In this document: positions 1 through 64,000 of the stretch, one piece after another
Numbering within the stretch: position 1 is the stretch's first letter
Layout of the letters: each line of letters starts with the position of its first letter
Assembly: GCA_044892505.1 (NCBI GenBank)
Contig: CM097882.1
Span: 543,492,001-543,556,000, forward strand
Source of the DNA: Schmidtea nova
Lineage: Eukaryota
DNA: 64,000 nt
Direction of reading: 5' to 3'
The notes under the pieces: model-generated
Database searches by the model: none
Seen by the model: the letters and a program-made list of their open reading frames with translations, nothing else
Told to the model about the DNA's origin: nothing
Translations under genes and position numbers: made by a program

Positions 1-666
1 ATAAGTTAGAAATATACAAAAAATAAAAATAATTAAATAAACAAACATAATTCAAGCTCCAATTAAACTTTATTTAAATAAAACAAATCTATGTGTATTT
101 TGTTGAATAGTAAATGGTTAGCAAAAAGTATTGCAGCGGGAAAATAAATCACTACTTTGTATCAATAATAAATCATTCAACTAAAATTCTTTTTAAATGC
201 TATTAAATCATGTACCAATACAGATATTTTATCTGAAAGTTTTAATTAAATCAGCCTCTAAGATTTGTATCAGAATTTTGAAAAAAAAATATTATTTGAT
301 GGATTTTTTTTCACACCACAGTATACTGAGTTCATAAAAATCAATAAATTTCAACTAGTTTATTATTAATTGAAAATTAATATTATTAAGAAAATAAAAA
401 AAAACAAATAATAAAACAAACCATTAGAGAAGAATTTGACTGCGGTTTTGCATTGTCATCTTTGTAACTCGTAATAGTAGTCAACTGAAAATAATTCACT
501 TTCCATNNNNNNNNNNNNNNNNNNNNNNNNNNNNNNNNNNNNNNNNNNNNNNNNNNNNNNNNNNNNNNNNNNNNNNNNNNNNNNNNNNNNNNNNNNNNNN
601 NNNNNNNNNNNNNNNNNNNNNNNNNNNNNNNNNNNNNNNNNNNNNNNNNNNNNNNNNNNNNNNNNG

Positions 667-824
667 ATGACTAAAGATCAAAATTTTTTTTATAAACAAT
701 AACACAATATTTCGGCACGGCCTTTATCAAGTGTGTATTTGAAATTTTGATCTATAGTCATCATTATGGGAATTATTGATAATAATAATAAAAAAAGATC
801 AAAGGTGAAAAAAGATAATTATGA

Positions 825-830
<6 letters not shown>
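667..830. mobile_element. Dispersed palindromic repeat (Penelope-like pLTR / retrozyme-like family), copy A
   Basis: Shares ttgatctatagtcat..attatg..aattattgat..aaagatcaaaggtgaaa..aagataattatgat with loci at 1773, 17921/18361, 25800, 33605, 42560 and 49313. Arms gatgactaaagatcaaaattt and aaattttgatctatagtcatc are inverted around a hammerhead-like core. Confidence 0.7.
702..734 (-). ncRNA. Minimal type I hammerhead ribozyme-like motif, U3-A8 variant (most intact copy)
   Basis: Minus strand reads ACAC-UUGAUAA-A-GGC CGU GCC-GAAA-UAUU-GUGU: stem I ACAC/GUGU, core UUGAUAA, stem II GGC/GCC, GAAA, self-complementary AUAU stem III. Predicted cleavage between 706 and 705. Confidence 0.65.

Positions 831-856
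<26 letters not shown>
825..856. repeat. (ATT)n microsatellite
   Basis: Direct reading. Confidence 0.95.
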
Positions 857-1772
857 GATATTAAATATGACAAAACTTCAGAATAAATATTGATATTTGA
901 TTACGGTTTAAGAAACACAATAGAAGATTAATCCATAATTTAATTTAATTAATATTATATCATTTATTAAATTAGTCAAGTATATTAATTAACACCTTTA
1001 TTGCCCTAGAATAACACGTAATTCCTGATAATTATTAATTTTTACGACCATAATATCTATCTGACTCATTAGTCAGTTCAAATATAGACGTAAATATCAG
1101 AATAAATATGAAAAAATACTCTAAAATAGTTGCAGGGCGTCAGCAAATTATGTTTTAACATTGAATATGTTAAATTAAATAGTTTATTTAACTAGATCCC
1201 TACAGTAAACATTATATTTGATTTTAGATTCAGTTATGCGAAGAATCATATTCTAAAATCTAGATGAAAACGGCAATATTAAAATACTAGTGTATTCAAA
1301 ATAATTGCAGCATAGATGTTGCAAAAGAAGATCAGATATTTCCAACACTAAATTGGTCTTCGTGATTACCTGATCTAAATATTATGAAAAATGTATGTAA
1401 CATTATTTCTAACCAAATTTATGTTATGGGACACAATAAAATTAAATAGACTTAGAAACAAATAATCAAGCGTCTAGAATGTAAATAAACACGAGCATGT
1501 AAAATGTTTCCTAGGAATTTTATAATGACTTCAGAACAAGTTAAATTGAAACATTGAAATAGAAGGGAAACTCATAAAACCGACGTTTTAAAAATATCAA
1601 GTATGAATGTATAAAAAGAATTCGCCTTTTAAGTCTCATAAATAATTTATCTGTTTCAAAATAAGTTATTAAAATTTTTTAATAAATACTTTGTTGAAGC
1701 ATAGTTTGATAAAATGTGTAATTTATATAAATTACACAAATGTAAAATAGTTATTTTTACACAAATGTAAAA

Positions 1773-2035
1773 TATTTATATCAATAATTTTCATAATTGT
1801 ATGATTTGATCAAAAAAATTTTTATTTTGGTCTTTGGTTGTTAAGTTCACAATATTTCGGCACAGCCTTTAATAATGTGTGTATTGGTGATGGTTGATAA
1901 AGACTATGCCGAAATATCGTTTACTTAACTACCAAAAACCAAAATAAATTTTTTTGATCTATAGTCATACAATTATGAAAATTATTGATATAAATCAAAA
2001 TAGATCAAAGGTGAAACCAAAATATAATTATGATT
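1773..2035. mobile_element. Same repeat family, copy B; ~110-bp inverted arms with two decayed hammerhead-like cores back to back
   Basis: 1773-1875 is the reverse complement of 1894-1995. Plus-strand core TTGATAA-AGAC TAT GCC-GAAA-TATC at 1894-1918. Confidence 0.75.
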
Positions 2036-3248
2036 GTAAAATATTTAATGTATAAATAAATTTCGCCAACTGGATTTCGGCTAGACAAATATTTATATAT
2101 CTTTTTAAATTTGAAACACTTTCTACAAAAAATTTGAAATAATTTTGAGATACAATTTCTAATGATGCCCAAGCAATTTTATGATACTAATTGTTCAAAT
2201 TATTTACTGTCACACTGCGAGTATTTTTGTTTCCATTATAATAAAAGAAATAATAATAAAATCTAGAACAATTAAATTCTTGAAAATGATAAAAATATAT
2301 CTAACATAAAATATTTGAAAACATTGACAACAAGTACATATAAAATATTCAAAGGAACAATTAAAAGAAATCAGACCTGGATTCTTATTTACAATTTTAT
2401 TAATAATTTTACTTGAAATTAATAATTTTCTATTAGTATTTAATATATTACACCTGTCACATTTAATTTTAACGTTTTTAATTATTTAAAAATATTAAAT
2501 AATTTATATTTATTTATTTAAAATTTAATTTCACTAAATAAATTAAAAATAAATTATAAAAATTAATCAACACTATAATTTCGAATTTCATGTTATTTAG
2601 CATAAAAATTAAGTGCATGATACAAACAAAACCCAACATAATTATATTATGCAGACCCAGATTTTAGCAAGTAATTATATTTCATTACGTTATCGTGACA
2701 TCGATAAATGACACTCCAGAACGGTTTTCTATACAAATATAATCAAAATTATTAATATTTTCCATGAAAATATTTGAAAAATAAATAGAAATTTTCATTT
2801 TTATGCCATTTAAAAATAGAATGAATCAAATGAAACAATTTCTTGAAATAAGAATCACAGATTTGCATTAAATTTGTGAAAAGGACGCAGTCAACAGCAC
2901 ATTGCCATTGGTGCTTCTTTTTTCATCAACTCCAAAATATTTAGAGTTTTATATAGATGATATATCATATTTTTGTTTTCAATCATTTTATTTGACTTGA
3001 TGGTTTTATTTGAAAGTACAAGATTAAAATTGCAATTANNNNNNNNNNNNNNNNNNNNNNNNNNNNNNNNNNNNNNNNNNNNNNNNNNNNNNNNNNNNNN
3101 NNNNNNNNNNNNNNNNNNNNNNNNNNNNNNNNNNNNNNNNNNNNNNNNNNNNNNNNNNNNNNNNNNNNNNNNNATGATACAAGTTTATGATATAAGTTTA
3201 TTGTTTTATCAATTGAAAGATTTGCCAATTTGAGTTCATCTGTTAGAG

Positions 3249-3953
3249 CAGTGTTTCTCAATTTTTTGACCCATGCGTACCCCTTGTAAACATTTTCCAA
3301 CTCTGTGTACCCCTACTGAAAATTGTAGGATTTAATATTTTAAAAAAACTAATCAGATATTGCTATTTTTAATATAGATTAGGGTTCGAAAATATATACA
3401 AGCATATACAAATATTGTATAAAAAACAAATAATAATATGTATTTATTAATATGAGGGACGGTCCGATATGGTGACGCCTAGGCCTCCTGTCAAAATTAT
3501 AGAATAATTTTTTGCATAAAAAAATAGATATAACACAGACACAATGTTCTATGTACTCCACAAAATCAAAATTATACTGATTTCAAGTCGAGATACGTGG
3601 CGTATCGTAACGGTCGTGGCGACCGGTTAATAAATCACGGAATCTATAAAACGTCACTTTATGTATTTTCACGGAATCTTTAAAACGCCACAGCAAATTT
3701 TAGTCAGTCTATAAAAATAATGTTTATATTTGACAAACAAAAAACTAGCTACTGGTATCTAGCTAGAGCGATACATTATGAATATTCTTTGAATTATTTT
3801 ATTTTTACTTTCTTTGGATTTGTACATTTCTGCATAGATTATTATGTTGAAAAAAATATTTTTTTCACGTAGCTCATACGGATCCTTCGCGTACCCCCTG
3901 GAGACCCTTCGCGTACCCCCAGGGGTACGCGTACCCCGGTTTGAGAAACACTG
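3249..3953. mobile_element. Non-autonomous hAT (Charlie/Buster-like) element
   Basis: TIR cagtgtttctcaa / ttgagaaacactg; diverged 8-bp TSD tgttagag vs tattaaag; subterminal gggtacgcgtacccc palindromes. Confidence 0.85.
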
Positions 3954-4726
3954 TATTAAAGTTCAAGATAAAGAAATCAACAAATTAATATTTTGCAACA
4001 GAAAATACTTTAGATTTTATAGAATTGAATGCACCTCATTGTCAAAATTGGTTCTGCCTCAACATATCAAGTTCAGTTTTGAGATTTCTCTGAGCCTTTG
4101 GCTTACTAATTAACAATAGCATTTTTGTGTAGAGTTCTAACAACAAAAGCCATTCTACAAGTTAAAATCTTGAAAAGAATTCCATGTCAAATACAAAGCT
4201 AATAATTTGAATTTTATATATAATTTTCATTACGTTTTATTGGACAATTCTTATTTCATCTTAACATGGATGAAATTTATCCTTCATTTTACCCACGGAT
4301 AATATGTATATTATACACGGTTTAATTGCAAAGCTTGGTTCTGTAAAAAACAGTTTGGCATGCATAAAATTCTTTTATCAATTAAATTCGGTTGAAAGCA
4401 AAATTTGAATAGACATGTAAAAAACCCGACAACATTCATTCTTATAATGTCGCTCATTTTAAACAGATCATTTAAATGCAATCAATATGTTTAACTTTTA
4501 AGCAAAATAAATGACTAAAATTCCAAAAAAAGAAAAATAAACCACAATAAATCAATAAAATTATATTGCAGAAAGTCTAATAGTTCACAAAAACAGTTCA
4601 AGTATTATTATTTTCAAACCGCATAAAATCAAATAAAAAGACCGCCAGAAACCAGTAAGACTTTAATAAAATTTAATAAAATTATTAAATATTTCATTAA
4701 GTGACAAACACAACTTAATAAAAATC

Positions 4727-4814
<88 letters not shown>
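4727..4814. repeat. (AAT)n microsatellite
   Basis: Direct reading. Confidence 0.95.
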
Positions 4815-5076
4815 TTGAAGTAAATAAAAATATATATAATTTTTATTGTTTTCTCGTTAGCAGAGATTATTACAATATAATAATTAAGTCCAAAATGGTT
4901 AGCCTTTCTCCGTAATGTTCATTTGATGAAATAATTCGATTTCAAAAAGATCCCGATCACTCAAATTCAAAATTACTTCCAATTGACTTATCACTTCTTC
5001 CCGAGTATTTTTCTTTTTCTGAAATCTGGTTTAATATAGATAATTTAAACAAATTAAGACTCATTTTCGAAATAAA

Positions 5077-5080
<4 letters not shown>

Positions 5081-5139
<59 letters not shown>
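5081..5139. repeat. (TAT)n microsatellite
   Basis: Direct reading. Confidence 0.95.
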
Positions 5140-5141
<2 letters not shown>

Positions 5142-5687
5142 ATTAGCAATAATCGCAATTTATTTTTGAAATATAGTAAAAACATTTGAATGAAAAAGTA
5201 TAAGTTCATAAGGTTTTTTAATTAAGTCAATGTCTTAAATCTAAAGGCCGTGTTTCATAAATCACTTGACATCCTTTTAGCAGGAGCATTCCGTTTGTCA
5301 TAACAATCGGTTAAGGATTAATCATTTTTACATAACAGGAAACTATCATCTAAAAACTATCATAAAACCGTTTTAGTATTATTAAAATAGAAAAGATTTA
5401 GTGACAATCAAAGGGAATTTGGACAAGAAATAGATTGATCTAATGAATATTGTGAAAGGAGAAAGTGTTATAATCAAATCCCGCAATGAATGCTTTATAA
5501 AACCATGAAACTAGAATAAAATTGTGTGTAAGTTTGATTTAACTTCTTCCTCATCTACAACTTTTTATTCAGTCAACATTTATAAAACGTCTTTGAATAT
5601 TTAATAAGGATTTCGTGAACATTTGATTTTAATATTATATCATATTACAAAATCTTCTTTGAAGATTTTAAATATACATTTCATTAA

Positions 5688-6065
5688 CTATATCGAAATG
5701 CTAGATAAAAACTTCCAATTTGGACTAACATTTTGCAATTCTGCTTTCAATTCCTGGAGATCAAGCCCCGGCTGAGATGGATTTGTGTTTGATATAAAAG
5801 AATCTTGTGCCACTTCACAGGTTTCGTATAATTTGGGAATGATTCGCTCCTTGCTGTTTGCTGGTTCAAAGGGAAGAATATTATAATTTCTTGATAAATG
5901 ATCTGTAGATCTGTATTTACAACTTTTCTTACGATGATGAACGTTGCTGTGCATGCTTGCACCGGAATTTGAACATGACTTAGTAGGATATGGTGAGCCA
6001 CCCCGACTAGACGGGGCACTGGCAAACATTGATGCACGAGGTGACCCAGAATCAATATAGCCACT
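5688..6065 (-). CDS. Terminal coding exon, Ser/Pro-rich (SGYIDSGSPRASMFASAPSSRGGSP...SSISI-stop); probably the last exon of the SIK3-like gene
   Basis: Polypyrimidine acceptor ttttatatttttaag before 6065, open frame in phase 0 to TAG at 5688, GC content above the flanks. Assignment to SIK is inference from strand and composition. Confidence 0.6.
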   Translation of the reverse strand, partial: SGYIDSGSPRASMFASAPSSRGGSPYPTKSCSNSGASMHSNVHHRKKSCKYRSTDHLSRNYNILPFEPANSKERIIPKLYETCEVAQDSFISNTNPSQPGLDLQELKAELQNVSPNWKFLSSISI

Positions 6066-6667
6066 CTTAAAAATATAAAATAATATATTAATAATAATAA
6101 TAGAAATAATAGAAAAATTAATATGAAAATTATTGAATTAAAAAAAAAGAATAAACTTGAAACCAAAAGATAACGAAGATAATAATAATAATAAAATAAA
6201 TAAATATTAATTGAAATAATTAAGTTATTAATAAATAATATTTTTTTCATTTTCATTTCATTTAGTTTAGAAAGTCTTTAATAACATAAATTAATAAGTA
6301 TTATTATAAGTATTTAGGTACCCCTCATTGAACTTAATATTCATAATTTCCATAAGTCTTGAAATTAATAGAATAAACGGAATTTAATTTGATAAATGAT
6401 ACACAAAAGTAAATGTCAGAAATGCTAAATGTTCAGTTTACTGAAACAGACAAGTGATTCATTTAATGAAAAATTTTCAAGTTGGATAAACAAAACGAAA
6501 AATGTTTCTAGATTCCAAAGTAATACGCTTGAAAAAATACAATACAAAATTTACACAGAATTTAAATACAAAGCATTTTTGTTTCGGTCAATAGATTCTA
6601 AATTCTTTTCTCCAAAAAAATAAATAATATTTTTTGACGTGTTTGACATGCTGTAGAATAAAGACCA

Positions 6668-6822
6668 TGACGCATTAAAATGTAGCCTGACTCACATCCG
6701 ATCAAAAGCATGAGTAATTGCGATGATTTATCGAAACGACTAATGCGTCATAACCCAATGAGCTAACACGCTCACTTCTTACTGGCGGTTTAAATAGATT
6801 ATAAAGCAGTGTAAATGAGTCA
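6668..6822. promoter_or_regulatory. Cluster of AP-1/CRE-like (bZIP) motifs, candidate enhancer
   Basis: TGACGCA 6668, TGACTCA 6688, TGAGTAA 6711, TGCGTCA 6744, TGAGTCA 6816 within 155 bp. Confidence 0.4.
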
Positions 6823-7833
6823 TGTAGTCGAGATCCATATTTATTCTCACATAAAGTACAGATCAAGACCTAAATGGCATAATGTTTACGTTACTTTCGC
6901 TCAAAGTTTACAGAATAGCAAAACAAGAATGCCTAATGCTAAATTTGATCAGAAATTTTACAATTATATTTCATTAATTTTTGTAACCATCTCCAAGGAA
7001 CTATTTCCCTCGCGTATTTATTTACTAGGAAAAAAGTCAACCTAACCACATAAAAGCAATGTTAGCAAGTTACCATTCTTTTATACCTAAACCAAGATTG
7101 CGTTACATAAAAATTACTATAAAATCTTATATATTCAAAATTGATCTTTTTTCATTTATCTTTATTTTCATTTCTGTTTTTCGACTATTGATCAATATTC
7201 TGTGTTAAATCTAAAGCTAAATATTGATCGATTGTCCAAAACAAATTTAATTATTACATTATTTAATAAGTATATATGTAAATATTTGTCGTGCCAAATA
7301 GCAGGAGTGCGTCCCCAAAATAATGAACTTCTAAGTTTAATACATAAAATCAAAACTTGTCAAATATTGGAAAGTCTAAAAGAAAACAATATCTTTTGTT
7401 TAAAAAATTTTGAATTCCAACAGTTTATTTAAACAAATTTATTCACGGTAATCAAATAATCAATACTTAGCATACAAATATTTATTTATTCCTTGTAAAA
7501 ATAAAAAAAAGAACAAGACAAATTTTTATCAAGCTAAAATTCATGCATGTAATGGAATGCAAATTAAGGAAAACAATTTCAAACGTATACTAAAAATAAG
7601 AAAATCTTCGATGAAAAAAAGAAAGAAAATGCTTAGAATTTCGGTATAGATGTTTAAAAATGTATAAGAAAATAGCGAGAATAATGAACCAATAGAAATT
7701 TGTTTGCAAGGAGTTTAAAAAAAATATTTTTTAATAAAAAATACTTAAAATTTAAGAAAATAAATAAAACAAATAATAAAAGTATGAATTTAAAGATGCA
7801 GAGTAAAATAAACATCAAATTTTATTCACTTAA

Positions 7834-8160
7834 AGTAGTGATTCTCAATCCATGGTACGCGTACTCCTAGGGATACGCGTTTGATGGCTTAGGGGTACGC
7901 GAGAAAAAATCGTAATGGCGCATGTTCAAAATATACTATTCTCCTCTCATCTCAATCCAGTTTCAGACCGGCGGCAAACAGCAGACAAAAAAATTTAACT
8001 TGCTTTAAAGTATGAGTAATGTAAATTTTAATTTGGTGCGCGGTATTGCCGATTGACTACACATAATACTATACACCAGCGATTCTCAACCTTTTTTGGC
8101 TTACGTACCCTTTGGCAATTCATTATCGTCAATTGTACCCCTTACATTAGAAAAATGTTT
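7834..8160. mobile_element. Fragments of hAT (Charlie-like) element ends
   Basis: agtgattctcaa..ggtacgcgtactcctagggatacgcg and cagcgattctcaacc..cgtaccc resemble the 3249-3953 termini; 7935-8010 recurs inverted at 10262-10330. Confidence 0.6.
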
Positions 8161-8338
8161 ATAATTTAAGTACTCGCAGTTGTTATTATTTTAAACTTGT
8201 TCTAACACTACATAAATAGCAATAACGTGTCAAGGAGTATTCCCAAAATGTTTATTTATGAAAACTAAAAGACTTTTTATAGATACATAATTTTTTAATA
8301 AAAGACAACATAATAAATATAAACTATTATAAACAGTA

Positions 8339-10260
8339 CTAGGGGACCGAATTTCGCTCGGAGAAAAGAAAAATAGTTTTTTAATCTCTTTCGCAAAACA
8401 ACTTTAATTTTATTTAACTTTATTCGGCTGAGACAAAAATCGATTTGTCGAGGTAACTGTCGTCGCTGTCACTATCAAGACTTATCGAAGTTTCATTAGA
8501 AGCATTCAATTCTTCTTTCCACACAAAATTATACATGCGACGTTCATTTTCAGGTGGTAACAGAACTTTCAAGGTATTTTGTCGTTTAACACGGGAAAAT
8601 GCTACATACAACATACCGTGATTAAGACAGGTGTACGAAGGTCGACGCCAACAAATTCGAACGTTTTCCCTTGAGATTTATGCACGGTCATCGCAAACGC
8701 TGGTCGAAGCGGAAATTGATGTCGTTGTATTATACATCCAAGTTGGCCTTTAATGGAGTCGAGCTTAACTCGAGGAATGTATACTTCTTGTCAAGGTTTT
8801 TCCCCAATAATTATTTTTGCTTTAACTACGTTGTTTTTATAATTCGGTAACAATCAGGCGTGTTCCATTGCACATACCCTCCGAAATATATAAATTACGC
8901 ATTAGCATAATAATCGTATTTTTCTTTAGTTTTAATTAATGGGATAGCAAATCAGCAATTTCAATCGAATTAAGAAGTTCTGGCATGAATTCAATAACTC
9001 TTTCCTGTTTATCCTTCACAGAATCATGACTTTTATACGATTTGTATTCTCCAGGGAGACGATCGATAATACCTGTCTTCTTTGTTCAGCGGCGGGAGAA
9101 TAACACGTTTCTTCATTCCATCGTAATTTTGATTCGCAAGGCAATTTTCAAATACTTCTTCGATTAAATTGCTATTCGAAATTATATCCTCATGTAATTC
9201 GATTTCATTTAAGTCATTTTTTGGAAGATTTCCATTCCCCAGTTTCAGGATATACTTTGCGAATGCTTCCTGTTCAGGATCGACCCGCATTATTTTTAAC
9301 AAAATACTTTTGAAATACTTCCAGAGATGACTTTTTTTGATCGACAAATCGAGTGTTTCACTACAGTTGCTTCGGAGTTGAACAGGTAAGCACTGACGGA
9401 AATCATCTCCAGTGACTAAAATTTACCCTCTAAATGGCAAGTTTGGATTTGCAATAGACTTCTACAACTGATCCAGATTTTTGTAAACCATACTTTGGTA
9501 ACATTGGTGCCTCATCCATAAGGAAAACATCAACCTGAGCGAGTTCTGTAGCTTTGACTGAACCAGGTATAATGCTGGAAATTGAATCTGACGTAAGCGG
9601 AACTTTCAGACCAAATGTCTTGTGTGATCTTTGTCCAGCAGGCAATAGATTTGATGCGATTCTAGTAAATGCCATATATTTTACTTTGCGATTTCGCCCA
9701 CAAAGTAAGTGATACAAGGTCTTATTCACGAAGGTTTTACAGGTACCGCCTGGTCCATCTATGAAAAAAACATTCTGTTTCAACATAGTTAGAGTCATTG
9801 GCTGCACGTAAAATACTGTCCACAATTTCAATTTGTTTCCCTTGCAGAAGCCAATACATGCGTTCTCCAGTAGCAGCCGACTCATCAGAATTTAAAACAT
9901 CCATGTTTTGGTTATCTTCGCAATAGTCAATGTCATCCATACCATATTGTTCCACACAGAATCGACAATCAAATTAAATTGCAATTTTCTTTTTAAAATA
10001 TTTAGCACAGACACTTCAGCAAAATTTATTATAACTATTCCAAGTATTTGTGACGTCATTCATATGAAAAATGTTTTTCCAAAATTAAGGCCCTAAACGA
10101 ATTTTCCAAAAGTTGTGACCAATTTAGATCATTTTTACACCGGAAAATGGAAGTATGCCAATTTTCAGGAAAAAAATTATAGTGCCGTTTTCGAGAAAAA
10201 ATTTACAGATGAATAAATAAATATACATATATACAATTATTGCTCGTTTAATAATATAGA
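8339..10260 (-). mobile_element. Internally deleted Helitron with both termini; decayed PIF1-like helicase
   Basis: 5' A|TCTATATTATTAAACGAGCAA at 10260; 3' hairpin ccga-gcgaaat-tcgg (8347-8361) then CTAG|T at 8339. Helicase motifs FFIDGPGGTCKT, FLMDEAPM, GDDFRQCLPV, QFPLRPAFAMTVHKSQG and LYVAFSRV, broken by frameshifts. Confidence 0.9.
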
Positions 10261-10329
10261 TAAAGCTGAATTTTTTGTGTGCTGTTTGACGCCACTCTGA
10301 AACTGGATTGAGACGAGAGGAGAATAACT

Positions 10330-11420
10330 CTGGAACAATCTTTTCTTTTATATCTATGAAGAGCGAAATTTCTTGACAAAGATGGTAGAATCACTGCTTA
10401 TCATCTGCTTGCCTAGCGGACCCCACTTTAGTAAATGACATCACAGTATTCTACCTCCAGGTCTACAAAATTCTTTAAATTTTCTGTGATTTAATCCACA
10501 ATCTCTGATAAAATTGACAGTTTTAACAACTGACATCACATGGTCCATCTTCAACTGATGTACACACAAATTTTCCTGATGTATAATGCATTGTGATGCA
10601 ATACATTCATTAGCCTTCTCGGATTTGTATAGCTGTCTGCAATAAACTAATCAGCCCATTCTTTTTTCAACGATTGCAGGAGCTCGATCTGTTGTAATTT
10701 CAGTTAGTTTTAAAAGAACAAGATTTTCTCTAGCAAAGCATTTTTAACTTCATCAAAACATCTTCTCCAATTGTTGCCCTCTTCATATTAGCTAATCTTA
10801 GCAGCTCCTCTGTGATGTTAAAATCACTGTCAGCACCAGGAAAAAATAACTAATTGTACAGTGTTTGTCATGTCAGTACTTTCATCCAAACATATTGAAT
10901 ATGCATCGAAGTTCTCTACCTTTTCTTTTTATATGACTTCGATATTATTTGCCGTATCACCAATTATTCTTATAACTATCATACGAGACAAACTGATGCT
11001 TGAGAAAAGTTGTTTCTTTGCTGGACAAAGACAATCAACATCTGGATCAATGCATTTTTATTAAATTCACCATCAGAAAATGGTTTCAATTTTCTAGCAA
11101 TGATCTCGCTTATTTTAAAACTCGCCTTCGTTACACATTCAATATCTTTTTTTACTTTTGATAATAATGTTTATTGTCATGAGAGTGCTGTTTTGAAGCT
11201 TAAAATGTAATCTTTTCTCAACTGGCCATTAAGCTCATCAAATTTTGATCTATGCTGAGTCTGGTAACACCTCTTTACATTAAATTATTTTTCAGATTAA
11301 GCAAACATACATATTTTTATATTTCACAAAAATATTATTGAGTCCACTGTTCATCAAATAAACGGTATTCACTGTCTACTTTCCTCTTTTTTGTTGAATT
11401 CATTCTTAGTGGTTGTATAT
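10330..11420 (-). pseudogene. hAT (Charlie/SPIN-like) transposase remnant
   Basis: Hand translation gives YSICLDESTD, ITTDRAPA and CIIHQENLC (two catalytic Asp motifs plus the CxxH position); multiple stops. Confidence 0.8.
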
Positions 11421-11472
11421 TTTATCAAATTATTAGATTAATATTGAATACTTGATAACAATAGTAATTATA

Positions 11473-11990
11473 CGTGGTGTGCCCAATAAGTCATGATCCT
11501 AACAAAGATAACCAAGTGTAATGACCAAAAATCTATATATTATTAAAAATACAATATAAATAGCTTATTATTTCTCAATATAATTTCCTTTAGCCTCGAT
11601 ACATTTTTCCCAGCGAACTGTTAACTCAATAAAGGCTTTTTCAAAGAAATTGGCTGTTTTATCGGCAAAGAAATCCGTCACTGCCTCTTTTAAATTTTCT
11701 TTCGTTCCAAACTGTCTACCCTTCAGACTTCTTTTGAGATGGTTGAAGAGGTAGAAATCCGACGGAGCCAAATCTGGACTGTACGGAGGATGCTGCATCA
11801 CTTTAAACCCACACTCCTAAATTACTGCTGTTGAAAGTGCACTAGTGTGCATTGTCGTGCAAATAATACAAATCACACATTCTGCTCTTTCTTCTCAACT
11901 TCCTTACTTGTTGTACAAGATCTGAATAATACTCACTGTTGATTCGAACAGAGGTATCTGCAAAATGATCTGCACGTACAATGTAATATT
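11473..11990 (-). mobile_element. mariner 3' remnant
   Basis: HDNAH..HPPYSPDLAPSDFYLF..RWEKCIEAKGNYIEK; TA followed by TIR-like cgtggtgtgcccaataag at 11473. Confidence 0.85.
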
Positions 11991-13705
11991 TAATCAAGAT
12001 AGAAAAAGATTTTAACAAAAAAGTTGATTATATACTTCATTCAAAATTATCCGGGCAAGAATGAAAAATTCAGAATTATAGATCAATGATTGGCTGCTTG
12101 TATACAGATGCAGAAAAACTAGCTACACGTGGCTCATATTAATCAATAATGTGTGGGACTATAGGTAGGCATACGAGTGGTATTTAGTCAGTCAGTTATC
12201 ATATTTAATTTACAGCTTCTGCTGCCAGCCTGACATACAAGCTGCTCCTGTGATTTTGAATTGAATAGTATCTAGCATCTTATACTTACTACTGCTATAG
12301 GAAATTTAAAAAAGCTAATAGAAACTAGATGTGATTTTGATGTTCAGACAGTCAACTAATCATTTCATGATATATTGGTCAACTAAAGGCCTGTTTGATT
12401 GTCCTTTATTTTAGCTATCATGGAGCCGGTGGGCCGGTCTCGACCAGAAGGTCGTAAGTTGAGTAAGCCTGCTCTAAACTTATTGTGCTTATTCAATGCG
12501 AATTTTGTCAACACACACACACACTTGTTGATAGGTTAGTTTTTTTATTTATTATTAAATTTCATGTTTTAATGTTTTTTAGAGTTTTATTAATTGAATG
12601 TAGGTACTTGTTTATGTAGTTGTTTAAACCAGTTAGATATTGACATCCAAGGAAGAGACACTTTTAATCATGCATTAAAAGCTTAAAAAATAATAAATAT
12701 GATCAGTAAATTGTCACTAAAAATTATATCTTAAATAAAACAAACTAAATTGCAAAATATATTTATGGTCAATTAGGTGATGCAATAGTTTTCAAATCAT
12801 TTGGAATTCATAGCACCATAGGCGATAATCAAATTTCTTCATAGTGCTAAGAGCATGCAAATATTTATAAAAATATTAATTTTATAATAGTCTCACTAGA
12901 ACACAAGATAAATAAAAAATACCGTAAAATCTCAAGAATAATGCACAAAATCTTTACTCGTGTTATCCAGATAAGGTTAGGATCAGTACAAAAATGTCAT
13001 TTTCAATATAGAATACGCTCACACGCCACCATGAAACACTCATACAATTTCAGATATTTTCATTTTTTTAAGACAAGACCTAAATTATTTCATGGGAACA
13101 CGAATTTTCATCTATTGTCAAAAAAATAGAAAATATCTGAAATTGAAAAAAATAAATCAATACAATCTTTTTCTTTTCAAAATCTTAAGGACACTACGTA
13201 AAACACGCGCATTATAGTCAAGATTTTACGGTAAATGTAAACATGATTATCTCATGCACATACTAGTAAATATTGTTTTTATTTCATTTACCTTGTAATA
13301 TTCGGGCACCATGGCGCACAGTTTGAAAACCTCCATCTTAATCAATAAAAATTATTTATTGCCTCCAAATTTGTTTTTAAAATTTTGGAATATGAATAAC
13401 AATTTCTAAAGTTACTTGATCAGTAAAAATAAAAATTTTAACTTTCTAACGCAATTTACCATGTAGATAAATCATTTCTATATTCACTCTACTATAAGCA
13501 AAGTGTATAAGCTGGATAAGTATAAATAAATCCGGATGTATATATTTGTATTCATCTATCAAGCTGTTCAGTGCATTTTGCCTCGAATGCTCTACACATT
13601 TCTCTGCTAATAGCAGATTCGAATTAGAAATGGTATATAATAATATTCAGTATGGGGTAAAAGGTAAAAGGTAAAAGTTAAAAGTTAAAAGGTAAAAGAG
13701 AAGAA

Positions 13706-14329
13706 TAAATGCCTCATATATATTATATAAACTAGTAATAAAAGTTCCATTTCTATTGGCAGAAAGAGAAAGATTAACGAGGAATGTGAAATTTAGATCT
13801 GTTATTTAAATCTGATGTTGGTGGAAGAAAGTCATTATCTTTACGTCTAATGCATAGGTCAACATCTGTGTCTAATTCTTCAAGTAAGTAATATGGTTTC
13901 TTGGGTACTGGAATTGAATCTGAGTGTGGTATTGGACAAGAAAAAAATTGAACATTTCAATATGATGTATTTCAAATTCTAGTGGCAATAAGAAAAGATT
14001 AACGCCTCATGTCAGATTAAATGCCTCATATATATTATATAAACTAGTAATAAAAGTTCCATTTCTATTGGCAGAAAGAGAAAGATTAACGAGGAATGTG
14101 AAATTTAGATCTGTTATTTAAATCTGATGTTGGTGGAAGAAAGTCATTATCTTTACGTCTAATGCATAGGTCAACATCTGTGTCTAATTCTTCAAGTAAG
14201 TAATATGGTTTCTTGGGTACTGGAATTGAATCTGAGTGTGGTATTGGACAAGAAAAAAATTGAACATTTCAATATGATGTATTTCAAATTCTAGTGGCAA
14301 TAAGAAAAGATTAACGCCTCATGTCAGAT
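13706..14329. repeat. Tandem direct duplication, 2 x 312 bp, preceded by a short (GGTAAAA)n array
   Basis: Units start at 13706 and 14018 and look identical by eye. Confidence 0.9.
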
Positions 14330-15589
14330 TATATGAATATTATGGGGTAGCTAGTATTTAACCAATTTCTAAGTCGATAATAAGAGCTACTGCAACAATA
14401 TTGCATCACCGAGTAGCCCCATCTACTTTTGTATCAAAACAAGCAGCATAAAGTTTTTGAATATGGTTAATAATTGTACGTTGTTTCATTATTTTGCAGA
14501 TACTAGCCACATATATAACAAAAGTTGTTCCTATCATTCTTACAATTGCGACTAGATGAAGTTACCATTTTATGTCAATCTACAATAAAAAAGGTATACA
14601 ATCACACTATGGACCAAAATGTAATTTAATTTAACTTAATTCAAAATTCTTTCTAGCAGGTGATAAATAAATTATACATATTAACTATGGACAGAATTGA
14701 TTCCAACACATTGCTAGTTATATTAACATACATTAAAAAAGCAACATAAGTAAATACAGATGGTAAACACAAAAAGACATCAAAAGGCTAACACCACAAA
14801 CCAAAAAAGTGCAATTTACATAAACACCACAAGTTAAAGAGATAAAAAAGTGCATTTTCAAAAGTTTCGTAAACTTTTAGGTTCCATTCATGCATTACAT
14901 TGCGTGTAAAAATATTGCTGATTGTGAAATCACATAATATCTGTAGATGTATTGTATCCAAAATTCGATAAAATGAATGGCAGAAAACTTGTTAATCTTT
15001 GTCAACAGGAAAGATGTAATGTTTCACCAATATAAAGCGCATCGCCACACCGAAATCAACATTCAAGAGAAGAGTAATTTGGAAAAAATGATTCATTCAA
15101 CACATTTGCATGAATACAATTATCATATAAATATGAAAAAAAATATTTTAATGGGAAATATGCTAATAAATTTAGGCGATATTAACAAATCTCTGATCAA
15201 CATCTTTCAAGATTAAGTCCAGAGAACTTTCAAAAAGAAAATTAGACATTTGATAAAAAAGATAATAAATTGCTGTTGCGATTAACCGGAAATATATTAC
15301 TGATAAAAGCTAACAGTTTTTATTTGAAGTTTTCAAAATTGTAAAAACCAACATAACTTATGCGACATTTCAAAATAAAAATATTTAATATTCGTTAGTT
15401 TTTTTCAATCTCTACGAGGTTATTCTAGATTATTTACTACTAGTGACCTTAATTCAAAAACAAAAAGTTTATTTAATAATTAAAAGTAATAATAATAAAA
15501 TTAATAATAATTGTTTGCAATGTATTTTTCCATTTTTAGGAAATTATTTTTCGGTATTTTTTTTAAAAAACACCGCTCGACAATGATGT

Positions 15590-15910
15590 CTGAGACAGAC
15601 CCAAAGCCGTTGTGAACAAAATACATTAAAGAGCCATAGTGGAAACTATTCCGAAATAGATCGAGCTCCAGCATGCGATTTAAGTATCAGAGTTATGGCT
15701 GTTCTTCGTCAACTCGCTGCAAAAGTAAAAGTGAAAGAGCTCGATAAAAGAGTATTTCATGAATTGACAGATGACCAGAAACTATGACTCTTAGAAATGT
15801 TTCCTTCATTGATGATTCGAAAGGATAAAACCATATTTTAAACATTCATTATATATGATGAAAAGTGAATTACCCGTGATAATAGAAAGGATCTAGACAA
15901 TGGTTAATGT
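15590..15910 (+). pseudogene. mariner transposase fragment
   Basis: KELDKRVFHELTDDQK..IIYDEK*ITRDNRK matches the WVPHEL and first-Asp DEKWI region. Confidence 0.7.
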
Positions 15911-15929
15911 AAATGGAACTCCAGGATAT

Positions 15930-16700
15930 GTACTCAGTTTTAAAGATTTATGTATTTATATTGACCAATAAAGAAACATTCAATAGAGATAATGCATCTT
16001 GACTATTTCGAAACAAGATGAAAAGACAATAATAAAGATCTGCTAAATAAATGGATATTGGTATTTGAAGCACTAAAAGAACTTCGTGTAGATTGTGGAA
16101 AATGTTTTGAATCAAACGGTATTAAAGAATTCACTAAGTCAAAAGGAATTAAAATAGATTTCTCTATCCATATTACCATAACATCAACGAGTAAATAGAA
16201 AGAAGATTTCGTGAAATCAGAGATTACATAAACCCATCGTTAATAGAACAAATCAGAAAATATTTGGCCGACAGAAGTCGAATACACATTGAAAGCGACA
16301 ATTCAGAAAACGATGGGAGTAAGCACAGTATAAATTATATTTCGTGGGAAGATTAAAGATCGAAATGGTATAGTAATAGCTCGATAAATAAAGAAAGCAT
16401 TAAAAAATAAGGAAGTAGAAATATCAAAGGAAAAATAAACTAAAACAATGAAAAACTTTGAAATAGAAGATACGTTTCTAATAAAGGGCGAAATTCATAA
16501 TAAAGCCCAAGAAAGATATGAAAGATCGTATACGATAATAAAGAAAATACACGAAAGGAACTATTTGTTAAAAAACGAAGAAATATAATCAGAAATATTT
16601 ATAAAAAGGATGAGAAATCAAGATTTTCAATTTTCAATTTCAATTACCAAAGTGGCAATACCGCTCCTTTATGGGTGGTACGTTAAATTAAGGGGGCGTT
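15930..16700 (+). pseudogene. Gypsy integrase 3' fragment with polypurine tract
   Basis: TISKQDEKTII..NKWIL..LRVDCGKCF..IERRFREIRDY, similar to the integrase at 23896-24807; aattaagggggcg near 16690. Confidence 0.65.
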
Positions 16701-17920
16701 GGAGGCCGGTCAATTAGATACCTAACTCAGGTGTTCGGGGTAACAAACCTGTTATTTACACATCTTCTGGACTTTTATTGTAACTCATGTAATTTTTTTC
16801 TCGATCGTTAACGTTTTTGTTCTGATTGGTTAGACATTAATTCATAAGAGAAAAAAAGAAGGGCAATCGACAAGTAAAAAAGTTGATGAGAAAGTCAATC
16901 AAATTTTCAGTCACTTCAATTTAATCAAAGTTGAAGATCACTCAAACTTTAATAAATAAAAAATATAGTTCAAGTTATTGTTTCTATTTATTATTTTATA
17001 TTCGTGACTGGGTCACACAAGTCTGATTACGTTTGTGGGGGGGGCATTGGTGAAAAGTTTTTAGAATCAAGAGGGCGGTGGCTCCTATATGTTTGGAAAT
17101 CACTGGTTAAACTGTTAAATATTTTTATTTTAATGTATATTTGCAAAGGTTGTTAAATAATAAATCTTAAAGCCTCAAAAAATTTGTTTAAAAACATTAT
17201 ATTATGAAATACCTTTTTTATATTTGGACTTATCTTATTATAACGAACTTAAAATGAAAAAAAACCGAATGCAATTCTAACACAAATAAAAAAGACTGGA
17301 TCAAATTTGTTTTTTATAGCACACAAATAAAGAAAGGCTGCACAGAATACTCGTGTGCTATAAAACAATTTTGAGTCTTTATATAAAAAAAAATTATATT
17401 ATTGCCTATCAATACCAAATTTTGGACTATGGGTTTAACATAAATTTTGTCAATTAGTTAAATATTCATTTAACATGTAAAACACATTGGAGAATTCTAA
17501 TTAACATCAAGCAACTTACAATGGTAATCAATTGCAAAGGCGATAATCTCGTTTCATAAATTTCCATTTATTAAATATTTCCCATTTTCCAAATTACTAT
17601 ATTAAAATTAACATTTTTTCTTTGAAATTTCTTCTATCCTCAGCAGATTTTTTTAAATTGAAAATATTATTGATTATTTTCTTATTTCATTAAAAACAAT
17701 TGTTGAAATTTTTGCAAATTTACCTTAGAAATTTCATTTTATATTTTCAATTATTTATTTATTAGTGTTTTTTGTTAATAAAAATAAGTTTCATTTTTAA
17801 TTATTTCAACAATTTAGATTAAAATTTTAAAATCAAGTTTGAATTTTACATTTGTGTCCGAATACGTAAAATACTTACAGTGGAATTATTTCTATTGAAA
17901 TAAGAATAATAATTTTTATA

Positions 17921-18500
17921 ACATAATTATCTTTTGGTTACACCTTTGATCTCTTTTTATTTATATCAATAATTTTTATACTTGTATGACTATAGACCAA
18001 AAATGTTTTTGGAGATTTTTGACCAAGATATTTCGGCACATCCTTTATCAAGTGTGTATTTCAATCGTTAATTTAATGATTGAAAATGATTTTGAATTTA
18101 GAATATAAAATATAAGTTTGACCGGAAAGTTTCTGCAGTCACATTGATCAATGAATATATATTTAACAAAGACAAATAATTTTATGAAGCAAATTAATCA
18201 TCCATATCATCGAGGAACTCAAAATAGTTTCCACCATGCTGGATGCAACGTTGCCAACGTGCAGGGAGCTTGTTAATTCATTAATTAATGCATCTTGAAT
18301 GGCATTAATTTTTCTAACTGCAGAAACTTTCTGGTCAAACCTGTAAATAATTAATTTTCTTATTTAGGATTAAGTTAATATAACGATTGAAATACAAACT
18401 TGATAAAGGCTGTGCCAAAATATCGTGTACTTACCAGTCAAAAAATCTCAAAAAAAATTTTGATCTATAGTCATACAATTATGAATATTGCTGATATAAA
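17921..18500. mobile_element. Same repeat family, copies C (-) and D (+) as an inverted pair
   Basis: Minus core acacacTTGATAAAGGATGTGCCGAAATATC at ~18027-18056; plus core TTGATAAAGGCTGTGCCAAAATATCGTGTAC at 18400-18430 (G12 lost). Confidence 0.75.
18113..18343. mobile_element. Tc1/mariner-type MITE
   Basis: ~27-bp TIR (t/c)a(a/g)gtttgacc(g/a)gaaagtttctgcagt with TA on both sides. Confidence 0.85.
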
Positions 18501-20438
18501 TAATTTTTATACTATTTATATTGACAGTGCATAAAATTTGCATTTAGAATCTTTTTTAATCTATTGTCATAAAAATAAAACATAAAATGAATCAAATTTA
18601 GATTATTTTACTGGATCTTGTGAATTTAAAGTTCTTAATTTGTTGATTGTAAGGAATGAATAAGAATTATTAAAATTCAGCCGCAGTTCTAACGATATAA
18701 ATTATTTCAAAATTAATAATTTACTAATTTTTTTGTATTTTCCTTCATTTAACGAGTTACACTCAATTATTATTACTGAAATTAATCAACATAATGAAAA
18801 CGGGAACTGATAGTGATAAGTTGAATAATAATTAATTATTAAATTAAAATTTTATGTGATGAAAACATTAATCTTGAGCAATGTAATTACGTATATTATC
18901 TCAATAAAATGATAAAATGGGAAAAATGTGTTTAATATAAGTACTTCCCTTTAGACAGCTAAGTTTTTCAAATGAAGGAAATGCAAATTCAATAAATTAA
19001 AATATATTCTACAATCAAAATTTCCCAAATGCAATTTTTAAAAAATAAATGAAAATAATATCGAATAAATAATAAATAATCTACGTCGATTTCAATATTT
19101 TGTTTAAATAAATGCTTTTAAAGGTTCACTCGAGTTACACTGACACTTTTGATAAACATAAATTTTTTACGAATTATTAATCTCATAAAAGTACATATAT
19201 TTAATTTATGATTTCTTTCCCGAGATTCCTACAGTCACAAACAGAATTATGGAAATTGATGATAACGATTTTGTCAGTGGAGATTCACTGAGAGAACTCA
19301 CGATTTCATACCTACAATAAAGGGAGAACTGAAGAAATCTGGAGAAACAATCATATTAAATTAACTATCATTGCCTACTGTTTACTAACACGCTTTTCTC
19401 ACAATTTATCAAATTTAATTAACGTAATAATTTACAATAAAATAAATGAAAAAAGCATTAATTCATGAAAGCATATAATTCGCCATTTGCGGTGAAAATC
19501 TCTCGATAAAATAATGTGAAAATACATTATATTATCTATAATACCTTAATTGCAACAAATTTTAAAATTGAAATGAAATAAAAATTTATTGACTATTGCA
19601 TAATGCTGCAAATTATTTTTTAGAGAATTTTCAGTTATAACATAATACTTATATAAAACTAATATTGACTGCCCTTCTTTCAAGTAAAAATTTAAAAATA
19701 AAAATATCGTATAAAACAAATAAAAAACATAATTATCCAAATTATTTTTTTTGTGAATTTTGCCTTATTTTAAATACAACCTATTTTATGTTCTTACAGT
19801 ATAATAATTCATTGCTATGCAAAACAGCACAAGTCCCATAGTTTGGTGACTGAAAAGGTGAATAAAATTTGTTAAATCTTTCTTTCAAATGTTAGCAACT
19901 TAAATTTTCTCCATTATTTTCGATTTTTACAATGCTATTTGTGACTATCAGTTGATAATATAAAGTAACAGCGATTCAGTTTCACTGAATTATTTTTTGA
20001 AACTTTTGTTTTATAGCCCAATATAACATCTATAAGCAGTAGAATAATTTCAAAAAACTATTACACTCATTTATGGATTTTTTCTTATTTATGGATTTTT
20101 ACTTATATATCACCAGTCTTAGAAAATAAGTCAACATATTTAGAAGGGCCATCAAACGTATTCTGTAAAGGCGCTCCTGGACATAATTACAATCCGAAGT
20201 ATGACTTCTGGCAATAGAGTAATACAATTTCAATTTTCCAGACATTATTAGTGATATTGTTAAACTTCCAATAAGCTATTGGATTAAGCAGTTTAAGTTG
20301 ACTATAATAATGATTAGTTGACTAAATATTTATTTAAGAGGCGAATCTTTTCTTCTTCAGCAACTGCTTCTGTTGAATCTACTTGTTCAGTTTCTTCAAC
20401 CGCTGCAATCTCAGCCACTTTTTAGATTTTACCAACAA

Positions 20439-20554
20439 AGTTATGAAATGTGTCAATATTAAAATAATAATAATATTGTTTTAATATTAACAAGTAAAAA
20501 AGTTGAGCATTGTTTTTAAATATAATTTGCATTATGAGTGAACAGACTTTTACT
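20439..20554 (+). repeat. 5' LTR (116 bp)
   Basis: Differs from the 3' LTR by 3 substitutions and one AAT indel by my count. Confidence 0.95.
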
Positions 20555-21523
20555 GGCGACCACGCAAAGGTGGAAACAATTCAAGCAGTTACAAGGCAAC
20601 AACGGAAACTCATCTTAGAGTCACTTCCGAAACAAGCACGAGATATCCTGAATTTTAATGTCAGGAAATTCAATGGAAGAAATACAGCAGAAGCAGAACT
20701 GTGGATGAAAGATATCGAAGATTGGCTTATGATGAACGAGTTGAGTCTAGTAAGCATTTTTGATTTATTATTGTCAGAAGAAGCTGGTATATTATGGAAG
20801 GATTATAAAATTCCAAATATTACCGATAAAGAGGCAAAAGAATGGTTAAGTGACACATTCACAAAGAAAAAGTCGATCACTGATAGAATATGTGATTTAG
20901 CAAGAGTTGAACAAGAAAAAAATGAAAAATTTGCAACTTTTGAAATTAGAGTAAAAAAATTACTTGATGATATCTTCGATTGTGGATTATCCAGAGAAGA
21001 AATTGTGAGAAATATTGTTACCAATAGGGTCCACAATGAACGGTTAAAGGAAAATTTTGTTTCTAATACCAAAATGTCAAGAGAAGAAATGCGAACATTA
21101 GCAAAGGTATTTGAATCAAACGATATCACGGAAAGAAACGTGCGTATTGAAGAAATTCAAGCAGTGGATAGAAGGTCATATGCAAATGCGGTTCGAGAAC
21201 GAAATACTCAGTGGGAGCGTAAAAGCAAACCAAAAGCAATAGTTCAAAATAACAGAGTATTTGAACCAAACCATCAGCGCAATATAACATATCAAGATAA
21301 ACAATTTAATAGTAGTAAACCTATATCAGAAGATCAGAGAGACAGAAAAACGAATGAATATGAAGAAAGAAGACAATTACCAACCGTATCGATGAAGCAT
21401 ATTGCACGGAGACTTTATAATAGATGTTGTGGATTGCCAGAGCCGAAAGAAGAGAAGTTGAAACCAGGCCAGTGTTTCTGTTGCGGTGAGAGCAATCATT
21501 TACGATTTCAGTGTCCTTTATAA
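20534..21523 (+). pseudogene. Gypsy gag; CCHC knuckle CFCCGESNHLRFQC, with a second knuckle CLICDKTGHTFRDC in frame just after a premature TAA
   Basis: ORF track plus hand translation past the stop at 21521-21523. Confidence 0.85.
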
Positions 21524-21770
21524 GATAGATGCTTGATTTGTGACAAAACCGGACACACGTTTAGAGACTGCCATGTAATTAAGAAGAATTTCGAAAGGAA
21601 ACAACACCAAGTATATTGAATACACGATGAAGAACAAGATGATTCAGAAATAATTAATGAACCCTTTTTACATGATGTAGAGTATCAAAAAAAAACCAAC
21701 GCAACACTGTCGTACACATTTCGTCGGTGGGGTCGAGTCAATAGGACAATCAAGAAATCGAAATGGAGTT

Positions 21771-24700
21771 ATGAAGGATGTGATGTATATGAAGGAAGAT
21801 GGTAGGAATTGGAGTAGAATTATTCTAAATGAAGTAGAAGTTGATATTTTGTGGGATTCTGGTGCGTCAATTAGCGTAATAAGTGAAGATTATTGGAAAC
21901 GTATTGGTTGTCCACCATTGATAAGTAGCAAAATAGTTTTGAGTGGTGTGTTTTCGAAAGAAAACGAAATGCCATTAGGAAGTATAAAGGTTAATGCGAA
22001 ATGAAACAAAAGGTCTAAAAATCTTGATATTGTTGTTGTGAAGAAGATATGTCCAGATTTTATAGGCGGTGTTGACACCATGAAGCAGTTCGGTCTAGAA
22101 TTGAAAGAGGTAAATAATTTTGAAGCTTCGTTAACAAAATTAACATTCACAAATGAAGAGAGAAGAGATAAGGCTCTACAATATATTAAATGCGAGAATA
22201 GTTCATCACTAGGTAAAATTATTTCAGACTTTAGCGATATTTTCATGGCATCGCGATTCGATCTTGGCCATACACGTTTAATAGAACACGAAATAAAAAC
22301 AACAGGACCACCGATATTACAGAATCCACGCAGACAACCAATTGGAGGCAGGCGTTATTAGAAGATGCCAGAGTCCTTGGAATTCACCTTTAGTGATTGT
22401 TGGAAAGAAGGATGGTTCGATCCGCATGTGTTTTGATTTTCGAAGATTGAATTCAGAAACGGAAAAATTTTCGTTTCCAATGCCCGATATGCAGTTATTA
22501 CTGGATTGTTTAAGTAAATCAAAGATATTTACAGCAATTGATCTAGGACAAGCGTATTACCAAGTCGAATTGCAGAAGGATTCACAAAATAAGACGGCGT
22601 TTAGTACTAAGGAAGGACAATTCTGTTTTAATCGTCAACTTTTCAAAGATTAATGCATAAAATACTGGAAGGGCTTATTTTCAAAGGAGTTGTTGTATAT
22701 CTGGATGATATACTAGTTTACGCAGAAAATCAAATTGATCACGATAAACTGTTGTTGGAGGTATTAACACGGATAAGAAACACAGGCTTGAGAATTAACC
22801 CGGAAAAGTGCTCGTTCAATAAGGTGGAAATCAACTTTATTGGTCATACAGTCAGTGGTGAAGGTGTTCAGACAAATAAGAAAAAAATAAACGAAATTGA
22901 AAATGCAGCAGTACCAGAATGTGTATCACAACTCAGGGCGTTTTTAGGACTCACAAACTATTACCGTCGATTTATAAAAAATTATACAAAGATTGCAGCA
23001 CCGTTATACGCAGCAACATCAGGTGGTGAAAAGAAAGTTATATGGTCAGAAGAATGTAACATTAGTTTTAATAACTTAAAGAAGACGTTATGTGAAGCAC
23101 CGATTTTAGAATTTCCGAGATCAGATCGAAAGTTTATCATTGATACAGATGCAAGTTTCGGAGCTGTAGGAGCAGTATTAAGCCAGATTAATGAAGAAGG
23201 CAGGGAAGTCATCATAGTATACGCATCAAGACATCTGACGACTCACGAAATGGGTTATTGTGTAACAAGAAAAGAATTATTAGCAGCCCATGAGTTCATT
23301 GTATATTTCAAACAGTATTTATATGGTAAAGAATTCGTCGCAAGAACCGATCACAAAGCTTTAACATTCATGAAGGACACAAAGAAGCCAATTAGCCCTC
23401 AATTACAAACTTGGATAGCTAATTTGTCGGAGTATAATTTCGAGTTACAGTACAGAAAAGGAGAAGATCATGGAAATGCTGATGGCTTATCTAGAATAAA
23501 AAATAACTTGTGCAGTCAATTCCAAACGAAACATAAGGACGCAAAAGAAAAAAATCGAAGATAAGATATATAAACAGTTTACAAGAAAATCCAAATATTT
23601 TAGAAATTATCAGAGTTAAGCAATTGGAAGACGCAAATTTAAGAGAACTTATAAAATATTTGAAAGATGAGATTGGTCAGGTTCCAAACTTTGTGGAACA
23701 AAGTTATTTTTTTCAAACATATAAAAGAACTGCAGATAAACGAACGGTTGTTATCAATGGAAATAGCTAACAAAATAGTTGTTATAGTTCCAGAGAAATA
23801 CACGGAAACATTGGTTAATTTTTTGCATAGGAATTATGTCAATTAGGTAGCAAGAAAACGGGAAGTTATATGAAAGATTTTTTTATTGGCCTAATATGAA
23901 TCAGGATATCAAAGAGATTATCAATAAATGCCAAATTTGTGCCAAGAGGAAAATAGAACAAGGAAGAACAAAGGAGATTTTATTACCAAGAACAGGGGAA
24001 CGATTCCTTCAGCAGATCATTGTTGACGTTGCGTATATGGAAAAGACGAAAGGGAATAAGAAATATGTGATTGTAATTATAGATAGATTTAGTAAACTTG
24101 TGAGTTTAACGGCAACTTCAAAACAAGACGAAAACACAATCGTTAATGTAATTTTGAATAACTGGATATACCGATATGGAAAGCCAGAAAGCATACTGAT
24201 AGATAGAGGTCGGGTTTTTGAAGGAACAATATGTCGAGAATGGATGAACAAGTTTGGGATAAAGCAAGAGTTTAGTTCACCTTACCAACATCAATCTAAT
24301 GGTTTGGCAGAACGTACTATAAGAACAGTTAGAGATATGATGAGTACATCTTTGAAAGGAGAACGTAATGAGAATAACTGGGCCGAGATATTACCGAGAA
24401 TTGAATTTTATCTCAATGCGACGAAACAAAGTACAACAAATTTCTCACCTTTTGAAATAGTCTACGGTAGGAAAATTAATTTGTTTTCTAATCCAGGATA
24501 TGTACTGCAAATGAAAGATGAGGTACTACATACGACAAAATCAAATTTAAATAAAGCCGCTACTTCTATGCAAGAAAGAGACATAAACAAACGAGGAACA
24601 AGGCTCTTCAAGGTGGGAGAGAAAGTATTAGTAAGAATTGAGCCAAACAAACGAAAAAAAAATGGCGAACAGTACGAAGGAGCTTTTGAAATTTTAAAAT

Positions 24701-24807
24701 TCTTGTCACCAAGACAAGTAGCACTACAATTCAAAAACTCAGTAGAAGACGAGACGAATCGAATGGTTGAAGAGATGGAAATCAAATCGAAGAGGGGAAA
24801 GTTATGA
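21771..24807 (+). pseudogene. Gypsy pol (protease, RT, RNase H, integrase), several frameshifts and stops
   Basis: LWDSGAS; FDFRRLN..VYLDDILV; IDTDAS..TDHKAL..NADGLSR; CQIC..IVDVAYM..IDRGRVF..SNGLAERTIR; YEGAFEI (GPY/F-like). Confidence 0.9.
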
Positions 24808-24912
24808 AATGTGTCAATATTAAAATAATAATGTTGTTTTAATATTCACAAGTAAAAAAGTTGAGCATTGTTTTTAAATATAATTTGCATTATGAATGAA
24901 CAGACTTTTACT
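24800..24912 (+). repeat. 3' LTR (113 bp)
   Basis: Follows the PPT and is followed by TSD AACAA. Confidence 0.95.
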
Positions 24913-26128
24913 AACAATAATAGCTATTTCGTTATACATGTTTGAGAAAAAGAATAATATAAATAAATAAATTTTCTTTAATTTATATTTAAATTAAATT
25001 GTAATTATTTTGATTAACTATAATTTTTAAATTGTTATATATTAACAACAAAAGTGTGATCAGCACAATTACTTTTCAAATGCATCCGTATTCGAAATAA
25101 CTCTATTAGTATCAAAAGGTTCTGACATTTAGAACAACTTTAAAAAAAAATAAAATTAGAAAACTTCAAAAGTGAAAATTTTCTGCAAAAATCATTTAAA
25201 TCAGCAGTTTATAACGAAAAGTGCACTAAACTTTATAGATTAAATATACAAAATCTATAAATTCAAATTATTTTCGACAATACCTAATAAAACCAAAACA
25301 ATTAATACAAAATCGGTACAACTGGCTCGGACCAACTGACAATACGGCACCGACCACAGATCGGGAACCTTTGGCAAAAATGATTAGATTTAGATTTCAT
25401 ATCTCTAATATCTCTAATCTTAAATATAATGATTTTAATTCTAAAATGTATTTAATTCAATCGTCCAGTTTATATTCAAATAATAATACTGTGACCTCAA
25501 TTAGGTCCAAAATTCCTTAAAAAAATTTATACTCGATTTTTAATTCAATTTCATAACATTTCTTTTTGAACTATTTTTAATAATTTATTAAATAAGACTA
25601 ATTACGAAAAGGTTTATAGAATAAATCCCAAAGACAAGTGAAAAATATTATATGTGAAAAACGATACATGACTTAATAAATACTAAATTGGATTTTTTTC
25701 CAAACTCATTATTTCAAATAGACGTACAATTTTGTATTATTTCTTGATGGAATATGCTAAAAATGTAAACACTCTTGGAAATGAATGTGCTGCTAAAACA
25801 AATTTGATCTAGTCATATAAAAAATAAAAATTAATTTTTGAAATTAAAAAGAGATCAAAGGTGAAGAAAATAAAATATATAAATGAAATCAAAATAATTA
25901 TTTAACTATACTCACCATCAAATTTCTTATTTTTTCCATAATTTTNNNNNNNNNNNNNNNNNNNNNNNNNNNNNNNNNNNNNNNNNNNNNNNNNNNNNNN
26001 NNNNNNNNNNNNNNNNNNNNNNNNNNNNNNNNNNNNNNNNNNNNNNNNNNNNNNNNNNNNNNNNNNNNNNNNNNNNNNNNNNNNNNNNNNNNNNNNNNNN
26101 NNNNNNNNNNNNNNNNNNNNNNNNNNNN

Positions 26129-26548
26129 TGATAAGCCTTTCTCCGCAATGTTAATTTTTGATGAAATATTACGATCTTAAAAAGATCCTGATCACTTCAA
26201 TACGAAATTCTTCCCAATATACTTATATCTTTATTCTGAATATTTTCTTTTTCCTGAATTATGATTAACTTAAACAAATTGAGACTCGTTTTTAATATAA
26301 ATTAAAATTATAATTGATTACAAATAAAAATTTTCTATAAAAAAATTCCTTATGAATTTAAAGTTTCTAATAAAATGCTTTTTTATAAATACGTATCTCT
26401 AAAATAAATCTGAATCAAAATTTAAAGGAAAGAAAATATTCGGATAAAAGTGAAAAGTCAATTAGAAAGAATTTCATATATAAGTGATCAGGATTTTTTT
26501 AAGATTGAAATATTTCATCGAAATAAATCTTACCGAGAAAGGCTTATT
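26129..26548. mobile_element. Degenerate foldback/MITE with ~150-bp inverted arms; a third arm at 4897-5075
   Basis: ataagcctttctccg..gatgaaatat..aaaaagatcctgatcactt vs aagtgatcaggattttt..atatttcatc..cgagaaaggcttat. Confidence 0.65.
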
Positions 26549-26966
26549 ACTTTTACGTTTATTATTATATTATATTAATCGCTGATAAAGACAAAAGTAT
26601 TGTAGAAATTTGTAAAAAATTAATCATTTAAAATTAAATTTTGAATTGATTTTTAATATATTAAAATTATATTTTGAAATAATATTTAAAAATTTAAAAT
26701 CTTAATCAAATTATGTTTTAAAATTTGTTTCAAAAAATTGAATTTCACATAGTTTTTTGACACCCGAAGACAGCAGTCTTTCAAATATAAAGAACGGGTG
26801 TTATATAAATGGCGTTTTTCATAAATTAAATNNNNNNNNNNNNNNNNNNNNNNNNNNNNNNNNNNNNNNNNNNNNNNNNNNNNNNNNNNNNNNNNNNNNN
26901 NNNNNNNNNNNNNNNNNNNNNNNNNNNNNNNNNNNNNNNNNNNNNNNNNNNNNNNNNNNNNNNNNN

Positions 26967-27242
26967 TTTATGCCAAAGAGACATTTGAGAATCTTCCGAT
27001 CCCCTTCTATTACCCATTGGACTATCAGAGTAATTAGATTGATTAAATTTAGTCTCCAAGCAAGAATTAAATCTGGCCTCCTCGTTATAAAGTGTATGTT
27101 GAATATTATAAGATCCATTCATTGGTAAACTGAAGCGTTTAAGATGCAAACCCATGAATTCTAGAGGAGATATTTCATTGATATAATTTTCTTTAGTTGA
27201 TGGAACCATCTGTTTAACAACAGCATCATAAAGAAATTCATT
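26967..27242 (-). CDS. SIK3: SIK3-like kinase, exon e (runs into gap)
   Basis: Acceptor tttgtttag; phase 0, NEFLYDAVVKQMVPST..KRFSLP..RRGSED; matches phase 0 of exon d across a 59-bp intron. Confidence 0.75.
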
Positions 27243-27301
27243 CTAAACAAAATAAGAAAACATTAATTATTATTCAATTCAATTATTATTGCAAAGGCAA
27301 C

Positions 27302-27423
27302 CTGAGACCGATATTTATGAGCTGATTGTTCAGGATAACTTCCACCAACACCAGGATTAGATCTATGCAACGGTTGCATATCGGCAGCTCCGTCAGACGA
27401 CCGCCGAGGAAAGCACGAGTTAT
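27302..27423 (-). CDS. SIK3: SIK3-like kinase, exon d
   Basis: Acceptor tttcag; phase 1; (Y)NSCFPRRSSDGAADMQ.. resembles the SIK3 RRFSDGAA PKA/14-3-3 site. Donor GTTGCC is weak. Confidence 0.8.
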
Positions 27424-27626
27424 CTGAAATTTAAATTTAACAAATTTTCAAATAAGATATTTTAAAACTGAAAATATCGTTTTAAGTATTATCATAAAAT
27501 AGTTGTCCAAATACTTTTCTGTTGTAACTGGCTTATTTGAATGTATTTTCTAACTATGCATGAAGTAATTTTATTCTTACTTCGTCATACTCCATGAATG
27601 CAAACGTTGCTTTATAAAATAAAATG

Positions 27627-28614
27627 TGTCAGGATACGTACTGGTCTTATTCATTGAACAACTTGAAAGTCGTGATAAAATGTGTATTATAAAAAAATAT
27701 TTTCTTCTTAATTTATATATGGAGAATTAATTAAAACCCAAATAATATTTCGAACAATTTCAACATACCACTACATTCCAATTAATAAAAAGAAATACTA
27801 TAAATATGAATAATTTATATAAATACATCTTACACCCTTCTTTTAATAATATTTTTTTCAATTTTTATATTATTTTAGCCATTCTATATTGCTAATTTTA
27901 TTTTCCCAGTTGGTATTTTTACCACATAACTATGATTGTGCCACTTCTCAATAATTTCACCAGGACCATCATATCTACTATAATCTTATGAAATAACATT
28001 CTATTTTATCCATACAATGTCACCAACATTCAATTCTCGATTTGTTCATAATTTATTGTTATATAATACTTTCATTCTTTTCCACTAGCGTTGTCATTGT
28101 TTCCCCTCTTCTTCGAAATGATAAGGCTTCGTTAAAGTCATTTGATAAATTGAATGGCTTCTTAAAGACATTGTACATTCTTTTCTTGTAATAGATTTCA
28201 GGATCCATTATATCGAACTTTCGCGTTGCTTCCACCGATAAAAACACTTTAATAAAAACTCCCCTACGATCTTCAACTGTCTCAGTAAGTTCAAAAAGGT
28301 TTATCTGTTTCTTCGATGAATCTTTCAATGTCAACACCGATTTCGAATGTTTTTGGCGGTTTAATAAACTGCAACATAGGCGTGGTCACCATGTAAGAAT
28401 TCGTTTTGGTCTTATTCATTGAAAGACTTGAAAGTCATGATAAAATATGTATTTTAAAAAGAAAGTATTTTCTTTTTAATTTATATTTGGAAAATTAATT
28501 TAAACCCAAATAATATTTCAAACAATTTCAATATTCAATTTCAACATACCCCCCATACCAATAATTAAATATAAATATTATGAATATGAATAGTTTAGAT
28601 AAGTATTTCTTACA
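27627..28614 (-). mobile_element. Internally deleted 988-bp LTR element (TRIM-like)
   Basis: Diverged LTRs 28392-28614 and 27627-27834 (TGT..ACA); PBS TGGTGACCACG; PPT aaaagaaggg; TSD aaatg/aagtg; gag-like stub and integrase tail RYDGPGEIIEK. Confidence 0.85.
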
Positions 28615-28619
28615 AAGTG

Positions 28620-29850
28620 AATTTGGAAATTTTTGCTTTTCAAAATTTTGAGTGTGATAAATGCAATAAGGACATTTTTAAACCTTTGAACTAAGGAAAA
28701 ATTATCAGATTTCCTTCTGTCAACTCAAATAACTATAAATATAATTTATCATAATGAAAGATTTAGAATTAAATTTCAGTTGCAATAAAGGAAAGAGTAA
28801 AGTGTATCATTTATACTAGTACATAAAATTCGACAGAATAAATGTTCATGTCAGAGCCTCTGGCATTACGAGGGCAAAGAAAAGCTTACTAAATTAGAAG
28901 ATCATTGCAATGTATTTTAGTATTAACTGATTCGAAATCAATTGATGTACAGAAAACCTGGAAAGAAGTTTCAATAAACGACTGTGTCAAAATAATATCT
29001 TTATCTTCATGGGAATTAAAAATATCGACATTAAATGCATGTTGAAAAAATATATGGCCATTGTCAGTTCAGAATAAAAATATTCATGAATTGTGTAAAT
29101 GAAATTGGTATCATATTAGAACTCGGCAAAAAATCGAAAAGAAAGGTTTTGTGGTTATGCCTGTTGAGGATATTGAAGGATTATTAATGGAAGAAGAAAT
29201 TGACAAAGTTGATTTAGTGGAAATGACATACGGAATTCCGAATCAAGTTGATTCTTAAGACAATAGCAATGATAAAGATTGACAAATTAATAATTTAACA
29301 CTAAAAATTGCGGGTAGGTTTACACTTAGCCAAAAATTGGGAATTATTTTTTGCGAATGCCGATCCTTCACTTTAAATAAGTTTAAAATTCAGAATAGAC
29401 CTGCAAATTTGCTTATCTCTATACAATGAAGTATACAACGAACTTATAAGAGTGTCAAAACAAACCAAAATAACAGATTTTGTAAAAATTGCAACAAGAA
29501 AAGCTAATGAAGAAAAAAGTTCCGATAGGGAAGACAGTGTCGTTCAATCGCAAAACATTTAATAGTACTAAGCAGCACCAATGAAGAAGAAAAATATTTA
29601 ATATTTGTTTTATTATTTATTTAAGATGGATTTATGTATATTGCAATATATTTTTGTTTCTTTGTATTTTAATATTTTGTATTAGAAGAAAAATATTTTA
29701 GCGAAAAAATCTAATAAATCAAATGAAGGTAATTTTTTAAATTTTAATAATTTTTCGGAACGTAACCCTTTGTACAAACTTCTGGTCTCGTTAAATACGG
29801 TCTTTTTCAAGAACCTAACTATTGTGTTATATTATAGAAAGGAAACTTGA
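28620..29850 (+). pseudogene. pogo/Tigger-like 3' remnant
   Basis: DCVKIISLSSWELKISTLNAC*KNIWP and KKGFVVMPVEDIEGLL..EEEID resemble Tigger C-termini; heavily decayed. Confidence 0.5.
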
Positions 29851-29861
29851 ATATTATACAG

Positions 29862-30523
29862 CAGGCCTGTCCAACCTTTTTATACTAAAGATCCACTTTT
29901 TATAGACCGACTATCTCGAGATCTACCCATGTCCAAATAATTTAGATCTTCAATTAGTATAACTTCAGTTTTTTCACTTTATTTAAAAATTTTAAAAATA
30001 TATACAAAAAAAATAAATATATAAAAAAAAATTCAAACAAATAAAAAAAATTAATTAATTATTAATTTCAAAAAAATATAAGAAAAAACATATATTAATG
30101 TGATCTTTGGCACTGGTTTGACTTGGAAATTTTTTCAAAATCAGGATTATCTGAAAACACTGATAATCTTAAACATTGATCAAGGTGAACATCCGTAAAA
30201 GAATTTTTGATTTCCTATTTAAAAATGATTTATGTCTGAAAAAGCGGATTCTTTGGACATGTAGATAATTAGATAATCATTATGAATCTTCTAATATAAT
30301 AATATATAAATATTTACATATACTTCAGAGACAAAAAGATTTGAGTTACCTCTTGGAAGCTTCTAAAGAAATTTTACTTCACCCCGTTCCTACTTAAAAC
30401 ATATTTTTTTAATTTGCACAATTTATTTTCAGAATTTAACATTTTTAGTTTGTAGTAGACGATCGACCGAAATTCGTGTCGCGATCGACTGATAGATCGC
30501 GATCGCCTGGTTGGGCAGGCCTG
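29862..30523. mobile_element. hAT MITE with perfect TSD
   Basis: TIR caggcctgtccaacc / ggttgggcaggcctg; 8-bp TSD TTATACAG on both sides. Confidence 0.92.
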
Positions 30524-31398
30524 TTATACAGTATATTTTAAAATAATGGGGCTCCTTTGGCTTATTTTGATATTTTTTTCTACTTAATCTAATTTCTATA
30601 CTTTTCACATACATGGTTGTAAACTAAGTTTTTGTCGAGTTATGAATTTTTATATTTCATATAATTATTATAATTATTATTCGTGGTAATATATGGAAAT
30701 AAATACTTATTTTTTGTAACCCATATTAATAAATATCACAAATCTTTTAAAAAATATCTAAATTAAATTTATCAATTTCAGCAAATATATAAATAATTTA
30801 CAGCTATAATAGGGAGCGCCAAGGATGCTTAATAAATTCTTGTGATTAAGTTTCTAACATTCTAGATTGTGCTTTTTGTGGCTTTTTCTACCATTTGGTT
30901 ACAATTTAGACGCTTTTTTACATACCATGTATCAATGTAAGACGGGACTTTATGAAAAAAATAATCGCCTGATTTAACTATAAAAATATAAAAATAAAAA
31001 TGTATGGGGATTTTATTATTGCATTGTTTCTTTAGAGATACACTAATATATTCTTAGCTTAAGGTTAAATAATTAGCAGGAAAAAATAAAACATATTGTT
31101 TTATGCTTAATTAAAACCATTGAAACAATTGAAATCTTTAAATAATAACAATTTAGTTAAATGATTGAAACAAATTACAAAGTAAAAAAACATTTATTTA
31201 GAAAAACAAAACTTGAATATCATATTTAATAAATTCATGCGTCGTCGAAAGATCCATATCACCATTTATTCCATTGTATATCATTCGCATATGTATTTCC
31301 AAATTTTCTTGTGTCATTCTACTTATTTATGAAATCATAATATTTTTACTGGATGCTCTTTTTATGCCTATTCTGCTTTTTGTCGGGCCTTAATAATA

Positions 31399-31401
<3 letters not shown>

Positions 31402-31454
<53 letters not shown>
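31402..31454. repeat. (TA)n microsatellite
   Basis: Direct reading. Confidence 0.95.
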
Positions 31455-31458
<4 letters not shown>

Positions 31459-31580
31459 CACAACGAACTTATCGACTTAATTATATAATTTATATATCGT
31501 ATAGCAGTAATTAGATAAATGAATTATTATTAGCATGATTATGATTATTATTATTACATCAAAATAAAACAAATTATTAC

Positions 31581-31950
31581 ATGGGGTCATAAAATCTGGT
31601 GGAGCTAACAAGTGTGGATCTTTTACAGTGAACCTTGCCATTGGTTGATGAACGAGAGCAGGTAAATTAACTGGTAAATTAAGTTGAGGGAGATTTTTCA
31701 TAACTGTCCAATTCGTAGAATCATTGCTACCCATGACAACATCATGGGGGTTACTGTCTATTACATACAAATCATCGTTGTCAATAGTAGAATTAGAATC
31801 CATTATTGAAGGATTTTCAGCGATTTCTGCAAGCTGACTCAATCCGGATTTAATTGATAAATATGTTTGTTGCGTAGGATAATTGAGATTTCCAGATTCA
31901 TTGTTTCTGATATCAGCCAAATATCGGCTCTTGACAAGTTTCGGATTTGC
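31581..31950 (-). CDS. SIK3: SIK3-like kinase, exon c
   Basis: Acceptor aacacag, donor GTAATA; phase 0 in, phase 1 out; encodes LNLPVNLPALVHQPMARFTVKDPHLLAPP. Confidence 0.85.
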
Positions 31951-32334
31951 CTGTGTTACATTGAAACTTTAATCGAATATCATATATAAAAGTTATTAAA
32001 TTGAACTCAAAACAAAGTAGAATAATTATTAACTAATCAAGAATTCTTTCAGTATTTCATGTATAACATAATCTTATATCAACTAAAGATAGGTTTAAAT
32101 TTCTTATGTATCCGATGTGTTTTGAAATAATATTTTTATTTTGAAAAAAATATTTAAATAATAAAAACCTCTAAAAAAGCTGACACCAACTGTAACTTTA
32201 CCTCGTTAGTAACATATTTGTTAATGCGCTCATTAACCATCTGAAAACGACCATTTAAATTGTCTTTTAATACATAACATTTTCAAGATTAATTGAAATA
32301 AAAATTTGTTAAATTGAATATAATTTCTAATGAC

Positions 32335-32470
32335 AGACTAGTTTCGACCTTATTTGGCTCTCAAATATTATAGTAAAAAAACACTTCCGAATACAATGAT
32401 CACGCTATGGATTTTATCCATAGTGGAATTGGGTTTCTCAAATAGTACTGACGAGAGCCAAATAAGCTCG
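32335..32470. ncRNA. Two inverted half-copies of a canonical-core hammerhead ribozyme
   Basis: Plus 32448-32470: CTGACGA-GAGC CAAATAA GCTC-G (truncated). Minus 32362-32335: GAGAGC CAAATAA GGTC-GAAAC-TA-GTC. Confidence 0.7.
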
Positions 32471-33604
32471 GTATTAATTAAACATTAATTTTACACCGAA
32501 TATTACAACATATGTCATTTAAGTCACCGGACAACCTTTTGAGTGTAAAGCATTTTCATTATTTTCATCAATAAGAGAAATTAAAATTGAAACCTTGATA
32601 TATTCTCATTTCAATCCCCTCTTATTAATCACTTAATAATAATAGGAACCCTTCCACATTTATTTGAAAGCTTAACTTATGTAATTTATTTATTATTAAA
32701 GAAAAAGCAATTTTTCACTACATATTTTGATAAATTAACTAATATTTTAACTATGTCTCTAAATAAAATGCATATTATACAATAAACAATAATCATGTAA
32801 TTGGGTCTGTAAAATAAAACCAAGAAAAAAATCCATAAAAAACCTATTATTAAAAATTTTTTTCAAGTGCTCATTTGAAACATTGGTTTTAGGATTTAGG
32901 ATTTAGAATTAAGTATTGATTTATGACATTATCACATACGAGTCAATTTCTATAGTTTAATAATCCAAGAAATCTCTCCATCATTTTTAAACGCAATTTC
33001 TGTACCTAAAACTTTTAACATTATGAATTGATACGGATGAGTATTTCGACCATTTTATTAAGAAATAAAAGAGGTGGATTTTGTAGGTTACACAGTAAAT
33101 CGTAATATATTTTCAAAATTCCAAGGGATGTTATAATTTGCTATAAATAAATCGGCGTCAGTGATATTTGAGTTGAGATGTCTATTTCCTAGACTCAATA
33201 GAATTATGTTATCACAGTTTCTTCCACGAATATAAACTCAGAATAAGAAACTTGACAGCTATGGAGAAGATAAGAAAATCATTACAGAGGTATTTAAAGT
33301 TAAATTTTATGCTTGGCTAGCGCTAATTTTCAAGGTTGATGAATTTCAATTTTAAGATTGTAATGCAATTACGGTTAAAAACATTTAAAAATTATATTGT
33401 TAAAAAATAAATACTTCCCAGTTTTATCAATCATTCTTATTTCTAATAGTTTAATAGTTAAAATAATAAAGAACATGAATAAAATTTATATAGTTTTGAT
33501 TATATAAAAAAGGTTTCTATAAAACTTTATTAAATATACAAAATTAAACTGCTCTTTTATGACATTATTTAAACAACTATTAATATGATTTATACTAGTT
33601 AACA

Positions 33605-33905
33605 TTAATATCAATAATTATCATAATGGTAAGACTAAAGATCATTTTTTTAAACAAGTATAATATTTCGGCACAATCGAATATTTTATCACTCGTTATT
33701 TTATAAAATATAAAATAAACAATTAAGGTTAATATTTAGGATTAAGTTAATATAACGATTGAAATACACATTTGATAAGGGATGTGCCAAAATATTGTGT
33801 ACTTGTTTAAAAAAAATTTGATCTATAGTCTTACCATTATGGAAATTCTTGATATTAATAAAAAGAGATGAAAGGTGAAACAAAAAGATAATTATGATAT
33901 TATTT
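33605..33905. mobile_element. Same palindromic repeat family, copy F
   Basis: Partial minus core aatatttcggcaca at 33662; decayed plus core TTTGATAAGGGATGTGCCAAAATATTGTGTAC at ~33771-33802; family tail to 33905. Confidence 0.7.
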
Positions 33906-35209
33906 AACCTGTTAACTGTTTATTTTGCCTATATGCATCATTTTTAAAAGATAAATTTTTTGTATAATGTCGCCTATATGTATTTAATTGAAAAAAAATC
34001 ACCATTTGCTATGAAATTTATATATAAGTAAAAAAACAAATACATGTCATCCCTTGAAAATAATTAAGCACATAGAAAGGGACATTAAAAAAACTAATCT
34101 GTTAATAAATTAAATAGAACTGTTCTGATATAATCATATTAAAAAACCTTATAGTGGGTTTTGAGATTTGCTTTCGAATTTCGAATAACTTTCATTACAA
34201 TTACAAATGTATATAGAAGCGATAATATGTGAAGTAAAAAGGAAGGACTATATTAGGACTATTTTCGAGCCACTCACAACAAATCTCTTTGATTTAGCTT
34301 TATGACAGTTTACAAAGTTATAAGCAAAAATGCCATTAAGTTTTCTTGAAAATGCAACATAAAATGTCGTCAATACAAAGAATTTACACCATTAAAGATT
34401 TTATAGAAAAATAACTCCATTTATAAGTTTTTAAAATACGTATAACTAATAAGACGACAAATTCAAATCTCAATTTTATTGACATCATTCATAAAGGAAG
34501 ACTTTGCAATCTTTAGTAAAATATCAAAGATTTGACTAAACCAAATTATCCCACTCATTTCATTTTTACAATGATTATACGACATGATTTCGCGTAAAAA
34601 ATGTAGGATTTCTTAATAAAAACAGTGAAATCTGTTATCACCACTCTAGATCTATTTTCATTTACAATTTTATCTATCTTCATTTCTTTCAAACTATTTA
34701 TCAATGTTTCGTTTTCTATTTAACACGAATTCCCACCCCAATGTTTTGAAAATACTTTAAAAAGACCGCCAAAAATTGTATTAAATAGAGAAAAAATAAT
34801 GACATATAGCCTGAAATAACTGAAATTTATTAATATAGCATATTATTATGGGAAGTTATGATATGTAAAACAAAGATAATATATCAGTGTTTAAATATAT
34901 TTATGTGACTCTGAAGCCTAATGAAGTTATAAACACATACGAATACAAAAGAGAAATAAAAGAAAATTTTTATTTTTCTTAATTATTAATTAGGATGTGT
35001 CTTTTTCTCGACTCTATGTCATTAATAAATTAGTGATTGCTATAGTAACCATTAACCTAGATGTCCAAATGAAATACAAATTGCAATAATTTAGAAAGCA
35101 ATTTGTGTTATATAAAAATTTAGCGTAAAAATAAAATAAATAAAAATTTAAATACATAATAAAAAAATTAGAAATTGTCAGTTATAAAATTGAAAAGAAT
35201 TCTACTAAC

Positions 35210-35357
35210 ATGTTGTTGGTTTAGCTTCGAAGTTGTTTGACATCTGTTGCTGTCTAATGACATTTGTTTCTTTCGAAAAACAGATCCAACTTTCACTTTA
35301 CTTTCTGAGTCATCCTTATTTTCATCTTTCGTTTTTTGAACCGTAGTTTTTGGAAAT
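35210..35357 (-). CDS. SIK3: SIK3-like kinase, exon b
   Basis: Acceptor tttttctatacag, donor GTTAGT; first base completes the GG|A Gly codon of exon a; 49 open codons, phase 0 out. Confidence 0.85.
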
Positions 35358-37035
35358 CTGTATAGAAAAAATTAAAATAGCATACTAAATTATGTTTCGA
35401 ATAGGGAAAATAGTTCTATTTGACCAAATTTTCAGACTAGTGTTATTTAAATTTTGGTTGCATATTTGCTAACTTAAGTTTTACCCGGCAACCCTAGAAA
35501 TTACTACAACACAAAAACTTGTTACCCGGCTATAGTTTTATTTTCTTATCTAAAGTTTTGTTTTTTCCTTATGTCTTCTAACTTAAGAATTACCAACTTA
35601 AATAAAGATAATAATTTTTCAAAACATTGACAAAAATATTTAAAAGTGATAATAAAATAAAAATAAATTTATTTTACAGGTATATTTAAACCCACAACTC
35701 AATTTAATGAAATACATCAAATAAATGGATTTGCCAGAAATAAAAAATAATTACCTACCAAAATAATGGTTTGTCCCACAAATGTGAATTTATCACCTAT
35801 TTTTATTAGAAAGCTAGCTATTAATTTGATTGGACGCCTAATATAATTTGTAATTTATACAAATTATGTGAATCGATTATAAAATAACTCTTATCAATCT
35901 TGTAGTGTATTTTAGCAATAGATTTTTTGTATAAGATTTTCTGCTCTCATATTTTCTTCAGACAAAAAAAGCGTCTCTGGATTTTTCAACACTGATTTTA
36001 GTGGTCAAAGTTTTTGTACAAGATTTTGAGCTCTCACATTTTTTTTTCAATCATATGTATCAAAATTTTTATAATTTCTGATTTTTGCGGTAAATAAAAA
36101 CAAATAAAAATATTTTAAATTAATAAAGTATACATTGAATTTGTAATTTGAGCAACATTGTTTAGCTTTCAGTTTTTTCTTAAGGTCAAAATTATAGCAA
36201 ATTATTTTAATTCTGGCAAATCCATTCGTCTAATGGTAATTTCATTAAATTTGGTAGTGTCTGTCAATACAAGTCTTTATTTTACATGCTAAACATAATC
36301 ATGCTTTTAAAAACTTTATTATAAAATAAATAGCCAGTATATAATTTGTGTTTGTTTATTCAAGTTAACTTTGACTTCAGTAAATAAAAGTTTACAATTT
36401 TTAAAAATTAAATTGTTTTTATTTTGATCCTTAAAATTTTATTGATAGAAGAGAATTCTAACGAATCATTACATTCGCTAATCAGAACGCAAATTTATTT
36501 ATATTCGATAAGAATCGATGAAATATAATGACCCACAATGATGCTGTTAGATTTAAAACCTTCAATAAAGCTTCATTGTCCAAAGTTTATACAATTGCCA
36601 GACTCGTCTGAGAATAACGTATTCTTATGGTGATACCATAGTAAGCATAGCACCTCACAGAGACCACACGGCTTTACGGGCAGCAACAGAAATAAATAAT
36701 ACAATATCAATTATTAATAATAGAGTTCGTACTTTCTGTACACACAGAAATGGAACTAATAGATCTCGATAGATCATTTAGATAGGGGGTTCCCAAAGTT
36801 TTAGTTAGGGTGCCAAATTCTAAATTTCAAAAAATTTGGCAAGACAAAATACAAAAATGCTNNNNNNNNNNNNNNNNNNNNNNNNNNNNNNNNNNNNNNN
36901 NNNNNNNNNNNNNNNNNNNNNNNNNNNNNNNNNNNNNNNNNNNNNNNNNNNNNNNNNNNNNNNNNNNNNNNNNNNNNNNNNNNNNNNNNNNNNNNNNNNN
37001 NNNNNNNNNNNNNNNNNNNNNNNNNNNNNNNNNNN

Positions 37036-37570
37036 ATGTCAAAATGTACACATTCGCCGGTAAATGTACACATAGACCACACCAATGGGTAAATGTAAGT
37101 TTACTATTTCGAAAAAGTTTGTTATACATACATTTACGGGTAAATGTATACATTATATCAAGGTCTTGTAAAATGTAGAAATAATGTCAAAAAGTACACA
37201 TTCGCCGGTAATTGTACACATAGTAAATCATGAACTATAATAAAACTTACTTAAAATTGTAATATTTACAATAATTGCTGTTTAATAATGCACCTAGAAA
37301 ATTTGTTGAGTTTTAATTTACGCTTAAAAACATAAACATAAAATAATAAACATAACCTTAAAAAATGATTTAAAAATTTGTTTTGGTTATATAATTTATT
37401 CCTTTACTTTATTCCTTTACACTTTTACCATTACCTCTAGGTAAAAGTATATATGATTACTAAATAATCGGTAAATGTATGTTATATGTACATTTGCCAA
37501 ATCTTGCAGTTAATGTATACATTTACTGGTAAATATATACATTTACCTGGTAATGTACATTTACCGTAAC
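37036..37570. repeat. Array of ggtaaatgta(c/t)acattt(a/c)c-type motifs in both orientations (probable MITE subterminal repeats)
   Basis: Roughly eight related copies; the left part adjoins a gap. Confidence 0.55.
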
Positions 37571-39068
37571 ATATATATAACAAAAAATGTATGTTCATTA
37601 TAATACATGTAAATTATAATTACATTAACTATTAAATAAAACAAATAAAACAGTAAAGTTTACTAAGAAGTTATATTTTCTATTGCTTGAAGTTTGTTTT
37701 TAAATGAATCTTTAAAGGTACAAGTATAAATAAGTTTGCATTTGGCCTGAATTCATTTGAATTTGACTTTTTGTAATAAAAATAAAAAAAGATTTTTTTA
37801 AAAAGATCTCCTATCTTATATTAGCGGTTCACGAGCCGCATTTCAACCTTTCGAGGGCCACACTTTGGGAGCCCTTGATTTAGACATTGACTAGTGAATA
37901 ATTGGAAGTTTCTGAGACAAATTTATAACATTTTTTCTAATATGAATAGGTAGGAAAGCGAGACGAATATTAATTTTACAAATGACGATTTTAAAAGCTT
38001 GATTGATAATTATATATATATATATATATCAGCAGATAAACTATTATCATAGCTTTTGAACTGTCATCAGTGAAGATTTTATTTACTATGATTCAGGATA
38101 TCGTTGATTTAATTATTTTTTGTTGAGTAGGTAATTCTTAAGTTAGTAGACATAAGGTTAAAATAAAACTTTAGCTCGGATATAAATTTCTAAGCTTGAT
38201 GAGTAAATATTAAACGCAATAATTTTATTATTTTTACATTTTTACCCAGTAGACTAACAATGGGGAAAATACAGAATTTAATGTTTACCTTTCCATCGTT
38301 AGAGTTTTTAAGAATACTTTGCTTTTTAAAAAAATCTTTCACGGAAATAATCGAAGATAAAAGTAGACCCATCAAGTGTTATCAGGGTTGTCAATAACGT
38401 CGATCGCGTAATGAATTTTAGCCGATCACAAATATTATTTAGTAGGGATGTCAATTAATTTTTATTATTCTATATTTTTATTTACTTACTATATATTTTA
38501 AAGAAATTTTCTTTCGCGCTAAATTTTATAAAAAGTAGATAGCGGATAATTTTTTTTGACAATAATAGATATTACGTAAAAATTAGTTGACACCCTTAGT
38601 GTATATATCTACAACTAGAAATCATCGTAAGAAAATGATACTTAATTGGAACGATAAAATAAACTTTTATTCTTCGACTAATTGTCATCTACATAAGAAA
38701 ACATTAGTAGACCCAATAATAAAGTTGCGATAAATTTTTGAGCTCAGCTTGTTCGAAATGCAATATTTTCAAGCAAATTCGTCATAATTTACTTGTAGTC
38801 TTTCATATATTTTTTCTTTCATAATTTCATTTCCCGTGTCCTGCTTTTGTCGTTAATTTTATGTATAAATAAAAAAGTTTATCAAAACGAACAATTGTTA
38901 ATAGTAAATAATTATCAAATAACAGAATAAGCCTTTTTAAAATTTAAATTATGACTTCGGAATTTGCAATATGATTGCAACTGACAACTTTTTTAATTCA
39001 TTTATTCAAGGTGACTAAAGTGTTAAAAGGCATAAGAAACATTAAGAAAATTCCATTTAAAAATTTAC

Positions 39069-40734
39069 CCGGGAGAAATTGATGCCAAATTGGAAACTGT
39101 TCTGAGCTGATTAGGCATTTCGGTTAATTGCACCGTGTGCCTTCGAACATTCAATTGCAACGCCAGATTTTGATCTATCAAAGACGATTGGTCTTTATTC
39201 AACAAATATTCTTCATCGGAATGTAACACCCATGAATAAAGCTTTGCCATTATCGTGACATCTGAGTTCGAATAAAATTTATTTTTGAAATACGATAAAC
39301 TATTTCTGCGGCAACTGTAAATTTTTTTCCCACAAGAACCTTGAGTTTTATTTAACGTTTCCAAATCCTGTCTCGTGTCTTCTCCAACAGTTGAAAGAAT
39401 ATCGGGAATATTGTTGATCATTTGGAAATCCAAATCATCATTAGAACTATTTACAATACTAGAATGAGTGGCTTCAAGATAAAGAGTAAGTAGTGGATTA
39501 TTAAAAAATCGACAGACTTTATCCTTTAGCAAATGATATGCCGCATAATTCCGATCAAACAACCGATTAAGTACCGAATTTCGAATTTCATCTTCATCAT
39601 ACCCATTCATGTGTAACGCCAGTTGTATGGCACTGTCTAACTTGATTTTACTCGAATGGTACATCTGTTCTCTAATAATATCACAATGTTCCGGATGTTG
39701 TCGGTAAAAGATTTCTTCGAATTTGTTTTCAATTGCCTTTTTATTATAAATCTCCATTAGGGCTCGATATTTATCAACATTGTTGGATGCCTGCATCCAA
39801 GGTGTTGAAATAATCTGTTCAATTCTAAATCGCTTAGCTGGATCAACTTGCAACATTCCTCGTACAAGGTATTCGCATGATGTCGACAAGAAAAATGGAA
39901 ATCTCACCAAGCCCCTCAAAACTTGATTTCTTATATCCCCAAGACTTTCACCGGGAAATGGGAATGATCCACAAACCATAATATACAAAACTACTCCTAA
40001 ACTCCACACATCGGCTAAAGGTCCATCGTATAATTCACCTTTGAACACTTCAGGAGCCGCATACTGTGGACTTCCACAATGAGTAGATAGCAATTTATGC
40101 ATTTCAAAAAAATTACAAAATCCAAAATCAGCTACTTTTATTTGATAGTTTGCGTTGAGCAAAAGATTTTCTGCCTTTAAGTCTCGGTGAACTACACTAG
40201 ATTTGTGGCAATAATTGATAGCACAAACGACTTGCCAAAACAATTCTCTCGCATCTTTTTCAGTAAATGCATGAGCATGGCTGATATGATCAAAAACCTC
40301 ACCTTTCTCCGCGTACTCCATTACCATAAATATTTTACTATCAGTTTCCAATACTTGATACAATTTTACAATATGAGGATGTTCTAATCTTTTCATGGCT
40401 TCGATTTCTCTAGTGACTTTCTCCAAGTTGTTCATTCCCAATAATGATTTGTTCATAATTTTGACTGCAGTTTTTGTTTTAATAACACTATGAGTAGCTA
40501 ATTTGACTACGGCGAAATTGCCTTTACCAATTGTTCGTTCCAATATATATTCAGCTATTCTTGTTGTTCTGGCCTTTGGTTTATTGTTGTCGGATTGTTG
40601 ATCTGAAGATGATTCTACATTAGTCGGAGGTGAGATGGGTTTATCGTAAACTGGACATTTTCTAAAAGCTAGATTTTTCGAGAGGTTGGTTTCTTGGACG
40701 TTTACTAGACGTTGATTTATGTACCGATAACAAT
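39069..40734 (-). CDS. SIK3: SIK3-like Ser/Thr kinase, exon a (whole kinase domain plus UBA)
   Basis: IGKGNFAVVK, HRDLKAENLLL, DFGF, LSTHCGSPQYAAPE (LKB1-type T-loop), UBA-like helix YDRNYAAYHLL-type, RRHTV site. Acceptor cattttag at 40735-40737, donor GG|GTAAAT at 39068; needs an upstream start exon in phase 1. Confidence 0.92.
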
Positions 40735-41269
40735 CTAAAATGAGATTAAATATTAAATAAATCAAAAATAATAAATTGTAAATTTTGAAAAAAGTATCAG
40801 TTAATTAAAAGTGAGTTTCAAATATTAAATTAAACTAGTTATAATGCCCGTTAAATAAGGGTAGGGTTTTTTTAAAATTTTCTAAGTATTAGATACTGTA
40901 AAAAAGTTGACCTTTTAATATAATGTGTATGTTGAATAAATAACGTATATGTCACACCCATTTTCCATACTTTACAACAATAAAATAAAATATTACAATG
41001 AAATTTGCAAAAAGATTTTATTCAGATTTTATTCAGAATTTATTTATTAATAATTAATAAGTATGTTTGTACTTATATATAAATTGTCAGAAAATCTCCG
41101 AAAAAAACTTTAGAAATCTTAACATTTCCTTAATATAGAAATACAAAAAGATCAGAAGTTCATTCAATATAATAATAATAATATTATCTTATATATGTCA
41201 CTTATCTTGCATCACATTTCAATACCAACAATTCTATTAATTTCACCATACTTGACTTTCCATTTAAAT

Positions 41270-41370
41270 GTTTTACGATTTCCCATTCGACATACATTCG
41301 AGATGACTAAAAAATCACAAGGTCAGTCCCTTGAAGTTATTGATTTAGACTTGACAGATGAATATTTATT
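41270..41370 (+). pseudogene. Small Helitron/PIF1 helicase fragment
   Basis: FPIRHTFEMTKKSQGQSLEVIDLDL resembles motif V (FPxRxAFAMTxNKSQG). Confidence 0.65.
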
Positions 41371-42559
41371 GATAAATTGTCAAAGGAGAAAAAGAAATAT
41401 TTAGACTAATTAGTTGTCACTTTCATTGTTTTTCCGGATGATAACTGTTGTTATTTATTTGAAAGGACATAAGCAAACTTTGTATTTGTCAGGGATGTTT
41501 GGGTCATATTGTTTTGTATTTAACAACTTTAACATTTACTTACTGGCGAAGAATAAGATCAGAAACCACTGCTTAAAGTAGTATTTCTTTTGTGAGAAAA
41601 GTAAATAGGAAGGTTCATTGTAATTCCAAACAAAATCAATAAATATTTTATCTATTCTCATTGTCAATTTCTTTTATCTTCATTTCTTTTCGTACTATAA
41701 ATTGATCTATAATTTTTAAAGAAATAAAATAATAGTTAGGGTGAAAGATCATTTAGCTATGACTATAATAAAATTGACGGGTACTAAATTTAATTAACAA
41801 GAATCCTTTTATAGAAAATTGAAATTAAAATTAATTAAATAAAAATTATCCTCTATATCGAAGTTCAAGTAAGAAAAGAAATGAAAAAGGATTAATTTAA
41901 AAAGATCGGGAAAGATATCAAAACCAGATAAGACTTAAAGGGATACATGAAAATATTCAGTTTATATCAAAATATTCGGAATTTCATATATATCCATTTC
42001 TACCAAAAGCGACAAAATGACTGGTTCTCAGATAAGCATTATATATTTTACAGTTAATCACAAGTAATAGACAATTTAGACTGGGCAATAAAACATAAAA
42101 TATCTTTTATGCAATAATTATAAAACATTTATTTAAAGTTCTAAAAAGCGGTCATTTGACTGCTTTGGTATACTTAGTGTTAAATGGCTGATATAAAGAT
42201 AAAATATGTTTTAATAAATCAAAAAATGTATCTATTTCATCAAAATAATACTTGTTTTATTAAAATTTTTAAATAGTCTGTAAAGAACACACTGGACACT
42301 CTTCTATTAGCTTTCCACATTTTTATTAAACCCGTTTAATAATATTGTTGTTTATTCGCCTCTAGCTTTTATAGATACAATTTAAATGTATAACATAAAA
42401 TCTACAATCATATGTTATAAAAAATTTAATAAAAACAAAATAAAAATAATAAAAATATAATTTCATGAGATATGTCCTTCGGCAGTCGTTTGTTGAAAAT
42501 ATTTAGAAGCAAATGGCCGACACTGTAAAACGTAAAAGAAAAAAAAGAACATAACAATT

Positions 42560-42735
42560 TTTTAAGTATGCGATATTTCGGCACAGCCTTTATCTTGTAC
42601 ACTTGATAAAGGCTGTGCCGAAATACCGGATACCTAAAAAATATTTTGGTCTAATCTTACAAAAATTAATGTGAAAATTATTGAATTAAAAAAAAGATCA
42701 ATGGTGAAACCAAAAAATAATTTATGATAAAAAAG
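42560..42735. mobile_element. Same palindromic repeat family, copy G; perfect 20-bp inverted hammerhead-like cores
   Basis: atttcggcacagcctttatc-ttgtacactt-gataaaggctgtgccgaaat at 42575-42624. Confidence 0.75.
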
Positions 42736-42879
42736 AACAATAAAAGAAAAAGGAAAATAAAGATGATTCGCACTACTAAAAATTAAAAAATAAATAAATA
42801 AAAATTGTAAGAAAATTAATGAAATTTTAAGTATGTGATTATTATTATCGTTATGTGGCAAAATAAATTGTAATGAATC

Positions 42880-44240
42880 AAAGTCAATTTATTTCATAAT
42901 ATTAAAACAAATTGAATTCCATTACATCTCTCTTAAACTCTTCAGAATCGTATGCTCAAAGACACTCGATTTCCCAACAGTTTTTACCATAAGAGGTTTG
43001 TATTCGTTCACTATATCTGAAAATTAAATCAAAAACACGATTTATTCCTCGTCCCGTCGTCAAACTATTTAGGCAATTGCTATTATAAATTTATGACTTC
43101 TCTATACAATTCCGTTACCAGGTGGGCGATTCCCTGCTCTTTACATTAGTTTATTTTATCATTCCTCCACTAACTTAACCATTTCGGAATATTTATATAT
43201 CACGTAAAATTATCCAATATAACTTCACTTGGATATGAAGTTTCATAAAATGTGTCATTTAAAATTTCAATAATAACTTTTGAACTTTCACTCTTTATTT
43301 ACCATCAAACCATTATTCTTGAAGATCCCCAATCAATCTATGTTAAATATTCTCGCCGTAGTATTCAGTGACATCAATAGCAACACAATTCAAAATTTCT
43401 TCAAGAAGCCATTGGATCGGATGTGGATCAATTGAATTGTATCGGTCGCATGTCCTAATAATACCACCTACAAATTCAGATACATTTGAAAAACCTGCAT
43501 TTTCAGTCAAAAACATTTCTCTCTCTTTAGCTAAATGACATTTATTATGTATTTGCCAAATAGCAGCTCTTGTTGAGTTATTATCAAAAACTGAACACGA
43601 AAAATCGGTGTACATCACTTCACCGAGTTTCAATTGCCTTATTTTTCTATGATTTGAATAGAATCTTTGATATAATACTCCGTCAATAGGTCATTTATTA
43701 ACTAAATACGACGATAAATTAAAAGTTCTGCACTTGCTTTAGTAGGTAACCTTCTGGCGCCTAATAGAGCATTTGACAATCACTGAATGACTGAAACATT
43801 ATCCGTTATTATCTTAACTTCATAAAATCCTCATTAAATAACAATATTGATTCCCTTAACAATTGCTTCTAATTCTTGTGGTATTGGAGTGTGTTTTGGA
43901 AGTCGATGGTAAAATAATTCAAGATGAAGTTTGAATTAGAATGAAGGATGATACACGGCACATCAATTTAGTAGAATTAGAAGTTCTAATTCTACTAAAT
44001 TGATGTGCCGTGTATCATCTTACATTCTAATTCAAACTGCGTCTTGAATTATTTTACCATCGACTTCCAAAACACACTCCAATACCACAAGAACTCGCAT
44101 CACATCATAAAGTCACCGGATTTCTTTATTCTACATTCTAAATGCCACAACAAGGGTCCTCAAATTTCGACCAATACCATCTCGTTTTAACTTGGAGTAA
44201 ATTTGAAACTCTGGATTTTCAAAGAATAGTGATAAAACCT
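42880..44240 (-). pseudogene. Gypsy-like pol remnant (RNase H and integrase) containing an internal foldback inversion
   Basis: CDASSCGIG..LEVDGKII..HINLVELEAIVKG..IITDNVSV..AELLIYRR; SIDPHPIQW..VAIDVTEYYG..GNGIV*RSH. Confidence 0.75.
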
Positions 44241-44608
44241 TGTCCAATATTTTTTACACCCTTTATTCACATTTAGTTTCTATTTTTGTAAACCATTCGT
44301 TATCATTAAGGTTGGTTAATTTGAATCTTGGAATTGTTTCCTGGAATACTTTTAAATTATTCATAAATTTTCAGTTAGCTTGTAATGCCTTATTCACGAA
44401 GTCTATTTATTTCACAATATTAAAACAAATTACATTCTTNNNNNNNNNNNNNNNNNNNNNNNNNNNNNNNNNNNNNNNNNNNNNNNNNNNNNNNNNNNNN
44501 NNNNNNNNNNNNNNNNNNNNNNNNNNNNNNNNNNNNNNNNNNNNNNNNNNNNNNNNNNNNNNNNNNNNNNNNNNNNNNNNNNNNNNNNNGTAGCAGCATT
44601 AAGTATTA

Positions 44609-44720
44609 AATTAATTAATAAGTAACAAAATAAGCCTTTGCTGCAAAAGTAATTTTATTAAGTGAGAAAATTATTTTTGCAGCAAAGGCTTATTTTGTTA
44701 CTTATTTATTAATTAATTTA
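44609..44720. repeat. ~50-bp-arm hairpin; a single arm recurs at ~57160-57225
   Basis: ataagtaacaaaataagcctttgctgcaaaa / ttttgcagcaaaggcttattttgttacttat. Confidence 0.8.
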
Positions 44721-45045
44721 TTAATTTTGTTATGATATATTTATAATAAACAAATTTGACTTAAACTTTAATTGAAAAATTTTTTAAAAAACTCGTTGAC
44801 AAAGGTAAATTTACACAGCTCCACGACGACAAATGGAATAGATTTGGATGATCAGACAACCACGAAGTTGACATCAAGGAGTCAAGAGGAGTACAATTAT
44901 TGTAAAATTTTTAAATCTTTTTTGGGATTGACTATTATAGTCAATCCCAAAAAAGATTTAAAAATTTTATTACAGTGGTATTCGGTTATAGTAAAAAATT
45001 GGTTATAAATAAAAAAACATGGGACGAGAAATAGATATAAAATCC

Positions 45046-45478
45046 GGGAACGGGACATTTCAGTCCCGCCGTTTCAGTCCGACCGATTCAGTCCTGGTCA
45101 AAACAGTCTCATCCGAATCAGTCCCGTCTGCTTCAGTTCCAACCAATGCAAATAAANNNNNNNNNNNNNNNNNNNNNNNNNNNNNNNNNNNNNNNNNNNN
45201 NNNNNNNNNNNNNNNNNNNNNNNNNNNNNNNNNNNNNNNNNNNNNNNNNNNNNNNNNNNNNNNNNNNNNNNNNNNNNNNNNNNNNNNNNNNNNNNNNNNN
45301 NNNNNNNNNNNNNNNNNNNNNNNNNNNNNNNNNNNNNNNNTGAAGGTTGATTTGTTTATTTGACGGAGCGGGACTTAAACGGTCAGTACTGAAACAGTCG
45401 GGACTGATTTGACCAGGACTGAATCGGTGGGACTGAATCGACGGGACTGAAACGGCGGAACTGAATAGTCACGGACCG
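45046..45478. mobile_element. Foldback/MULE-like non-autonomous element; TIRs built of ~15-bp tandem units
   Basis: 9-bp TSD ATAAAATCC at 45037-45045 and 45479-45487; units like gtttcagtcccgcc mirrored by ggcgggactgaaac; centre is a gap. Confidence 0.75.
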
Positions 45479-45551
45479 ATAAAATCCATATAAAAATCAT
45501 TTATAATGAAATCGGTTATTATAAAGTAAATTTTTTCAAAATTAACCAATA

Positions 45552-46970
45552 ATGAAAAGCAAAAGCAAAAGTATTAGCATTGAAAAAAAGATAAATATCA
45601 TTCCGAGGTCGAAAATAACACAAAAAAATTGAAATAGCAAGAAAGTATGGCATTAGCTCCTCTGCAGTTGAGTTAATAATGAAGAATAAATCAAAAGTCG
45701 TATCCTCACAAGTTAAACACAACAAGAAAAGATCGAAAATACGATACTCGTGCTATAAGAACGTAGAAGATGCATTATTTATTTGGTTCAATGAGTAGAG
45801 AAGTCAAAATATTTCGATATCATCAGATCTATTTTCAATGCAAGCTAGGAATATGGCAGTTGCAATGGGAATTAATGATTTCAAGTGTGATCCCAGCTGG
45901 GTTCATAGATTTCGGTCACGTTATAAAATAGTCATTGATGTAGTTTCTGGTGAATCTGCAGATGCTGATACAACTTCTGCTCGTAATTGGTTGTGAAATA
46001 CGTGGCCAATGTGTGGTGCAGGTTATCAAGCAAAGGACATTTTTAACGGAGATCATACGGGGCTTTTTTATAAAATGTTGCCAAATAAAACATTAAAGTT
46101 TAAGGGAGAGAAGTGTTTTGAGGGAAAATTATCGAAAGAGAGACTGACAATTTTTGTATGCGCCAATGCACTAGTTGAAAAGAAAGAACTTGTGATGATT
46201 GGAAAAGCTAAAAATCCAAGATATTTCAAAAATGTGCACATTTTACCAATTAAATATTTTTGCAATAAGAAATCTTGGATGACATCGGAAATCCGGAATC
46301 GTGTTCTTATATATTGGGATTTTGAGCTGGTTAGTAACAACAGGAAAATTCTATTACCTGCAGAAAATTGTTCCGCCCACCTTGATATTCAAGATAAACT
46401 AACCAACATTAAAGTCGTCTGCCTACAGACGAATTTAACGAGTATTCTACAACCAATGGACCAAGGGGTGATTAGGAAATTAAATTTTTTTATAGGAAAT
46501 CCGTGGTGTGCAAACTAATTGATTCCATTGAAAAAGGAGAGGAGTTCAAAATAACTATCAAGGATGCACTTTTAAATATTAACAAGGCTTGGAGATCATT
46601 ACCAGTGAATATTTTTAGAAGTTGTTTTGATAAAGCTGGAATTGTAATAAACAATATTGATGATGTGGCAAATGAAAATGAGATGCTACAATCTGAGGAA
46701 ATTGATCCCAAACTTGTTGATTTCTTTCATTTAGATAATGATTTATCTTGCCACGGAACATTAAATGATGATGAAATTACCAAGGAGATTGCATTTCAAA
46801 GGGAAGAAGTTTAATATTGTAGTGATTTGGAACAGGAGGAAAATAAAGTAGTGAATGAACAAGAAATTCTAGTGTTTTTGCAAAATATTGAACGATATTT
46901 AATTGTTAATGATGCCTTAAGCTTACTCATTGTTATCTCCTTAGACGTCTTTAAAACATATTTTTAAAGA
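45552..46970 (+). pseudogene. pogo/Tigger (CENP-B HTH plus DDE_1) transposase remnant
   Basis: EIARKYGIS..VEDALFIWF..SWVHRFRSR..IFNGDHTGLFYKMLP..SKERLTIFVCANA..ENCSAH..LQPMDQGVI. Confidence 0.88.
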
Positions 46971-48139
46971 AAATTATTTAATTCAAAGTTGGTCCAGAAA
47001 AGACTAAAGGGTTATCTTAAATAAAATTGAATGGTTATGTAACATTGAATTTAGTTTTTTTATACTCTAATATTTATATAGGATATAATACAAAATATAA
47101 CATTGCGTTATTTTTCAATACATAAGACAACAAACATGACACTAAAATAATTAAAAATAAACGCCAATCCAAATATATATTCTACACAATATATTTCGAG
47201 AACTTAATTCTCCTCATCACGTGCTACTCAATCTTCCATTCAAATATAAATCAAATAAATTGATTTTCCAAAAAATTAATCATAATTTTTAAATAAAATG
47301 AATAATATAAATTTTATTAAATAACCAAAAAATTTAAAACGATAAATTTTTTTTTAATTTTAATAAATTAATCTTAAAAAATTTTATATTCTCTTATAAA
47401 AAATATTTTTCTAAGAATATTTTATAAATATTTTCATATCTATAAACAACAGTATGACTGAAAAAGAAGCCCACAACAATCAATTGGAAATGCTCTAATA
47501 CTCGAGTACAGAAAAGATATGGCATTTCGCCCATGACTATGCTATAGTGAAATTTCATGGTACCAAAAAAATCATTTATATAATTTGTTTTTTATATAAT
47601 TTTGGTTTAATTGTGAGCTTGTTTATTTTGGTCAGTTTTGTAAACGATTTAAAAATGGGTAATTCCAATTAATAATTAATGTAAATTGAAAATTATAATT
47701 GATTTCGACTGCAAGTTCAAATTTTTATGTCTACTACTGTTGCATCACTTGGTAAATTTAATGAAATGACAACTTGTAATAAGTGTAATAGTAGGTAGTT
47801 AATGGCTCCCTAACCCAGTGGCTTTCTAACCCAACCCCCCTAGAAAAAAATGGGTCAACGTAAAAATATTTGATGTAGTATTTTTGTATAAGATTTTGAG
47901 CTCCGAGATTTTTTCTCGGGTAAAAAGGGACTCTGGATTTTTGTACATGGATTTTTGGTGTGGTTATTTTTAATAGGAGTTTTGGTATAGTATTTTTGAA
48001 TAGGATTTTTGGTCTGGGTTTTTTGTATATGATTTTCTACTCCGAGATTTTTCTCGGGCAAAAAGGGACTCTGGTATTTTTGAATTAAAGTATAAATTTT
48101 AATGGTAAATAAAAAACACGTGTAAATTTTTTAAACAAG

Positions 48140-49200
48140 TAAATTATCTTTAAATGATGTACCGTTTCCAAGTCAGGCGGGTGTCTGGAAACGAGTAATC
48201 TCTGAAGGGCAGAAAATGAAAACCAAAATTGTTCAAAAACTTTACAGCAAAGATCCCTATTGTCTCCAGTTTGATGGTTAAAGACTGCAAGGGAAAGAGT
48301 ATCAAGTAATTCTGCTGAAAAATATGACAACCGAAATCAAACTCGGTAATCTTAAATGTGAGAGTGGTTCTGCCGCGGCCATTCACAAGGAACTACATCA
48401 GCTAATTGATGAATACCATGCTTGGGAAAATATTTGCATGATGAACTGCTACACGGCCGCAGTAAATACTGGTCGTTTTCACGGGATAGTAAAGCTCATA
48501 CAGGATGATGTCTTGAGCAAGGGCTATCAGAAGCCACAATATATTGGCTGTCAGCACCATGTACTCGACCTCCTGCTGAAGCATGCCATGAATATTCTTT
48601 TTCAAGAGCCAACGAGCAGACCAGAACTTAACTATTCTTTCATTGACAAATTAACAGAAAACTATGTCTCTCTTCAGGCTAATTATTGCCTCGTTGCGAC
48701 AGATGATGTTAACACAGGCGAGAACCCTGGATGACGAGAAGATTTTAAATTCTTTTATAAACTATGCCAGGCATATCGTCATTACAAAACAACTTCACAT
48801 TAGTCTCGAATCAGCTGGAAGAAACTCCCAAATTTACACCAGGCAAGATGGAACTCACGTGCGATATTTGCTGTTATAGCATTATTTCTGATACCAGAGT
48901 GGTGCACTATCCTCGCTCCAACATGCAACATCATCTGCTACGAATGAGTAAATGATTGGTTCCATTCGCAACACTACAATGAAGCGTCCTTCAATGAACT
49001 GTTTACCTTACTCAACAATCTAAAATGCAAGAAGGCAATTAAGTGTTTAAAGACGTATTTCTAGTTGAGGAGTCAGTAATTAACATTCCCAGATCTAACC
49101 AAATTGCTGAACGTGCTGTGAAATTGATGGAGGAACTTCATGCAAAATCGATAAAAAATGAATTTTTGAAAGTGAAGTTCATAGGAAAAAATATTTTTTA
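48140..49200 (+). pseudogene. hAT-related (hATm-like) DDE transposase remnant
   Basis: CYTAAVNTGRFHG, IGCQHHVLDL, HQARWNSRA and RSNQIAERAVKL; frameshifted. Family name is from memory of the motif set. Confidence 0.6.
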
Positions 49201-49312
49201 AACATTTATTGTACATTTTGTACAGATCACTAACTGTTCTGTATCTTATTTATTAATAAAAGTTGCTTAGTTATTACTATTAATCTTTTGAATAAAGCTA
49301 AAAAACATTAAT

Positions 49313-49460
49313 ATCACTAATTCCATTATGGTAAGACTAAAGATCAAAATTTCTTTAAATATTGTGCACTTAAAGAAATTTTGATCTTACCATTATGGGA
49401 ATTAGTGATATTAATATTAAAAAAAGATCAAAGGTGAAACAAAAAGATAATTATGCTAAA
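49313..49460. mobile_element. Same repeat family, copy H; hairpin whose loop is only the predicted cleavage-site segment
   Basis: tcactaattccattatggtaagactaaagatcaaaatttctttaa-atattgtgcac-ttaaagaaattttgatcttaccattatgggaattagtga. Confidence 0.7.
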
Positions 49461-51550
49461 AAAACGTCCTTTTTTGAAAAATATTATTTCTTCACTTTCT
49501 TCTTCCAAAAAGGGGGAAACTTTTTAAAAAAAATCAAAAATGCAATTTATATTCTTAAATTACACAAACTTTCCTCGATTGCAAGTGGTTTCATAATTTT
49601 TTTTTGTTATTACCCTAATATACATATTTTAATATAATATATAAAATTTTTCCAAAATGCTTTCTATATTTAACATAATTTTTTTAATTTGTCCTAAAAA
49701 TGTAATTTCATTTTTAGATCACTTATTTGTTTATATTTAATTTAGACCAAGTCAAGATATCAGATTATAGTGACCACATTAATTATATATAATAAATTAA
49801 TATTTTAATTATAATTTTAATAACGAAAATTAAACGTTGTTTTAATAATATTATTTTTTAGATAAAAATAAAGTTTTAAGCTCGCCACATTATTTTTATT
49901 CTATTTATATCTCGATCTGTATGTATTGATTTGATAACAAGGGTTAGGGTTGTCATAAGTACCACCTAAACCTAAAATTCGGAACCACCTTATTTCAACA
50001 CCCTTTTCTTTTCAAATTAAATTCCCAAATATCAAATTAAAAAGATATTCAACGAAGTATCTTATGTTGTTACCAAAGTAGAACAAGTTACTGAAGTTGT
50101 ATAAGTTGAACAAACTGTAGTTTCTAAACAAATCGAATAAATAGAAAAGAAAAATTTTATGAAATAAATTTTTGTCAAAAATATCTTATTTTTACAATTA
50201 AAAAGGAAATTATTTAAAAATTATGATTTTCTGGTTTTAAGCAAACTTTCTAATAATTTTTTTCATGTAACTGAAAAAAAAACTTAAAAAAATTGTATTG
50301 CGACATGTCTTTCTCAGTTCTAGGTCTAGTAATAATCAAGTTCTTTTATAATGATATTATAAAATTAAAAATGATCTACGAGGCTTCATCCATTACCTGG
50401 ATTAGACATTGTCAATAAAAATGTAAAACTCAGATTTTTAGAAATAAAAAACTTATTAGAATAAAACATAAAATAATAACGTTCAACAGAAAACATGGGC
50501 TTATTATTGTTTATTATTTCACATAAAAATGGATAGTAATTGCACTATAATGTTATCTCTAACCCAGGCATCAACTTGCTCAGGTGACCATGTAATGCAC
50601 GTAGAGAGATATTTGGCAACTATTCTATATCAATAGCCATTATTAACATATATGTCAAATGAAACGACAACAACTTATACGTTTAAATTAATTGTATTCT
50701 AATAAATGACATTTATTGCAGGAAATAGAAACTTAAATGGACCAATAACACATCACCATTGCAGAATTACAGTTTTCATTCAATTTTTAATTTTAATAAC
50801 AATTCTTCCAATTAAAATACACCAATACCTTATTTTACTGTGTAGAGAGAGCCGTAAATCTAAATTTGGTTAGACGAAACATTCCAAACCCCATCTCAGC
50901 TGCTGGATAATTTTTTTTCACTGTTTTGAAAAGCGTATATCGAGCATTTTTGAGTTGTATATAGAATATGAGCGGCCATATAAAGAGATTTGGATGTATT
51001 TATTTTCAAATTTAATTTTTATCGATTTGATTTATTTTCATTTTTTCAGACAATAGATAATATATTTTTAAATAATAACAATTAAAAGAGAAGCAGTTCC
51101 AATATTTTATGTTAAATATAAAAATATTTTTGAGCTCTTGTCTTTAATTTAGGAAAATAAATTTTGTGAAATTTTAGGAGATGAGCGCTTATGCAGGTAA
51201 GTAGCTGGAGTTAGACGTGAATAATTTTTGAGTTCCTAGATCCCATTCCTTCGTCGAAAATTGTATTAAGATATCTTGAATTTTTATTGGTCTCAATTAT
51301 TTTTCATTAAATAAATTTTCGTTGTATAAACTTTATTTATATAGTGACATAATTGTTTTACATAACAATTTTTCATTGTGTAAAGTATTATTTCAAGGTA
51401 AACTATCATTCGATAAATGATTGAATTTAAGACTCAAATTTTGAAGAAAGAACACAATGTTCTTTTTTACAATACTATATTTACATATAATTGTTAATTT
51501 TGTTATGATATATTAATAATGAACAAATTTGACTTTAAAACGTTTTATTG

Positions 51551-52816
51551 TTAGGTTTTCCGGAATAAAATGTACTAATAATATATAATAATTTTAAATC
51601 ATGATAACTGTTTTTATATAAAAAGTATTTCTTTATTTTAAAGTTTATTAGAAAGCGCTTATTTCAAATTCAAATATTAAGTAAGATTTATAATAATTTA
51701 ATTACTATAAATTTCATTTTTAAATATAAATGTACAAGTTAGAAAATCTTGATTTGAGACTTCTTTATTTATACGAGTGGAAATCGAAGAACAATTCAGT
51801 TGAGATTGAGAGGCATATTAACAATGTTTTTGGGAGCGATACAGTTAATGAAAAAACTATAAGCGTTGGTTAAAAAATTGTATAACGGAGAAATTGATCT
51901 CGAAAATATGCCTCGCGGTAGATTCAATATCAAGCTGTCGGAGGAAGATTTACGTGAAGCTGTTGTTCAAAATTCAACAAAATCTGTTCAAGAACTTGCT
52001 ATAGATCTGTCTATCTCAAAAACAACCGTTTATGACAACTTAAAGATAAATGGTATGGTCAAAAAGCTTCAAAAATGGTTCCCGCATGAATTGACTGAAT
52101 TGCAGAAATTAAACAGATTATAAACTTGTTTATCTCTTCAAGCCCGACAACGGAAGTCATCTTTTCTTAATAATATTATTACCTGCGATTAAAAATCGAT
52201 TCAATATGAAAATCGTAGGCGGTCAGGAAATGGTTGGACAGACATTAATTCTCAAAACAGTAACTTCACAAAAAGAAAGTCATGCTCTCAGTCTGGTGGT
52301 TTTAGTATGGTGTAATACATTATTTTTTTCTGAAAATGAGTGCAACAATCAATTCTGAAAGATACTGTTTAGATTTAGAAAAATGCATGAAAAATTCACC
52401 ATTAGTCACCCTGCAATTGTTAATAGAAAAGGTTCAATTATCCTACTGATAACGCCAGGCCTCACGTATCGAAAGTCACTGTAAAAATTACAGGACTTAG
52501 GATTTGAAGTTTTACCGCATCCACCTTACTCACCCGATCTATCACCAATTGATTTCCTCTTATTTAGACATTCAAGTCTTTATATCAAGAGCAGAAAGTT
52601 CAAAGATTTGGAGAAGAAAAAATCGACAGTTATCACTTTCTTGGACTTCAGACATGAGAATATTTTTAAAGAAAGTATAGAAAAGCTCCCGCGACGATGG
52701 CAAGAGTGTATTAATGTTGATAGATTATATTTTGATTAAATAATAAATGTTTAAATATATTTGTACGTCTTTTGAATATATTCGATTTAGTGGACATTTC
52801 ATTCCGGGCAACCTAA
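51551..52816 (+). mobile_element. Full-length decayed mariner element (1266 bp)
   Basis: TIRs ttaggttttccggaataaaatgt / acatttcattccgggcaacctaa followed by TA; WFPHEL, IITCD, DNARPH, HPPYSPDLSPIDF. Confidence 0.92.
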
Positions 52817-54639
52817 TAAAATGCTATATCTAGTGACAGCAAGATAAGTTAATATAATTGAGTAACGTAACCGTATTTTGTTGCGTAATAAATACATTGT
52901 CGTTAATTGAAACATGTCTATTGCGAACATGTTTGGGCTTAAAGTTTTGGTTCACATTATAAAGCTATCCACTATATAAAGAAACTTCAATTACACTAAA
53001 TATTTTCCATGGCCAAATCTATTGTCTATATGCTATAAAAATATTTAAAGATTCAAAAATACGGCCATCCTACTGTTAAATTACCTAAAAATTAGTAAAC
53101 GTACCAATTGGACATTTTACACTCCTAACATCAAGTCTTACTTACTGAAATATATTTATTATTCGGAATGTGAATTGTGAAATTTTTTAGTAAGGCGATG
53201 CCACGGCCTGCTTTATAAATTAGCATGACAGACTGGTAGAATTAGCATCAAAAATGTCATTATAATTTATCATGTAAAATCAATTTATCATTTTCTAACG
53301 ACGGTTCTTTGATGTAAATAAATTGTTTTTACTCCTTTATTCTATTGTTATGGAATTTCAATGGGAAACATATCGAACAATAAGTAATAAAAGTATATGG
53401 CCATTAGCTGGAATGAATTCTAAAAATTATTTTAAGCATTTTTCAAGAGATTTTCAGTAAATTATTAAATAAAGTTAAATGTTCTATTGTAAATAAAAAT
53501 AGATAGTGGTTTTTGTTATTATTTATGTTAACTTAAAATTATAAAGTAAACAAATTGATCATTATTGAATTTAACTAATGCTCTTTTGAAGTTTGGTATT
53601 TGATATATTGTATAGCAACACAATATGAGGTATCATTTATATACAAATGAACTAGAAGTAACGATAAAAGATCGCATTTTTCGGGAAGCGTAGTTTTACC
53701 TGTACATCGGACTGGTATTCATATGCAAGAAGGGTTCCACATTTTCCGTTAAAATTCCAATTATATAAGGAAAAATAAAACGATTTTCATTATACAAGTG
53801 TAGGCTTCACTCAGATCAACAATATGAGTCAGGTGAATATGGTACATATCCTATAATGATAGATTTGCACAAATATTTATATTTTAACTAAACATTACGT
53901 TTTCGAGGTAATTAGTCATTTCTAAAAATAATTTTATAACAGTTCTTGTACGAAACCAACAATTATTTCACCATTTTTCATCCGCAGATTATAACATTAC
54001 AAATAGATAAGAATAACTATTTCCATTATCTTCATTTCTTTTTAAGATTATTGATCAATACTTATTCTTAAATTTATCACTAATTTTCGACACTGGCTTT
54101 TCAATGGTTTGAAAATATTAATCGATAGTCTAAAACAGAAATGAAAATAAAGGAAATTGAAAATGATCAATGGTCAGAAAAAAACTAAAAAAATTAAATT
54201 AAATAATTATAATTCTATATGAAATTTATTATTAAATTTGTTAATAATTTAACAAATTTTGAATACCGAAACTATTCATGATTATTTTAAAAATGAAACA
54301 TTTAATAACAGGATATAATGAATCTAATAAAGGTCAATATTAGAACTAATGCATTATAAATATGCGCATCTGCTGTCAAGCGTATCATTATTCACTGAAA
54401 ATGAATTAATTTTAGAAAAAATCCTGGAGGTTAATAAAACGTAAAAATATTTGTGTTACAGCACCTTAAAATGTTTTTTGAAAAATGGAAATACGTTCCA
54501 ATTCAATGAACTTTGTTTTATTGGACTTTTTGGAATTCATGATTAAATGTGAAAAGTTTGAATGAAGTTTGGAAATCGTAGTTAAACTGGTTTCTTAATA
54601 ATAAAGCATATCCCAGCTATTTCCATCAAGATTTATTAA

Positions 54640-54920
54640 TTTGCATCTATTAAAATTAAGTAAATTAACATTCTTCAGATGATTTTTCCCAATAAAAATT
54701 CTGATTTGTCTTTTATTATCGTTCATTAATGTAGCAGGAATAATTGTAAGTTGAAGTTGGATAAATAGTTGATTTACAGAGCTGAAAATATCAACTAAAA
54801 TGTCCAAATCTTGTTTCCATTTAATAAATTTGTTGCCTGACACTTTAAAAAAAATAAATTTCATCATGTCATAAAAACCTTTTAATGCCTTTATGATAAA
54901 ACAATCAAAGAACATCGTTG
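54640..54920 (-). pseudogene. hAT transposase fragment
   Basis: WKQDLDILVDIFSSVNQLFIQLQ resembles the hAT W..LxYLxDIFxxLNxLxLQLQ segment. Confidence 0.5.
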
Positions 54921-56031
54921 TGGTAGTTTGATAAATAAGATTTATTTTTAATATAAATATATAGACGTACGATACAAAATATAATGTATATACTCGGTGC
55001 ACTGTGACATATGTCTATATCAAGCTACTCACAGGAATAAAAATATAAAATATATATTTACTGGTACTTCAAACTTAAAAAATTATAATAATGCAGAAAA
55101 AGAAACAATGTAATATGACAGTTTTTGAACACGATGAAAGATTTGATAAGAAATTTGTAAAGGCTAATGATATGACGAGCTTAGGAAGATTATTGTGTGA
55201 ACTCAAAAGTTAATGAACCTAGTGAAAATAAGAATAATGATGACGTATTAAGCGAATTGGAAGACAAAACAGGCGATACAAATGTTAATAAAAAGGATTG
55301 GTATAATAAAAGTCAAGTGAAAGACAATAAAAGTGAAACTAAAATTGAAAATGAACTTGAAATGAAAATAAGAGAAAATCAGTGAACATGAAAATGATAA
55401 TAAAAATTAAGATAAAATGAACAGAATTTCTGAACAAAATACAATGGAAATAGTTGCTTATAAGAAAGAAAATATATCAAAAGCAGGGGTGACTATTTAC
55501 GAAATTTCAAATGTGTTAAATGATGGAGAAATTTTATACTTCATAGACAATGAAAATTCAAAGAAAGATAAAGGCGTGTCAGAGACAATGATGAAAGAAG
55601 ATAAAAAAGTCAATTATTCTGATAGATGAATTTTGGAACGAAGAAAGATGCTTCAACCCAAATAGAAATAGCCTGAGAATGGAAGAAAAGGTATAAAATA
55701 TTGATGAATTGTAGCAAATAGACAAACCTGAAAATGAAGAAATAATTGATAATGAATACGAAGATTTAGAACTTTGCAAAAGTGCCAATGGTAATGAGAC
55801 TAAAGTTGGAAGACCTAAAGGTTTTAAAAAATGAAAATTGATTAAAAGCAGTCAGGAGAAACACTTAAAATAGAAAACAAAATCGTTGACAAAGGTCAAT
55901 TTACGCAGCTCAATAACGACAAATGTAATATATTTGGATGATCAGGCAGTCGTGTAGTTTACATTAAAGTGTCAAGAGGAGTAGAATAGTCAATCCCAGA
56001 AAAGATTTTAAAATTTTATTATTTGTTTTTA

Positions 56032-56550
56032 GGTACTTTCCGGTTATCTAAATCTCATAAAAAATGAACAATTTCAATTTTAAAAATCTTTTTAAACCAA
56101 TTTAGGCAATAAACANNNNNNNNNNNNNNNNNNNNNNNNNNNNNNNNNNNNNNNNNNNNNNNNNNNNNNNNNNNNNNNNNNNNNNNNNNNNNNNNNNNNN
56201 NNNNNNNNNNNNNNNNNNNNNNNNNNNNNNNNNNNNNNNNNNNNNNNNNNNNNNNNNNNNNNNNNNNNNNNNNNNNNNNNNNNNNNNNNNNNNNTATTAA
56301 TAAATTATAATATCAATTTATTCAATTAAATAAAATAAAACACTTCAGGAATAGTATTTTATCAGTGTCTTTGAAAAAATTTGATTAATTTTGGAATTTT
56401 TTTGATGATGTAATAAATAATAATAATAATAAAAATTATTATAAAAATAAAAATGATTATTCTGTTGTTTATTGCCTAAATTGGTTTAAAAATATTTTTA
56501 AAATTGAAATTGTTCATTTTTCGATGAGGTTGAGATAACCGGAAAATACC
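56032..56550. mobile_element. MITE with ~85-bp TIRs (gap in centre)
   Basis: ggtactttccggttatct..aaccaatttaggcaataaa vs tttattgcctaaattggtt..agataaccggaaaatacc. Confidence 0.75.
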
Positions 56551-56745
56551 GTTTTTATATAATTTTGGTTTAATTGTGAGTTTGTTTATTTTGGCCAGTT
56601 TTGTAAAAAAATTTAAAATGTGTAAATATTGAATTCCAATCAATAATTAATGTAAATAGAAAATTATAATTGATTTCAACTGTAAGTTTAAATTTTTATG
56701 TCTACTACTGTTGCATCACTTGATAAATTTGATGAAGTAACAACT

Positions 56746-56935
56746 TGTAATGGGTGTAATGTCACGTACATTGGAGAGACATGAGTTCAAGAGCATGCCA
56801 TAAAGAGTGGAAAGAGTAATATTATTGAGCATAACAAGACATGTATGAAAAGCATTGATGTTTCCAATTTTAAATTATTGTCTAGGAGTTTTAACAACTA
56901 TTATGAACGTTTGAGTTGTTAGGCTTTGATAAGTT
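56746..56935 (+). pseudogene. Penelope-like GIY-YIG endonuclease remnant
   Basis: CNGCNVTYIGET*VQEH..SNIIEH..C..FKLL..NYYERLSC*ALI matches the PLE CxxC-YIGxT..R..EH..IL..R..EAL layout. Confidence 0.75.
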
Positions 56936-57334
56936 TTGATAGATTTTAATTAATATTATTAGGGTTAATAAATGTTTTGTTGGATTGGGCACATGGTATT
57001 ATGTAATCACTAATAAACTTATAAATAAGATCAATTTTTATTTTATTGAATTTGTTTATTGTCTGAAAATAACAGCTGAGCTATCAAAATACATTTAAAA
57101 AAATGGTGTTCTTTAATTAATTATTATCATTATTGAAAATTATTAAATGGTGATTTATTGTTAGCAGCATTAATTAAATATTAAATAAGTAATAAATAAC
57201 AAAATAGCCTGTGCTGCAAAATTTCTATTATAAAATAATCTATATCAATTTATTTCAATATATCTTCTTTATTATGTACTGCTTTTTCGTTTTCTTAGTT
57301 AGCTCTTTTTTACTTGTTGGTAACCTAATTAAAA

Positions 57335-57720
57335 ATATCTTAAAATTTTTCGGTAATTTCCTCTTTAGAATGTTTGTCTCTAATGAGAATAAATTCTTTC
57401 AGTCTGAGATTTTTTCATCGTTTTCGCTTGTTAATATTCTTACTAATATTACATTTATTTTATTGTCTGACAGTGATGAAGATTTCTGTATACAGATGAC
57501 TTTCCACGAGGATCAAGGTGTTCTTTAATTCTCCAATGAAAATTGCGAAGGGTGTTTTCGATGTAAATTTCTTCGCATTTATTACACATGATGCTATAGA
57601 CTATTCTTGCAAAAGCATATTTTCTTTGGTATCTGGCAATTTTCCATCTGAAAAGTATTTTCTTTAAAGCTTGTCCCTATGGTAAGAACAACCGGTTGTG
57701 GAGCTGATAACAATTGCCTA
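57335..57720 (-). pseudogene. Second Penelope-like GIY-YIG remnant, convergent with the first; may extend to ~58150
   Basis: IVYSIMCNKCEEIYIENTLRNFHWRIKEH..KSSVY..HC then (frameshift) ILTSENDEKNLRLKEFILI. Confidence 0.8.
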
Positions 57721-58275
57721 CGAATTTAAAATTTTTTAATCATAGCTTTGTTTTTTGGTGTTTGTTCAGATGTCATACCGCCTCAATGCCAGTCAGCCAG
57801 TCACTTATTGCAATGTATTTTTATTGACATAAATAATACCATAAAATTGATATATTTGTTGTTTTTGGAATATATAATTGTTTATCGAGTCACATTAATG
57901 CCGAATTCGGTTAGTATTCTGAATTCTTGATTTTGAAAAATTGGCACTAGATGCGTGGCAGATTGTTCGACCCGATTATGAATGTTACCAATTAATAGAT
58001 CAAGCTCTAATTTTCTTTTCTAGTGTTTTTAGACAGGACTTACCTCAATGTCTTAAATCTTTGTGCCAAACAAATATGAAGAATAGTGAGATTAGGTTCA
58101 TTGATAATAATGAAATTTATCCGGTCATTAATGAATGGAATTCAATTTGGCAGTAAATATTAACAATTGCTATCATGTGTAAAGACTTGTAAATCTAAAA
58201 TGCTTCATAAAATATATTTTTATTTTTAATATAATATTTCAAAAATTTAAAAAGCTTCCATTGAAAACTAAATAG

Positions 58276-58552
58276 TTAAACAATTAATTGATCAATCGCA
58301 CCTGATAATGATTTATTCTGTGTGTCTGGCAACGGGTGGAGATTAATGCTTCCAAATGTTCTCTCTTTTTCCTCTATCTCAGCTGAGCCTTGACTGCTTG
58401 ATGTTTTATCGGTCGAATTGGTATTCTGACTGCCACTGCTGTTTTTGCTGTCATTCGATAATGTGCTCGTTTGTCCCTCCGTTATCGTTGATGATTTCAC
58501 AGTTGTACCGCTATCAATAGAGCTTTGCCTGTCCTCAATTATAAAAGTTGGT
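58276..58552 (-). CDS. Orphan Ser/Thr-rich coding exon, product unknown
   Basis: Acceptor ttttttcgaattttag; open PTFIIEDRQSSIDSGTTVKSST..QLIV-stop; GC content above the flanks. Confidence 0.55.
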
Positions 58553-59099
58553 CTAAAATTCGAAAAAATTAAATTTTTAACTACAGAATCGTTAAATTAA
58601 TTGGAATTATATTGTTATAAATTGGAAAAATCTCATTTACTTTTCAATGTCAAATGCACAGTTCTGTCTTTGAATTCGATTACTTTTATTCATTCAAGAA
58701 ATTTAAAAAAATTCATTATAATATGACTTGTAAAATATTTGTAGATCTATAAACATTAATATTTAATCATCTGTTAAGAGAAAAATAGATTAGATTAGTC
58801 TAGTAAAAGCAATAGTAAATTATTCAAATAAAAATGTTATTTTTTTAACTAATATAACTTAATATTATTCAAAAATTTGTATCATAAAATTAAAATAATT
58901 TTTTTAATTACAAAAAATAAAGTATTGCATTTGATATAATTAACCCTAATCATTCCACATAATTTGAATTATAAATTTTGAAACATATTTTGGAAAAGTA
59001 CGTTTCAAGTTGATTTTAAAAGTTTTTATATATAAATAACTAATAAAAGTTTAAAGGTAATCAAACCTTAAATATAACTCGCCAACAACCTAGTCTCTT

Positions 59100-61140
59100 T
59101 TTGGGAGAGATAATTCGTTTAAATGTTGCGGCAGTACCCGGTATTTCTAAAAATGCGCCTCTATTGACCCACCAATTCCTTTCGGCATTCCCCTACCATC
59201 TACAAACTTCGCTGGCATTGGTTGATTCTGAAGATCCATATCACCTCGCGAAGATCGCTGACCGCATTCACGCACTGCAACCACATAAACCCAACGCAGA
59301 TATTTACACAGCACCTTTACTAACACCCACCGTTAACGCAGCGCATACACCTCACCACCCTTTCCCTCAGACAGTTGAAAGATATCCCAACATCACCTCT
59401 TCATTACATGATACACAGCATACCAATCACCTACGAACAGCACGCGCACAAAACAAGCAACCCAATAACAGCGCAACACTAATCTGCTTTTATAATAACA
59501 GATTTAGAAAACAAGCACAGAAATGCTGCATTGGCTGCACTTCCGAATTCCACAATTCTCATAATCCAGTCATTCCAATCTGCATCCACCACCACCTGTT
59601 CAAGAACGAAGCCAAATTGTGCATCGAAGGATGTACATGGCACTCCAGCAGTCACCACCATGCAAAAACTAACCGAGTCATCGGATATTCTTGGATGCTC
59701 CGATAACTTCCTGCCAGTGAACACTCTTCCTCACAGCAAACCACGTCCAACGCACACAATATCAACTCCACCAGCAAACACCATTTCAGACATGACCACT
59801 ACTCTCCACACATGACAATTACTTTGCACAGCTCAACTCACTACACCACTTAGCGCACCCCGCACAACACAAACACCAACAAAAACAAAAACACCATACT
59901 CAGAACCACCTGCATCGTTACCAACATCAACGTTCATTAAACCACTAAAAGCACCACTATCAATGCCACAAACACCGCTCATCCCTCCTCACGCCGAAAT
60001 TTCCAGACAACACGAGCATCCTGCCACCACCGCCACCAGCTACCACCACCACCATAAACAAGGCAACCCTAGCCACACCAATTTTAACCAGAACTCTCGG
60101 AAATTTCACCATCAACGCCGAACTGTTCGAAGAATACGGACAACCCAAGCAACGCACAATAACATTCCTTATAGACACAGGCTCGTCATATTCAATTCTA
60201 GCCACCACCTTCACCGCAGACACACCCTGCTCATCCTCTGCTATAGCCCCAAACGGTACGCAAATAATGCTCTCTGGTACGAAAACAATAAAATTTCGCC
60301 TCCCCTGCTTTTCTAAACATTTCTCGCACTCATTCTACATTGCCGACACAACATTCCCGATTCTAGGCCTCGATTTCTTAATAACCGAAGAAGTGAACAT
60401 CGACTGTAAAAATAGAAAACTGTATCAACTCCCTCACCCAGTTTCCACGATAGTGTCACCAAAAACAACAATCACTTTAACAGCAAACAACGTGGAGTCA
60501 GTCATCGCCACAAATTTCCCGAATCTTCTGACCAAATCTACCACACACGTACCCAGCAAAGAATCCGTCCATTTCATCACCACCGTTCCGGTACACCACA
60601 AAGCGCTCGTTCCCGGTCTCTGGCCATTATTAGACGAAAAGCCGTCGAACTAGAATTTTCAGAACTCGAAGACAAAGGCATCATCCGACGCACATCCTCC
60701 CCATGGGCTTACCCTATCCATGTAGTCACGAAGAAAGACGGCTCCTTCCACCCTTGTGGCGATTTTCGCGCGTTGAACAGCGTAACGATTCATGACGCTT
60801 ACCCTATGCCTCTCATTAAAGACCTAATTTCACGTTTTTCGGGGAATACAGTCTTTTCAACGATCGACCTCGCCAAAGCATTTCATCAGTTCCCTGTAAA
60901 TCCAGATGACATTCCAACAACAGCGGTAACTACCCCTTTCGGCAACTTCGAATACTTGTTCATGCCATTAGGCCTTAGGAATGCCGCACAAACACTCCAA
61001 CGCTTCATGGACATCACCTTCCGACATCTCAACCACACCTTCGTCTATCTAGACGGTATCATTGTTGCTTCTCCCGACGAGTCCTCACACTCAAGAGACT
61101 TAATACAGGTTTCCTCTCGAAACCCCTTGCTGGTCACAAC
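59100..61140 (+). mobile_element. CsRn1-like Gypsy remnant (gag, protease, RT truncated just after YxDD)
   Basis: LAKIADRI; CX2HX9CX3C motif; IAD..PILGLDFL; GIIR..SSPWAYPIHVV.KKDG..CGDFRALN..MPLGLRNAAQT..VYLDGIIV. Confidence 0.85.
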
Positions 61141-61143
61141 AAT

Positions 61144-64000
61144 GTGGACTTAGATAAAACTCCCGAAAAAGCAAACTTATCAAACAATCAAAGCAATATC
61201 GATATTGATGATGTCATCTTATCCGACACTAATATCGATTACTCACCAATCAATTCAAATAAAAAAGAGGATATAGTAGACTCACAATTTTCACTATTTG
61301 ATGAAGAATCACAAAACATTTCCGATGATGAGTCGATAAACAACGAAACAACAGAAGAAATAGTATCTAGTATAGATTCTTATAACACAGAAAATGAACT
61401 AGAGACACAAGAGCCTGATAAAGATGATTCAATGATCACTGCTCCAAACATCAGTTCACTTGATAATACACTGGTTGACTATCAAGAAAACTGCTTAGAA
61501 ACTAATAATAACACCTGTGTTATTTCTGGTGAACAAATTACTAATAACGAAGAAACACCAACAACCGCAAATATTAAACATTATAATGAAAACCTTGTGC
61601 CCAGATTTGATGTGAAAGATAAAAAGACAGAAATGACCATGGAAAAATTTATTACAACCCCAGCCAAGAAAGCAATCAAGAACACTTTCTACTATAAATT
61701 AACAAACAAAGGAAAACTGGAATGTAATAATTCAGAAAAAAAGAACATATGTCCAGATACAAAGATATCAATCTACCAAAGACGAATATACCAAAGACAC
61801 AATACTGAGATAACCGATGACTCTTTGATTAGCTGTCCATATCAGGCATGCAACAAAAAGATCAAATTACTAGAGCTTATTAATCACTGTCTGGAAAAGA
61901 AACATAAAGTCGATTGTAACAATGAGGATAAACCAAATATCACTCTCCGAATTTCAGAAGCTTACAAGCTATACTGTTACAAACTATTCAATAAAAATAA
62001 AGGAAATAATTGTCTTGTTCAATTCCCATATGATACTGATCTACAAAGCATAGAACAACACGTCAAACATAAACATGACAAAACTCTAGACATATCACAA
62101 GGAATACTATGCTTTTGTGGAAGTTTCCTAGACTTCGACCAAATAATTGATCATGTGACAACAATCCATGAACAAGAACCAGAAATGAATAATACGACTG
62201 CCAGAGACATATCAACCTCAGTTGTATTCCTGAAAAATTCGGCAAATGAATCAGCATGATGGTCGCAGCACTCGATTAAGGCATATCTACATCAATTTGC
62301 ACTAAGAAAAAGTACTATTCTTGTAGATCCATTTATATCAAATGCATTAATTCAATGCAACTACATAGCATTTTTTGAAAACTTTCCATTTCATCTTTTC
62401 AGAGAATGGAATGAGATAATAATGCCTATGTCTAAAGGAAAAGATAATTGGTTCATTTTTTATCTAGATAAGAAACGTAGATTTGCAACTCTGATAGATC
62501 CTATGTCGAATGGAATTAATCAAGAAAATCACAACCTTGCCATTGACATAACCAAAACTATCTGCAATCTACAAGATATTATGGCCCATTTAAAGATAAG
62601 CATTATTGACATCAAATATCCAATTTGTCAAGAACCCTCAGAAAGCGCAATCCATTGCTGCCATATTGTACAATGCCTTAATCGATGTGCTGCTATTACC
62701 ATACCGAACATCAAAGAAATGAAAAACGAGATGAAGAAATTAATTGAATCAATCAACAATTCAAGGACACAAGATACTGATGCCAAAAAATACTTCCCAT
62801 TTATCAACAGTCTAATATCGCAAATGGATGGAGATACGATAGATGGAGACTACGTCTTAAATGAAATTGAAAGGATTAACATCTGCATTAATCCACGAAG
62901 ATATAGTGAAAAGAAAACAGCCGATATTATTCACCAAAGAAAGAAATCTAACTTTGAACTTCAATGTATTACAAGGCATAAGTTCAAAATCAACTCGAAA
63001 GTTGAACTAGACAAAATATTCAACCTAAAAGAATCAGGACACCAACCACCAGTTGATAACTTCCTAATAGCATTTGCAAGCACAACTCCACCAACCAAAT
63101 TAGAAGAATCTTTCTTCTCATTGCCAAGTCATGAAGCAAATATTAGCTTTCCTGAACCAGACCTTGAGGAAATAAAAGCAACAATTCAAAGTCTAGACAA
63201 TACCGCTCCAGGAATCGATAAGATTACCTTAGCAAACTGGAAGAAAATATGGATGTGCTGAACATAACCTAACAATTCATTTAGCGAAAGAAAGAGCAAT
63301 GCGATTAAATGAAGAACTTCATATTGTATGGTTAGATATCACGGATGCATTTGGCTTGCTCCCTCACGAATTGATCTGGTTAACTCTGAAAAAAATGGGA
63401 CTAGACAATAATACCACACAACTTATTAAAGATATGTACTCGAATATACAGACTTACTTTGAATGCGAAGGTGATAAATCAAATTTTGTACCTATCATTA
63501 AAGGAGTCAAACAAGGATGCCCGTTGTCTATGACTTTATTCTGCCTCTCAATAGATTACATCCTGAAAACAATTCTAGAAGAATATCCATATCAACTACA
63601 TCATTATAATATAAGCATACTAGCTTATGCTGACGATATTGTCCTCCTAACTGACTCATTCGACAAAATCAAGAAGATGTTAGACAGAACAGCTAACTTG
63701 GCAGCCAAAAGCAATTTAAAATTCAAACCAAGTAAAAGTGGAAACTTCAGCACTCGTCAACACATCAAAGTCCTGAAAATAGATAAAGTTGTGATACCCA
63801 CTATTGACGATGATAACACTTATAGATACCTTGGGGTTGACTTCACAGTCCAGAAGAAACAAAGTATTGATCAGCACCTCGAGAGAGCGCTCAAGGATAC
63901 CGAGCTACTATTTAAATCTGACCTTCATCCATCACAGAAAATTAATGCGTATAAAATATTTATACATTCTAGATTCATCTTCTTACTAAGAAATTACAAA
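61144..64000 (+). mobile_element. NeSL/R2-type non-LTR retrotransposon (zinc fingers, Ulp1-like protease, RT), disrupted, runs off the window
   Basis: Three Cys/His clusters at 61830-62170; IMP..DNWF..IDP..Q..C protease-like block; APGIDKI, WLDITDAFG, KGVKQGCPLS, LAYADDIVLL. Confidence 0.85.

What the first reader, a model, noticed from the sequence alone, without database searches (positions are those of the whole stretch)
702..734. Variant minimal hammerhead ribozyme (U3-A8, loop-less stem III) as a high-copy dispersed repeat
Seen: about nine complete or partial copies of ACAC-TTGATAA-A-GGC(T/C)GTGCC-GAAA-TAT(C/T)-GTGT at eight loci in 64 kb. Known: the hammerhead core is C3UGANG8A..GAAA..NUH with a C3-G8 pair that tolerates U3-A8; an extra base after A9 occurs naturally; Penelope-like elements carry minimal hammerheads with palindromic stem III that cleave as dimers (Cervera and de la Pena 2014; Lunse et al. 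2017). Inferred: positions 3 and 8 co-vary here (U3-A8), stem I (ACAC/GUGU) places cleavage after AUC/AUU, and stem III is only AUAU with no loop, so folding must be intermolecular. This would be an extreme, dimer-only ribozyme family spread through the genome, including the introns of a host gene.
Basis: partly seen in the sequence, partly recalled or inferred. Interest (0 to 1): 0.8.

Follow-up and report, generated by a model that had tools for sequence, protein, structure and literature searches.

The report
Minimal hammerhead of a Penelope retrotransposon
This repeat is the terminal-repeat hammerhead motif of a very abundant Penelope-type jumping gene in a likely planarian genome, a kind of small RNA already described that likely cuts itself only slowly, in pairs or with protein help.

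Summary
The motif is real: minus strand of 702-734, 43,116 exact genomic matches against 0 for the control. It is not a free-standing ribozyme family. It is the hammerhead motif in the pseudo-LTR of a Penelope-like retrotransposon (865-aa RT + GIY-YIG ORF, about 2.76-kb unit, one motif per unit), closely related to the known planarian PNL2_SM. The window copies are 5'-truncated, often head-to-head stubs, and only 1 of 8 near-complete copies is intact. Each 'extreme' feature is already in Cervera and de la Pena 2014: loop-less AUAU stem III, extra base after A9, U3-A8, U17, 3-bp stem II. Stem I covaries across eight hammerhead families of this genome. Inside this family U3-A8 is fixed, so there is no real covariation. 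Cleavage is untested. Stub 5' ends cluster 4-14 nt upstream of the core, with no clear peak at the predicted cut, so the copied RNA was mostly uncut. This scan noted the same clustering before, on other DNA of this genome (e1-9996638). Verdict: new member of a known kind, low interest.

The parts
702..734 (-). Minimal type I hammerhead motif (stem I 4 bp, U3-A8 core, extra A after A9, 3-bp stem II, palindromic AUAU without loop, U17); predicted cut between 706 and 705
666..740 (-). 5'-truncated stub of the PLE pseudo-LTR carrying the motif; its 5' end is about 10 nt upstream of U3; it runs into an N stretch
   Evidence: profile hit starts at 740, reference position 4483
741..825 (+). Head-to-head partner stub without the motif; holds the first 20 codons of the PLE ORF (766-825) and ends at the family's common 3' end
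825..856 (+). (TAT)n microsatellite at the insertion end, typical of this family
1769..2034 (.). Head-to-head pair of stubs, both motifs decayed (1852-1879 -, 1890-1917 +)
17907..18075 (-). Stub with the motif at 18028-18055; stems I and II broken
18344..18504 (+). Stub with the motif at 18396-18423; G12 changed to A
33604..33903 (.). Head-to-head pair: partial motif on the - strand near 33670; decayed motif 33768-33795 on the + strand
42559..42729 (.). Head-to-head pair with overlapping motifs (42573-42600 -, 42599-42626 +), both incomplete or changed
49307..49458 (.). Head-to-head pair truncated inside the motif; only its last bases remain
25803..25884 (+). Decayed 3' stub of the same element without the motif

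Best explanation
The motif sits once in each pseudo-LTR of a Penelope-like retrotransposon (RT plus GIY-YIG endonuclease), the window copies are short truncated and inverted stubs of that element, and the motif likely acts as a slow hammerhead that would cut only when two motifs share their AUAU palindromes or when the element's protein helps it fold. Shown: intact units of about 2.76 kb run motif - 865-aa ORF - motif in direct orientation, with U3 about 65 nt upstream of the ATG and about 100 nt downstream of the stop. Copies end about 60 nt inside the ORF at AT-rich microsatellites, and many are head-to-head pairs with variable centres. Inferred: the RNA likely starts about 10 nt upstream of the core. 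Reverse transcription likely starts inside the ORF, as shown for the anole element PAc, and copies back through the uncut motif, which would make the roughly 140-nt stubs. In tandem read-through RNA two motifs would pair through AUAU and cut after AUU/AUC, releasing unit-length RNA. Solo stubs are likely inert passengers that decay neutrally.
For: ORF with RT and GIY-YIG directly upstream of the motif; Pfam GIY-YIG above its cut-off, RVT_1 E 9e-5 but below its cut-off. All 150 scored N-terminal matches are 92-100% identical to the query (its own locus included), and about 70 of them (counted by eye) lie in open frames of 860 aa or more. Motif-ORF-motif or tandem layout in most of 14 fetched loci. 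Common 3' end plus microsatellite. 44 of the first 100 listed exact matches form head-to-head pairs less than about 65 nt apart (counted by eye). The EN region matches PNL2_SM at 39 of 50 residues, compared by eye with Fig. S2 of PMC8557442. About 19,900 C3-G8 minimal-hammerhead matches against 700 control; where an ORF was seen next to them they lie about 100-145 nt past the EN region or stop. Stem I pairs only with its own partner across 8 families: sum 28, reached by 2 of 40,320 permutations, mean 8.9. Across subfamilies here and in contigs of two organisms the block changes mainly at position 17 (C/U), while sequence diverges right after stem I. U3-A8 is natural and was reported active in vitro. 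The PAc hammerhead is protein-assisted and RT starts inside the ORF.
Against: No cleavage data for this motif. No compensatory change in stems I or II inside the family: variants are unpaired single changes. About 35 nt upstream of the motif is nearly as conserved between subfamilies, so conservation is not specific to the ribozyme. A propagated variant (about 8% of contig depth in run X2) breaks the outer stem I pair. The hammerhead dimer is far from the lowest-energy two-strand fold (-7.6 vs -18.9 kcal/mol; nearest-neighbour energies ignore the core), and is weaker than in four sister families (-11.4 to -18.4). Only 9 of 200 short copies start within 2 nt of the predicted cut, against 99 of 200 at 4-14 nt upstream of U3. 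Published minimal PLE hammerheads cleave poorly even as dimers. The stem I permutation test uses related families (C and H look related) and representatives that had been found with a hammerhead pattern.
Confidence: 0.8

Rival explanations
1. The motif is the same PLE pseudo-LTR hammerhead but is catalytically dead or nearly so, and is kept for another job (promoter or initiator region, protein-binding site, or 5' UTR structure).
For: It combines U3-A8, a 3-bp stem II, a 4-bp A/U-only shared stem III and U17. Copies were made through the uncut site and their 5' ends show no clear peak at the cut. Upstream flank is also conserved. Hammerhead mutants did not affect PAc insertion in vitro, and no RNA-seq ends were found at its cut site. 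Naiad PLEs thrive without canonical hammerheads.
Against: All core positions, the 3-8 pair, G10.1-C11.1, the palindrome and NUH are kept in the intact young copies. G12 variants are only 1,417 against 43,116 and similar in number to C11.1 variants (985), so no large G12A lineage propagated.
Confidence: 0.3
2. An autonomous 'dimer-only' ribozyme family or retrozyme spreading as its own small element.
For: Very high copy number; most copies are short and lack the ORF.
Against: Short copies have variable 5' ends and one common 3' end about 60 nt inside the PLE ORF, which marks them as truncation products. I saw no short tandem unit of the motif; direct repeats come at the full 2.76-kb period.
Confidence: 0.04
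3. The motif is the terminal or subterminal inverted repeat of a DNA transposon (MITE or foldback element), and the hammerhead likeness is chance.
For: Many copies are palindromic pairs.
Against: Arms are unequal with variable centres, extend into an RT-EN ORF and end in microsatellites. Inverted 5'-truncated copies are described as typical of PLEs. Target duplications were not scored because the microsatellite flanks obscure them.
Confidence: 0.01

Closest known systems
Minimal hammerheads (min-HHR) of metazoan Penelope-like elements, including the U3-A8 variant of Schistosoma mansoni Cercyon (Cervera and de la Pena 2014, PMC4209133)
   Same: Type I topology in the pseudo-LTR; no loop III, palindromic 15.2-16.2; extra base between 9 and 10.1; G10.1-C11.1; short stem I; U3-A8 (about 1,300 hits in S. 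mansoni; entry S. mansoni(3) has the same 8-nt 5' core); U17 common; single and opposite-strand copies from truncated PLEs.
   Different: Stem II is 3 bp with a 3-nt loop (7-8 bp in the main S. mansoni families, though 3 bp occurs in the C. briggsae entry). No row of Fig. S3 combines U3-A8, 3-bp stem II and AUAU. Copy number is far higher (43,116 exact).
PNL2_SM, a PLE listed after the Nematis rows in Fig. S2 of Craig et al. 2021 (PMC8557442 supplement); reading SM as Schmidtea mediterranea and its Repbase origin are recalled
   Same: EN linker and GIY-YIG core 39 of 50 residues identical (by eye), same shortened cysteine linker, CCHH-type residues kept.
   Different: A related family, not the same sequence. 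I could not see the PNL2_SM nucleotide sequence, so whether it has the same hammerhead is unknown.
Poseidon element PAc of Anolis carolinensis (Frangieh et al. 2024, PMC11167929)
   Same: Tandem pLTR-ORF layout, insertion ends inside the ORF start, AT-rich targets, hammerhead in the pLTR.
   Different: PAc has C3-G8 and its cut site lies 26 nt inside the ORF. Here the predicted cut is about 40 nt upstream of the ATG, and the element is of another clade.
Hydra clade PLEs (Craig et al. 2021)
   Same: DKT in place of DKG, CxCx5C linker, length under 3 kb, AT-microsatellite targets.
   Different: This protein keeps the CxxC..H..H residues of the EN and I saw no RWK motif. Hydra hammerheads have C3-G8 and a real 3-4 bp stem III (File S2). 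Not filed as Hydra.

Membership tests
Endonuclease-positive Penelope-like element | Single ORF with RT and C-terminal GIY-YIG endonuclease | tested here: met
   865-aa ORF; Pfam GIY-YIG 27.6 bits above cut-off, RVT_1 E 9e-5 below cut-off; 146 homologues with RT and GIY-YIG families
Endonuclease-positive Penelope-like element | Pseudo-LTRs from tandem or partial tandem copies, inverted 5'-truncated copies, tail into the ORF start | tested here: met
PLE minimal hammerhead (Cervera and de la Pena 2014) | Located in the pseudo-LTR, sense to the ORF | tested here: met
PLE minimal hammerhead (Cervera and de la Pena 2014) | Core (C/U)UGAN(G/A)A ... GAAA ... UH with a Watson-Crick 3-8 pair, extra base after A9, G10.1-C11.1 | tested here: met
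PLE minimal hammerhead (Cervera and de la Pena 2014) | Palindromic 15.1-16.1 segment with no or tiny loop III | tested here: met
   AUAU
PLE minimal hammerhead (Cervera and de la Pena 2014) | Covariation in stems | tested here: inconclusive
   Met across 8 families for stem I (2 of 40,320 permutations), weak for the first 3 pairs of stem II (1,104 of 40,320); not seen inside this family
PLE minimal hammerhead (Cervera and de la Pena 2014) | Self-cleavage (low, as dimer or protein-assisted) | not testable with these tools
   Needs an in vitro assay or RNA-end data; the genomic 5'-end proxy showed no clear peak at the cut
Hydra clade PLE | DKT motif and CxCx5C linker | tested here: met
Hydra clade PLE | [quoted passage not shown] | tested here: not met
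   CxxC inside the GIY-YIG core and two downstream His kept; no RWK seen
Nematis clade PLE | Cys-rich linker plus CCHH; grouping with Nematis RTs | tested here: inconclusive
   Linker is shortened. FastTree puts P0001 in a 19-row clade inside a larger group with Haemonchus proteins, apart from the DKG-type families of this genome; no named Nematis reference was in the tree. PNL2_SM is listed beside Nematis.
Non-LTR retrozyme | Short non-coding tandem unit with a hammerhead in each repeat | tested here: not met
   Repeat period is the full coding unit; short copies are solo or inverted
TIR DNA transposon / MITE | Fixed terminal inverted repeats around a constant interior | tested here: not met
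   Variable centres, unequal arms, continuation into an RT ORF

The most novel reading that the evidence does not exclude
This family carries one of the most stripped-down natural hammerheads (U3-A8, 3-bp stem II, AUAU-only shared stem III). Its recent burst went with a shift from C17 to U17: C17 is in 2 of the first 100 unmutated matches but 21 of the first 100 G12-mutated, older-enriched matches. Weakening of the ribozyme may have been selected because reverse transcription has to pass through the uncut site. A cut would remove a roughly 35-nt capped leader or split tandem RNA. The motif would then be a tuned brake on transposition, and this very young family a direct test of what PLE hammerheads are for.
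Probability: 0.12. Interest if true: 0.55.

Novelty: new member of a known kind. Interest (0 to 1): 0.2.

Why it matters
As it stands the finding is ordinary: PLE pseudo-LTR hammerheads with these features have been known since 2014. Its use is as material. The role of PLE hammerheads is still open (poor cleavage in vitro, not needed for insertion in the one reconstituted system). This family offers tens of thousands of insertion records, many intact near-identical masters, age-ordered subfamilies differing at position 17, and C3-G8 sister families in the same genome for side-by-side assays.

Tried and rejected
Rfam scan: no hammerhead match; only weak miRNA-hairpin scores on palindromes. Search for a relic C3-G8 subfamily: 4 matches and 4 (3 shared, with old-type flanks; one match is a junction artefact). 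About 0.2 doubles are expected if single changes were independent (my estimate, assuming about 40,000 copies and the base mix of the first 100 listed). This is suggestive but confounded by copy age, so I do not count it as covariation. Search for other U3-A8 families with a different stem II: 2,019 matches against 191 control; most of the first 100 listed are single-change copies of this family. Idea of a propagated G12A subfamily, raised by a biased query: rejected by genome-wide counts. Peak of 5' ends at the cut site: not found; 9 of 200 within 2 nt against a background of about 1 per nt, and junctions there are ambiguous because stem I is self-complementary. RNA evidence: no RNA holder listed, which says nothing about expression. 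Lunse et al. 2017 and Przybilski and Hammann 2007 were not held; I saw them only as cited in PMC6765202 and PMC3088659. The maximum-likelihood tree did not finish; only a FastTree on 35 rows is used. Paper searches for planarian + Penelope + hammerhead, hammerhead + U3-A8, PNL2 + Penelope and planarian + Penelope + Schmidtea listed no paper on this family's hammerhead; subscription papers and Repbase were not searched. The sequence look-up in earlier findings returned nothing.

Full report
Observation. The window holds 8 near-complete copies and 2 partial ones at 6 loci. Only the 702-734 copy passes a strict descriptor: 1 hit, against a mean of 0.02 in 100 shuffles. The others have core or stem changes or truncations. 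The genome (G000, 1.25 Gb) has 43,116 exact matches to a 25-letter pattern and 0 to the reversed control.

The motif is part of a longer repeat. Copies share a 3' end about 110 nt downstream of the motif, usually followed by an AT-rich microsatellite, while their 5' ends vary. Longer copies continue upstream into a reading frame with RT and GIY-YIG motifs. A protein search with an N-terminal piece gave 2,863 candidates. The 150 scored are 92-100% identical to the query, and about 70 (by eye) lie in open frames of 860 aa or more. In 14 loci fetched around such hits, the layout is motif - 865-aa ORF - motif, often in tandem at about 2.76 kb, often with an inverted truncated copy at the 5' side. 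The common 3' end lies about 60 nt inside the ORF; window 766-825 encodes its first 20 residues. This is the standard Penelope-like element (PLE) anatomy described in PMC8557442 (passages, section 11 and supplement parts read) and PMC3846280 (passages). It rules out a DNA-transposon TIR.

Which PLE. The EN linker and core match PNL2_SM in Fig. S2 of PMC8557442 at 39 of 50 residues by eye. The protein has DKT and a CxCx5C linker like the Hydra clade but keeps the CCHH-type residues, so it is not Hydra. A FastTree of 35 proteins places it with unnamed 35-51% relatives, in a larger group with Haemonchus proteins and apart from the DKG-type families of this genome. The clade is left as Nematis-related, inconclusive. 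The host is a flatworm by its kinase (named hits are cestodes and Schistosoma), probably a planarian: sister family E resembles the published Schmidtea mediterranea hammerhead with its flanks, and family B resembles Perere_Smed.

Is it a hammerhead? Position and core say it is the homologue. A canonical-core pattern gives 19,921 matches against 700 control. These fall into several families with C3-G8, an extra base after A9, 6-bp stems II and a 6-nt palindrome. Where an ORF was seen next to them, they sit about 100-145 nt past the EN region or stop. Over 8 families, one representative each, stem I pairs with its own partner far better than with others (28; reached by 2 of 40,320 permutations). 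The first three pairs of stem II are less distinctive (1,104 of 40,320; family H did not parse). The representatives were found with hammerhead patterns and some families are related, so this is supportive, not a clean probability.

Inside the family there is no compensatory change. Single variants number 1,417 (G12), 985 (C11.1), 208 (U3) and 158 (A8), a spread that fits G/C-to-A/T-biased decay of dead copies. C3-G8 doubles number 3-4. Among 105 aligned copies there are at least three subfamilies; they differ right after stem I and at position 17 (C in old, U in young) but not elsewhere in the core. Contigs of two coded organisms show the same boundary after stem I (one study, contigs only). 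Against this, the upstream flank is similarly conserved, and a variant that breaks the outer stem I pair has spread.

Is it novel? PMC4209133 (main-text parts 1-2 of 4 and supplement parts 1-2 of 3 read) defines the minimal hammerhead with no helix III loop and reports the extra base. It also reports U3-A8 in S. mansoni Cercyon elements (about 1,300 hits). Its Fig. S3 lists loop-less AUAU with C, U or A at 17, a 3-bp stem II, and the same 8-nt 5' core as here. U3-A8 was already known in nature and reported active in vitro (PMC3088659 passages). I could not read Lunse et al. 2017; a review's passages state that PLE hammerheads likely act as dimers and are slow (PMC6765202). What I did not find in print is this exact combination in this family. 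Supplement file 1 of PMC4209133 could not be searched, and the PMC8557442 supplement was cut; either may bear on this. From the 2026 retrozyme preprint I read part 1 of 5 only.

Mechanism. For the anole PLE PAc, reverse transcription starts inside the ORF, the hammerhead cuts only with protein, and hammerhead mutants still insert (PMC11167929, parts 1-2 of 4 read). The same geometry holds here by inference: a copy that contains the motif and the tail must have been made through an uncut or re-ligated site. In an unbiased 864-kb sample, 14 of 35 short copies start 4-14 nt upstream of U3 and 2 of 35 start within 2 nt of the predicted cut. In all loci held (partly selected for the motif; two window-overlapping loci left out) the numbers are 99 of 200 and 9 of 200. 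The cluster is most simply the RNA 5' end, which is inferred, not shown. Two motifs in the same orientation occur on one strand only in full or tandem units: 4 pairs at 2.76 kb among the first 100 matches, against 22 head-to-head pairs, which cannot partner each other from one strand (by eye). In folding calculations stems I and II form in the monomer, but the hammerhead dimer is not the lowest-energy two-strand state and is weaker than in four sister families. A slow, conditional ribozyme is my best reading; I put roughly even odds on measurable cleavage and 0.3 on an effectively dead motif.

Host gene. A SIK-like kinase exon (39065-40804, minus) ends at a GT donor that is phase-compatible with an AG acceptor at the next exon-like frame near 31965. 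That would put the 33604-33903 pair in an intron. There is no transcript support, and these copies are decayed. At about one exact copy per 29 kb, intronic copies are expected by chance.

Verdict. Real, explained and of a known kind: the pseudo-LTR minimal hammerhead of a PNL2_SM-related PLE. Interest 0.2.

Noticed in passing
G000, e.g. L115, L126, L128, L142, L036, L012, L132: At least seven other minimal-hammerhead families with C3-G8 and 6-nt palindromes (about 19,900 pattern matches). Families B and D are DKG-type PLEs; family B has 2.70-kb tandem arrays and an 899-aa frame in L143.
   Followed up: partly
L109, L110, L111 (1501-1524): Three old-type copies of this family carry the canonical C3-G8 pair, more than independent single changes predict (about 0.2); possibly relics or reversions.
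   Followed up: partly
window 39065-40804, 31477-31968, 26826-27242, 5688-6137 (minus strand): SIK-like kinase exon (Pkinase, weak UBA_SIK3) and further exon-like frames that may belong to one long gene.
   Followed up: partly
window 20507-24807 (+) and 59047-61153 (+): Two decayed LTR-retrotransposon-like remnants (gag, protease, RT and integrase-like frames), judged from the translations only.
   Followed up: no
window 60979-63261 (+): Frames with zinc-finger-like motifs and the start of a non-LTR-type RT, judged from the translation only.
   Followed up: no
window 9033-9891 (-) and 45997-46814 (+): PIF1-like helicase fragments (Helitron-like) and a pogo/Tigger-like transposase fragment, judged from the translations only.
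   Followed up: no
window 43864-44102, 44591-44732, 26156-26523, 45058-45452: Other long inverted repeats (66-119-nt arms), unrelated to this motif; they may be MITEs or stubs of other PLE families.
   Followed up: no
window 13702-14335: Near-perfect tandem duplication of 312 bp.
   Followed up: no
window 57518-57604 (-): Short fragment similar to the GIY-YIG region of P0001 (48% over 29 aa, E 0.002), probably another PLE remnant.
   Followed up: no
L062:4300-8052 and L063:7109-9001: Frames resembling protein-primed DNA polymerase B (Polinton-like) next to PLE insertions, judged from the translations only.
   Followed up: no
L094:1889-9989: A tandem array in which the start of the ORF is replaced by an in-frame (AAT)n stretch, still giving 866-aa open frames.
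   Followed up: no
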